From a bacterium (lineage in GTDB: Bacteria > Myxococcota_A > Bradymonadia > UBA7976 > UBA1532): a stretch of DNA of 49,068 nucleotides. The stretch lies in assembly GCA_030426945.1 (NCBI GenBank), contig JAUHXL010000003.1, forward strand, positions 1 through 49,068, in the 5' to 3' direction. Position numbers and translations under genes: made by a program. Below, one piece after another: positions 1-49,068 of the stretch; position 1 is the stretch's first letter, and each line of letters starts with the position of its first letter. The notes under the pieces were generated by a model, which saw only the letters and a list, made by a program, of their open reading frames with translations, searched no databases and had not been told where the DNA came from.

Positions 1-2
1 TG

Positions 3-974
3 CTCGACGGGCTGCTCTACCTCGAGGGGCTGTCGCGCCTGCGGCTGCGCGAGGACGAGCGGGCGCTGGCGCTCTTCCGCCGGGTGAGCAGCGAGGACTT
101 CCCGCAGCCCGACGGCTCGGCGGCCCCGGCGGGCAGCCGCGACGACGCGCGCTATGCGCTGGCCCGCTTGTACGAAGCCAAGGGTGATCTGGACGCCGCG
201 CGCGCCGCCTACGAGGCCGCCGCGTCGACCCACGAGGAGGCCGCCGCGGCGGCCGCCGCCCTGAAGGCCGTGACGCTGAAGGCCGAGCCCTTCGTGCAGG
301 TGGCCGACGACGCGCCGCTGAAGCTGCCGGTGACCCTGGCCAACGTCGACACCGTGCACCTGCGCGCCTATCGGCTGGACCTGCGCACGGTCTTCCTGCG
401 CGACGGGGGCCTCGAGCGGGTGCTGGCGGTGAACGTCTCCGGCGTCAGCCCCACCTGGTCGGGCGCGGTACGGGTGGACGCCGATCCCTTCCCGCGGGCG
501 CGCCCCCTCGCGCTGCCCCTCGAGCAGCGCGGGGCGTACCTGGTGCAGCTCGACGCGGGCGGCGTCACGGCGGTCGCTCTGGCGGTGCGCAGCGATCTGG
601 CCCTCAACGTGGCCGACGACGGCGCCGCGCTGCGCGTGACCGTGCGCGTCGACGGGCGGCGCGCCGCCGGCGTCGCGCTGCGCGGCGTCGGCTCGGGCGA
701 GGTCGAGGTGGCGACCACCGACGTGCGCGGCGTCGCCCGCCTCGCCGGCCCGAAGGTGCTGGCCTACACCGAGGCGGGCGACGTGGCCTTCAGCCCGCCC
801 CTGCGGGTCGAAGTCGAGCCGGCCCGGCCGTCGCGCCGCCGCCCGGCGCGCCCACGCAAGCAGAAGAGCAACGTCGAGCAGCGCCTCGAGGAGCAGATGC
901 AGCGCAACCAGAACCTGTACGAGCAGCGGTTCCAGTTCGGCAACGACGCGGGCATCGAGGCCGAGCTGCTGTGA
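3..974 (+). CDS. C-terminal part (5'-truncated) of a large TPR-containing protein with a macroglobulin (MG)-like beta domain
   Basis: The frame is open from position 3 (LDGLLYLEGLSRLRL...). TPR-like helices (ARYALARLYEAKGDLDAARAAYE) are followed by a beta-rich region (YRLDL...GAYLV...TTDVRGVA) resembling alpha-2-macroglobulin MG domains. Confidence 0.6.
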   Translation, partial: LDGLLYLEGLSRLRLREDERALALFRRVSSEDFPQPDGSAAPAGSRDDARYALARLYEAKGDLDAARAAYEAAASTHEEAAAAAAALKAVTLKAEPFVQVADDAPLKLPVTLANVDTVHLRAYRLDLRTVFLRDGGLERVLAVNVSGVSPTWSGAVRVDADPFPRARPLALPLEQRGAYLVQLDAGGVTAVALAVRSDLALNVADDGAALRVTVRVDGRRAAGVALRGVGSGEVEVATTDVRGVARLAGPKVLAYTEAGDVAFSPPLRVEVEPARPSRRRPARPRKQKSNVEQRLEEQMQRNQNLYEQRFQFGNDAGIEAELL

Positions 975-992
975 CGCCCACTCCCGGGCGCG

Positions 993-1736
993 TCACACGC
1001 GAGGCAGGCGGCTCTGCCGGGCGCGCATGCGCATGTTCAGCACCTCGACCGCCAGCGAGAAGCCCATCGCGCTGTAGATGTAGCCCTTGTTCACGTGCCC
1101 GCCGGTGCCCTCGATGATCAGCATCACGCCGATCAGCACCAGGAAGGCCAGCGCCAGCACCCGGATGCTCGCGTTCTGCTGCACGAAGTCGCCGATGGGC
1201 CCGGCGAACACCATCATCACGCCCACCGCGATCAGCACCGCGACCACCATCACGGGGACGTGATCGGCCATGCCCACCGCGGTGATCACCGAGTCGAGCG
1301 AGAAGACGATGTCCAGCAACATGATCTGGGTGATGATCGCGCCGAAGCCGCGCACCTTCGCGCCCTCCGGCGTGACGGTGACCTCGTCGGGTTGGACGCC
1401 GGGGTGGTTGACGTTCTCGTGGATCTCGGTGGTGGCCTTGTAGATCAGGAACAGTCCGCCGATGGCGAGGATGAGATCCTTGCCGCTCCACGGCTTCACC
1501 AGCTCGAAGAGGGGCTCGGTGAGGCGCATCACCCAGCTGATCGACAGCAGCAGCAGGATGCGCGTGCCCAGGGCGGCCGCGAGGCCCAGCCGGCGCGCGT
1601 TCAGCTGCTGCTCGGCGGGCAGCTTGCCGCACAGGATCGTGATGAACACGATGTTGTCGATGCCGAGCACGATCTCCATCGCGGTCAGCACCAGAAGCGA
1701 GATCCACGCCTGGGGGTCGGTCAGCAGTTCCATCAT
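993..1736 (-). CDS. terC: TerC family integral membrane protein
   Basis: Signature motifs EIVLGIDN and DIVFSLDSVITAVG, with about 7 hydrophobic helices. Confidence 0.93.
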   Translation of the reverse strand: MMELLTDPQAWISLLVLTAMEIVLGIDNIVFITILCGKLPAEQQLNARRLGLAAALGTRILLLLSISWVMRLTEPLFELVKPWSGKDLILAIGGLFLIYKATTEIHENVNHPGVQPDEVTVTPEGAKVRGFGAIITQIMLLDIVFSLDSVITAVGMADHVPVMVVAVLIAVGVMMVFAGPIGDFVQQNASIRVLALAFLVLIGVMLIIEGTGGHVNKGYIYSAMGFSLAVEVLNMRMRARQSRLPRV

Positions 1737-1760
1737 CTCGGGGGTCCTCGGCGGAGCGGC

Positions 1761-2114
1761 TCAGGGGGCGAAGGCGTCCACGATGCGCGGGCGCAGGTCG
1801 GCGTCGATGGCGGCGTCGGGCGGCGCGGCGTCGTCGGCGCGCAGCGCCTCGGCGAGGGCCGCCTCGAGCAGCGCGGGCGCGGGCTCGGCGTCGACGCTGC
1901 ACAGCAGGAAGCCGCGCACGGACTGGCGGAAGGGGAGGGCCTCGGGGCAGTCCTCGGGCCGCTGATCCGGGTACACGCAGAAGGCCGCGTTCTGCACCAG
2001 CGCGCGCACGCCGGGCGCGCAGTCGATGGCGGCGGTGTCGGACAGGTCCGAGCGGGTGCAGCCCCCGGCGGCGCACGCGGCGGCGATGGCGATGGCGATC
2101 CGCGTCGTGGCCAC
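1761..2114 (-). CDS. Small Cys-containing lipoprotein (hypothetical)
   Basis: GTG at 2114 is preceded by GGAGGG. Signal peptide and lipobox (AAGGC), four further Cys, and a DAA-rich tail. Confidence 0.6.
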   Translation of the reverse strand: MATTRIAIAIAAACAAGGCTRSDLSDTAAIDCAPGVRALVQNAAFCVYPDQRPEDCPEALPFRQSVRGFLLCSVDAEPAPALLEAALAEALRADDAAPPDAAIDADLRPRIVDAFAP

Positions 2115-2172
2115 GGTCCCTCCCGGTCGGTGCCGCATCATCGCCGCGCCCCGCCGCGCGCGCAACCGCCCA

Positions 2173-3006
2173 TCAGGGACGCTCGGCGGCCGGCGGCGCC
2201 ACCTCGATCGGCGTCAGATCCACGCCCGCCTGCCGCAGCGAAGCGGCCAGCGGCAGGGCCCGGGCGGCGCCGCCCACCTCGAGCGCGTCGTCGATGGCCG
2301 CGCCGATCGCCGCCTTGGCCGCCTCGACCGCGATCAGCACCGCGTCGCCCGCCGCGCGCCGCGCCGTCAGGTGCCCCGCGAAGGCGGCGCCGGCCCCGAC
2401 CAGCCCGATCCGCCGGCGGCGGTCGGCCCCGAACTCGGTGAAGTCGCGCCCGTCGTAGGCCAGGTCGACCGCGTGCCCCTCCAGCGCGCCGCCGGTGAGC
2501 ACCACCCAGGTGACGCCCGCGTCGAACAGGCGCTTGCCGGCCTCGCGCATGCCCGCGAGATCCTCGACCGGGCGCCCGACGAAGCGCCCCGCCTCGTGGG
2601 CGTCGACCACCAGCACCTCGGCGTGGGGCAGCCAGGCGTCGCGCACCGCGTCGAACACCGCGCGGTCGTGCCGCGGCTCGCCGTGGGCGTCGCACAGATC
2701 GGGATCGACGATCCACGGGCCGCGCGCGCTCAGCGGCTCGGCCACCGCCCAGGCGAGGCGCGCGGCGCCCGGATCGCCCAAGAGCACCGCGTCCACCGGC
2801 GCGTCGGCCAGGGCCCGGCGCAGGGCGTCGAGCACCAGGCGCTCGGGCAGCGCGGTGAGATCCCGCACCGCGGACGCGACGGGGGCGCCCTGCGCGCCGC
2901 CCGCCGTCAGGCCGGCCAGCGCGGCGGTCAGGCCCTCGTGGCCGCGGGGGTCGAGGGCGCCCAGCACGGGGACGCAGGCAGCTCGGCGCGTGGTGGTCGG
3001 CAGCAC
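2173..3006 (-). CDS. ThiD-like hydroxymethylpyrimidine/phosphomethylpyrimidine kinase family protein (divergent)
   Basis: Ribokinase-fold ThiD pattern: LGALDPRG..G, WIVDP, EAGRFVG, VVLTGG..GHAVD, GAGAAFA...AVEAAK. GTG start at 3006 follows GAGG. Confidence 0.75.
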   Translation of the reverse strand: MLPTTTRRAACVPVLGALDPRGHEGLTAALAGLTAGGAQGAPVASAVRDLTALPERLVLDALRRALADAPVDAVLLGDPGAARLAWAVAEPLSARGPWIVDPDLCDAHGEPRHDRAVFDAVRDAWLPHAEVLVVDAHEAGRFVGRPVEDLAGMREAGKRLFDAGVTWVVLTGGALEGHAVDLAYDGRDFTEFGADRRRRIGLVGAGAAFAGHLTARRAAGDAVLIAVEAAKAAIGAAIDDALEVGGAARALPLAASLRQAGVDLTPIEVAPPAAERP

Positions 3007-3038
3007 GGGACACCTCGGTGAAGCGGCGACGGGGCTTA

Positions 3039-3749
3039 CTACCGGACCACGCCCGGAGCCGTCCACGGATCACGGTCGCGGTCGGCGTCGTCGTCCCGGC
3101 CCCGCAGCGTGAAGTCGAAGACGACGCGCAGGGCGCCGATGACCGTCCACTCGGTCACGCCCTCGAGGTGCACCGCCTCGACGCCGAGGCGCGCGACGAC
3201 CTCGGCGAAGAGGAAGGGATCGAGGTGGTACAGCAGGCCGGGGCCGGTCTCGAGGCCCGCCGCCCAGCGCAGTCCGCTCGCGTCGTCGGCCACCACGCCG
3301 CCCTCGGGATCGACCGGGCGGTCCTGCAGCACCACCGGGCCGATCTCGGTGAACAGGCCCAGGGTCAGGTGGAAGAAGTCGTGGCTGATGAAGCGGCGGC
3401 GCGCGGCCAGCCCGAAGTCGACGCGGGTGAGGCGCTGGCCGTCGCCCTCGGCGCCGGGCAGGCTGAAGGCCGCGACGACGTAGCCGCCGAGACCCAGGCG
3501 GCCGTGCCCGTCCACGTAGTGCAGATAGCCGACGCCGCCCTTCAGCAGCTCGGTCGGCAGGACCAGGCCTTCGCCCCCGAGCACCCCGGGGAAGCGCCCC
3601 TCGACGCCCAGCTCGATGGTGACCGCGCCCCACAGCGCGGGCACCCACAGCAGCGTCGCTGCGCGATCCACACGGGCCGCGTCCACCTGGCACCGGGCCG
3701 ACCAGGGCAGGGCGAGGCAGACGATCATGAGGAGGAGGGCGCGCAGCAT
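3039..3749 (-). CDS. Secreted, probable outer-membrane beta-barrel hypothetical protein
   Basis: Signal peptide MLRALLLMIVCLALPWSARC, followed by amphipathic beta-strand pattern ending ...LRVVFDF. Confidence 0.6.
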   Translation of the reverse strand: MLRALLLMIVCLALPWSARCQVDAARVDRAATLLWVPALWGAVTIELGVEGRFPGVLGGEGLVLPTELLKGGVGYLHYVDGHGRLGLGGYVVAAFSLPGAEGDGQRLTRVDFGLAARRRFISHDFFHLTLGLFTEIGPVVLQDRPVDPEGGVVADDASGLRWAAGLETGPGLLYHLDPFLFAEVVARLGVEAVHLEGVTEWTVIGALRVVFDFTLRGRDDDADRDRDPWTAPGVVR

Positions 3750-3811
3750 GGCCGATTTCGAGCGACCCTCCCGCACTCCCCGGGTGAAATCAAGCCGCCG
3801 CGTCCCAGGCG

Positions 3812-3840
3812 TTGACCTGTGCCCCGCGATGGCCTAGCGT
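3812..3840 (+). promoter_or_regulatory. Putative sigma70-type promoter
   Basis: TTGACC (3812-3817), 17 nt, TAGCGT (3835-3840), upstream of the lipoprotein gene at 3946. Confidence 0.45.
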
Positions 3841-3945
3841 GCCGCGCGATGTGGCCGCAGTGGTCTCTCGGGACCGAGATTGGGTCGCGCCGACAGGGGG
3901 TCGGCCGGCGCTTCGCGGCACGTTCATGGCTCGAGGAGAGTGTTC

Positions 3946-4731
3946 ATGCGTCGGATTCTGATGCTGATGGCGGTGCTTCTGTCGAGTGGCGCGCTCGTGG
4001 CGTGCGGCGGATCGCAGAAGAAGGGGGGCGGGGCGGGCAGCGATGATCGGTCGGCCTACGACAAGCTGCAGATGCTGCCCGAGGAGCTCGACGCCGAGCT
4101 CGCGTCGGTCACCAAGCCCATCGACGACGTCGACACGATGATCGAGCAGATGGCGGCGATGCCCGAGAAGGCGAAGATGTCGAAGGAGGACTTCGGCAAG
4201 CTGATCGCGGACACCCTGCAGGGCAAGCCCTTCCAGGCGCCGGCCAACGTGGACGCCAAGGCGGCCGCCGAGCTCGAGACCTTCCTGACCAACCTCAAGG
4301 GCTTCAAGGAGTCGCTGTTCTCGGCCCCCGAGAACGCCGGCGCTCTCGCCACCAAGGCCGGTGAGACCCTGGTCAAGCTGCCCGCGCTGACCACGCAGGT
4401 GGCCGCCGAGTCGGCCGCGGTGAAGGCCAACCCCTTCGCCTCGAAGGACGACAAGGCCAAGGCCGCGCAGCAGGAGGCCAAGGCCAAGGACGCCGAGCAG
4501 AAGGCGCAGGCCAAGGTGCAGGAGGTCCAGCAGAAGGTCGGCGGCCTGCCCGCCCGCGCCACCACCGCCATCGGCAAGTTCACCGCCGCCCTCGGCGACC
4601 TGGGCGTGACCGAGGCGGCCCTCGGCGCCGTCAGCGACAAGGCCAACGAGACCACGCAGGCCGTCGAGGACGTCAAGAAGACGGCCGAGGACTCGGTCAA
4701 GGGCGCCGCGGACACCGCGACCCAGCAGTAA
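3946..4731 (+). CDS. Alpha-helical/coiled-coil lipoprotein
   Basis: RBS GAGGAG, signal peptide with lipobox LVAC, Lys/Ala/Glu-rich helical body, strong codon bias. Confidence 0.85.
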   Translation: MRRILMLMAVLLSSGALVACGGSQKKGGGAGSDDRSAYDKLQMLPEELDAELASVTKPIDDVDTMIEQMAAMPEKAKMSKEDFGKLIADTLQGKPFQAPANVDAKAAAELETFLTNLKGFKESLFSAPENAGALATKAGETLVKLPALTTQVAAESAAVKANPFASKDDKAKAAQQEAKAKDAEQKAQAKVQEVQQKVGGLPARATTAIGKFTAALGDLGVTEAALGAVSDKANETTQAVEDVKKTAEDSVKGAADTATQQ

Positions 4732-4825
4732 CACGCCTCACCGCACCGCGGGCCAGCCGCCGCGCCGCACCAGGGTCACCTCCGCGGTTCTCTCGGCGGC
4801 CCGGCCACTGTACAGTGCCGCGCTG

Positions 4826-7729
4826 ATGCGCGCCCCGCTCTCCCTCCTGGCTCTGCTGTTGTCGTCGGCCCTGGCCTCACCGACCCGGGCCGCCGACGAA
4901 CCCCCCGATCCCTTCGTGCTGACCCTCAGCGGGGGCGTCAGCCTGGGCACGTACCAGGCGGGCCAGACCTGGGCCGTGCTGGCCTATCTGCGCGCCGCCC
5001 GCGCGGGGGGGCTGCCCGGCGGGGCGCCCCTGGCCGATCTGCGGCCGGCCCTCAGCGGCGTGACCGGCGCCTCCGCGGGCGGCATCAACGCCCTCGCCGC
5101 CGCGGTGACCTGGTGCCTCGAGGATGTCGAGGCCGTGGACGACAACCTGCTGCGCTCGTTGTGGATCGACGTCGGCCTCGACCTGATGCTGCCCGCGGAC
5201 GCCGACGGCTACCTGGCCGAAGACGGCCTGCTGTCGCGCACCGCGCTGCAGCTGCCGGTCGAGCGCCTGCGCGCGGCCGTCGAGGGGCGGCGCTTTCGCC
5301 CCGGCTGCGCGCTGCCCGTCGCCCTCACCGTCACGCGGGCGACGCCGGCGCGGGTGCGCGCCGCCGGGCTCAACGTGCCCGGCCAGCGCGCCGTGGTGCC
5401 CTTGCGGCTGACCGTCGATCCGGCGGGGCGGCCGCGGGTCGGCGCGCAGCACCTGCCCTCGTCGGCCCCGCGCGTGGGGGAGCTGCTGTACCTCACCGAG
5501 CAGGCCGGCGAGGTCCCGATGGATCGCGTGGTGCGCGCGCTGCAAGCGTCGAGCGCCGTGCCGGTGGTGTTCTCGCCGATGCCCCTCGAGTACTGCGCGG
5601 CGACGTGCCCGGTGCGCGTCGAGCCGCCGGCCACCGGCGCCTGCGACCACCTGCCCGATCGCCCGGTCGCCTGCCGGGGCAACTTCGTCGACGGGGGCAT
5701 CTTCGACAACGTGCCGCTCGGCCTCGCCCGCGTCCTGGCCGAGGCCGGGCTCGAGCCGGTGGCGACGCACGAGCGCCCGATCACCTACATCTACGTCGAG
5801 CCCGCCAACCGGCGCCGCCGCCCGCGGGCCGAGCGCCCCCTCGCCGATCCGCCCGGCACCCAGCGCGCCGTCCCCGATCACGTGCGGCTCGGCCGCGATC
5901 TCGTCCTCTCGGCGGGGCGCTCGGTCCTGCTCGAGACGGTGCGCGGCAACCGCTGGAACCGCGACGTCGCCGATCTGGCCTGGGCCACCGCCGACGTGCT
6001 CGATCCCGAGCCGCCGGTCCACGGCGCCACCCGGCGGGTCCGCGCCACGGCCCTGCCCCAGTGCCTCGGGGTGGCGGTGGCGCGCCCCCGCGCCCAGCCC
6101 TGCGCCGAGGCGCTGGGCGTCGGCGCGGCCAGCCCGCCGCCGCCGCCCGATCCCGCCGCCCTCGCGGATCTGGCCGCCGCCCTGCGCGCGATGGCGCAGG
6201 CCCCGCCCCCCGACGCCGTCCTGCGCGCGCGCCTGCGGGCCGAGGGGTCGGATCCCGCGCTCGCGATGGGCGGCTTCCGGCGCCTCACCGCGCGCGGCCT
6301 GCGTCTGCTGGCGGTCGATCTCACGCGCGCCCGGGCCGGCGCGGGGGCCGACGACGCGCGCGTCGCCCGGGCCCTGTCCGACACCCTCATCGCCGTGCAG
6401 GACGCCCTCGTCTGGCCCGGCATGTTGGCCACCGACCCGGCCGTGGCGCGCCGCGTCGCGCAGCTGGCCGCCGACGCGGCCGCCCTCGAGGTCGAGCGGA
6501 CCCGCGACGGCGAGGGCCGCGCCGGTCGCCGGGTCCGACTCACCACGCGGCTCGCGCCGGTGGTCGGGGACGCCCTGTTCAACTTCGCCGCCTTCCTCGA
6601 TCGCCCCCTGCGCCGCTTCGACTACGCCGCGGGGGTGTACGACGGCGCCCAGTTCGTGGCCGAGTACGCCTGCCTGCACGCGGATCCCTACGCGGCGGCG
6701 CCGCCCGCGCGGGACGGCGAGGCGCCGCTGGACGCGCTCGATCCCGGCGACGCGCGCACCGCCCGCTGCGTCGGCGCGCGCACCGGCGAGGTGCTGCGGC
6801 GCCTCGGCGCGCTGGACGATCCCTACGTCGGCCGCGTCGTGCGGGCCCTGGGGCGGTGGGAGGGCGGGGACGCCGACGGCTGGGCCTGGACGGCCGGCGC
6901 GCCCGCCCGCGAGCCGCCCCCGACCGACGCCGAGGCCCTTAAGGTGCTGGCCGCGATGGTGCCCGGCCTCGATCCCTGCACGCCGGTCGACGCGATGGCC
7001 GAGGGCGAGCTCGACTTCGAGCAGCTGGTCCGCCGCCTGCGCTGCCTCGGCTATGACCCGCAGAGCCGCGCGATGGCGCGGGCCTACGCCGATCCCGCCG
7101 GGTGGTGGAATCAGCCGATCATCCGCCTGCTCGAGCGGGCCCTGCGGCTCGAGCGGATCGAGCGCGACGCCGCGGCGCCCGACACCGGGCGTCGGGCCGC
7201 GCTCGAGGACTCGGTCACCGGCATCGAGGCCGCCAACTACGCGGTGCGCCGCTACATCGACGCCCCGGCCACCTGGGGCTTCGGCACCACCAGCGCGCCC
7301 ACGGCCACCGTCCTGACGGCCCTGGTGCCCTACGGCCTCGACTTCGACATCAGCCGCGGCGGCGTGGGCGCCCGCTACGAGGCGTGGTGGCGCCCGGTGC
7401 GCCCCTTCTCGCTGCGCCTGCTCGCGACGCCCTACCGCTTCCGCCGGGAGGACTCGTGGACCGGGCTCACCCTGGCCGGCGCGGGCCACCTGCGCTCGCC
7501 GGCCCTGCGCACGTTCGGCGTCGGCCCCGCCGTCTTCCGCAACTGGGATCGCGGCGACGACGCCGCCTGGAGCTGGGGCGTCGAGGGCTACCTCGGCGTC
7601 ATCGTGGGCATCCTGCGGGTGGGCGGCGGCTACCGACACCTGCCCGAGGACAGCGGGGGCGACACCTTCTTCCTCAACCTGGGCGTCTCGGACTTCAACG
7701 CGCTCACCCGCCTGGTGCTGCTGCTGTGA
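4826..7729 (+). CDS. Secreted patatin-like phospholipase with C-terminal beta-rich domain
   Basis: Signal peptide, oxyanion loop SGGVSLG, nucleophile GASAG and catalytic DGG. Confidence 0.88.
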   Translation: MRAPLSLLALLLSSALASPTRAADEPPDPFVLTLSGGVSLGTYQAGQTWAVLAYLRAARAGGLPGGAPLADLRPALSGVTGASAGGINALAAAVTWCLEDVEAVDDNLLRSLWIDVGLDLMLPADADGYLAEDGLLSRTALQLPVERLRAAVEGRRFRPGCALPVALTVTRATPARVRAAGLNVPGQRAVVPLRLTVDPAGRPRVGAQHLPSSAPRVGELLYLTEQAGEVPMDRVVRALQASSAVPVVFSPMPLEYCAATCPVRVEPPATGACDHLPDRPVACRGNFVDGGIFDNVPLGLARVLAEAGLEPVATHERPITYIYVEPANRRRRPRAERPLADPPGTQRAVPDHVRLGRDLVLSAGRSVLLETVRGNRWNRDVADLAWATADVLDPEPPVHGATRRVRATALPQCLGVAVARPRAQPCAEALGVGAASPPPPPDPAALADLAAALRAMAQAPPPDAVLRARLRAEGSDPALAMGGFRRLTARGLRLLAVDLTRARAGAGADDARVARALSDTLIAVQDALVWPGMLATDPAVARRVAQLAADAAALEVERTRDGEGRAGRRVRLTTRLAPVVGDALFNFAAFLDRPLRRFDYAAGVYDGAQFVAEYACLHADPYAAAPPARDGEAPLDALDPGDARTARCVGARTGEVLRRLGALDDPYVGRVVRALGRWEGGDADGWAWTAGAPAREPPPTDAEALKVLAAMVPGLDPCTPVDAMAEGELDFEQLVRRLRCLGYDPQSRAMARAYADPAGWWNQPIIRLLERALRLERIERDAAAPDTGRRAALEDSVTGIEAANYAVRRYIDAPATWGFGTTSAPTATVLTALVPYGLDFDISRGGVGARYEAWWRPVRPFSLRLLATPYRFRREDSWTGLTLAGAGHLRSPALRTFGVGPAVFRNWDRGDDAAWSWGVEGYLGVIVGILRVGGGYRHLPEDSGGDTFFLNLGVSDFNALTRLVLLL

Positions 7730-7782
7730 CCGGCGCGGGCGGCTTTACATCGCGCCCGGATTCACGCAGTTTCGGTTGGCTC

Positions 7783-8988
7783 ATGCGAGACACCTGCCCC
7801 ACATTCGCGCTGCTGACCTTGGCGCTGCTGTCCTCGCCCGCCGCCGCCGTCACGGTGCCCCCCGCCGGGGCGCGGCCGGTGCTGACCGACGCGGCCTTCG
7901 AGGGGCCGGACGCGACGCGCAAGCGCGTGCCCATCCAGCTCGAGCTCGTCGCCGGCGACGTGCCGCAGCCCACCGACATCCAGCCCTGGCCCGGCCGCCC
8001 CGGCACCCTCATCGTGCTGGGCAAGCAGGGCACCGCGTGGTGGATCGAGCCGGCGACCGGCGAGGGCGGCGTCTGGCTGACCGTCGAGGTGCTCACCCGC
8101 TCGGAGCAGGGTCTGCTGGGCCTCGCGTTCCACCCCGACTTCGCGCGCAACGGCCGCTTCTTCCTGCACACCAGCGTCGAGTCGAAGGGCGAGAAGGTGG
8201 GGCGCGTGGCCGAGTGGTCGTCGAAGCCCGGCGCCGCCCCCGGCGACAGCGCGCCCAAGGCCGGGCGCACGGTGATCGAGGTCGAGCAGCCCTATGTCAA
8301 CCACGACGGCGGGCAGATCGCCTTCGGCGCCGACGGCAAGCTGTACGTGGCCTTCGGTGACGGCGGCGCGGCCAACGATCCGCACGGCCACGGGCAGGAT
8401 CGCGGCACGCTGCTCGGCAGCATCCTGCGCCTCGAGGTCGACGGCGACGCCCGCGTGCCCAAGGACAACCCCTTCGTCGGCCAGCCGGGCGTCCGCCCGG
8501 AGATCTGGGCCTACGGCCTGCGCAACCCGTGGCGCTTCCACCTGCTGCCCGACGGCCGCGCGATCATCGGCGACGTCGGGCAGAACCGCTGGGAGGAGAT
8601 CACGGTCGCGCGCGCCGGCGAGAACCACGGGTGGAACCGGCGCGAGGGCGATCACTGCTTCCCGCCGGGCAGCGCCTGCGAGACGAAGGGGCTGGTCGAT
8701 CCGATCCACGTGTACGGCCACGACGTGGGCAACTCGGTGACCGGCGGCTACCGCGTCTCGGGGGCGCAAGTGCCCGATCTCGAAGGGCTCTATGTCTTCG
8801 GCGACTATGGCAGCGGGCGCCTGTGGGCCTTCCCGCTGCCCGCGCCGGGCGCCGCGGTGAAGCCGGGCGACGTCCGGGCGCTGGGCCGCTGGCCCGTCGC
8901 GCCGAGCACCTTCGGCCTGGGCCACGACGGCGCCCTCTACGTCGGCGACTTCGGCGGGCGCGTCTTCCGCGTCCGCGCGGGGCGATGA
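7783..8988 (+). CDS. PQQ-dependent glucose/sorbosone (sugar) dehydrogenase family protein
   Basis: Signal peptide; motifs EQGLLGLAFHPDF, NHDGGQIAFGADGKLY, GDGG, YGLRNPWR and DVGQNRWEEI. Confidence 0.92.
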   Translation: MRDTCPTFALLTLALLSSPAAAVTVPPAGARPVLTDAAFEGPDATRKRVPIQLELVAGDVPQPTDIQPWPGRPGTLIVLGKQGTAWWIEPATGEGGVWLTVEVLTRSEQGLLGLAFHPDFARNGRFFLHTSVESKGEKVGRVAEWSSKPGAAPGDSAPKAGRTVIEVEQPYVNHDGGQIAFGADGKLYVAFGDGGAANDPHGHGQDRGTLLGSILRLEVDGDARVPKDNPFVGQPGVRPEIWAYGLRNPWRFHLLPDGRAIIGDVGQNRWEEITVARAGENHGWNRREGDHCFPPGSACETKGLVDPIHVYGHDVGNSVTGGYRVSGAQVPDLEGLYVFGDYGSGRLWAFPLPAPGAAVKPGDVRALGRWPVAPSTFGLGHDGALYVGDFGGRVFRVRAGR

Positions 8989-8989
8989 G

Positions 8990-11626
8990 GTGAACGACGC
9001 GGCCGAGGCCGACCTGCGCGCCGCGCTGGCGCAGGATCCCGACGACCGGGCCGCCGAGCGCGCGCTCAGCCGCCTCCTCGAGGATGCCGGCCGGCACGAG
9101 GATCTGGCGCTGCACCTGCTCGAGCGCCTCGAGGTCGTCGTCGGGCCGGACCGCCTGCCGCTCTTCGAGCGCGTGGCCGACGTCCTCGAGGAGCACCTCG
9201 ACGCCCCGGAGCGCGCGCTGCGGGTGCTGGTGCAGGCCTTCAGCGAGACCGGGGACGATGATCGGCTGGGCCGCACCCTGGCGCGGCTGGCGCAGCGCAC
9301 CGGCCAGTGGGACGCGGTGTTCGAGGTGTACGAGCAGCGCTTGCTGCAGCCCGGCCTGCGCGAGCCCATCGATCTGCACCGGCGGCTGGCCGGCTGGTAT
9401 CAGGTGCAGGGCCGCGGCGCCGACGCCGCGCGGCACCTGTGGCGCGTGCTGAAGAGCGATCCCGACGACGCGGGCGCGGCGCACGATCTCGAGGCGCACT
9501 ACGAGGCCGTCGAGGACTGGCGCGCGCTGGTCGACCTCCTGCGATCACGCCTGGCGCGCGTCACCGACGACGAGGCGCACAAGCGGGCCACGCAGCGCAT
9601 CGCGCGCCTGCTCGAGGTGCGGCTGGGGGCGGCGGCCGAGGCCATCGCGGTCGTCGGCGAGCTGTACCAGCGGGCCCCGGACGAGGGGCTCGAGGAGGCC
9701 CTCGAGCGGCTGGCCGAGGCCAGCGGGGAGTGGGCCGCGCTGGCGCGGGTGTACGAGGCGGCGTTGCAGGCCACGGTGGCGGTGCCCCGCGATTTGGCGC
9801 AGGTCCATCGGCGGCTCGGGCGGCTGTACAGCCGGCGCCTGGGCGACGTCGAGCGCGCCGTGCGCCACTACGACCGCGCGCTCGAGGCGGATCCCGACGA
9901 CGTGCGCACGCTGGGTGAGCTGCGCGGGCTGCTCGAGGCGGAGCAGCGCTGGGGCGAGCTGGCGATGGTGCTGGCGCAGGAGGCCCGGCTGGTGGGGGAT
10001 CGCGCCGAGCGCTACCGCCGCTATCTGGCGCTGGGCGAGCTGTACCACGATCGCATCGGCTCGGCCGCCGACGCCGCCGAGGCGTGGTTCCAAGCGCTGG
10101 AGGCGCGGCCCGACGACAAGGCCGTGCTGGTGCGCCTGCTCGAGGTCTACGGCGAGAGCGGTCAGTGGGACGCGGCGGTCAAGGTGCTGCGGCGGTTGGT
10201 GAAGGTCGAGGCCGACATCGCGCGCCGGGCGCAGTTCGAGCTGACGATGGGCGTCGTGCTGCGCGACGAGCTGGGTGATCGCTACCAGGCGGTGCGGGCC
10301 TTCGACCGCGCGCTCGAGCTGAGGCCCACCTTCGCGGAGGCCTTCGAGGCGATGGAGGCGACCCTGGCCGAGGAGGGCGATCCGGCCCGGCGGGATCGCT
10401 ACTACCGCAAGATGCTGCAGCGGGCGCGGGAGCACCGGCTCGACGCGCGCCTGATCGAGAAGCTCGCGCGGGCGCTGGTGGCGCTCAACCGCGACGAGCT
10501 GGGTCAGCCGGCGGCGGCGCTGCAGGCGATGAAGGTGGTGCTGAAGTACGCCCCGGACGACACGACGGCGCGCCTGCAGATGGCGCAGCTGGCCGAAGAG
10601 GCCGGGCGCTCGGACGACGCCGCCGAGATCCTGCGTGGCCTGCTCGAGCGCGATCCGTCGAACGTCGAGGCGTGGCACGCGCTGTACCGGGTGTACCGCA
10701 GCGTGCGCCGCTACGACGCGGCCTGGTGCGTCAGCCAGGCGCTGATGCTGGTGGGGCAGGCCCGCGACGACGAGTCGCGCTTCTACCGCAAGGGGCGGGC
10801 GGCGCAGGACGAGCGCACGGTGGGCGCGCTGCGGCCGCCCGACTGGCTGGCCGTGCGGGCGCCGGGCAAGAGCGAGGCGCTCGACGCGCTGTACCTGAAC
10901 CTGAACGCGACCGCGTGGCCGCTGATGACCGGGGATCCCCGCGATCTGAAGCTGAGCCCCAAGCGGGATCGCGTCACGCTCGACCTCGGCACCCGCTTCG
11001 GCCAGGTGGCCGCCTACGTCGGCCGCATCGTCGGCCTGCAGCTCGACGCCGTCTGGGCCACCGAGCGCGCCTCCGGGATCAGCATCCCCAACCTGGATCC
11101 GCCCGCGCTGCTGGTGGGGCCGGACGTGGAGCAGCTGCCCCTCGAGGCCCTGGCTTTCATGCTCAGCCGCTGGCTGTACCTGATGGCGCGCCAGCACGTG
11201 GCGGCCGCCGTGGACGAGGAGCCGGGTCGGCGGCGCGCGCGGCTGGTGGCGCTGGCCGCCACGGGCCTCGCGCGGGTCTTCCCGCAGTCGGCGCCGCCGG
11301 GCTACGACGCGGGGCTGCTGCAGGCGCTGGGTGGCCTGCCGGGGGGGGCGGTGGGTGCCATCGAGCGCGCCGGCGCGCCCCTGCTCGACCCCGGCCTCGA
11401 GGCCTTCGGGGTGGACGCCTGGCTCGAGGCGCTCGAGCACAGCGCCAACCGCGTCGGCTTCGTCGTCTGCAACGATCTCGCCGCCGCGGTGGGCCGAATC
11501 CAGGCCGAGGCGCGGCCCGTGGCGCCGGCGTCGGTCAACGATCGCGTCCGCGCCCTGCTGCTGTTCTCGGTCTCGCCCGCTTATCTCGAGGTGCGTCAAC
11601 GGCTGGGGCTGTCCCTCGACACGTGA
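8990..11626 (+). CDS. Long TPR-repeat protein (myxobacterial AgmK-like architecture) with a degenerate zincin-like C-terminal domain
   Basis: Many TPR repeats (e.g. AVRHYDRALEADPDD, AWFQALEARPDD). The C-terminus (ALAFMLSR...SANRVGFVVCNDLAAA) is typical of these proteins. Confidence 0.8.
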   Translation: MNDAAEADLRAALAQDPDDRAAERALSRLLEDAGRHEDLALHLLERLEVVVGPDRLPLFERVADVLEEHLDAPERALRVLVQAFSETGDDDRLGRTLARLAQRTGQWDAVFEVYEQRLLQPGLREPIDLHRRLAGWYQVQGRGADAARHLWRVLKSDPDDAGAAHDLEAHYEAVEDWRALVDLLRSRLARVTDDEAHKRATQRIARLLEVRLGAAAEAIAVVGELYQRAPDEGLEEALERLAEASGEWAALARVYEAALQATVAVPRDLAQVHRRLGRLYSRRLGDVERAVRHYDRALEADPDDVRTLGELRGLLEAEQRWGELAMVLAQEARLVGDRAERYRRYLALGELYHDRIGSAADAAEAWFQALEARPDDKAVLVRLLEVYGESGQWDAAVKVLRRLVKVEADIARRAQFELTMGVVLRDELGDRYQAVRAFDRALELRPTFAEAFEAMEATLAEEGDPARRDRYYRKMLQRAREHRLDARLIEKLARALVALNRDELGQPAAALQAMKVVLKYAPDDTTARLQMAQLAEEAGRSDDAAEILRGLLERDPSNVEAWHALYRVYRSVRRYDAAWCVSQALMLVGQARDDESRFYRKGRAAQDERTVGALRPPDWLAVRAPGKSEALDALYLNLNATAWPLMTGDPRDLKLSPKRDRVTLDLGTRFGQVAAYVGRIVGLQLDAVWATERASGISIPNLDPPALLVGPDVEQLPLEALAFMLSRWLYLMARQHVAAAVDEEPGRRRARLVALAATGLARVFPQSAPPGYDAGLLQALGGLPGGAVGAIERAGAPLLDPGLEAFGVDAWLEALEHSANRVGFVVCNDLAAAVGRIQAEARPVAPASVNDRVRALLLFSVSPAYLEVRQRLGLSLDT

Positions 11627-11719
11627 GACGGCGTGAGCCGCGCGGTGTCGAATTCTGCACCTGCTGCGGACCGCCGAGCATCGTTAACCTCTCCGCGCCC
11701 ACCGCCCCTGGAGATGTCC

Positions 11720-12379
11720 ATGCGCACCCTCGTCATCGTCGCCGCGCTGGCCCTGCCGGCCGGCGCCGCCCTGGCCGAGACGCCCGTCGCGCGCCGCGCG
11801 GCCGAGGCCAGCGTCGCGGCCCTGCAGCAGCGCAGCGCCGCCGTCCGCGCGGCCTGGCAGCCCGGCGCCGTCACGCCGGCGCGCCTGACCGGCCTGCGCG
11901 TGCCGACGGCCGGCGCCACGCCCGAGGCCCGCGCCCGCGGCTTCCTGCGGGCCCACCCGGATCTGCTCGCGCTGCGCGAGGCCGTGCTGGTCAGCACCCG
12001 CAAGAGCCGCGAGCGCACGGTCGTGCGCCTGCAGCAGACCCACGCCGGCCGCCCGGTGGTCGACCGCGTGGTCGCCATCACGCTCGACGGCGAGGGCGCG
12101 GTGCGCAGCGTGATCAACGCCACCGTGCCCCTGCAGCAGGTGAAGCCCAGCGCCCTCGACGCCGCCGCCGCGCGCGCGCTGGCCGTGCGCCACGTGCTCG
12201 GCCGCGACGATGCCGATCTGCCGACCAAGGTGAGCCCGGTGGTCTTCGCGCTCGGCACCCAGGGCGTCGAGGGCTTCGAGGTCGAGCTGAGCCGCGTGCC
12301 CTTCCACGAACACCTGGTCGTCCGCGTCGACGGCCACGCCGGCGAGATCATCGGCGTCCGCGACGAGGTCATGCACTGA
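11720..12379 (+). CDS. Stand-alone secreted fungalysin/thermolysin propeptide (FTP)/PepSY-like protein
   Basis: GGAG RBS and signal peptide. ARARGFLRAHPDLL...VVRLQQTHAGRPV is FTP-like; the C-terminal VRVDGHAGEII is PepSY-like. Confidence 0.78.
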   Translation: MRTLVIVAALALPAGAALAETPVARRAAEASVAALQQRSAAVRAAWQPGAVTPARLTGLRVPTAGATPEARARGFLRAHPDLLALREAVLVSTRKSRERTVVRLQQTHAGRPVVDRVVAITLDGEGAVRSVINATVPLQQVKPSALDAAAARALAVRHVLGRDDADLPTKVSPVVFALGTQGVEGFEVELSRVPFHEHLVVRVDGHAGEIIGVRDEVMH

Positions 12380-14250
12380 TGAAGCGCGCACTGCTGATCG
12401 GCGCCGCCCTCGTGGCCAGCGCTTGCGACGACGGGGGCAGCCCCGCCCTCGAGCTCGAGGTCGACGCGGCGCCGGCGCCGGTCGACGCCGCCCCGCCCGC
12501 GCCCGACGCGGCCGCGCCCGACGCGGCCCCCGAGGACGCGGGGCCGCCGCCGCACCTCGACGCCCCGCTGGCCTGGATCTACGTCGACGACCCGGTGACC
12601 GACGAGGGCGAGCTGACCCAGGTGGCGCTCGCCCGCACGGATCACGCCGACGGCCGCCTCACCAACCACGCCGTCGAGGTCTTCAACTGCCTCAACGAGG
12701 AGGGGGGCGTCGTCGCCACGCCCGATCTCGGCGGGCTGATGCTGACCGTCAGCCTGTGCCACGAGGTGCAGGTGGCGCGCCCGGACGCCGACGGCAACTA
12801 CCTGAGCATCGTGCCGCCCGCGGACGAGTCGGATCCCAACGACTCGTTCGCCGAGGTGATGATGTATCACCAGGTCACGCGCGCGCGGGACTACTTCTTC
12901 GAACGCTTCGGCTTCACCGATCTCGACATCTCGCTGCCCGCGCTGGTGAACGTGCAGCTGAAGGTGGAGCCGCCCCTCAGCCTGGGGCCCTTCCGCCCCA
13001 ACGCCGACGGCTGGTACCCGCTGGCCAACGCCGCCTTCTTCCCGAAGGAGCAGTGGGATCTGTTCGCGTCCCAGTTCGGCCTGCCGCCGCGGGACAGCGA
13101 CAGCATCATCTTCTTCCAGGATCAGAAGGACTTCGCCTACGACGCGCGGGTCATCTTCCACGAGTACACCCACGCGGTGATCGGCTTCGACCGCCTGAGC
13201 GCGCAGCGCGTGGTCGACCGGTACGGGTTGAACCCGTCCACCTTCTCCATGCACGAGGGGCTGGCCGACTACTTCGCCGCCACCCTGGCCGACGACGCGG
13301 TCATCGGCCGCTACGTCGGGCAGGGCGGCTCCGGCATCCGCGACATCAGCGACCGCAAGAAGTGCCCCGACGACGTCGTCGCCGAGTCCCACGCGAACGG
13401 GCAGATCATCGGCTCGACGCTGTGGGCCGTGCGCCAGCGCCTCGGCGCCGAGGTCACCGATCAGATCGTCTACCGCGCGCTCGAGCAGTTCACGCAGACG
13501 ACCACCTTCGAGGAAGCGGCGGCGCTGATGATCGCCGAGGCCGAGGCCATGGATCCGGGCCTCGTCGAGCCGCTGCGGGCCGTCTTCGCCGAGTCCAACT
13601 TCGAGATCTGCGAGCGCTCGGCGCCGTGGGTCGACTTCGACGTCGACCGCGTCTGGCATCGGCTGCCCTACACCGTCGAGGGCAGCCAGTCGGTGGGCAT
13701 CGCCGGCTTCCGCGAGGGGGTGCCGGCCTACAAGCAGTTCCACGTCGATGTGCCGGCCGGCGCGCAGGCCGTCCGCGTCACCTGGCAGGCGATCGCCGGG
13801 GCCAGCTTCATCGGCCAGCCCGGCCCCCTGCGCGCGCCCTTGGATCTGGCGCTGCGCCACGGGCAGCCGATCGAGTTCACCTACGGGAACGGGGTGCGCA
13901 TGGATCTCGACCACCGCGTGACGCCGCCCCTCGCCGAGGGCGTGCAGACCGCGGTGCTCGCGGGCGATTGCCTGCCTGCGGGCGGCGGCCGTCTGCACAC
14001 GCTCTTCCTGAACACGGGCGCCGATCCGGCGCAGATCGTCCGGATGAACGCCGAGGTGCTCGAGGCGCTGCCGCTCGACGGCACGCCGATCATCGACTGC
14101 GGGGGCGGTGGGCCCACCGAGGGCGACGCGGGGCTACCCGCCGAGGACGCGGGCGTGCCCGATGCGGCGACCGGGGACGCGGGGGTGGGTGACGGCGGAG
14201 CGCCCGAGGCCGATGGGGGCCTCGACGCCGGGACGGCAGACGCCGGCTGA
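12379..14250 (+). CDS. M4/M36-like (gluzincin) zinc metallopeptidase lipoprotein
   Basis: Lipobox ASAC. Motifs NAAF, HEYTH (HExxH), downstream third ligand in MHEGLADYFA, and ESHANG. Starts in a TGATG overlap with the upstream gene. Confidence 0.85.
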   Translation: MKRALLIGAALVASACDDGGSPALELEVDAAPAPVDAAPPAPDAAAPDAAPEDAGPPPHLDAPLAWIYVDDPVTDEGELTQVALARTDHADGRLTNHAVEVFNCLNEEGGVVATPDLGGLMLTVSLCHEVQVARPDADGNYLSIVPPADESDPNDSFAEVMMYHQVTRARDYFFERFGFTDLDISLPALVNVQLKVEPPLSLGPFRPNADGWYPLANAAFFPKEQWDLFASQFGLPPRDSDSIIFFQDQKDFAYDARVIFHEYTHAVIGFDRLSAQRVVDRYGLNPSTFSMHEGLADYFAATLADDAVIGRYVGQGGSGIRDISDRKKCPDDVVAESHANGQIIGSTLWAVRQRLGAEVTDQIVYRALEQFTQTTTFEEAAALMIAEAEAMDPGLVEPLRAVFAESNFEICERSAPWVDFDVDRVWHRLPYTVEGSQSVGIAGFREGVPAYKQFHVDVPAGAQAVRVTWQAIAGASFIGQPGPLRAPLDLALRHGQPIEFTYGNGVRMDLDHRVTPPLAEGVQTAVLAGDCLPAGGGRLHTLFLNTGADPAQIVRMNAEVLEALPLDGTPIIDCGGGGPTEGDAGLPAEDAGVPDAATGDAGVGDGGAPEADGGLDAGTADAG

Positions 14251-14272
14251 GCCGCCGGGTCCGCCGGCCCCG

Positions 14273-14458
14273 TCAGGGCTCCAGCGGCGCCTGTGGCCCC
14301 GGCACGATGTGCGCGATGTCGGGGTCGATCCCCGCGGGCGTGTCCGGCCGCGTGGTCTTCTCCTCCATCTTCTGCAGCTTCTTGCGCCGCTTGTCTTCCC
14401 GCTTGTCCTGGCGGGCCTTCTCTTTCAAGCGCTTGTTGACGCTCGGGTTCATCGCCAT
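14273..14458 (-). CDS. Small basic hypothetical protein (61 aa)
   Basis: GGAGAG RBS before ATG 14458. Lys/Arg-rich helix followed by IDPDIAHIVPGPQ; codon usage is coding-like. Confidence 0.75.
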   Translation of the reverse strand: MAMNPSVNKRLKEKARQDKREDKRRKKLQKMEEKTTRPDTPAGIDPDIAHIVPGPQAPLEP

Positions 14459-14538
14459 GTGTGGCTCTCCACGCAATCTGTGCGGCGCGGAGTGTGGCAC
14501 GTTTGGTGGGTCCAGATCGCCTGCGATTCCGCGGGGTG

Positions 14539-14557
14539 AACCACCGATTGAGTGGTT
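14539..14557. promoter_or_regulatory. Inverted repeat AACCAC-N7-GTGGTT, candidate operator in a divergent promoter region
   Basis: Perfect 6-bp dyad in a lower-GC intergenic stretch between the small gene and the helicase operon. Confidence 0.35.
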
Positions 14558-14742
14558 ATGCCAATGACATCGGCTACTTGGCGTGCCTCGACTTTCTCGC
14601 GAGGGGCCGCCTGAGCGCGGCCGGGCGCTGAACCGCGGGCCCCGCGCCCCGCGCCGCCGACCGGATCGAGGCTCCGAGGCGCCTCGTGTCCGCTTCGGCG
14701 CGCGGCGCGCGTCCCTGGTGCACACGCACCCAGGGGAGCCCG

Positions 14743-17700
14743 ATGTCCGCGCTGCACTACCACGCCCTCGATCGCGCCTCCGTCGCCCGCGCCCTGCAGG
14801 GCCAGGCGACCGCCACGCTCGGCCCCTACCTGTTCCACCTCAAGAAGGGCATCGAGGCGGCCAGGACGCGCGCCGAGCGCTCGGACGTCGAGTGGGCGCG
14901 CGTCCCCGCGCCGGTGACCGTCGCCCTCGAGGCGCTCGACTCGCTGTTCGACCTGCCGCTGCGGCCCCAGTGGTACCTGGTCGAAGCGCTCGACGGCCGC
15001 GCGCCGGACCCCGACCAGCCCCTGATGGTGGATCGCGCGGCCGTGGTGCAGCTCGACGCGGTCGAGCGGGCCGGTGGGGTCTGGCGCGTTCGGCCGGCCG
15101 AGGCGGTGGCGCCCGGCGCCGAGGTCCGCTGGGACGGCTGCCCCGTCACGCTGCGGCCGGTCGAGGACGCGGTCGAGGTCTTCGACGGCGAGGGCCGGCC
15201 GCTGGCCGTCGAGCTGGTCGAGCGGCGCGCCGACGCCCTGCGCGTGGTCGCGCCGGGCCGCCACGCCACCGTGCACGACGCGGACGGCGCGATCCTGGCC
15301 GCGGCCCGACCGCCGCGCGAGGGCGCGCGCCTGCTGCGGGGGCCCGACGGCTTCGCCGTGCCGCTGCCGCCGGGCGACGCGCCCCTGGCCGACCGGCCGC
15401 CCGCCGGCACCCTGCGAGCCGACAACGGCGTGCGCTTCGCGGCCCGCGGCGAGCGCGCCGAGACGCGCGGCGTGCGCATCCAGCTCGTCGCCCCGCGCCA
15501 CGCCGACGAGGTGATCGATCCGCGCGACGCCTTCTTCGAGGAGGGCGTGCGCGAGGTCGAGAGCCACGCCAGGCGCGCGTTCGCCCGCCACCGCGTCCTG
15601 CGCCGCTTCCCCGACGAGCGCCAGCTCGTGCTCGACGAGGCGCCGCCGGCCGGGGCCAGGCTGCGCGTGTCGGTCAACGTGGTGAACCAGACCCGGCAGC
15701 GGCGCGCGCTGTTCGCCCTGCGTGATCGCCCGCAGCCCCACCACCGGCCCCTGCTGCGGCTGTTCGAGCAGCCCGAGCGCTGCCGCTGGCCCGCCGTCGC
15801 CCCGGTGGCCGTCGATGACTGGGCCTTCCTCACCGACGACCACGTCAGCGGGTGCGCCGCCCAGCGGCGCTCGGTCGAGGTCGCGCTCGGCACGCCCGAC
15901 TTCGCGCTCATCGAGGGCCCGCCCGGCTCGGGCAAGACCGCCGTCGTCACCGAGCTGGTCGTGCAGGCGGTGCGCCGCGGTCAGCGGGTGCTGCTCTGCT
16001 CGACCACCCACGTCGCCGTCGACAACGTCGTCGAGCGGCTGGGCCAGCTCCGAGAGCCGATCGAGGTGCTGCGCCTGGGCGACGCGGATCGCGTCGACGA
16101 GAGCCTAAGGGCACACCAGATCGACGCCGTCGTCGACGGGCTGGCCGGGGCGCTGCCGATGGGCGGCCCGGCCCTCGCGCGGCAGCTCGCGTTCGAGGCC
16201 GCCGACGTCGTGTGCGGCACGACCACCGGCGTGGCGCGCTACGACGAGATCGCCGCCGCCGCCGAGGGGCGTCCCTTCGATGTGCTCGTGCTCGACGAGG
16301 CCAGCAAGACGACGCTGCAGGAGATGGTGGTGCCCGCGCTGGCGGCCCGGCGCTGGATCATCGTCGGCGACGTGCGCCAGCTTCCGCCGTTCAGCGATCG
16401 CGCGATGCTCGAGGCGGCGCTCGCCGAGCTGAAGCTCGACGACGGGACGGTCTTGCCGGCCGCGCGCCAGCGCGCCGGCCTGCTCTGGCACGCCCTGCAC
16501 CGCGCGCGGCAGCCGGCGCTGGTGGTCGAGCCGCCCGCCGTGCTGGACGCGCTGCAGGCCGACCTCGCCGCGCGTGACAGCGACCGGGTGGTCGCGCGGC
16601 TCGAGGCGTCGCCGCGCGGTGACGCGGCCGCCGAGCTGCGCCGCCTGCTGGCCGCCGACCTGGTCTTGGTGACGCCCGCGGCGTTGCCGGCCTGGTCCGA
16701 TCGCCTGCCGCCGCACCTGCTGCTGGCGGCCCCGCTGAGCGATCTGGCGGACGAGACGCTGATCTTCCGTTGGCGTGCCACGCCGGCCGACCGGCAGGGC
16801 ACCGACCACCTGCGCCGGCAGCTCGAGGGCCGCACCTGGGCGGGCGAGGTGGCCTGGCGCATGGCCCGCGAGCACGAGCTGCGCCGGGCCGCCGCCGATC
16901 GCCAGCGCGACCGCTACGCCGACGCGCTCGATACGCTGCAGCCCGTCGATCCGGCGGTGCGCGGCGCGGTGGTGGCCCAGCGCGACATCGCGCTGCCCAG
17001 CGTCATCGAGGTGCTGCAGGAGGGCGCGGGGGAGACCCGGTTCCACCGCCCGACGCACCTGCAGAGCGGGCTGCCCGCGGCCGTGCTGCGCGGGCGTCTG
17101 GTCAGCCTGACCCACCAGCACCGGATGGTGCCCGCCATCTCGGACTTCCCGCGCGCCGCCTTCTACGCGGGCCAGGCCCTGGTCGACGGCTCGCTGCTCG
17201 ACGGGCGCGACGCCCGCGACGGCTGGCCCGCGACGCCCGACACCGCGCCCGGGCGCTTCTGGGTGCCCGTGCGGGGCGAGGTGCTGCAGGGCCGCAACGC
17301 GGCCGAGGTGCGCGCGATGCGGGGCGCGCTCGAGCGGCTGCTCGCGGCCCTGGGTGATCACCCTGCGCGGGGGCGCGCCCCCTGGTCGGTGGCCTGCCTC
17401 ACCTTCTACGTGCAGCAGTCGCTCGCCCTGCGCGACATGCTGCGGCAGCTCACGGGGCACGCGCGCGGTGAGTCCCGCTTCCGCCACGGCGCGGTCGAGA
17501 TCCTCTGCGGCACCGTCGATCGCTTCCAGGGGCGCGAGGCCGACGCGGTGCTGCTCAGCATGCGCAACGTCGGCGGCGTCGGCTTCATGGACAGCCCCAA
17601 TCGCCTGAACGTCGCGCTGACCCGCGCGCGCCGCCGCCTGTTGATCTTCGGCGATCCGGGCACGTTCGAGCGCTGCCGGGCCGACGAACTGCGGCAGCTC

Positions 17701-17754
17701 GTGTCCGGTACGCCCCGGCGCCCGCGTCCTGGGGCACACGAGGAGGCGAGATGA
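14743..17754 (+). CDS. Superfamily 1 helicase, Upf1/DNA2/NAM7-like (AAA_11/AAA_12)
   Basis: Walker A GPPGSGKT, Walker B DEAS, and motifs VGDVRQLPP, QHRM, TVDRFQGRE and NRLNVALTRAR. GGGGAG RBS. Confidence 0.93.
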   Translation: MSALHYHALDRASVARALQGQATATLGPYLFHLKKGIEAARTRAERSDVEWARVPAPVTVALEALDSLFDLPLRPQWYLVEALDGRAPDPDQPLMVDRAAVVQLDAVERAGGVWRVRPAEAVAPGAEVRWDGCPVTLRPVEDAVEVFDGEGRPLAVELVERRADALRVVAPGRHATVHDADGAILAAARPPREGARLLRGPDGFAVPLPPGDAPLADRPPAGTLRADNGVRFAARGERAETRGVRIQLVAPRHADEVIDPRDAFFEEGVREVESHARRAFARHRVLRRFPDERQLVLDEAPPAGARLRVSVNVVNQTRQRRALFALRDRPQPHHRPLLRLFEQPERCRWPAVAPVAVDDWAFLTDDHVSGCAAQRRSVEVALGTPDFALIEGPPGSGKTAVVTELVVQAVRRGQRVLLCSTTHVAVDNVVERLGQLREPIEVLRLGDADRVDESLRAHQIDAVVDGLAGALPMGGPALARQLAFEAADVVCGTTTGVARYDEIAAAAEGRPFDVLVLDEASKTTLQEMVVPALAARRWIIVGDVRQLPPFSDRAMLEAALAELKLDDGTVLPAARQRAGLLWHALHRARQPALVVEPPAVLDALQADLAARDSDRVVARLEASPRGDAAAELRRLLAADLVLVTPAALPAWSDRLPPHLLLAAPLSDLADETLIFRWRATPADRQGTDHLRRQLEGRTWAGEVAWRMAREHELRRAAADRQRDRYADALDTLQPVDPAVRGAVVAQRDIALPSVIEVLQEGAGETRFHRPTHLQSGLPAAVLRGRLVSLTHQHRMVPAISDFPRAAFYAGQALVDGSLLDGRDARDGWPATPDTAPGRFWVPVRGEVLQGRNAAEVRAMRGALERLLAALGDHPARGRAPWSVACLTFYVQQSLALRDMLRQLTGHARGESRFRHGAVEILCGTVDRFQGREADAVLLSMRNVGGVGFMDSPNRLNVALTRARRRLLIFGDPGTFERCRADELRQLVSGTPRRPRPGAHEEAR

Positions 17755-18827
17755 AGACGACGATGACCGCGAGGATCGAGGTGCGCCGCGTCAGCACCCA
17801 CGCCCGGGTGCAGCACACCACCGCGCGCGCCGACCTGCAGGCCCTGTGCGTCGCCGCGAGCGCCGCGCCGCTCGACGCGGGGCGCGCCGCCGCGCTGTGG
17901 CCCGAGCTGGGGGCGCGCGGCGCCGCGACGCTGGTGAAGGCGCTGCGCCGCATGGGCCTTCTCGGTCGCGAGGGCGCGCTGACCGCCGCCGGCGTGCGGT
18001 GCCGCGACACGGCGCAGGTGGTCGCGGTCGAGGAGGGCCAGCATCACCTCTGGGTGGCCGAGCACCCGATCCTCGGGCGGCGCGCCCTGCACGTCGAGCG
18101 GATCGGCGACCGCGACGACGCGGTCCGCGACGAGGACGTGGTCGCCCTGCCGGCCGCCGTCTGCGACGCCGAGCCGGCACGCTCGGTCCTGACCGACGCC
18201 GTGCTGGCGGTCGAGCGGATCGGCCCCGGCGATCTGGCCCCCGCCGGCCGCGTCACCCCCCAGTCGGCCGCCACGCTGACCGTCGACGTCGACTTCGTCG
18301 CCGATCGCGCCACGTGGACGCTCGCCGGCGCGCTGCACGGCGCCGCCGCTGGCCAGGACTTCCGCACCGCGCCGGCGCGGCTCGACCTCGACACGCAGGC
18401 CCTCTACGCCCGCTGGGAGCCGGACTGGAGCGTCGAGCGCGGCCGCCTGCTGATGGACTTCGACGACGACCCGAGCGAGCCGCCCTTCGTCCGCGACTGG
18501 ACCTACGATCCGGTCACGCTGCCGGGCGGGGGCACCTACCACGACGTGACGGTGCGGGGCGTGCCGGTCGGCCCCAGCGACGCCACGCAGGCGGCGCGCT
18601 GGGCGTTGGCCCTCTGGGCGCGTCGGGTGGCCGCCCTCGGCGGGCCCACGCGGGGTGCCCCGCTGGCCCGGGGCTACGCGGCGCTGGTGGCCGACACGCC
18701 GGTGGCCGCCGTGCCCGCGCCGCCGCTGGGCGACCTGCTCGACCGGCTACGGCGCGACGGCGCCCGCGACGCCTTCTGGCGCGTCGCCGCGCCCCACGAC
18801 CTGAACCCCACGGAGGTGATCCGATGA
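17751..18827 (+). CDS. Hypothetical protein, possible N-terminal winged helix; helicase-associated
   Basis: ATGA overlaps with both neighbours. LVKALRRMGLL....LTAAG resembles a wHTH recognition helix and wing. Confidence 0.75.
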   Translation: MKTTMTARIEVRRVSTHARVQHTTARADLQALCVAASAAPLDAGRAAALWPELGARGAATLVKALRRMGLLGREGALTAAGVRCRDTAQVVAVEEGQHHLWVAEHPILGRRALHVERIGDRDDAVRDEDVVALPAAVCDAEPARSVLTDAVLAVERIGPGDLAPAGRVTPQSAATLTVDVDFVADRATWTLAGALHGAAAGQDFRTAPARLDLDTQALYARWEPDWSVERGRLLMDFDDDPSEPPFVRDWTYDPVTLPGGGTYHDVTVRGVPVGPSDATQAARWALALWARRVAALGGPTRGAPLARGYAALVADTPVAAVPAPPLGDLLDRLRRDGARDAFWRVAAPHDLNPTEVIR

Positions 18828-20902
18828 TCGCGCTGACCGGGCCCATCGAGGCCATCGACCACGCCGACACCGTCGACCGCCGCGACGTCCGCGGTGACTG
18901 GTGGGTGTCCCAGCCGGCCGCCGTCTCGGCGCCCGCGCCCTGGGGGGACGCCGCCGACCGTGATCTCGCGGGGCTGAGCGCGGTCCTCGCCGGGGACGTG
19001 TTCGTCGGCGTCGTCGGTGATCCCGACGATGGGATCCTGGAGCTGGCGGCGGCGGCGGCCGCGGAGGGGGCGCGGGTCTACCTGCTCGGCGCCGAGGACG
19101 CCCTCCGGCGGCTGCCCGCGGGGGACGTCGCCGCCCGGGTGCTGGGCGCCGAGGCCGGCAGCTGGTGTGTCCGGGGCGCCGGCGGGCTGGCCTGGGGCGC
19201 CGGCGCGCGGCTGACGCTCGACGCCGCGCTGGCTCGGGCCGCGCACGCGCTGTTCACCGATCTCTGGTGGTACGAGGCCGCCGCCGAGTGGCGGGGCGGC
19301 CGCCGCGCCCCGCTGGAGCCCTCGCCCTTCGGCGCGGACGAGCGCGCCGACCTGCGCGAGGCGCCCGTCCGCCTCGAGACGGGGGCGCGCGACCGGGCGC
19401 GCGACGCGCGCCTGCTGGTCGCGCCGCGCACGCTGCCCGGCGTTCGGCCCCCGACGGTGCTGACGCGCCCGCACGCGGTGGACGCGGCGACGCTGGCCGA
19501 GTGGGCGCGCGCCGGCACCCGCGTCCTCGGGCTCGAGGCGGATCGGGCGCTGCCCGCGCTGGCCATCGCGCCGCGGCGCTGCGTCGTGGGGCTGCCCGCG
19601 GGCGCGCGCACGCTGCGGATCGAGATCGCCGACGCCGCGTTCGCCGCCGCCGCGGGCCACCACGTCGAGAGCCTCGCGACGTGGCGCCTGCAGGTCGACC
19701 AGCGCCTCGGTGACGTCGCGGGGCCGATCTGGCTGGCCGGTGAGGCGCCGCGGCCGACGGTGGCCCGGCAGGCGCGGACGCTGCCGCCGGTGGTCGCGCC
19801 CCTCGACGCGCGCTTCCCCGACGCCCAGCCCACCGCGCGGCCCGCGCCGGATCCGCTGGCGCTCGAGGTCGCCGACGCCTGGCGGGTGGAGCCCCCGCGG
19901 CTGCCCGCGGGCGCCGCGCAGGACGCGCTGCACCGCGAGTGGGCCCGGCTGGACGACGCCGTACAGGTGCGGGCGCGGCAGGCCAGCGCCGCGCTGGCGG
20001 CCGAGGCGCCCCGCGTCGCGCGCGCCCTGCTCGATCGGCTGACCGGGCGGCAGGCGCTCGAGGGCCAGCGGCGCGCGCTGAACGACGAGGCGAAGGCGCT
20101 GGCCGAGGTGGCGCCGTCCGAGCGCGCTGAGCAGGCCGCCGAGCGCTGCCGGCGGCTCATCGCGCTCGAGGCCGAGGTCGAGGCGTGGCGGCGGGCGCGC
20201 GGGGCCGCGATCGACGAGGCGCGGCAGCGCGAGGCCCACGCCGCGCGGGTGGCCGAGGCGCAGGCCCGGTGCGCGGCGCTCGAGGCCGGGCGGGCGCCGC
20301 TCGACGCCACCCTGCGCGCGGCGCGGGTGGACCTGGCCGCCGCCGAGGCCGCGTGGTCGGCCGCGCGGGACGGTGCGCGCGCGGGCGCGGTCGAGCGGGT
20401 CGCCGCGGCGCTCGCCGAGGCCGTCGAGGCCGCGGAGCAGGCGCTCGGGTCGATGGGCTCCGGGTCGAGCAGCGGCAAGAAGAACAAGCGCCGGCAGGCC
20501 GCGCAGGACGTGGTCGCGAAGGCGCGCGCCGCCGCGGAGGCGGGACCGACGGCCGCCGACATCGAGGAGGCGATCGACGCCGATCCGGCGGTCCGGTCGG
20601 CGCGCGCCGCGCACGACACCGCGCGGCGCGCCGCGGCCGGCGCCGACGCCGCGTGGGCCGACGCGCAGCGTGCGCTGGCGGACGCCCGCGCCGCCGCCGA
20701 CGCGCCCTTCGTGCTCCGACCCCGCGCCGAGGCGTCGGCGCCGGCCCCCGCGCCCCTGCCGCCCGTGCCCGCCGAGGCCCTGCCCGCGGTCGGGGCGCTC
20801 CACCGCCACGAGGGTCGTCGCCTGCTGGCCATCCGCACCTGGCACCAGGTGCCCCAGGCGCGCCTCGACGCCGCGCGCCTCGGCGCCGAGCTGGTCGTCT
20901 GA
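18824..20902 (+). CDS. Hypothetical protein: degenerate PLD-like N-terminus plus long Ala/Arg/Glu coiled coil
   Basis: ATGA overlap at 18824. ILELAAAAAAEGARVYLL resembles the PLD 'aa.rGvrV.ll' segment, but no HxK motif is present. Heptad-rich region around 19930-20700. Confidence 0.7.
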   Translation: MIALTGPIEAIDHADTVDRRDVRGDWWVSQPAAVSAPAPWGDAADRDLAGLSAVLAGDVFVGVVGDPDDGILELAAAAAAEGARVYLLGAEDALRRLPAGDVAARVLGAEAGSWCVRGAGGLAWGAGARLTLDAALARAAHALFTDLWWYEAAAEWRGGRRAPLEPSPFGADERADLREAPVRLETGARDRARDARLLVAPRTLPGVRPPTVLTRPHAVDAATLAEWARAGTRVLGLEADRALPALAIAPRRCVVGLPAGARTLRIEIADAAFAAAAGHHVESLATWRLQVDQRLGDVAGPIWLAGEAPRPTVARQARTLPPVVAPLDARFPDAQPTARPAPDPLALEVADAWRVEPPRLPAGAAQDALHREWARLDDAVQVRARQASAALAAEAPRVARALLDRLTGRQALEGQRRALNDEAKALAEVAPSERAEQAAERCRRLIALEAEVEAWRRARGAAIDEARQREAHAARVAEAQARCAALEAGRAPLDATLRAARVDLAAAEAAWSAARDGARAGAVERVAAALAEAVEAAEQALGSMGSGSSSGKKNKRRQAAQDVVAKARAAAEAGPTAADIEEAIDADPAVRSARAAHDTARRAAAGADAAWADAQRALADARAAADAPFVLRPRAEASAPAPAPLPPVPAEALPAVGALHRHEGRRLLAIRTWHQVPQARLDAARLGAELVV

Positions 20903-20977
20903 GCCCGAATGGGCGCGCCCGTGTCCGGTTCTCGCGCCGGGCGGCGTCCTCGAAACGCAACCACCAAGGAGGACGCC

Positions 20978-21697
20978 ATGAGCGTCGACGGCAACCTGCC
21001 GCTGGAGATGGAGCTGCCCGGCGGGCCGCTCTCCGCCCGCCCCCTGGACTTCATCTTCCTGCTCGACGCCTCGTCGTCGATGGACGGGGCGAAGATCCAG
21101 TCCCTGAACCAGGCCGTCGAGGCCGCGCTGCCTGCGATGCGCGACGTGGCGCGGGACAACCCGAACGCGGCGGTGCGGGTGCGCGCCATCCAGTTCAACA
21201 GCGGCGCCTACTGGCACATCCCGACGCCGACGCCGGTCGAGCAGGTGGCCTGGACGCCGTTGAGCGCGAGCGGGAGCACCGCGATGGGCCGCGCGCTCTC
21301 GATGTGCGCCGCCCAGCTGCGCACGCCGCCGATGCCCGACCGGGCGCTGCCGCCGGTGCTGGTGCTGATCAGCGACGGCGCGCCCACCGACGACTTCCGC
21401 GCCGGGCTGAACGCGCTGATGGCCGAGCCCTGGGGCAAGAAGGCGGTGCGCATCGCCATCGCGATCGGCGAAGGCGCCGACCTGGCGGTGCTGCGTGCGT
21501 TCATGGGGCACCCGGAGCTCGAGCCCCTGCGCGCGAACAACGCGGAGACGTTGGTGCAGTGTGTGCGCTGGGCGTCGACGGCGGTGCTGCAGGCCGCGTC
21601 GGCGCCGCCGAGCCGCGCGCTGGGCGCCCCGGCGCCGAGCGGCAACGTGGCGCTGCCCGCGCCGCCGCCCCCGGCCAGCGCCGCGGACGTCTGGTGA
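20978..21697 (+). CDS. terY: TerY-like von Willebrand factor A domain protein
   Basis: MIDAS residues DASSSM, GSTAMG and ISDGAPTD. AAGGAGG RBS. First gene of a vWA-PP2C-kinase triad. Confidence 0.9.
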   Translation: MSVDGNLPLEMELPGGPLSARPLDFIFLLDASSSMDGAKIQSLNQAVEAALPAMRDVARDNPNAAVRVRAIQFNSGAYWHIPTPTPVEQVAWTPLSASGSTAMGRALSMCAAQLRTPPMPDRALPPVLVLISDGAPTDDFRAGLNALMAEPWGKKAVRIAIAIGEGADLAVLRAFMGHPELEPLRANNAETLVQCVRWASTAVLQAASAPPSRALGAPAPSGNVALPAPPPPASAADVW

Positions 21698-22521
21698 AGG
21701 CGCCGCGCCTGCGCGTCGCGGCGATCGCGCACAGCGTGGCGGGCGCGGCGCACATCCGGCAGATGCGTCCCTGCCAGGACGCCTTCCGGGTGGAGTCCAC
21801 GGGCGAGGGGGTCGCCGTCGCCGTCGCCGTCGCCGATGGGCACGGCAGCAGCCGGCACGCGGCCGAGGGCGCCACGTTCGCCGTCCAGACCGCGACCCGC
21901 ACCCTGGCGGACCTGCACGCGGCGCTCGGCGCGGACGCCGGGACCGGCGCGTACCGCGCGCAGCTCGAGGACGCCGTGGGCCGCCGCCTGGTGCTGGCCT
22001 GGCAGGACGTGGTGCAGCGCCACGGCTCGATCGACGGCATCAAGCGGAGGCCGGGTGAGCCCGACCTCGAGGTCACCCATCGCTACGGCACGACGTTGTC
22101 CGCGGCCCTCGCGACGCCCGACGTCGTTGCCTGCCTCGCCCTGGGCGACGGCGCGACGCTGTGGGTGTCGCCCGAAGACGAGGTGCTGCGGCCGCTGGGC
22201 GACGACGCCCACGCCTTCGCCGATCAGACCTCGTCCCTGTGCACCGCCGGCGCCTGGCGCGCCCTGCGCGCGACCGCCTGGACGCCCCCCGCCGAGGGCG
22301 GGCTGCTGCTGATGATGAGCGACGGCTACGTGAACTCGTACCCCGACGACGCCGCGCTCGACGCGGTCGCGCGCGACTACGCCCGCCTGGTGCGCGCCCG
22401 CGGCCTCGACGCCGTGGGCGCCGCCCTGCGCGGCTTCCTGCGCCAGGTCTCGATCCGAGGCTGCGGCGACGACGTCTCGCTCGCCCTGATCCACTTCGCC
22501 CCGCTGGAGGACGCCCGATGA
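21694..22521 (+). CDS. PP2C-family protein phosphatase (TerY-P triad)
   Basis: Motifs G..H......CQDA, VADGHGS, GTT, LGDG, SDG and DDVS. GTGA overlap with terY. Confidence 0.9.
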   Translation: MKAPRLRVAAIAHSVAGAAHIRQMRPCQDAFRVESTGEGVAVAVAVADGHGSSRHAAEGATFAVQTATRTLADLHAALGADAGTGAYRAQLEDAVGRRLVLAWQDVVQRHGSIDGIKRRPGEPDLEVTHRYGTTLSAALATPDVVACLALGDGATLWVSPEDEVLRPLGDDAHAFADQTSSLCTAGAWRALRATAWTPPAEGGLLLMMSDGYVNSYPDDAALDAVARDYARLVRARGLDAVGAALRGFLRQVSIRGCGDDVSLALIHFAPLEDAR

Positions 22522-23819
22522 CCCTCTCGTTGCCTCAGTCGCTGCACACCCGCGAAGGCCAGCCCGTCGCCTGCCGCCGCCTGCTCGGCGAGGGCGGCCA
22601 GGGCCGCGTCTTCGAGGTCACCGTCGACGGCGCGGCCCACGCGCTGAAGCTGTACCACCCGCACATGGCGCCCGCCGCCCAGCGCGGCATGATCGAGCGC
22701 GCCGTGCAGGGGGGGCCGCCCTCGGCTCACTTCCTCTGGCCCACCCACGTGGTGGCCGGCCCGGGCGACGCGTTCGGCTACCTGATGCCCCTGCGCCCGG
22801 CCCGCTTCCGCTCGGTGCCCGACCTGGTCACGCGGCGGGTGACGAGCACCTTCCCGGCGATCCTCACCGCCGCCGCCGAGCTGGCCAGCGCCTTCCACGA
22901 CTTGCACGCGAAGGGCCTGGCCTACTGCGACATCTCGTGGGGCAACGTCTTCCTCGACCCCCAGTCGGGCGAGGTGCTCGTCTGCGACAACGACAACGTC
23001 GACGTCGACGGCGCCGCGACGGCCACCGTCCTGGGCACGCCGCGGTTCATGGCCCCCGAGATCGTGCGCGGCGAGGTCGGGCCGTCCGTGCGCACCGACC
23101 GCTTCTCGCTGGCGGTGCTGCTGTTCCAGATGCTGTTCAACGGCCACCCCCTCGACGGCGCGCGCGAGGCCAAGGTGCGCAGCCTGGACGGTCCGGCCCT
23201 CGAGCTGCTGTACGGCACGCGGCCGATCTACGTGTTCGATCCGAAGGACGCGTCGAACCGCCCGGTGCCCGGCATCCACGACAACGTGCTGATCTTTCGA
23301 AAGATTTGGCCTTCGTCCCTGCAGCGCCTGTTCGCGACGGCCTTCACCGATGGCCTGACGCAGCCCGGCCGCCGGCCGACGGAGGGCGAGTGGCGCGACG
23401 CGCTCTTCGCGACCCGCGATCTGCTGCACCCGTGCGGCGCTTGCGCTCGACCCAACGCGCTCGAGGTGGACGCGCTGCGCGCGGGCGACGCGGGGGCGTG
23501 CTGGTCGTGCGGTGGCTCGGTGGGCCCGGTCACCTGGATCGAGCTGGGCCGCGGCGCGTTGGCCCTGCCCCTGGGGCGGGCCCTCTTCCCGCACCACCTG
23601 GGCGCGCGGCACGACTTCGGGGCGCCCGCGGCCCAGGTCGAGGCGCACCCCGCGGACGCCCGGCGGCGCGGACTGCGCAACCTCGGCGCCGGCGCCTGGA
23701 CGATCACCCGCCCGGACGGCGCGCTCGTGCCGGTGCCACCCGGCCGCGCCGCCGCGCTCGAGCCGGGCTTCGCGCTGGACTTCGGCCGGGTGCGCGGGCA
23801 CGTCCACCGCACGCGCTGA
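22518..23819 (+). CDS. Ser/Thr protein kinase (TerY-P triad) with Zn-ribbon and C-terminal FHA-like beta domain
   Basis: Motifs GEGGQG, ALKLY, YCDISWGN, CDNDN, GTPRFMAPE and DRFSLA. Also CGAC...CWSC and a GLRNL...W tail. ATGA overlap with the phosphatase. Confidence 0.9.
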   Translation: MTLSLPQSLHTREGQPVACRRLLGEGGQGRVFEVTVDGAAHALKLYHPHMAPAAQRGMIERAVQGGPPSAHFLWPTHVVAGPGDAFGYLMPLRPARFRSVPDLVTRRVTSTFPAILTAAAELASAFHDLHAKGLAYCDISWGNVFLDPQSGEVLVCDNDNVDVDGAATATVLGTPRFMAPEIVRGEVGPSVRTDRFSLAVLLFQMLFNGHPLDGAREAKVRSLDGPALELLYGTRPIYVFDPKDASNRPVPGIHDNVLIFRKIWPSSLQRLFATAFTDGLTQPGRRPTEGEWRDALFATRDLLHPCGACARPNALEVDALRAGDAGACWSCGGSVGPVTWIELGRGALALPLGRALFPHHLGARHDFGAPAAQVEAHPADARRRGLRNLGAGAWTITRPDGALVPVPPGRAAALEPGFALDFGRVRGHVHRTR

Positions 23820-23892
23820 TCGGCGCGTCGGTCGAGACAGCGGCGCGCGAGGGGCGTAGGGTGTGGCGCCTCGGGATGGAGCGGGTGCCCCC

Positions 23893-24624
23893 ATGGACGA
23901 CCTCACCACCACCACGCTGTTGGGCCTCGCCCTCGGCCTGCGCCACGCCCTCGACGCCGATCACGTCGTCGCCGTGGCCACCATCGCCGCCCGCGAGCGT
24001 CGGCCGCTGGCCGGCGCCGCCATCGGGGCCTTCTGGGGGCTGGGCCACTCGGCCGTGGTGCTGCTCGCCGGTCTGGCGGTGCTGTGGCTGGGGGTCGTCG
24101 TGCCCGAGCGCGTCGGGCTGGCCGCCGAGCTCGGCGTCGCGGCGATGCTGGTCGGCCTGGGTGTCTGGAGCTTGCTGGGCCTGCGCACCCGCAAGGGTCA
24201 CCGCCCCCATCGTCACGGCGATCATGTGCACACCCACCCGCCCGGCGACGCCGGCGCGGGCCACGGCCACCCGCTGGGGGCCGATCCGGTGAGCCGGGTC
24301 GACGCGGCGCTGGGCCACGCGCGCCTGTACCGCCGCCTGCGCCCCGCGGTGGTCGGCGCCCTGCACGGCCTGGCCGGCTCGGCCGCGCTCGCTCTGCTGC
24401 TGGTGCCGATGGTCACCCGCCCGCTCGTCGGCGTGGGCTATCTGCTCGCCTTCTGCGCCGGCACCGTCCTCGGCATGGTCGGCGCCACCCTGCTCATCGC
24501 TTTGCCCGCCACGCTGGGCGCCGGCCGCTGGCCCCGCCTGCCCGACGCCGTCCGCGGGTTCGCGGGCGTGGCGAGCATCGGGGTGGGCGTGCTGCTCGCC
24601 CGCTCGGTGATGCTGACCCTCTGA
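23893..24624 (+). CDS. HoxN/NiCoT-UreH family nickel/cobalt transporter
   Basis: Motifs GLRHALDADH, WGLGHS and HGLAGSAA, plus a His-rich loop (HRPHRHGDHVHTH). Confidence 0.9.
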   Translation: MDDLTTTTLLGLALGLRHALDADHVVAVATIAARERRPLAGAAIGAFWGLGHSAVVLLAGLAVLWLGVVVPERVGLAAELGVAAMLVGLGVWSLLGLRTRKGHRPHRHGDHVHTHPPGDAGAGHGHPLGADPVSRVDAALGHARLYRRLRPAVVGALHGLAGSAALALLLVPMVTRPLVGVGYLLAFCAGTVLGMVGATLLIALPATLGAGRWPRLPDAVRGFAGVASIGVGVLLARSVMLTL

Positions 24625-24644
24625 CCGCGCCCGCGGAGGGCCGA

Positions 24645-24851
24645 TCAGCCCCAGCCGTTGCCGGTGAGGCGCTGCAGCGCGCGCTGAAAGCGCTCCACGC
24701 TGACCGGGACGATCTCGCAGACCCGCCCGTACAGCATGGTCGTCGGCACGTTGCGGCCCTTCATCTCGCGCTGGGCCTCGCGCAACGTGAACAGGATGAC
24801 GCGCTCGAGGCGCGTGAGGCCGTCGCGCACGTCGGGGATGTCGTCGTGCAT
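24645..24851 (-). CDS. 68-aa protein resembling the GyrA/ParC N-terminal (PDVRDGL) winged-helix segment
   Basis: MHDDIPDVRDGLTRLERVIL..., starting 8 nt after the stop of the upstream lipoprotein gene. Confidence 0.7.
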   Translation of the reverse strand: MHDDIPDVRDGLTRLERVILFTLREAQREMKGRNVPTTMLYGRVCEIVPVSVERFQRALQRLTGNGWG

Positions 24852-24859
24852 GGGCCGGA

Positions 24860-25333
24860 TCAGCGCTTGCGGGTCAGGGGCAGCGACTCGCCCTCGGCGG
24901 CGTGCCAGATGAGCCCCCGGTCGGTGAACTCGAGCTTCAGCTGATCGGCGGTGCCATCGTTGGCGGTCGTCGCCAGCGTCAACGACCGCCCGGCCTGATC
25001 GGCGACCGAGTAGGCGCCCTCGATCGTCTTGCCGGCCATGCTGAGGCTGAAGCGGTCGCCGGTGAACTCGAGGGCCATCGAGCGCGTGACGTTCTCGGCC
25101 ATCTCGAGCGCCAGCGCCCGCTTCTCCGGGGTCATCGCCGCGAGGTGGGGCTGCTCGGCCAGTCGGCTGGTGTCGATGGTCCACTGCCCGACGATGGCCT
25201 CGCGGGGCTTCGCGGGCACCGCGTAGGGCGCGCCGGCGCCGTCGTCGTTCGGCGTCTTGGGCGCCGTGTTCTTGCAGCCGACCAGGCCGGCGGTCGACAG
25301 CAGCAGAGCGAGCGTCGCGGAGATGATGCGCAA
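24860..25333 (-). CDS. Lipoprotein with lipocalin-like beta domain
   Basis: TTG start after GGAGG, lipobox LVGC, IVGQW motif, GAYSV and terminal LTR. Confidence 0.75.
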   Translation of the reverse strand: MRIISATLALLLSTAGLVGCKNTAPKTPNDDGAGAPYAVPAKPREAIVGQWTIDTSRLAEQPHLAAMTPEKRALALEMAENVTRSMALEFTGDRFSLSMAGKTIEGAYSVADQAGRSLTLATTANDGTADQLKLEFTDRGLIWHAAEGESLPLTRKR

Positions 25334-25501
25334 GGGGCCTCCAGGCGTCCCGGTCGCCGCGGTGCACGGCCCGGTCGAGGGTGCCGACTACTATAGGCGC
25401 CCTGTGCAGCGAGGGCACGCGCGTCGTGGAGCCCGCGGGGGCCGTTGCGCGTCCGAGGTCGGCCCCCTAGGATGCGCCGTCGATTTGGGGGGAGGCGTGC
25501 C

Positions 25502-26983
25502 GTGCGCCGCGCGCTGTGGGGGGCGGTCCTGGTGCTGGTGGGGGTGGGCGCGGCCAGCGCCCGGCCGACGCTGGTGCAGGCCGTCGCCAGCCGCGAGGTC
25601 GTCGAGCGCGAGCCCGTCGGCGTCGCCCAGCGCTTCGCACCCGGTGTCGTCTGGCTCTACCTGCGCGTGGCCAGCGACGCCGCCACCGACCTCCAGCTCG
25701 TGTGGCGGCGCGACGGCGCCGAGCTGCACCGGACCACGCTGAAGATCGGGCGCGGCAAGCGGTGGCGCACCTGGGCGCGTCACCGCGTCGACGCGGGGGC
25801 CTGGCGGGTCGACGTGCTGCACCGGGGCCGCCGCCTGGGCGACGTCCGCTTTCGGGTGCAGCCCGGCGGGGGGCCCGAGGTGCCCGTCGCCGCGGCGCCC
25901 CCCGTCGAGCCGGCGGCGCGCCCGGACCCGCCACCGGCGGCCGCGCCGCCTCGCCCCACCGCGCCGCCCCCGCCCCCGGATCCCGAGGACGCGCCCCCGC
26001 CGCCGCCCCCGCCGCGGATCGAGGCGCTGCCCGCGCAGGTCGAGGCCGAGCCCCTGGCCTGCCGGGCCTGGGTGAACGTGGCGACCGACGATCCGGCCGC
26101 GCCCTACGCGGTGGTCGACGTCGACGTCGCCGCCGGCACCGCCCGCGCCATCACGCCGGGCCTCGTGGTGCGCGACGGACGGGCGCTGTACGGGCTGCGC
26201 GTGCGCCCGCACCGCGTCCACGAGCGCGGATCCCACGGCAGCGTCCGCCGCACCTGGGATCTGTTGATGGGCGCCCGCGTGCCCGACGGCCCCCCCGTCA
26301 CCTGGCACGGCTACCCGGCGACGCTGGCGCCGCCCGGCGCCGACGCCGCGCGCGGCGCGGTCTACGAGGAGTCCAACCGGCTGCGGGTGCTGGGCACCTA
26401 CGGCCCCTTCGTCGCGCTGCGGGCCGATCTGGGCGGCTTCGCCGGCGAGGGTCAGGACTTCGATCATTCGCGCTATGCCTGGGTGCGCGCGCCGGGCGAG
26501 ACCGCCGATCCCATCGCCTCGGTGGTGGGACACCCGGCGCGCGACGCCGCCGCCTGGCTGGCCGCGCATCCCTACCGGGGGGAGGGGCCGCCGCCCGAGC
26601 TCGGCGGCCACGACTTCAAACGCAGCGCGCTGGTGTGGGACGCCGGGCGCCTCGGCCTGCGCACGCTGGTGCGCTGCTGCACCTTCGCGGCCAACCGCAA
26701 CCACCTCGAGCTGGTGTTGCCGGTGCAGCCGAACGACCTCCTGGCGCGGCGGCTGCCCGACGACGCCGGGGTTTGGCCGGATCCGCGGGGCTGCGGCGCC
26801 GTCGGTCTGGCCGAGGGTCGGATGCTGGCGCGGCAGGGCAACGGCGCGCTGAAGCCGGTGCGCGCCGTGAGCGGCGCGCGCACGACGCGGCTGTTGGGCG
26901 TGGTGTGGGTGCGTCCGCGCGACCGGTGGTCGTGGGACGAGGTGCGGCAGGTGTCGTCGCGGCTCGCGTCGAGGCCGCGGTGA
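25502..26983 (+). CDS. Secreted protein: DUF2914-like Ig domain, Pro-rich linker, unknown C-terminal domain
   Basis: GGAGG RBS then GTG; signal peptide; VVEREPVG...RWRTW...GAWRVDV pattern; poly-Pro linker. Confidence 0.7.
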   Translation: MRRALWGAVLVLVGVGAASARPTLVQAVASREVVEREPVGVAQRFAPGVVWLYLRVASDAATDLQLVWRRDGAELHRTTLKIGRGKRWRTWARHRVDAGAWRVDVLHRGRRLGDVRFRVQPGGGPEVPVAAAPPVEPAARPDPPPAAAPPRPTAPPPPPDPEDAPPPPPPPRIEALPAQVEAEPLACRAWVNVATDDPAAPYAVVDVDVAAGTARAITPGLVVRDGRALYGLRVRPHRVHERGSHGSVRRTWDLLMGARVPDGPPVTWHGYPATLAPPGADAARGAVYEESNRLRVLGTYGPFVALRADLGGFAGEGQDFDHSRYAWVRAPGETADPIASVVGHPARDAAAWLAAHPYRGEGPPPELGGHDFKRSALVWDAGRLGLRTLVRCCTFAANRNHLELVLPVQPNDLLARRLPDDAGVWPDPRGCGAVGLAEGRMLARQGNGALKPVRAVSGARTTRLLGVVWVRPRDRWSWDEVRQVSSRLASRPR

Positions 26984-27002
26984 GGCTTGCGTCGGCGGCG
27001 CG

Positions 27003-27311
27003 TCAGGCGCGGCCGACCTCCGGGGGCGCCTCGGCGGGCGTTCGCTCGGGCGGGGTGAGCGCGCCCCATGGGTCGAGCGTCGCGCCGACGTCGCGGGCGC
27101 AGGCGGGGCACATGGTCGCCTCGGTCTGGATCTCGTAGCCGCTGCCGCCAGGATCGTCGCGCCAACGCTTGCGGTTGAAGCGGTCCTTGCGCCGTCCGGG
27201 CGACTGGCTCTTCGAGCGGTGCGGGTACTGGGTGGGTCGCGCTTCGACGACGACGCGATGCGCGGGCGTGCCGGGTTGGGTCACCCGGTGACAGGAATCA
27301 CATGTGAACAT
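27003..27311 (-). CDS. Small Zn-ribbon protein (CxxC...CxxC)
   Basis: GGAGG RBS; MFTCDSC at the N-terminus and MCPAC near the C-terminus, with a basic loop between. Confidence 0.75.
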   Translation of the reverse strand: MFTCDSCHRVTQPGTPAHRVVVEARPTQYPHRSKSQSPGRRKDRFNRKRWRDDPGGSGYEIQTEATMCPACARDVGATLDPWGALTPPERTPAEAPPEVGRA

Positions 27312-27415
27312 GCCTCCAGCCATCCTGCGGGATCCGCGGGTTGGCTGAGTCCCCGCGGATGTCGGCTCGAGGGGCGCCGCTGGACGCCGGCTCGGCCGCG
27401 TGTTGCACGTCCGAC

Positions 27416-27444
27416 ACCGTAGCCGAAGGTGGAAATGCTTTCAA
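27416..27444 (-). promoter_or_regulatory. Putative sigma70 promoter for the Zn-ribbon gene
   Basis: Minus strand reads TTGAAA, 17 nt, TACGGT, in an AT-enriched intergenic region. Confidence 0.5.
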
Positions 27445-27649
27445 GGCGAATGATTTGTGTACGTTGCTTTCGCGTGGTCCTTCCCGCCGGCGGCACAGGC
27501 CTTGCTCAGGGCGACCCCCCGATGCAGAATCGCGCGCCCGAAACCGCCCCCGCCCCGCCGCCCGGAGTGCTCGTGCTCCACCGGCGCCGGCGGCTGGGAG
27601 TACGCGTACTCCAGGCGGTGGTCGGGCGCCTCGAAAGGACGGTGAGGCC

Positions 27650-29098
27650 ATGAACGGACGGGTCGAACAGGCGGTCATCCTGGCCGCGGGGATGGGCACG
27701 CGCATCCGCGGCGAATCGCAGCCCCTGCCCAAGCCCCTGGTGCAGGTGGGCGGGCTGCCCCTCATCAAGCGCACCCTGCTGACGGCCCGCAAGGCCGGCG
27801 TCACCCGCTTCGTGGTGGTGGTCGGCTGCGACGGCGATCGCGTGCGCGCCGCGGTGGCCGACGATCCCGAGCTCGCCGGGCTCGAGGTGCAGTTCGTCGA
27901 CAACGCGGACTACCAGCTGAAGAACGGCGTCAGCGTGCTGAAGGCCCAGCCCTTCGTGCACGGTGAGTTCTTCCTGTTGATGAGCGATCACGTCTTCGAT
28001 CCCGCCATCCTGCACACCCTGCAGGGCACGCCGGCCCGCGACGGGCTGGTGCTGGCGGTCGATCGCAAGCTGTCGACCATCTTCGACATGGACGACGCCA
28101 CCAAGGTGAAGGTGGGCGCCCGCGATCGCATCGTCGACATCGGCAAGGAGATCCTCGACTACGACGCCATCGACACCGGCGTCTTCCGCTGCGCGCCGGC
28201 CCTGTTCGAGGCGCTGCAGGTGGTGCTCGACGAGACCGGCGACGCCTCGCTGAGCGAGGGCGTGAAGCTGCTGGCCACGAAGGATCGCGCCCGGGTCGCC
28301 GACGTGGGCGAGGCGTGGTGGCAGGACGTCGACGATCTGCCCACCCGCAAGCACGCCGAGAAGCTGCTGTTCGCGTCGCTGACCAAGAAGATCGACGGCC
28401 CCGTCAGCCGGCACATCAACCGCCGGTTCAGCAAGACCATCACCCGCCTGGTGATGAACACGAACATCGTGCCGAACCACATGACCGCGGTGGGCTTGGT
28501 GATCGGCCTCGCCTCGGCGGTGGTCACGGCGATGGCCACCGCGCAGTCCTTGTGGCTGTTCGCGTTGGGCGGCGTGCTGTACCAGGTCTCGTCGATGATC
28601 GACGGCTGCGACGGCGAGATCGCCCGGCTGAAGTTCAAGCACAGCGACTGGGGCGAGTGGTTCGACACCATCTCGGACGACGTGATCAACCTCAGCTACC
28701 AGCTGTCGCTGGGCTTCGCGATCGCCAACATCACCGGCGCCGGCATCTGGCTGCACATCGGCATCGCCACCTTCGTGCTCGGCTGGGTCGTCTGCCTCGC
28801 GCTGTACCGCAAGCTGCTGCAGAGCGGGAAGGGCACCCACCTGGCGATCGAGTGGAGCTACCTCGAGGCCGACGCCCAGGCCAGCCTCTTCCAGCGCTTC
28901 TGCGCCCGGTTCGAGTTCGTCGCCCGCCGGGACTTCTACGCCCTGCTGCTGATGGTCGTCAGCTTCTTGGGGGTCGGGCCGCTGAAGGTCATCTTGGTGG
29001 CCAGCTTCGCGACGGTGGCCATCGTCGCCGTGCAGTACTTCAGCACCGCCTTCAAGGGCGGCGCCGAGCAGCGCGATCAGGCGCGTCAGGCGGGCTGA
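27650..29098 (+). CDS. Bifunctional NTP-transferase / CDP-alcohol phosphotransferase (IPCT/DIPPS-like)
   Basis: N-terminal ILAAGMGTR...PKPL, NGVS, MSDH, ATKV and IDTG. C-terminal DGCDGEIAR...GEWFDTISD with TM helices. Confidence 0.9.
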   Translation: MNGRVEQAVILAAGMGTRIRGESQPLPKPLVQVGGLPLIKRTLLTARKAGVTRFVVVVGCDGDRVRAAVADDPELAGLEVQFVDNADYQLKNGVSVLKAQPFVHGEFFLLMSDHVFDPAILHTLQGTPARDGLVLAVDRKLSTIFDMDDATKVKVGARDRIVDIGKEILDYDAIDTGVFRCAPALFEALQVVLDETGDASLSEGVKLLATKDRARVADVGEAWWQDVDDLPTRKHAEKLLFASLTKKIDGPVSRHINRRFSKTITRLVMNTNIVPNHMTAVGLVIGLASAVVTAMATAQSLWLFALGGVLYQVSSMIDGCDGEIARLKFKHSDWGEWFDTISDDVINLSYQLSLGFAIANITGAGIWLHIGIATFVLGWVVCLALYRKLLQSGKGTHLAIEWSYLEADAQASLFQRFCARFEFVARRDFYALLLMVVSFLGVGPLKVILVASFATVAIVAVQYFSTAFKGGAEQRDQARQAG

Positions 29099-29655
29099 TC
29101 CGGCCTGCCCGGGTGGTCGTGCAGCGCGGCCGCCACCCGCTCCACCAGCCGCCACACCGCCGCCTCGTCCGGGGCGGGGGGCACGTGGACGAAGCCGACC
29201 AACGGCAGGGCCAGGTCGTGCAGCGCCCGATAGAACACCAGGTTGCACAGGTAGTCGCCGGCGTCGTCGCTGACGCCCACGTCGGCGCCGACCAGATCAC
29301 GCCAGGGCAGGCGCGTGGGCAGCGTGGCGGGGCCGCCCAGCACGACCGCGTCGCCGTCCGGGCCGCAGCCCGCGTGGTCGACGCGCGCGGCGCAGCGGTT
29401 GCGGGCGACGCGCTCGACCTCGATCCGCGCGCGCCCGGTCGCCACGCCGAGCATGATCAGCGCTCGGGGCTCGACCGCGGCGACGGCGGCGCGCAGCGTC
29501 GGCCACGCCTCGGCCCAGGCGGTGGGCAGCGCCCGGCCCGCCACGCGGCGCCCCGCCAGGGTCGCCCCGTCCAGCCCCCGCGCGAGCCACGCGGTGGGGT
29601 TCTCGTCGACCCCGGGGAAGGGGCCGAAGCCGGTGACCAGCACGTCGACGGTCAT
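29086..29655 (-). CDS. pcp: Pyroglutamyl-peptidase I (peptidase C15)
   Basis: Motifs LVTGFGPF, ENP, IEVERVARN, DAGDYLCN and FVHVP. Confidence 0.9.
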   Translation of the reverse strand: MTVDVLVTGFGPFPGVDENPTAWLARGLDGATLAGRRVAGRALPTAWAEAWPTLRAAVAAVEPRALIMLGVATGRARIEVERVARNRCAARVDHAGCGPDGDAVVLGGPATLPTRLPWRDLVGADVGVSDDAGDYLCNLVFYRALHDLALPLVGFVHVPPAPDEAAVWRLVERVAAALHDHPGRPDQPA

Positions 29656-29741
29656 CGGCGCACCGCGCCGCGCCCGTCGCTGCGACGCCCGCGGCGTGTT
29701 CGGCGTCCCATCTGCCCCCGCCTCGGATCAGGAGTCCACCC

Positions 29742-30338
29742 GTGAAGCAGTTCGCCCCCGCCGCCGAGCGCAACCGCGCGCCCATCCTCGAGGTGCTGCA
29801 GGCCGTCCTGCCGTCCCGCGGCCTCGTGCTCGAGATCGGCTGCGGTACGGGTCAGCACGCCGCCTACTTCGCCGCCGCCCTTCCGCACCTGGACTGGCAG
29901 CCGACGGATCGCGAGCCGATGGCCGGCAGCGTCGCCGCCTGGGCCGCCGAGGCGGGCGCCGACAACGTCCGGGCGGCCCTGGCGCTGGACGCGGCGGGGG
30001 CGGACTGGCCGGTGGACGCGGTCGACGCCGTCTACTGCGCCAACGTGATCCACATCTCGCCCTGGGAGACCGCGCAGGGTCTGTTCGCCGGCGCCGCCGC
30101 GCGCTTGCCGGCGGGCGCGCCCCTCGTGCTCTATGGCCCCTTCCGCTTCGGCGGGCGCTTCCTCGCCGACAGCAACGCTGCCTTCGACGCCTCCCTGCGC
30201 GCGCGCGACGCGCGCTGGGGCGTGCGCGACCTCGACGACGTGAAGGCCCTCGCCGAGGCGACCGGGTTCGCCTTCGACCGCCTGGTCGATCGCCCGGCCA
30301 ACAACCACGTCGTCGTCTTCCGCCGGGACGCCGCGTGA
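29742..30338 (+). CDS. DUF938 family SAM-dependent methyltransferase
   Basis: Motifs APAAERN..PIL, LEIGCGTGQH, NVIHISPW, YGPF, SNAAFD.SL and WGVRD. Confidence 0.92.
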   Translation: MKQFAPAAERNRAPILEVLQAVLPSRGLVLEIGCGTGQHAAYFAAALPHLDWQPTDREPMAGSVAAWAAEAGADNVRAALALDAAGADWPVDAVDAVYCANVIHISPWETAQGLFAGAAARLPAGAPLVLYGPFRFGGRFLADSNAAFDASLRARDARWGVRDLDDVKALAEATGFAFDRLVDRPANNHVVVFRRDAA

Positions 30339-30340
30339 TC

Positions 30341-31117
30341 TCACAGCGCGGCCCGCAGGCGCTTGACGCGGTCGACGTCGACCGGGTTGCGCCAGTCGCC
30401 GTCCACCTTGAGCCAGCTGCCCACGATCAGCGCCGCCGCCTCGGCGGCCAGGGCCGGCGCGTCGGCGGGCGTCACGCCGCTGCCCACCGCCACCGGCAGG
30501 CCCGCCGCGCGGGCGGCGCGCACGTGCTCCACGGCCGTCGGTCGGCCGGTGGAGGCGCCGGTGATCACCAGCGCGTCGGCTCCGCAGAAGGCGGCGCCGT
30601 GGGCCAGCGCGGCCAGATCGAGATCCGCGGTCACCGCGTGGGCGGCGTGCTTCTTCTGCACGTCGGCCCAGATCGCGACGTCGGCGCCGAGCGCGCGCCG
30701 GGCGCGCAGGAGCGGCCCGGCGCAGGCGTCGATCCACCCCTCGTCGGCCACGTGCGCGTAGGCGAAGCCCTCCACCCGGACGAAGCACGCGCCGGCGGCG
30801 AGCGCCACGCCGAGGGCCTCCCGGTTGGCGCCCGCGAGCACCTGCACCCCGGTCGGCAGGCCCAGCGCGGTCACCTGGGCGGTGGCCAAGGTCATCGCGG
30901 CCACGGTCTCGGGCGGCACGGCGCCCTTCAGGTAGGGCACATCGCCCATGTTCTCGACCAGCAGCGCGTCGCAGCCGCCCTCGGCCAAGGCGTCCGCGTC
31001 GCGCCGCGCGCCCTCGAGCACCGCGCTCATGTCCCCGGCCCAGGCTGGGCTGCCGGGCAGGGGGCGCAGGTGCACCATGCCCACCAGGCGGCACCGGTCG
31101 GCGTCCAGCTGCATCAT
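30341..31117 (-). CDS. btpA: BtpA/SgcQ family protein
   Basis: Motifs GMVHLRPLPGSP, ENMGDVPY, ADVQKKH, ITGASTG, GSGV and IVGS.LK.DG.W.NPVD. Confidence 0.92.
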   Translation of the reverse strand: MMQLDADRCRLVGMVHLRPLPGSPAWAGDMSAVLEGARRDADALAEGGCDALLVENMGDVPYLKGAVPPETVAAMTLATAQVTALGLPTGVQVLAGANREALGVALAAGACFVRVEGFAYAHVADEGWIDACAGPLLRARRALGADVAIWADVQKKHAAHAVTADLDLAALAHGAAFCGADALVITGASTGRPTAVEHVRAARAAGLPVAVGSGVTPADAPALAAEAAALIVGSWLKVDGDWRNPVDVDRVKRLRAAL

Positions 31118-31217
31118 CGTTGGTCTCCCCCGTGAGTCATCAGGCTCGTATTCCTCTCGAACGTATCGTTATCATGGGGCGCTCCGACGCGCGGGCACCG
31201 TCCAGGGAGCCAGGATC

Positions 31218-32705
31218 TTGAACATCTCACAGCTTCGGTGGAAGGCCCGCCAGCGTCCGGACGACGCCGAGGCGTGGTACGCCCTGGCCCAGGCCCTCCA
31301 CGCTGACGGGCGCGCCGACGAGGCGCGGCCCGCGGCCCGCCGCGCCGCCGAGTGCGCGACGCAGGGCTCGCTGGGGCGCCGCCTGGGGCGCCTGCTGCTG
31401 GCGCTGGGCGAGCGCCCGCAGGCCCTGCGCGTCTGGACCGCCGTGCTCGACGGCGATCCGTCCGACGCCGAGGCGCTGGTGTCGTTGAGCCACCTCCGCC
31501 TGCACACCCGCGACCCGGCCGGCGCCGAGCGCCTGGCGGAGGAGGTCGTCGCGCGCTTCCCCCAGCGGGGCGACGCTCACGTCGCGTTGGCCGAGGTGCG
31601 GGCCGCCCAGGGCCGCCTGGCCGAGGCCGCGGGCCACCTCGCCGAGGCGCAGCGCTTCGGGGTGACCGAGGCCGGGGTCGCCGCGCGCATGCGCGCCCTG
31701 GTCGGGCGCCTCGGGGGCGTCGAGGCGCCGGCCAACGTGCGCCGCTCCGACCGCCGGCGGGAGCCCACCGGGCCGCTGGTGACCGCCAACCGCGCCGACG
31801 AGGCGCCGCGCCGCGCCCCGCCGGTCCTGCAGGGCGTCCTCGCGGGCATCTCCCTGGCTCGGCTGCTGCTGTGGATCGAGGCCACCCAGGCCACCGGGGC
31901 GCTCCGGCTGCCCGACGCCGGGGGCGTGCTGCGGGTGGCCGAGGGCAAGGTGGTGGGCGCGATCGCGCGCGGCGGGCCGCGGCTGGCCGAGGTGCTGCGG
32001 GCGGCCGGCGCGCCGCTGCCCGCGGGCGCCCCGGCCGACGACGACGAGGCGCTGCTGGCCCTTCTGATCGAGCGCGGGACGCCGCCGGCGCGCATGGTGC
32101 AGCGGGCCCTCGCGACGCAGATCGCCCAGACCCTCACGCTGCTGACCGGGGCGCGCGGTCGCTTCGCCTTTCACCCGCGGCCCCTCGAGGGCCTGCCCGC
32201 CGGCTGGCGCCAGCTGCAGCTGCCGGTGGCGCAGCTGCCGCCGCTGCCCGAGACCAGCGAGGCGCCGTCGGGCACCGCCGTCGTCGCCCGCGGCCGCCTG
32301 GGGCGCGCCGGGCTGCAGCCCTTGCGCGGTCTGCTCAGCGGGGCCAGCGGCGTGCTGCGCATCGTGGCGCCGGGCGGCCTGGCCGAGCTCTGGTGGACGC
32401 GCGGCGTCGTCGGCGGCGCGACCGCGAGCACCACGCCGCGCCTGGGGGATGTACTGGTGGAGCGGGGCCTGGCGCCGCGCGCGCTGATCGAGGCGGCCGC
32501 CCACGACGCCGCCGCGGCGCCCCTCGGGCGGCGCCTCGACGGGCGCGTCCCGGCGCTGGCCCTGCGCGCGGCCCTCACCGATCAGGTGCGGCGCGCGGAG
32601 GCCGACGTGGCCAGCTGGGCGACGGGCTATTGGTGGTTCGAGCACGACCCGTCGGGCGCCGCGCAGCGCGCGCCCGACGATCTCACCGGGGAGGGCGCGG
32701 CATGA
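31218..32705 (+). CDS. TPR protein with two DUF4388-like (PatA N-terminal) domains
   Basis: N-terminal TPRs, then LQGVLAGISLARLL...ATGALRL...GRFAF and a second copy ARGRL...SGVLRI...RLGDVLVERG...WATGYWWF. The TTG start is uncertain. Confidence 0.75.
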   Translation: MNISQLRWKARQRPDDAEAWYALAQALHADGRADEARPAARRAAECATQGSLGRRLGRLLLALGERPQALRVWTAVLDGDPSDAEALVSLSHLRLHTRDPAGAERLAEEVVARFPQRGDAHVALAEVRAAQGRLAEAAGHLAEAQRFGVTEAGVAARMRALVGRLGGVEAPANVRRSDRRREPTGPLVTANRADEAPRRAPPVLQGVLAGISLARLLLWIEATQATGALRLPDAGGVLRVAEGKVVGAIARGGPRLAEVLRAAGAPLPAGAPADDDEALLALLIERGTPPARMVQRALATQIAQTLTLLTGARGRFAFHPRPLEGLPAGWRQLQLPVAQLPPLPETSEAPSGTAVVARGRLGRAGLQPLRGLLSGASGVLRIVAPGGLAELWWTRGVVGGATASTTPRLGDVLVERGLAPRALIEAAAHDAAAAPLGRRLDGRVPALALRAALTDQVRRAEADVASWATGYWWFEHDPSGAAQRAPDDLTGEGAA

Positions 32706-33310
32706 ACGAGGCCCCCGATCTGGGCGCGCTGCGCGCGCGGCTCGAGGCGGACGATCGCTCGGCGCGGCGGACGGCCGCGGCGCGGCTGGGACGCTTGTTG
32801 GGCGAGATCGAGGATCCGGCGCCGCTGGCCCCGTTGCTCGAGCGCGCCCTGGCCGACGTCGATCCGGCCGTGCGTCGCTCGGCCGTCGAGGCGCTCGCGG
32901 GCGGCGCGGCGCGGCACCCGGCGCTGGTGGCGCGGCTGGTCGAGTCGCGGCTGAGCGAGGACGAGGTGACGCTGCGGCGCGCGCTGGCCGGCGCCTTCGC
33001 GGCCGCCCTGGTCAGCCTGGGGCTGGCGCCGGCCGCCCACGGCGTCGCGCTGCACGCCCTGGGTGATCCCGACGCCGAGGTGCGGGCGCAGCTGGTGGGC
33101 GCGCTGGCGCGCGTCGCCGAGGCCGGCGCCGCGCTGGACGCGTGGCTGGATGCGCTGGTGACCCGCCTGGACGATCCGGTGGCCGCGGTGCGCGGGGCGG
33201 CGATGCGGGCGCTCCTGGCGGCGGCCCGCCGAGACGCCGCGCACGCGGTGCGCATCCACGGCCGCTTCGCCGCGCAGCGGCGGCGGGCCGAGGCGGGTGG
33301 ATCCGCGTGA
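32702..33310 (+). CDS. HEAT-repeat protein
   Basis: Repeated L.D.DP.VR..A motifs; ATGA overlap with the upstream gene. Confidence 0.8.
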   Translation: MNEAPDLGALRARLEADDRSARRTAAARLGRLLGEIEDPAPLAPLLERALADVDPAVRRSAVEALAGGAARHPALVARLVESRLSEDEVTLRRALAGAFAAALVSLGLAPAAHGVALHALGDPDAEVRAQLVGALARVAEAGAALDAWLDALVTRLDDPVAAVRGAAMRALLAAARRDAAHAVRIHGRFAAQRRRAEAGGSA

Positions 33311-34023
33311 GCTTCGATCCGACGCTCTACACCCTGCTGCACCGGGGCTCGCCTGGCGACGTGGCCTTCTATCGTCGGGTGTGCGACGGCGCCGGCTCGG
33401 TGCTCGAGCTGGGCTGCGGGGACGGGCGCGTCCTGGCCGCCCTGCGCGCCCCCGGCCGCACCCTGGTGGGCCTCGATCTGCACCCCGGCATGGTCGAGGC
33501 GGCGCGCGCGCGCCTCGCGGACGACGCCGCGGTCCACCTGGGCGACATGGCGGACTTCGCGCTCGACGCGCGCTTCGACCGGGTGATCGTGCCCTTCACC
33601 GGCTTCTACTGTCTGCCCGACGACGACGCGATGGTGGCCTGCCTGCGCGCCGTGCGCCGCCACCTGGCGCCCGGCGGCCGCCTCGTGTTCGACGCCTACC
33701 CAGGGGAGCCGCTGCTCGAGGTCGGCGCCTTCGATCCGCGCTGGGAGGCCGTCGCCGAGGTCGAGGCCGGCGGGCGCCGCTGGCTGATCCACGAGCGCGA
33801 CCACAACTGGCCCGCCGACCGCCGCATCGACGTGAGCTACCGGCACGTCGCCGACGACGGCGCCGTGGTCGAGTACACCCTGCGCCACCACTACCTGATC
33901 GCGGCCGACGTCCCTCGGCTGCTGGCGGCCGCCGGCCTGCGGCTGCGCGGGCTGTGGGGCGACTTCGACGGCCGCCCCTTCGATCCCGACGGCGAGCGGC
34001 TGGTCGTCAGCGCCGAGCCCTGA
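33307..34023 (+). CDS. Class I SAM-dependent methyltransferase
   Basis: Motifs DVAFY, VLELGCGDGR, GLDL, GDMADF and HLAPGGRLVFD. GTGA overlap. Confidence 0.9.
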   Translation: MSFDPTLYTLLHRGSPGDVAFYRRVCDGAGSVLELGCGDGRVLAALRAPGRTLVGLDLHPGMVEAARARLADDAAVHLGDMADFALDARFDRVIVPFTGFYCLPDDDAMVACLRAVRRHLAPGGRLVFDAYPGEPLLEVGAFDPRWEAVAEVEAGGRRWLIHERDHNWPADRRIDVSYRHVADDGAVVEYTLRHHYLIAADVPRLLAAAGLRLRGLWGDFDGRPFDPDGERLVVSAEP

Positions 34024-35164
34024 GCACCGCGCCGAGGATGTCGACGCCCTCGAGCACCACCTCGGGCGGCGCGGCGGTGAAGCACAGCCGGACGTGGGTG
34101 GGGAAGGGGCCGAAGCTGGGGCCCGGCGCCAGCAGCAGGCCGCGTTCGACGCAGGCCTCGAGCAGGCCGGTGAGGCCGGCGGCGTCGAGCGCGTCGGCCA
34201 CGTCGAAGAAGAGGAAGGTGCTGCCCTCGGGCGCGGGCAGGCCCAGGCGTCGCGCGGCCTCGGCGCCGACCTCGGCGTAGCCGGCCGCGGCCTCCGCCGC
34301 CCAGGCGTCGCCGGGGCCGTCGAGGGCGCGCTCGGCCGCCACCTGGGCGGCCGTCGGCGTGCTGTAGAAGGTGTGGGTCGACACCTTGCGCAGGTGCTCC
34401 ATCACGTCGGCCGGGCCGACGACGTAGCCGCAGCGGTTGCCCGCCATGCCGTAGGCCTTGCTGAAGCTGTGCGCCGCGAAGGTGCGCTCGGGGGCGAGGG
34501 GTCGCCCGAAGGTGTGGGGCGCGGCGTACGCATAATGCGCGTAGACCTCGTCGGTCCACAGCCAGAGGTCGTGCGCGCGCGCCACGTCGACGAGGGCCTC
34601 GAGGGAGGCGGTGGGCAGCAGGCGGCCCGTGGGGTTGTTGGGCGTGTTCGCGTAGATGGCCACCGTGCGGTGGGTGAGCGCGCCCTCGACCGCGGCGCGC
34701 ACGGTCGGCGCGTCCACCGGGCCGTCGAAGACGGGCACCGGCACCGGCGTGCCGCCCATCGTGCGCACGATGCCGGCGATCAACGGCCAGTAAGGCGCCA
34801 GCAGCAGCACCTCGTCACCCGGCGCCAGCAGCGCGCCGGCCACCGCGCCCAGGCCGCCGGTCGCGCCGGCGGTGACCAGCACCTCGTCGGGGGCCACCGG
34901 CAGCATCGTCGTCGCGCGCTCGCGGGCGACGATGGCGTCGAGCAGCGCGGGCAGCCCGTGCACCGGCGCGTAGCGATGCAGGCCGGGGTGGTCGGCGGTG
35001 CGCAGGGCCTCCATCTGGCACTCGGCGGGCGGCTCCCGCCAGGTGTCGCCGATGTGCAGCGGGTAGGTCGGGCCGCGGTGCGCGGCCAGGCGATGGGCGA
35101 GGCTCGAGTAGACCGAGCCGCCCATCGCGGCGATGGTCGGCGAGACGTGGGGGTGGCGCGGCAC
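34007..35164 (-). CDS. PLP-dependent aminotransferase class I/II
   Basis: Motifs TAGATGG, NTPNNPTG, DEVY and SFSKAYGMAGNRCGY. AGGAGG RBS before GTG 35164. Confidence 0.93.
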   Translation of the reverse strand: MPRHPHVSPTIAAMGGSVYSSLAHRLAAHRGPTYPLHIGDTWREPPAECQMEALRTADHPGLHRYAPVHGLPALLDAIVARERATTMLPVAPDEVLVTAGATGGLGAVAGALLAPGDEVLLLAPYWPLIAGIVRTMGGTPVPVPVFDGPVDAPTVRAAVEGALTHRTVAIYANTPNNPTGRLLPTASLEALVDVARAHDLWLWTDEVYAHYAYAAPHTFGRPLAPERTFAAHSFSKAYGMAGNRCGYVVGPADVMEHLRKVSTHTFYSTPTAAQVAAERALDGPGDAWAAEAAAGYAEVGAEAARRLGLPAPEGSTFLFFDVADALDAAGLTGLLEACVERGLLLAPGPSFGPFPTHVRLCFTAAPPEVVLEGVDILGAVLRARR

Positions 35165-35259
35165 GGGCGTCCTCCTGCCGGGTGGGCGGGCATCATAGCG
35201 CGACCGTTGCACCGGGCGGGGCCGCCCCCGCATGATGAGCCGCGGAGGGGGGATACAGC

Positions 35260-37065
35260 ATGATGGCACTTCTTCGCGCTGGCTGTGCGCTGGGCGTCGT
35301 CCTCGGCGCGTCCGCAGCGCAGGCCCAGACCTTCGAGCGCTTCTGCCTGCCCGAGGGGGACGCCGGCAACGGGCTCAGCCTCGCGGTCAGCCCGGCCAAC
35401 GTCGTACACCTCTCGCGGGTGTTCCGCGTGGGGGGCGGCAACCTGGTCCACACCGAGCTGCCGCCCAGCAACCAGCCGACGAGCACGGTGGTGCTCGAGC
35501 GGGTCAGCCGGCTGGTCAACGACGAGGTCGAGGACACCGATCTGTTGATCGACGCCGCCGGCGGCCTGCACATCTGCTCGTACGACGCCCGCGAGACGGC
35601 CCTGCGTGTGGCCTCGCGGGGGCCGATGGGGTGGGTGGCCGAGACGGTCGCCGACGGCGTGCGGGCCGGCGACGCGTGCGCGCTCTTCGTCGAGGAGGGC
35701 CGGCTGTCGGTCCTGTTCCGGCAGGACGGGGGGCTGTTCCTGGGCGCGCGCATGGGCGCTGACGACTGGCGCGTGACGCCCGTGGATGGCGGCGACGCCG
35801 GGCACGGGGTGTCGCTGGTGCAGACCGCCGCGGGCGCGCTGGTGGCGGCCCACCGCGATCAGGCCGCCGGCACCCTGCGCATCAGCTGGCGCGCCCCCGG
35901 CGGCGCCTGGAGCCACCACGCCGTCATGCGCGAGAGCCGGGTGGGCCTGTCGCCGCGCATCGTCGAGGGCGTCGGCGACGAGGTGTGGGTGTTGCACGGC
36001 GTCGAGCCGCCCGCCGAGGGCAGCGACGCCGGCATGCTGCTCACCCGGGGCAACCCCGACGACGGCTTCGTCACCGTCCAGGTGGCCCAGGACGAGGCCG
36101 GCGGCAGCATCGGCGCCGCGCGCGGCGACGGCGCCCTGCACGTGGTCACGCGCGAGGTGCGGCGCAGCGCCGTCTTTGGCGCCAACGACGCGCTGCGGCA
36201 CTACGCCGCCCTGCCCGAGGACACGCAGTTCGAGGCCTTCGAGCAGCACGGCGCCAACCAGCAGCGGCACGTCTTCCGGTTCATCGAGGTGGCCCTCGAT
36301 CCCTTCGGGCTGCCCGTCGTCGCTGCCCTCGACGAGGCGGCGCCCTTCGGCGCCGATCCCGGATCGGGCCTGACCTGCGTGTGGCGACCGGTGGATCGCG
36401 ACGGGGACGGGCTGCCCGATCAGGTCGAGGCGCGCTTCGGCACCCTGCCGAACGACGCGGACTCGGACGACGACGGGCGGACGGACGGCGAGGAGGTGCT
36501 GGTCGACGGCACGGATCCCTTGGGGCAGGGGCCGCTGCCCGACGCCGGGCCGCCGTCCGATCAGGGGGTGGCGCGCGATCTGGGCGTGGTGGAGGACGGC
36601 GGCGGGCCGGTGGCCGACGCGGGCGTGGGGGTCGATGGGGGCGCCGACGACGACGTGGGTGGCGGCGCCGACGCGGGCGACGTGCTCGCGGATGCCCTGC
36701 CCGCGCGCGAGGACGCCGCGCCGCCCTTGGGTGACGCGGAGGCGGGCGACGACGCGGGCGAGCCGCCCCCCGACGCGGCGACGCCGCCGGCCGACGTCGG
36801 CGCGCCCGGCGATGACGCGCGGCCGCCCCGTGGCGACGTGGGGCCCCGCACGGACGGCGGCGCCGTGCCCATGGCGGACGCGAACGCTGGGGGCGGGGAC
36901 GGCGGGACGCCGCCCGCCGACGGCGGGGGCGACGACGGCTGCCGCGCCCAGCCGGGCGGGCGCGGAGGCCTGCCGCTCGGCGTGCTCGCGCTGCTGGCGC
37001 TGGGTGGGCTGGGCCGCCGACGTCGGCGCGCCGTCGAGGACCGGGGGGCGGGGTCGGCTGGTTGA
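35260..37065 (+). CDS. Cell-surface protein: beta-propeller-like domain, TSP3-type Ca-binding repeats, acidic linker, MYXO-CTERM-like anchor
   Basis: Signal peptide; DRDGDGLPD and DSDDDGRTDGEE..GTDP repeats; C-terminal GGDDGC...hydrophobic helix...RRRRR. Confidence 0.8.
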   Translation: MMALLRAGCALGVVLGASAAQAQTFERFCLPEGDAGNGLSLAVSPANVVHLSRVFRVGGGNLVHTELPPSNQPTSTVVLERVSRLVNDEVEDTDLLIDAAGGLHICSYDARETALRVASRGPMGWVAETVADGVRAGDACALFVEEGRLSVLFRQDGGLFLGARMGADDWRVTPVDGGDAGHGVSLVQTAAGALVAAHRDQAAGTLRISWRAPGGAWSHHAVMRESRVGLSPRIVEGVGDEVWVLHGVEPPAEGSDAGMLLTRGNPDDGFVTVQVAQDEAGGSIGAARGDGALHVVTREVRRSAVFGANDALRHYAALPEDTQFEAFEQHGANQQRHVFRFIEVALDPFGLPVVAALDEAAPFGADPGSGLTCVWRPVDRDGDGLPDQVEARFGTLPNDADSDDDGRTDGEEVLVDGTDPLGQGPLPDAGPPSDQGVARDLGVVEDGGGPVADAGVGVDGGADDDVGGGADAGDVLADALPAREDAAPPLGDAEAGDDAGEPPPDAATPPADVGAPGDDARPPRGDVGPRTDGGAVPMADANAGGGDGGTPPADGGGDDGCRAQPGGRGGLPLGVLALLALGGLGRRRRRAVEDRGAGSAG

Positions 37066-37172
37066 TCGGGCCGCGGTCCCCTGCCACGGTGATGCAGTGA
37101 CAGATCGCCGCGCCTCCCATCGCCCGGAGGCGGCCGGCGCGGTGATCGACGCCCTGCCGGAGGTGCTGCCCG

Positions 37173-37898
37173 ATGACCGAGTTGCCCGATGACCGCGACT
37201 TCGCTCGCGTCGAGGCCGCGACGCGGCGCGCGCGCCCGCCCACCGGCACGCTGCGCGAGGCCGTCGGCGTGTTCGCCCGGGCACGCACGCCGGGCCCCAT
37301 CGCCGCGCTCGTCCTGCTGGCGCTGGCGCTGCGTCTGTTCCTGGGGCCCGCCCGCGCCTGGGAGCTGTGGGTCGCGCCGGCCGTCCTGATCGGCTGGCCC
37401 CTGATGGAGTGGGCCGCGCACCGCTGGATTCTGCACCTGCGACCGCGCCGCGTCCTCGGCCTGCGCGTGGACCCCTACTTCGCCCAGGCCCACCGCCGCC
37501 ACCACCAGAACCCGTCCTATTTTCCGGACGTCTTCTTGCCCCGCGAGGTGGTCTTCGGCGCCTTCGTCGCGTTCTTCGGCGCCTTCACCCTGCTCTGGGA
37601 CGCCGCCTTCGCGGCGACCGCGTTGGTGTTCGTCTCGCTGGCCGCGCTGGCTTACGAGTGGGCCCACTTCATCGCCCACACCGACTACACCCCGCGTGGC
37701 GCCTACGCACGGCGGCTGGTGCGCAACCACCGGCTGCACCACTACCGCAACGAGCGCAACTGGTACGCCTTCACCGTGCCCCACCTGGACGACTGGCTGG
37801 GCACCGGCGGCGGCGCGGCCGACGTGGATCGGTCCGACACCACCCGCACGTTGGGTCAGGCCCCGGTGCCGCCGGCCTTCACGCTGGAGCGCGGCTGA
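37173..37898 (+). CDS. Sterol desaturase / fatty acid hydroxylase family protein
   Basis: His boxes HRWILH, HRRHH, HFIAH and HRLHH, with TM segments. Confidence 0.9.
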   Translation: MTELPDDRDFARVEAATRRARPPTGTLREAVGVFARARTPGPIAALVLLALALRLFLGPARAWELWVAPAVLIGWPLMEWAAHRWILHLRPRRVLGLRVDPYFAQAHRRHHQNPSYFPDVFLPREVVFGAFVAFFGAFTLLWDAAFAATALVFVSLAALAYEWAHFIAHTDYTPRGAYARRLVRNHRLHHYRNERNWYAFTVPHLDDWLGTGGGAADVDRSDTTRTLGQAPVPPAFTLERG

Positions 37899-38433
37899 GC
37901 CGCCACGCCCGGCGCGCGTACAGCGCGACGGCGACGACGCCCAGGGCGCCCGCCGCGAGGGTGAGCTCGGCGGCGCCGCTCGGCCAGAAGCGCCAGGCGG
38001 CGATGGCGGCGAACTGCAGCACCGTCGTCGCCTTGCCCGCGTAGGCGGCCGTGAAGTCGTAGCGTCGGCCGCGGCGCCGCGCGCGGGCGTAGGCGAGCAT
38101 CAGGGGCAACTGCACGACCTCGCGCGCCAGCAGCACGGGCGCCACCCAGGCGGCGGCCTCGGCCTGGACCAGCACGTAGGCGGCCGCCGACGCCACGAAC
38201 ACCTTGTCGCAGAGGGGATCGAGCCACGCGCCGATCGCGTGCGGGATGTCCGGCGCCAGCCGCCGCGCCCACCAGCCGTCCAGCCAGTCCGTCACCGCGG
38301 CGGCGGCAAGGCAGGCGATCAGCCAGGCGTCCGTCGGCGGCAGCACCCACAGCACCGCGGCCAGGGGCACGCGCGACAGGCTGAGCAGGTTCGGCGGCCA
38401 CGTCGGGCGCCGGGTATCGGCGACGGTCGTCAT
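37879..38433 (-). CDS. CDP-alcohol phosphatidyltransferase (PgsA/Cls-like)
   Basis: Motifs PNLLSLSR, TDWLDGWWARR, GAWLDPLCDK, RE and GKATTVLQ. Confidence 0.9.
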   Translation of the reverse strand: MTTVADTRRPTWPPNLLSLSRVPLAAVLWVLPPTDAWLIACLAAAAVTDWLDGWWARRLAPDIPHAIGAWLDPLCDKVFVASAAAYVLVQAEAAAWVAPVLLAREVVQLPLMLAYARARRRGRRYDFTAAYAGKATTVLQFAAIAAWRFWPSGAAELTLAAGALGVVAVALYARRAWRLSRAPA

Positions 38434-39146
38434 CAGGCCGGCGGCAGCCGGGCCGCCAGCGCGCCGAGGCGCGCGCGGGTGCTCGCGAGGGCCAGCAGGC
38501 TGAGCCCGAGCAGCGCCAGGCAGGCGCCCAGGGCGTCGACCGCGAGCAGCACCCAGTCGGCCAGCGCGTCGGGCGGCACGCGGTCGGCGGTGCGATCCAG
38601 GCGGTCGCGGAGGCGGGGCAGCACCTCGGCGCCCGGGCGCAGCTGGGACTCGACCCCGCGCACCACCTGGCGCGCGCGGTCGAGCTGCTCGACGAGGGGG
38701 CCGACCGTCTTCGCCAGCCGGCTCACCTCGTCGAGCGCCTCGCGCGCGTCGCTCGCGCCGGCCCGCACGCCGCGCGCGGCCGCCTTGAGCTTGGCGTTGG
38801 GCAGCACCGGCTGAAACTCGCTGGCGAAGGTGTCGAGGCCGCGCACCAGGGAGCGGCCGGCCTTCTCGGTGGCCTCGAGCACCGTGACCGTCTGGCGCGT
38901 GATCTGGGCCGCCTGGAGCAAGGTGTCGTTGACCACCGGCAGCGCCTGCAGGCCGGACGCCAGGCCGCCCTCGGCCTGCAGGAGCCCCTGCTGGGCGTCG
39001 TCGAACGCGCCCAGCGCGCGCCGCAGGTTGTCCTCGATGGCGGCGCGCTTGCCGTGCGCGGTGGCGACGAGACCCACGCCGCCGACGAGCGCGACGGCGC
39101 CCGCGAGCGCGAGGAGCAGGGTGACGATCGCGCCGATGGCTCTCAT
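38433..39146 (-). CDS. Membrane protein with two terminal TM helices and a central coiled coil
   Basis: GGAGG RBS, hydrophobic N- and C-termini, and a 1-nt overlap with the downstream gene. Confidence 0.7.
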   Translation of the reverse strand: MRAIGAIVTLLLALAGAVALVGGVGLVATAHGKRAAIEDNLRRALGAFDDAQQGLLQAEGGLASGLQALPVVNDTLLQAAQITRQTVTVLEATEKAGRSLVRGLDTFASEFQPVLPNAKLKAAARGVRAGASDAREALDEVSRLAKTVGPLVEQLDRARQVVRGVESQLRPGAEVLPRLRDRLDRTADRVPPDALADWVLLAVDALGACLALLGLSLLALASTRARLGALAARLPPA

Positions 39147-39333
39147 GGCGTCCTCCGTGGGGGCTGGGGCAGGTCGGATGATAGATCGCCTGCGGTGTGG
39201 GGGCACGCGGCCCCGGATCAACGGAGCCGGCCGGGCGTCCGAACCGAGCAGGGGCGACCGTCGGGCGGGCCGGGGGGCGGTTGCGCCGACCCGCGCGGCG
39301 GGGCCAACATGCGCGCTGGACGGAGGAGAGCCG

Positions 39334-40353
39334 ATGCGCACTGGGAGTCTTTGGGTGGGCCTGGCCGTGGCGCTGCTGGCGCTCGCGGGATGCGACGATG
39401 GAGACGACGCCGGCCAGAGCGGCGACGCCGCCGTGACCGTGGACGGCGGGGCGGGCGGCGTCGGCGGTGATCCCGGCGCGGGCGGCATGGGCGGTGCGCC
39501 CGGCGCGGGCGGGGCCGGCGGCATGGGCGGCGCGCCCGGCGCGGGCGGTATGGGCGGTGAGCCCGGCGCGGGCGGTGAGCCCGGCGCGGGCGGGGCCGGC
39601 GGCGGCGCGGGCGGCATGGGCGGTGCGCCCGGCGCGGGCGGGGCCGGCGGCGGCGCGGGCGGCATGGGCGGTGAGCCCGGCGCGGGCGGGGCCGGCGGCG
39701 GCGCGGGCGGCGCGGGCGGCATGGGCGGTGATCCCGGCATGGGCGGCATGGGCGGTCAGCCCGGCCCCGGCTGCGACCACCCCCGCTCGGCCTGCCAGGC
39801 CGACGCCGACTGCGGCGAGGGCGGCACCTGCGCGCCCTTCCCCGAGGCCGGCGCCCCCTGCGTCTGCGTGGGCCCGCCCCCCGAGCCCCAGCGCAACTTC
39901 TGCGAGCCCGGCGGCGGCCTGGGCGGCTGCTGCACGAACGACGAGTGCGCGGCAGATCAGTCCGACGCCGTCTGTCAGGCCGAGGGCTATGACCGCCAGG
40001 GCGCCTACTGCGGCGGCGCCGCGCCCCCCGACTTCAACGGCTGCGTCGCGCCGGCCTGCGCGGGTCACGGCGAGTGCGCCATGGACCAGGTGTGTGTGCC
40101 CGCGGGTCTGTTCGGCTACGTGGTCGCCGAGTGCGCCCGCGCCACCTGCCGCACGGACGCCGACTGCGACGCGCGCGCCGGCGGCGAGTGCCGGCCCTTC
40201 TTCCGGCGCTGCTACGCCGCGGGCCTGCACTGCACCTACGCCGACGATCCCTGTCGGACCGACGCGGACTGCCCGCGGGGGGGTCCCTTCGACCAGTACT
40301 GCGCCCCGGTGATGGACGGCACCGCCTGCCTCGACGACGTCCCGCGGCCCTGA
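39334..40353 (+). CDS. Cys-rich lipoprotein with Gly/Met low-complexity linker
   Basis: GGAGGAG RBS, lipobox LAGC-DD, GGMGG repeats, and repeated C..DADC Cys modules. Confidence 0.82.
   Translation: MRTGSLWVGLAVALLALAGCDDGDDAGQSGDAAVTVDGGAGGVGGDPGAGGMGGAPGAGGAGGMGGAPGAGGMGGEPGAGGEPGAGGAGGGAGGMGGAPGAGGAGGGAGGMGGEPGAGGAGGGAGGAGGMGGDPGMGGMGGQPGPGCDHPRSACQADADCGEGGTCAPFPEAGAPCVCVGPPPEPQRNFCEPGGGLGGCCTNDECAADQSDAVCQAEGYDRQGAYCGGAAPPDFNGCVAPACAGHGECAMDQVCVPAGLFGYVVAECARATCRTDADCDARAGGECRPFFRRCYAAGLHCTYADDPCRTDADCPRGGPFDQYCAPVMDGTACLDDVPRP
39463..39770 (+). repeat. Imperfect coding tandem repeats (core unit about 48 bp, PGAGGAGGGAGGMGG[A/E])
   Basis: Near-identical copies of cccggcgcgggcggggccggcggcggcgcgggcggcatgggcggtg at about 39580-39730, plus shorter derivatives. 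Confidence 0.85.
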
Positions 40354-40363
40354 TCACGGGCCG

Positions 40364-41794
40364 TCACGGCGCCTGGCGGAAGACCACCACGCGCCGCCCC
40401 TCGTGAACCACGGCCACCAGGTCGACGGCGCCGTCACCGTCGAAGTCGGCGGCGGCCAGCCCGGTCAGGGGGGCGCCCAGGTGCAGCTGTCGCACCCGCG
40501 GGAAGCCCAGCGCACCGTCGCCGAACAGGACGGTCAGCGTCCCGCCGCCGGTGGCCGTGCGCCGCGCGAAGTCGAAGTCGCCGCGATCCGCGGTCAGCAC
40601 GTCGGGCCGCCCGTCCGCGTTCACGTCGAGCACCCGGACCTCGTTGGGCCCGTCGCCCGCCGCCACCTCGAACGACGGCGCGAACCGCCGATCACCCAGC
40701 CCGCGCAGCACGCTGATGGTGTCGCCCCCGGCGTAGGTCTCGCCCGCGCCGATCGGCGTGCCGTAATTGCCCGCCACCAGATCCGGCCGCCCGTCGCCGT
40801 CCAGGTCGCCCACGTCCACGAAGAAGGGCCCGTTGCCCACGCGCAGCGGGTCCGGCGGCGAGAAGCCCCCCGCGCCGTCGCCCCAGTTGATCGTGACGTG
40901 ATCGTCGCCCGCGTCGTGGGTGCCCGCGTTGGCGGTGACGATGTCGAGCGCGCCGTCGCCGTCGGCGTCGGCCAGCACCGCGCCGTGCGGCTCGACGCCG
41001 GTGGCGAAGAAGTATGGGCCGGCGAGCGCCCCGTCGGCCCGGCCCAGCAGCACCGACGCGCCCCCGCGCGAGAAGTTGGCCAGCATCAGGTCGTCGAGGC
41101 CGTCGCCGTCCACGTCGCCGGCGTCGACCGAGAAGGGCTGCCCGGCGAGCGCCACGGGCGCGTCGGCGCGCCAGCCCTCGGGCGTCTGCCACACCACCTG
41201 CACCGCGTCCGCGGTGACCAGCGCCACCGCCACGTCCCGGTCGCCGTCGCCGTCGAAGTCACCGGCCGCGACGTCGCCGGCCAGGCCCTGCACGCGGACG
41301 ATGGGATCCTGGGCGAAGGCGCCGCGCCCGTCGTTGCGCTGCACCGTCAGCAGCCCGTCGGCCGAGACGTACGCGAGGTCGGCGTCGCCGTCGCCGTCGA
41401 GGTCGCCCGCCCAGGCCCGCGAGAACAGCTGGGTGCCGCGCAGCTCGCGGCCCGGCTCGGGGCAGAACTCACCGGGCTCGAGGCGCCCGTCGCCGCAGTC
41501 GGCCTCGCGCAGCACCTCGGGGGTGGGATCGGCGTCGGGCGGCGCCGCGTCGGCGGGGGCGCGCGGCGCGGCGTCGCTGGCCGGGTCGGCGTCGGGCGGG
41601 GGCGCCGCGGCGTCCGCGGGCGGCGCGCCGTCGTCTGGGGCCGGCTGCGCGGCGTCGGGTGGGTCGATCTGCGCGTCCCCCAGCGACGCTTCGGCCCCGT
41701 CCGCGTCGACCGGCCGCGCCGACGAGCCGTCGTCGCACCCGGCGGCGGCCACCGCCAGCAGCACGCTGATCCACAGTCCCCGCATGCGCCGCAT
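40364..41794 (-). CDS. FG-GAP/VCBS repeat (beta-propeller) lipoprotein
   Basis: Lipobox AAGC-DD and seven GD.DGDG..D repeats. The start may instead be 41785. Confidence 0.88.
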   Translation of the reverse strand: MRRMRGLWISVLLAVAAAGCDDGSSARPVDADGAEASLGDAQIDPPDAAQPAPDDGAPPADAAAPPPDADPASDAAPRAPADAAPPDADPTPEVLREADCGDGRLEPGEFCPEPGRELRGTQLFSRAWAGDLDGDGDADLAYVSADGLLTVQRNDGRGAFAQDPIVRVQGLAGDVAAGDFDGDGDRDVAVALVTADAVQVVWQTPEGWRADAPVALAGQPFSVDAGDVDGDGLDDLMLANFSRGGASVLLGRADGALAGPYFFATGVEPHGAVLADADGDGALDIVTANAGTHDAGDDHVTINWGDGAGGFSPPDPLRVGNGPFFVDVGDLDGDGRPDLVAGNYGTPIGAGETYAGGDTISVLRGLGDRRFAPSFEVAAGDGPNEVRVLDVNADGRPDVLTADRGDFDFARRTATGGGTLTVLFGDGALGFPRVRQLHLGAPLTGLAAADFDGDGAVDLVAVVHEGRRVVVFRQAP

Positions 41795-41873
41795 CCTACC
41801 CGCCCGCGCGCCGCGCGCGCCACGCCGGCGCCTGCGCTATCCTGCGCCGGATCGCCCATCGGGGAGAGGGACG

Positions 41874-44375
41874 ATGAGACGCACCTTGCTGGTCGGTGCC
41901 TGGGCCGTCTTCGCCCTGGGCGCCTGTGACGACGAGGGCGCGCCGGCCGGCAACGCGCAGGCCGGCCGCGCGGGTCAGCCGTGCGCCTCGTGGGGCTGCG
42001 ATCCCGGGCTCGTCTGTGCGGCGGGCCTGTGCGGGGCGCCCGACGCCGAGGCGCTCGAGGTGGGTCTGGTGGACGCCGCGGCGGACGTCGCGCCGGTCGA
42101 CGCCGCGCTCGACGCCGCGCCCGACGCCGCGCCCGACGCCGCGCCCCCTCGCGCGGATCTGGGCCCGGTCGAGCCGGGCGACCCGTTCGCGATCGGCCCG
42201 GGCGGCGCCTCGCTGGCCGCGACCTACGTCGCCGGCCGCCCGGCGGTGGCCTTCTACGACGCCGACGCCGACGTGCTGCGCTACGCCTGGGCCCGCCGCG
42301 ACGGGCCCCGCCACGCCGGCGAGTGGGTGGTACACGCGGTCGACGCCCGCGGCGGCGTGGGCCGCGATCCCAGCCTGATCGACCTCGACGGCCGCCCGGC
42401 CATCGCCTACCACGACGCCGATCGCGGCGACCTGCTGTTCGCCCGCGCCACGGTCGACTTCCCGCGGGGCCCCGAGGACTGGCGCGTCCACGTGATCGAC
42501 GCGGCGGGCAACGTCGGCCTGTTCGCCCATCTGGCCGTCACCGACGCGCTGGCCGACGATCGCGGCGGCGCCCTCGGCGTGGCCTACTACGACGCCGACG
42601 CGGGCGCGCTGAAGTGGGCCGAGGCGACCCGGCGCGAGCCCAGCGAGGCCGCCGACTGGCAGGTGCAGGTGGTCGACGACGCCGGCGACGCGGGGCAGTA
42701 CGCGTCGGCGATCTTCGAGGTGATCGGGGTCGACGGGCGGCCGGCGCTGCGGCCGGTGATCGCCTACCGCGAGGCGGGCGCGGGCGCGCTGAAGCGGGCG
42801 GCGGGGCCGGTGACCGGCTCGCTCGGCGCGCCCTGGGCCATCGAGGTCGTGGACGACGCGGGCGACGTCGGCGCGTTCGCGGCGCTCAGCGAGGATGGCC
42901 GGGCGCTGGCGTACCGGGACGACGAGGCGCGCGCGCTGAAGGTCGCGCGCCGGGTGGCCGGTGAGGACGGCGGGCCGCCGGTCTGGCAGACCGAGGTGGT
43001 CGACGGCTCGGGCGACGCGGGGCAGGGGGCGCAGATCACGGTGCGCTTCGGGCGGCCGCGGGTGACCTGGCTGGACGCGCGGCGCGGGCAGGTCAAGCAG
43101 GCCCAGCTTCAGGCCGACGGCGCGTGGTCGGCCCGCGTCATCGAGACGGAGGGGCAGCCCGGCGCCGCGCTGGCGTTCGCGCCGGCGCCCTGCGGCGTCG
43201 AGGACGATCAGGGGATCGGGCGGCACACCGGGTTGGTGGTGTACGGCGACGTGGCCGGCGGCGCGGTGCGCTTCGCCTACGACGCCGAGCCCGCGGGCAA
43301 CTGGTTCCTGCACCACCTGCCGGTGCGGGCGGGCGCGGGGGCGTTGGCGACCCGCGACGGGCTGCCGGTGGTCTTCTTCGGTGACCGCGCGCGCGGCGGG
43401 GTGGGGTGGGCCCGCGCGGACACGCGGCTGGCGGTGGACTCGGCCGACTGGCGGGTGGGCGTGGTGGCCGAGGGCGGCCGGGTGAGCCAGGTCGTCGCGA
43501 CCGCCCTGGGCGAGGGCTGGGCCGTCGCGTGGCGGGACGACGACGGCGAGGCCGCCGTCTTCGCCCAGGCGGCCACCGCCGATCCCGGCCCGGACGACTG
43601 GGTGGTGCACCGCCTGCCGCCGCGCGGCGATCTGCACCTGGCCGGGCTGGTGGTGGTCGGCGGCGCGCCGGCGCTCGCGCTGTATGACCGCGGCGAGCGG
43701 GTGCTGCGCTACGCCCGCGCGATCACGCCCACCCCGGCCGCGCCCGAGGACTGGCTGCTGCACGTCGTCGAGGATCGCGACGGCGCGGGCGCCCACGCGG
43801 TGCTCACCGTGATCGGCGAGCGCCCGCACCTGGCCTTCGTCGCGCCCGCCGCCGCCGAGGGCGCGCCGCCCATCGTCGCCCTGGCGCGCGCCACCGTGCC
43901 GGCGCCCGCCTCGAGCGCCGACTGGGTGGCGCACGACGTCGGCGTCGAGCTGACGGTGGACAAGCCGGTCGCGGGGTTGGCCCTGGGCGCCTTCGAGGGC
44001 GCGCCCGCCGTGGCGGTGGCCGCCGACGCCCTGATCTACGCCCACGCCCGCGGCCCCTTGCCCGCCCACGCCGATGACTGGCAGCGCCACGTCGCCGACG
44101 CGCGGCGCGTGGTCGAGGCGCCGGCGCTCGGGGGCTTCGACGACACCCCCGCGCTGCTCTACGGGCTGGGTGAGCCCGACGCCGGGCTCTGGCTGGGCAG
44201 CACGCGCAGCGCCACGCCCGGCGCCCGCAGCGCCTGGCGCTTCGCCCGCCTGGCCGCCCGCGCCGGGCCGACCCCCACCCTGCGGCCGGTGGGCGCGCGC
44301 AGCCTCGAGGGCGTGGTGGGCGTCGCCTATGCGGTGGACGGCTGCGTGGCCTACGGGTGGGCCGCGGCGCCCTGA
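41874..44375 (+). CDS. Large repeat-containing lipoprotein (probable multi-blade beta-propeller)
   Basis: Lipobox LGAC-DD, a small Cys module, a DAAP linker, then more than 10 repeats of W.V.VVD..G.VG...L...GRPA.AYYD....L.YA. Confidence 0.8.
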   Translation: MRRTLLVGAWAVFALGACDDEGAPAGNAQAGRAGQPCASWGCDPGLVCAAGLCGAPDAEALEVGLVDAAADVAPVDAALDAAPDAAPDAAPPRADLGPVEPGDPFAIGPGGASLAATYVAGRPAVAFYDADADVLRYAWARRDGPRHAGEWVVHAVDARGGVGRDPSLIDLDGRPAIAYHDADRGDLLFARATVDFPRGPEDWRVHVIDAAGNVGLFAHLAVTDALADDRGGALGVAYYDADAGALKWAEATRREPSEAADWQVQVVDDAGDAGQYASAIFEVIGVDGRPALRPVIAYREAGAGALKRAAGPVTGSLGAPWAIEVVDDAGDVGAFAALSEDGRALAYRDDEARALKVARRVAGEDGGPPVWQTEVVDGSGDAGQGAQITVRFGRPRVTWLDARRGQVKQAQLQADGAWSARVIETEGQPGAALAFAPAPCGVEDDQGIGRHTGLVVYGDVAGGAVRFAYDAEPAGNWFLHHLPVRAGAGALATRDGLPVVFFGDRARGGVGWARADTRLAVDSADWRVGVVAEGGRVSQVVATALGEGWAVAWRDDDGEAAVFAQAATADPGPDDWVVHRLPPRGDLHLAGLVVVGGAPALALYDRGERVLRYARAITPTPAAPEDWLLHVVEDRDGAGAHAVLTVIGERPHLAFVAPAAAEGAPPIVALARATVPAPASSADWVAHDVGVELTVDKPVAGLALGAFEGAPAVAVAADALIYAHARGPLPAHADDWQRHVADARRVVEAPALGGFDDTPALLYGLGEPDAGLWLGSTRSATPGARSAWRFARLAARAGPTPTLRPVGARSLEGVVGVAYAVDGCVAYGWAAAP

Positions 44376-44488
44376 TCAAGGTCCGAGCCCGCCCCGACGC
44401 TCGAGCCGTGGGAGTCGTCGTGGTCGACCTCGCCGAAACGGCGCCGGGGTCGTTCCGCGTCGGCGGCGCACTCCTCCCGCTGACCCCG

Positions 44489-45613
44489 TCAGTCGCGGAC
44501 GGCGAACCCGAAGCGCCCCACCAGCTGGCCGCCGTCGGTCTCGACGTCGATGGTCCAGACGCCGGCCTTGTCGCGGGGCAGCTGCGACTTGCGCAGGGAC
44601 GAACGCAGCCGGAGGCGCTGCGGGGTCACCTGGTCGACCTCGGGGTTCAGCCGCAGCATCTCGCGCCCGTCGAGGCGCCAGACGTGCACGAAGGCCTCGC
44701 CCGCGCCGGCCGGCGTGAAGACGTCGGTGACGGCGAGCGTGTCGCGCATCACCGAGCTGTGCAGCGCGGTCACCTCGTAGGTCAGCCGGCCGTCCGGCTG
44801 CAGCGAGGGCCCCACGGCGGCGTGCATCAGGTTCAGGGGCACCGGCGGCACCACCCGGCGACAGCCCCAGGCGCCGAGCACCGACAAGCCCGCGGTCAGC
44901 GCGAACACGGCCAGCGTCTTGGGCTGGCGCAGGGTGCGGACGGGCACGTGCAGGGTCCAGAAGGCCACCGTGGACACGAAGGCCGCCAGCAGCAGGCTCC
45001 ACGAGGCCGGCATCGGCCACAGGGCGGGGATGGCCAGGTTCAAGCACGAGAACAACGCCATCACGTAGTAGACGCTGGCGACAAGGCGCCAGCGCATCAA
45101 CACGCGGTCGAACACCAGATCCAGCGTCGCCAGCACCGTACACAGCGCCAGACCGACCACGAACCAGCGGTTGCCGGCGTCGAGGGTCGCGGTGCGCCAG
45201 TAGAAGGGCAGAAGAAAGAACAGCATCGTCTGATACAGGTTCTTCAGCAGATAGGTCATCACCAGGAAGCGCAGCTTCAGCTTGGGATCGTCCAGCTTCT
45301 GCGCCCGGCCCGAGCCGACGATGCGGAAGGTGGTCAGCAGGATCAGCCAGATGGCCACCAGCGACAGCGTCAGCCAGCGCGCGTACTGATAGCCGCGCTG
45401 GGCGAAGATGACGACGAAGACGCCCAGACCCAGGGCGTAGAACGAGTGCAGCCACCACAGCTTGCGGTGATGCTTCGCCAGCAGGGCGCGCAGGGGGCCG
45501 GGATCGCGGGCGCCGCCCGGCGCGCCCTTCGAGAGCGCCGGCAGGCCGTCCGGCGCCGTGGGCAGATCGGCGCGCGCCTCGATCTCGGCTGCCTCGGTCG
45601 GCCCGAGCCCCAT
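44489..45613 (-). CDS. Membrane protein with C-terminal DUF2914-like domain
   Basis: Multiple TM helices (WWLHS, FFLLPFYW), and C-terminal VFTP...HVWR.DG...GVWTIDVETDGGQLVGR. GGAGG RBS. Confidence 0.8.
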   Translation of the reverse strand: MGLGPTEAAEIEARADLPTAPDGLPALSKGAPGGARDPGPLRALLAKHHRKLWWLHSFYALGLGVFVVIFAQRGYQYARWLTLSLVAIWLILLTTFRIVGSGRAQKLDDPKLKLRFLVMTYLLKNLYQTMLFFLLPFYWRTATLDAGNRWFVVGLALCTVLATLDLVFDRVLMRWRLVASVYYVMALFSCLNLAIPALWPMPASWSLLLAAFVSTVAFWTLHVPVRTLRQPKTLAVFALTAGLSVLGAWGCRRVVPPVPLNLMHAAVGPSLQPDGRLTYEVTALHSSVMRDTLAVTDVFTPAGAGEAFVHVWRLDGREMLRLNPEVDQVTPQRLRLRSSLRKSQLPRDKAGVWTIDVETDGGQLVGRFGFAVRD

Positions 45614-45654
45614 GCGTCCTCCCGCGCCCTCGGGCGCTCGTCCGGCGCAGTGTG

Positions 45655-46350
45655 TCAGTCCGGCAGCGCCCAGTCGATGGGCGGCGGGTTCCGCTCGGCC
45701 AGCCACGCCTGGATCTTCGAGAAGTGGCGGCACCCCATGAAGCCGCGATGCGCCGACAGGGGCGAAGGGTGGGGCGCGCGCAGGATCAGGTGCCTTCGCC
45801 CGTCGATCATCTGGGCCTTGCGCCCGGCCGCCGATCCCCACAGCACGAACACCAGCCCGTCGCGCTGCTGCGCCAGCACCTGAATCACTCGATCCGTGAA
45901 GGTCTCCCAGCCCTGGCCGCGGTGCGAGTTGGCCTGCCGCGCGCGCACGCTGAGCACCGTGTTCAGCAGCAGCACGCCCTGCCGCGCCCAATGCGTCAGC
46001 TCGCCGTGGCGCGGGACGGGCACCCCGAGGTCGTCGTGCAGCTCCTTGAACATGTTCTGCAGCGAGGGCGGCGGCGGCACCCCCCGCCGCACGCTGAAGC
46101 ACAGGCCGTGCGCCTGCCCCGGCCCGTGGTAGGGATCCTGCCCCAGCAGCACCACGCGCACCTGATCGAAGGGCGTGTACCAGAAGGCGTTGAACATGTC
46201 CTTGCCCGGCGGGAAGACCGCGTTGCGCGCCTTCTCGCCCAGCAGGAACTCCTTGAGCTGGAACATGTACGGCTTCTGGAACTCGTCGCCGACGACGTCC
46301 AGCCAGGCGGGCGGCAGCTGGGGCTTCAGCGGGGGGACGTGGGGCTGCAT
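45655..46350 (-). CDS. ung: Uracil-DNA glycosylase, family 1
   Basis: Motifs GQDPYH, AHGLCFSV, PPSLQN, LLLNTVL and HPSPLS. Confidence 0.97.
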   Translation of the reverse strand: MQPHVPPLKPQLPPAWLDVVGDEFQKPYMFQLKEFLLGEKARNAVFPPGKDMFNAFWYTPFDQVRVVLLGQDPYHGPGQAHGLCFSVRRGVPPPPSLQNMFKELHDDLGVPVPRHGELTHWARQGVLLLNTVLSVRARQANSHRGQGWETFTDRVIQVLAQQRDGLVFVLWGSAAGRKAQMIDGRRHLILRAPHPSPLSAHRGFMGCRHFSKIQAWLAERNPPPIDWALPD

Positions 46351-46383
46351 GGCCCTCTGACTTACCCGATTGACCGCGCGATG

Positions 46384-47484
46384 TCAGCGGCCGCCGGGGC
46401 GGCCCTCGGCGCGGCGCTGGTCGGCCAGGCGCTCGTAGTGGCGGTAGCCCAGGCGATCGAGGGCGTCGCGGGGGGCGAGGCCGATGTCGACCAGGGTCTT
46501 GGTGCCGTAGGTGCCGGCCAGCACGGGCGGGCGGTAGGCGGCGACCGTCTCGGCGGTGCGGAAGGGCCCCAACGGCGTGACCACCTGGTGCGCGTGCAGG
46601 TGGACGAAGTGCGCCAACGAGCAGCGCGTGTAGCCGGGCGTCTTCGGCGGCGCGATCTCGTGGGGCGTCGCCACCAGCGCGCCGCCGGTGAGGATCTCGA
46701 GCTGCTGCCCCACCTGCACCACCAGGCAGCCGGGGGGCGCGAGGCCGCGCACGCGGCGGCCGGCGGGGGCGTCGGGCGTGGGGCGCGAGCGCAGGTACAG
46801 GCCGCCGTGCTCGTCCGGGCGCGGCGCCGGCTGGCCCTCGGGATCGTAGAACTGCCCGCCGGGCAGCAGGGTCAGCAGGTTGAAGTCGGTGTGCTCCTCA
46901 CCCCACAGGACGCCGCGCTCGACCTGCTGCGGCTTCACCGCCAGGTAGCGCAGCAGGCGGGTGACGTGGGCGCCGCCGTCGACCCGCTCGGCGAAGGTGC
47001 CCGCCGCCAGGCCCAGCGCGCGGGCGATGGCCGCCAGCACCGTCAGCCCGGTCGCGTGCAGCAGGCGCCCCATCGCCAGGTAGCGGGCCTGGAAGTCGGG
47101 CAGGCCCTCGGGCCAGACGTTGTCGGCGTAGATCTGCGGGTACTCCACCCGGCAGTCGGCGTCGACGTCGTGGGGCGCGGCGAAGTAGCACTCCTTGAAG
47201 TCGGGCTGCCCGCCGGCCAGCACCGCCTTCTCGGTGTCGGGCGGCGTCCAGCCGCGCTGGTACCACAGGTCGGCGCGGCCCAGCGGCGCCTTCTGCTCGA
47301 GCGGGCGCTCGGTCAGCGCGATGAAGTCGGCGTAGAGGGCCAAGAGCGCCGCGCGGTCGAGGTCGAGGCCGCGCACGTGCACCAGCCCGTAGGTGCCCAG
47401 GGCATCGACCAGGCTGCGATCGGCGGCGGCGTCGGCGGACTCGAGGGCGGTGAGATCGACGACGGGGATGTCGGCTTCGGCCAT
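46384..47484 (-). CDS. Isopenicillin N synthase family 2OG-Fe(II) dioxygenase
   Basis: Motifs IPVVDL, RGW, LLRY, HTD, TPH and RCS (HxD...H...RxS). Confidence 0.9.
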   Translation of the reverse strand: MAEADIPVVDLTALESADAAADRSLVDALGTYGLVHVRGLDLDRAALLALYADFIALTERPLEQKAPLGRADLWYQRGWTPPDTEKAVLAGGQPDFKECYFAAPHDVDADCRVEYPQIYADNVWPEGLPDFQARYLAMGRLLHATGLTVLAAIARALGLAAGTFAERVDGGAHVTRLLRYLAVKPQQVERGVLWGEEHTDFNLLTLLPGGQFYDPEGQPAPRPDEHGGLYLRSRPTPDAPAGRRVRGLAPPGCLVVQVGQQLEILTGGALVATPHEIAPPKTPGYTRCSLAHFVHLHAHQVVTPLGPFRTAETVAAYRPPVLAGTYGTKTLVDIGLAPRDALDRLGYRHYERLADQRRAEGRPGGR

Positions 47485-47680
47485 CGGAAGGGGCCTCCTG
47501 GGGTGACGGGCGCGCGGAGTATAGTCGCGCCGATCATCGGGTGCCACGGCCCGGAACGCTTCGGGGCCCTCCACCTCGGGCGCCCCCGCCCCTGGGCCGT
47601 CGCCGGGCGCGCGTAAGAACCGGTCGCGCGGGGCGTCAGGCGCTGCCGAACGGTGAGGAAGACGGGCAGGAGGTGAGGCG

Positions 47681-48790
47681 ATGAGGGGTGGCTCGGTGAT
47701 CGGCGCGGCGGCGCTGGTGGTCTCGGCGCTCGCGTGCGGGGGATGTCGGGAGCAGGCGGGCGACGACGCGGCCGTCGACGGGGCGATGGGCGCCGGCGGC
47801 GGGCCGGACGGCGGGGGCGCGATGGGGGCCGGCGGCGTCGGCGGCGTCGGGCCGGGAGGCCTCGGGGCCGGCGGGGCGGGGGCTGGCGGGCTCGGCGAGG
47901 GCGGCCTCGCGGCCGGGGGCGGGTCGGGCGGCGTTCCCAATGAGCCGCCGTACGACGACACATGCTACATCGACAACTTCTGCCCCTTCGTCTCGGTGTG
48001 CGAACTCGGCCACGACCCCACGGTCCTCGAGTGCTTCCTCACGGACTGCGACGCCGGCTACGACAACCCCTGCCGGATGCCGTGCTCGGGCGCCAGCCAC
48101 GAGTTCTTCGAGCGCGCGTGCGGCGGCGACAGCGTCTGCGTGCCGCGATACGCGGAATACGACCCCCGCTTCAGCGACCCGGTCAGCGTAGGGGCGCGAA
48201 ATTGGGAGGCCGCCGAGTGCTGGTCGATCGACGCCGTGTGCGGCGGGCCCGAGGCGCGCCGGTGTCCCGAGGGGACCGTCTGCGAGGCGCTGCCCCACGC
48301 GGGGACGAACGGCTGCGACTACCTGGCGCGCGGCGGCTTCGGGCGGTGCGTCGCGCTGCCCGACTGCGCGGTCGAGACGCCGCTGGCCGAGGCCGGGCTC
48401 TGCGCCTGCGACGGGCAGGCGTACCCGTCGGTGTGCGCGGCGGCCGCGGCGGGTGTCGCGGTCGAGCCCTCCCGGGACCCGTGGGAGCGCGGCGAGGTCC
48501 CCGCCTCACGCTGCGAGGCGCTCGACGCGGCCGCGGGTGTCCCCGGCGCCCGGCTAACCGCGCCGTCGGTGCCCGGCTGCGCGTACGCAAGCGATTGCGC
48601 CTGCGATCACGCCTGCGTCGAGGGCGTCTGCGTGCGCAAGGCCGATCCCTTCGAGTGCGCGCCCGACGGAGACACGCCGTCGTGCTACCCCGGCACCTGC
48701 GGGGGCGTCACCCTCACCGGCGTCTGCCTGCCACCCCCGCCGGAGGCGCCGGCCGGCACGCCGGGGCGCTGCGAGCGCGCCGACGAGTAA
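47681..48790 (+). CDS. Cys-rich lipoprotein with Gly-rich linker and Kazal-like module
   Basis: GGAGGTGAGG RBS, lipobox ACGGC, Kazal-like CACDGQAYPSVCAA, and many Cys. Confidence 0.75.
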   Translation: MRGGSVIGAAALVVSALACGGCREQAGDDAAVDGAMGAGGGPDGGGAMGAGGVGGVGPGGLGAGGAGAGGLGEGGLAAGGGSGGVPNEPPYDDTCYIDNFCPFVSVCELGHDPTVLECFLTDCDAGYDNPCRMPCSGASHEFFERACGGDSVCVPRYAEYDPRFSDPVSVGARNWEAAECWSIDAVCGGPEARRCPEGTVCEALPHAGTNGCDYLARGGFGRCVALPDCAVETPLAEAGLCACDGQAYPSVCAAAAAGVAVEPSRDPWERGEVPASRCEALDAAAGVPGARLTAPSVPGCAYASDCACDHACVEGVCVRKADPFECAPDGDTPSCYPGTCGGVTLTGVCLPPPPEAPAGTPGRCERADE

Positions 48791-48798
48791 GGCCCGCC

Positions 48799-48818
48799 CC
48801 GCCCGCGCCGGCGGTTTT
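48799..48818 (+). terminator. Possible weak intrinsic terminator
   Basis: CCGCC-6 nt-GGCGG hairpin followed by TTTT, just after the stop at 48790. Confidence 0.3.
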
Positions 48819-48877
48819 GGGTTGATCCGGGGGGGTGGGGGGTGGCTACCGTGCTCGGCCCGAGGTCAGGAGGTCAG

Positions 48878-49068
48878 ATGCGCGGCAGGACGTTGAGGGT
48901 GGCGGTGGCGCTGGTGGTGCTGGCGGCGTGGGGCTGCGACGACGGCGGCAGCGGCGACGACGGCGCGGGGGGCGCGGGCGGCGGCGCCGACGCGGCGGTC
49001 GGCGCCGGCGGATCGCCGGGCATGGGTGGGGCGCCCGGCGTCGGCGGCGCGCCCGGCATGGGCGGGGC
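48878..49068 (+). CDS. 5' part (3'-truncated) of a Gly-rich lipoprotein
   Basis: AGGAGG RBS, then MRGRTLRVAVALVVLAAWGC-DDGGSG... and GMGGAPG repeats. The frame runs off the window. Confidence 0.8.
   Translation, partial: MRGRTLRVAVALVVLAAWGCDDGGSGDDGAGGAGGGADAAVGAGGSPGMGGAPGVGGAPGMGG

Follow-up and report, generated by a model that had tools for sequence, protein, structure and literature searches.

Helicase/PLD systems such as Mokosh, like the predicted CoCoNuTs, are believed to detect phage RNA or intermediates of replication, which raises the question of how helicase sensing becomes an output and what role is played by the TerY-P triad that is often attached. Mokosh defence requires an active PLD site (10.1101/2022.05.11.491447). 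CoCoNuTs of types II and III-A, as described in PMC11090510, combine the CnuH helicase, the wHTH-effector CnuE and the McrBC components CnuB and CnuC with TerY-P, and the same source reports TerY-P triads, their kinase bearing a zinc ribbon, that adjoin Upf1-like helicase/wHTH operons, and cites a stand-alone TerY-P defence system (Gao et al. 2020). The whole stretch of DNA analysed here (49,068 nucleotides, hereafter the window) contains a six-gene operon with features of all three. On balance we favour, with reasonable but far from full confidence, the view that the six genes make up a single conserved cassette, spread by horizontal transfer and most probably serving anti-phage defence or some other conflict: a nuclease-dead relative of Upf1-like-helicase/PLD systems (Mokosh-like, CnuH/CnuE-like) permanently joined to a zinc-ribbon-type TerY-P triad.

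Six intact genes in close succession

The operon (14743-23819, 9.1 kb) appears in the GC3 frame plot as six consecutive coding frames, all on the + strand, each open by translation and with an in-frame GC3 of 0.94-0.98. Four junctions are 4-nt stop/start overlaps, at 17751 (ATGA), 18824 (ATGA), 21694 (GTGA) and 22518 (ATGA). The remaining one is a gap on the + strand between genes 3 and 4 (20903-20977); the fourth frame is open from 20909, and its start at 20978, with the ribosome-binding site AAGGAGG at 20966-20972, makes the gap of 75 nt correct. The frames, the junctions and this site thus bear out the layout first read from the letters alone (six co-oriented genes, four overlaps, one gap). 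A DNA contig from a related strain spans 20716-21367 and bridges the gap; in an RNA library, short near-identical contigs lie over four of the six genes, bridge no junction and could reflect DNA carry-over. Upstream, ~285 nt of + strand devoid of coding signal in the GC3 plot (14459-14742), together with a 61-codon minus-strand ORF (14276-14458) that diverges from it, set the operon apart from the preceding gene. Searches of this 5' region found neither a sigma-70-like site nor an Rfam family, for which reason we call it a presumed promoter/leader only. The sequence-only reading had also likened the locus to an inserted cassette, yet the base composition bears no sign of recent insertion.

A helicase, an adaptor, a pseudo-PLD and a phosphorylation triad

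Gene 1 (14743-17754, + strand, 1003 aa) is a Upf1-like SF1 helicase, matching Pfam AAA_11/AAA_12 (1e-31/1e-26) and the PADLOC MkoA model (4.7e-75), with SMUBP-2 (3.7e-35), UPF1 (7.6e-25), DNA2 and SEN1 as its best PDB sequence matches. Walker A (GPPGSGKT, 392-399), DEAS (518-521), GDVRQLPP (542-549) and ALTRAR (958-963) are in place, and the N-terminal ~365 aa have no Pfam match. In the helicase tree, which is at odds with taxonomy, a branch of support 100 parts the gene 1 clade from the two CoCoNuT-type helicases included, both from the same phylum.

Gene 2 (17751-18827, + strand, 358 aa), the adaptor, is modelled by AF2 (pLDDT 88.3) as a long beta-hairpin, a wHTH at residues 22-89 flanked by long hairpins, and then a beta-rich and helical part. 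The wHTH resembles MarR/PadR-type domains (VIA Z 7-8.4), in agreement with what had been guessed from its sequence, and the whole model has no Foldseek match. Neither gene 2 nor gene 3 has a Pfam family, and Pfam and family scans revealed no HEPN or other nuclease family in gene 2. At E≤1e-3 the profile of its family gathers 866 representative proteins. Homology to gene 2 of a sister cassette with an active PLD extends along the entire protein (hhalign 99.1%), and a single comparison with one putative CnuE showed no sequence similarity (hhalign 0.2%).

Gene 3 (18824-20902, + strand, 692 aa) was read as a PLD-like/coiled-coil protein, and its AF2 model (pLDDT 81.5) indeed has a two-lobed PLD fold (~37-311), long helices (368-626) and a conserved small C-terminal domain (658-691). 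Residues 37-311 align with the PLD 7e0m_A (VIA Z 15.5, 252 residues aligned, rmsd 4.3; Foldseek 5e-6) and with PLD3/4 (Z 14-14.7), and solved PLD-superfamily enzymes occupy ranks 1-45 and 47-48 of the 50 best structures. The archaeal chromatin protein TrmBL2 takes ranks 46, 49 and 50. Against real 2xHKD PLD proteins hhalign gives 99.4% (E 1.6e-21), and the first description must be corrected at this point: at the H-x-K columns gene 3 carries A111-G112-S113 in lobe 1 and L243-P244-gap in lobe 2, so both HKD motifs are lost. From these residues the protein is predicted to be catalytically dead, and it would act as a scaffold. It has no match to PADLOC MkoB, a model that its 2xHKD homologues, which hold the same position in sister cassettes, match at 1e-15 to 6e-18.

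Genes 4 to 6 form the triad. Gene 4 (20978-21697, + strand, 239 aa) is a TerY-like vWA protein (Pfam VWA, 2e-9) with an intact MIDAS (D30-x-S32-x-S34, T101, D133) and a conserved C-terminal tail ending in DVW, and is 60-66% identical to its copies in other six-gene loci. Gene 5 (21694-22521, + strand, 275 aa) is a PP2C phosphatase (Pfam PP2C_2, 2.2e-36) with the metal-binding Asp motifs D29, D48-G-H-G, D210 and D259/D260. Gene 6 (22518-23819, + strand, 433 aa) encodes a Ser/Thr kinase (Pfam Pkinase, 8e-14) with G-loop 24-29, K44, D138/N143, D157 and APE 179-181, followed by a putative zinc ribbon (CGAC 306-309 and CWSC 328-331, i.e. C306-x2-C309 ... C328-x2-C331) whose cysteines are conserved in relatives, and by a beta-rich tail of ~100 aa with no Pfam or Atlas family. 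A vWA protein, a PP2C and a Ser/Thr kinase thus lie next to one another, and the candidate zinc ribbon at the kinase C-terminus places them with the zinc-ribbon TerY-P triads. PADLOC, which had been proposed as a check, names the helicase (MkoA-like) and the kinase (PD-T4-6 at 8.5e-15, and mad6) and has no model for genes 2-5, its TerY model reaching only E=0.028 against gene 4 and no model matching gene 5.

Spread of the unit and its possible function

Of 45 loci retrieved through the vWA protein, 20 have all six genes in the same order (21 with the window); by record label they belong to Latescibacterota (6), Myxococcota (8), Pseudomonadota (5, of which 4 Gammaproteobacteria) and Rickettsiales (1). 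Known defence genes lie in the flanks of seven of 11 foreign six-gene loci (PADLOC, E≤1e-8), namely PtuA, BrxL with PglZ, CBASS cyclases, PbeA, TmtA/ZorE, and PDC-S37/Hhe with ZacB. In the window itself no defence island surrounds the operon: one of 26 ORFs has a PADLOC match, a mad2-like domain.

Could these be two independent systems side by side, a helicase-wHTH-PLD-like trio and a stand-alone TerY-P triad, each working alone and together only since defence genes cluster and travel together? Both modules do occur separately, which tempers the finding of a conserved neighbourhood: close triad homologues lack the trio at 16 of the 45 loci (those with full upstream flanks), and outside the six-gene form the trio occurs with AAA+/DUF1257 at 10 loci, with an active PLD at five and alone at one. 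The only non-overlapping junction of the operon also falls exactly between trio and triad, TerY-P triads might, as the CoCoNuT authors propose, be cassettes that stand alone and augment a core system, and stand-alone TerY-P-like defence is cited by the same source (PMC11090510). Nevertheless, gene order, orientation and tight spacing do not vary among 21 genomes, in which flanking genes are common to three pairs of close relatives only, and the two halves diverge in step: pairwise identities of the vWA protein and gene 3 over 11 loci correlate with r=0.92, a value reached in none of 5000 permutations, and the Latescibacterota and Gammaproteobacteria copies cluster together in both proteins. 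The halves therefore travel together, and the six-gene arrangement, as the sequence-only reading had supposed, is a conserved unit and not a chance adjacency. Moreover, the trio of the window has no visible output of its own, because its PLD appears dead and its gene 2 is free of the extra C-terminal domain of the AAA+ variant. We thus regard two independent systems as rather unlikely.

We think it improbable, to a further degree, that the genes serve not immunity but cellular stress or RNA surveillance, with a Upf1-like complex remodelling or clearing aberrant RNA under a metal- or stress-sensing TerY-P switch. Such a role would fit the ordinary genes that Pfam and PADLOC find around the window's operon, the association of TerY-P triads with resistance to tellurite and with metal sensing (cited in PMC11090510), the work of Upf1-like helicases in RNA quality control (PMC11090510) and a dead PLD, which speaks against degradation of nucleic acids. 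It would fit poorly with a patchy distribution (gene 2 in 20 of 401 genomes searched in the phylum sample, ~5%, with the six-gene form in four of the 20), with failure to find the cassette in G001 (92% complete), one of three genomes from the genus of the window, with its passage across phyla, and with its proximity elsewhere to BREX, Septu, CBASS and other defence genes. A decaying remnant of a former Mokosh-like system would account for the loss of both HKD motifs and for the gene 3 match of the sister genome G002, which is broken up among three frames; we nonetheless give this very little credence, given that the six ORFs of the window are intact with strong codon bias, that the catalytic motifs of helicase, kinase and PP2C and the MIDAS site are intact and conserved in the alignments, that the dead-PLD form has spread across phyla, and that the HKD loss is common to the relatives, His and Lys being missing from the HxK(x)4D columns of all 14 or 16 gene 3 relatives (two alignments) while many other columns are invariant.

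If the six genes indeed form a single conflict system, the products of genes 1-3 (helicase, wHTH adaptor and dead-PLD/coiled-coil protein) may assemble into a complex able to bind foreign RNA or single-stranded DNA and to translocate along it. An effector had been placed in this half; none is recognisable there, because the PLD-like protein is to all appearances dead. As the helicase half contains no recognisable nuclease, its output is probably handed on to the triad: the vWA protein would dock the helicase complex and the kinase would phosphorylate targets in the host or the phage, or else the helicase complex, so that infection is stopped, while the PP2C would hold the system off or reset it. 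Alternatively, the order might be reversed, the triad licensing the helicase complex. Given that Mokosh needs its active PLD (10.1101/2022.05.11.491447), what a dead-PLD system puts out can only be guessed.

Comparison with Mokosh, CoCoNuT and TerY-P systems

The locus falls short of the definitions of both Mokosh and CoCoNuT systems. The parallel with Mokosh drawn at the outset is apt by the published definition (10.1101/2022.05.11.491447): as in type I (MkoA + MkoB), a Upf1-like/COG1112 helicase, a PLD-fold protein and a Ser/Thr kinase share one locus. There are three differences: (i), the kinase domain of type I is fused to the helicase, whereas here the kinase is a separate gene within the vWA-PP2C-kinase triad; (ii), a wHTH gene stands between helicase and PLD; (iii), the PLD is without both HKD motifs and has gained ~250 aa of coiled coil. 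Of the type I components, a Upf1-like helicase is present, and the active PLD nuclease and the kinase-helicase fusion are absent.

With CoCoNuTs (PMC11090510) the window shares several traits: a wHTH gene comes after that of the Upf1-like helicase, coiled coils are present, and the kinase of the TerY-P triad has a C-terminal zinc-ribbon motif. In CnuE an elongated wHTH is fused to a HEPN or other nuclease. The triad, however, lies downstream in the window and upstream in CoCoNuTs, and the window has no HEPN domain and no McrB/McrC homologue, neither a McrB-like GTPase (CnuB) nor McrC (CnuC) being found in 14 neighbouring ORFs (Pfam) or the 26 window ORFs (PADLOC). A CoCoNuT-like locus of the same phylum has an AAA_5 protein. 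Genes 4-6 have the vWA, PP2C and Ser/Thr kinase of the TerY-P system of Gao et al. 2020 in the same order (via PMC11090510), but the tested system has an OB fold after the kinase (PMC11090510) where the window has the putative zinc ribbon and the unassigned tail, and its PADLOC models (TerY, phosphatase, kinase) are not matched by genes 4-6.

Further relatives are the sister cassettes, in which the helicase, gene 2 and gene 3 families stand in the same order. In the AAA+ form a PF00004 ATPase gene lies upstream of the three, gene 2 carries a further domain of ~190 aa, and a DUF1257 gene follows downstream; a CDC48/SpoVK-like AAA+ extension, present in this variant, is described for CoCoNuTs (PMC11090510). 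The active-PLD form keeps both HKD motifs and has an RtcR-like CARF-AAA-HTH regulator at three loci; at two it adjoins serine recombinases. We tentatively suggest, while holding it for less than probable, that the Upf1-like helicase, the wHTH adaptor and the PLD-fold protein are a common sensor chassis with three interchangeable output or control modules (active PLD with RtcR, CDC48-like AAA+ ATPase with DUF1257, or the vWA-PP2C-kinase triad), and that in the window's form, its nuclease dead, foreign RNA or DNA detected by the helicase complex would be written as protein phosphorylation with no cutting of nucleic acids.

The cassette, found in at least three phyla, may be regarded as a natural dissection: its nuclease appears dead, its kinase switch persists, and in the sister cassettes other modules take the place of that switch on a shared chassis. 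The cassette is also small enough (9.1 kb) for transfer to a laboratory host, and with these properties one can test directly what TerY-P phosphorylation contributes to helicase-based immunity. TerY-P triads have already been tied to operons with a Upf1-like helicase and a wHTH protein (PMC11090510), which makes the locus less of a novelty than the uncharacterised system first proposed; it is a new variant among these related operons, and with genes 2-5 outside the PADLOC models it would add to the known helicase-based systems one that has no name in PADLOC 2.0.

A six-gene operon and its surroundings

The sequence-only reading had described six co-oriented genes with four overlaps and a single gap, and this arrangement is borne out by the frame plot, the translations and the junction sequences. 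In this GC-rich window (GC content ~0.76), the GC3 frame plot resolves six successive plus-strand genes at 14743-23819, all six translations are free of stops, and 4-nt stop/start overlaps occur at 17751 (ATGA), 18824 (ATGA), 21694 (GTGA) and 22518 (ATGA). The sole intergenic gap (20903-20977) separates the trio (genes 1-3: helicase, winged-helix protein and PLD-like protein) from the TerY-P type triad (genes 4-6: vWA protein, PP2C phosphatase and Ser/Thr kinase), and ends in AAGGAGG, seven bases ahead of the ATG at 20978. Upstream of the operon, ~285 nt lack coding signal and are preceded by a 61-codon minus-strand ORF (14276-14458), so that the operon has a 5' region of its own. A sigma-70 promoter scan returned no site, none of the three terminator-like sites detected lies where the operon ends, and Rfam gave no match over 13800-24300.

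The minus-strand ORF, which separates the cassette from the gene upstream, encodes a small, very basic protein of no family; it is kept in two other genomes of the genus, G002 (93% protein identity) and G001 (79% DNA identity). The cassette was not found in G001, and neither flank of the window is syntenic with it at the DNA level, the small-ORF region alone matching (79%). In G002 (locus L009), an additional minus-strand gene with an FGE-sulfatase domain (14928-16223), absent from the window, stands between the kinase and a NicO-like gene. One metatranscriptome library holds near-identical contigs of 157-328 nt over parts of genes 1, 2, 3 and 5; none bridges a gene junction, and these contigs prove neither transcription nor co-transcription. 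Numerous read "joints" were discarded as chance matches, their sides being ~20 nt long and GC-rich.

The six proteins

The domain calls of the sequence-only reading proved correct for all six proteins, given the Pfam hits, PDB matches and AF2 folds. Gene 1 is a Upf1-like SF1 helicase (Pfam AAA_11/AAA_12; top PDB sequence matches SMUBP-2, UPF1, DNA2 and SEN1) with intact ATPase and helicase motifs, and its top PADLOC model is MkoA (4.7e-75). Neither gene 2 nor gene 3 has a match in Pfam, NCBIfam or PADLOC, and gene 5 has none in NCBIfam. As modelled by AF2 (pLDDT 88), gene 2 contains a winged helix at residues 22-89, with long beta-hairpins on either side, that aligns with MarR/PadR-type regulators (Z 7-8.4 over 62-67 residues); the remainder of the model has no structural match. 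By a full profile search, the gene 2 family numbers 866 representative clusters of 1.84 billion at E<=1e-3, falling to 620 at 1e-10 and to 143 at 1e-30; a word-index search with gene 2 returned four proteins only. In the triad, gene 4 is a vWA protein whose MIDAS motif is complete, gene 5 a PP2C phosphatase, and gene 6 a Ser/Thr kinase followed by a CxxC...CxxC motif and a ~100-aa tail. ESM Atlas searches with the kinase tail and the helicase N-terminus gave just unnamed clusters or scores <0.9, and Pfam at E<=5 gave a single chance-level row for these two regions, the helicase insert, the gene 2 C-terminal part and the gene 3 C-terminal domain taken together. The C-terminal tail of the vWA protein (21572-21694) carries RWASTAVLQAAS, then NVP.P..P, and VW at its extreme end, a pattern common to all 14 aligned six-gene loci; judged from this conservation, the tail could be a docking peptide.

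The AF2 model of gene 3 (pLDDT 81.5) shows a two-lobed PLD fold at ~37-311, matched to the PLD structure 7e0m by Foldseek (5e-6) and VIA (Z 15.5, 252 residues aligned) and to PLD3/PLD4 by VIA (Z 14-14.7), then long helices at 368-626 and a small beta-alpha domain. In distant cassettes of the same phylum, the position of gene 3 is taken by a protein of 500 aa in which Pfam finds two PLDc_2 domains and in which both HxK motifs are clear, and a profile built from 14 relatives of gene 3 aligns with these active PLD proteins over 372 columns (hhalign, 99.4% probability, E 1.6e-21). From its active cousins gene 3 keeps the N-terminal strand, a WxVxPPxLP segment and the C-terminal domain. The HxK sites themselves read A111-G112-S113 and L243-P244-gap in the window, and His and Lys are missing from the HxK columns in every relative of the 14- and 16-sequence alignments. 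Both motifs being replaced, gene 3 is a pseudo-enzyme, a dead PLD that has acquired ~250 aa of coiled coil. Between the long helices, two loops recur in most six-gene relatives (loci L102-L136), one of the W-S/T-P-P type and one rich in Ser/Lys; in the window's protein the Ser/Lys-rich loop spans 541-556, and residues 545-557 read GSGSSSGKKNKRR. It is tempting to speculate that such loops may be kinase target sites. In G002, the gene 3 homologue (L009 9927-11993) matches across frames 3, 2, 1 and then 3, and the other five genes are intact; the split could stem from assembly indels or mark a broken gene.

Distribution across bacteria and defence context

A locus search with gene 3 alone found no relative, and the wider search was baited with the vWA protein across ~186,000 species genomes, yielding 45 loci. 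The neighbourhood of all six genes is conserved: in 20 of the 45 the trio immediately precedes the triad, ordered and spaced as in the window (three of these 20 cut by contig ends), and flanking genes are common to three pairs of near relatives only. The trio is absent from 16 loci whose upstream DNA extends for 10 kb, and no trio gene was seen in the nine with short upstream DNA. As labelled, the 20 six-gene loci belong to Latescibacterota (6), Myxococcota (8), Pseudomonadota (5, including 4 Gammaproteobacteria) and Rickettsiales (1), this last genome being placed in the window's phylum by genome taxonomy. Pairwise identities of the vWA protein and gene 3 are correlated across the 11 loci present in both alignments (r=0.92, reached by 0 of 5000 permutations), a correlation that host relatedness inflates. 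Latescibacterota and Gammaproteobacteria copies are close to each other in both proteins, a pattern that runs against taxonomy and fits transfer of the whole cassette. The window's copy is the most divergent, sharing 60-66% identity with the others in the vWA protein and 25-29% in gene 3. Close triad homologues (vWA 50-65% identical) also occur apart from the trio, beside unrelated or unknown genes, at 16 loci, L083, L084 and L086 among them; the Chromatium and Thiocystis records differ in gene order, the kinase being encoded upstream rather than downstream of the vWA protein.

Flanks were scanned against PADLOC HMMs (E<=1e-8) using 93 ORFs picked from 107 script-listed ones, short or overlapping ORFs being dropped and three window ORFs swapped for frame-checked ones. 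Known defence genes lie in the fetched flanks of 7 of the 11 foreign six-gene loci: Septu PtuA, BREX BrxL with PglZ, CBASS cyclases (two loci), PbeA, TmtA with a ZorE-like HNH protein, and a PDC-S37/Hhe-like helicase with ZacB; the other four have none. In contrast, just 1 of 26 window ORFs has a PADLOC match, to a mad2-like domain (6e-16; 33142-34020), ~9 kb downstream of the cassette, and the Pfam neighbours are a patatin-like protein, a dehydrogenase, and TPR and transport proteins. The product of the upstream gene at 4826-7729, 967 aa long, carries a patatin-like phospholipase domain at its N-terminus and has no PADLOC match.

The six-gene cassette first noticed in the sequence is therefore real, its folds, motifs and conserved linkage being demonstrated along with the dead PLD: the unit is conserved and distributed in the manner of defence genes, and its function is predicted. 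We propose that genes 1-3 would act as one complex because they are translationally coupled in all three forms of the trio, and that output would run via the kinase/phosphatase pair, with the vWA protein as adaptor, because the six-gene form is without any nuclease. Signalling in the reverse order between trio and triad is possible, and complex prediction for gene 3 with the vWA protein (score 0.01) points neither way.

Forms of the trio and relation to Mokosh and CoCoNuT

Of 401 genomes in a sample of the phylum, 20 matched the gene 2 profile, as did two more among close relatives; the loci were sorted by searching 20-kb stretches with all six proteins (tblastn). Three forms emerge: (i), an AAA+ form (ten loci), with an AAA+ ATPase, the helicase, a gene 2 enlarged by a 190-aa domain, gene 3 and a DUF1257 (Pfam) protein; (ii), the six-gene form (five loci: the window, G002 and three genomes from three other families); (iii), an active-PLD form (five loci), with gene 2 followed by an active PLD, and the helicase in four but not in L052. 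In L051, the helicase is present and the contig breaks off within gene 2; in one more locus the trio stands by itself. An RtcR-like CARF-AAA-HTH regulator (PADLOC 5e-153) is added in three active-PLD loci, and a serine recombinase adjoins two. These recombinases are large (L047 13791-15971, L049 4846-6897), and their proximity suggests carriage of the active-PLD form on integrative elements. The commonest form always joins the PF00004 ATPase and DUF1257 to the trio: in L010, the ATPase (2378-5152; PADLOC IetA-like, 1.7e-24) lies upstream and the DUF1257 protein (12195-12755) downstream, with matching genes in the nine other loci.

The extra C-terminal domain of gene 2 (~190 aa) is found in the AAA+ form and the stand-alone trio (L010, L012, L036-L041, L046, L011), the window form being without it. 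It has invariant DRYV, H-x-R and Trp, a near-invariant NSP, the motifs DRYVRG, PHDRY and SNSPL, and no family; a PDB profile search gave chance-level rows only, and its reading as a single PLD lobe is unsupported (hhalign vs PLD proteins, 0.9%, E 0.064). In a quick-search helicase tree of 23 sequences, all three forms fall in one clade, separated from two CoCoNuT-type helicases with branch support 100; type A branching is at odds with host families, and the six-gene form makes two lineages, a single origin being still possible.

Mokosh combines a Upf1-like helicase with a PLD nuclease whose active site is required for defence, the type I helicase protein also bearing a kinase domain (10.1101/2022.05.11.491447). 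The window has helicase, PLD and kinase by fold, but its kinase is separate and part of the triad, a wHTH gene is added and the PLD site is gone, which places the cassette outside Mokosh. CoCoNuT types II and III-A are described as having a TerY-P triad whose kinase bears a zinc ribbon, at times with a CDC48-like ATPase extension (PMC11090510). CoCoNuT-like loci of the window's phylum combine RtcR and a toxin-like DUF4258 gene with genes for vWA, PP2C, kinase, helicase, a 555-aa protein and an AAA_5 protein; their vWA is ~38% identical to the window's, their helicase is distant, the one putative CnuE compared has no similarity to gene 2, and McrBC genes are absent from the window. Searching the literature for this gene combination brought up the CoCoNuT paper and its own preprint only; an earlier mention is possible in Anantharaman et al. 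2012 or the CoCoNuT supplements. As to kind, the cassette is a variant of described systems and not a new category: the description that fits it best is a new variant close to Mokosh and CnuHE that lacks McrBC, has a dead nuclease and is joined to a TerY-P triad.
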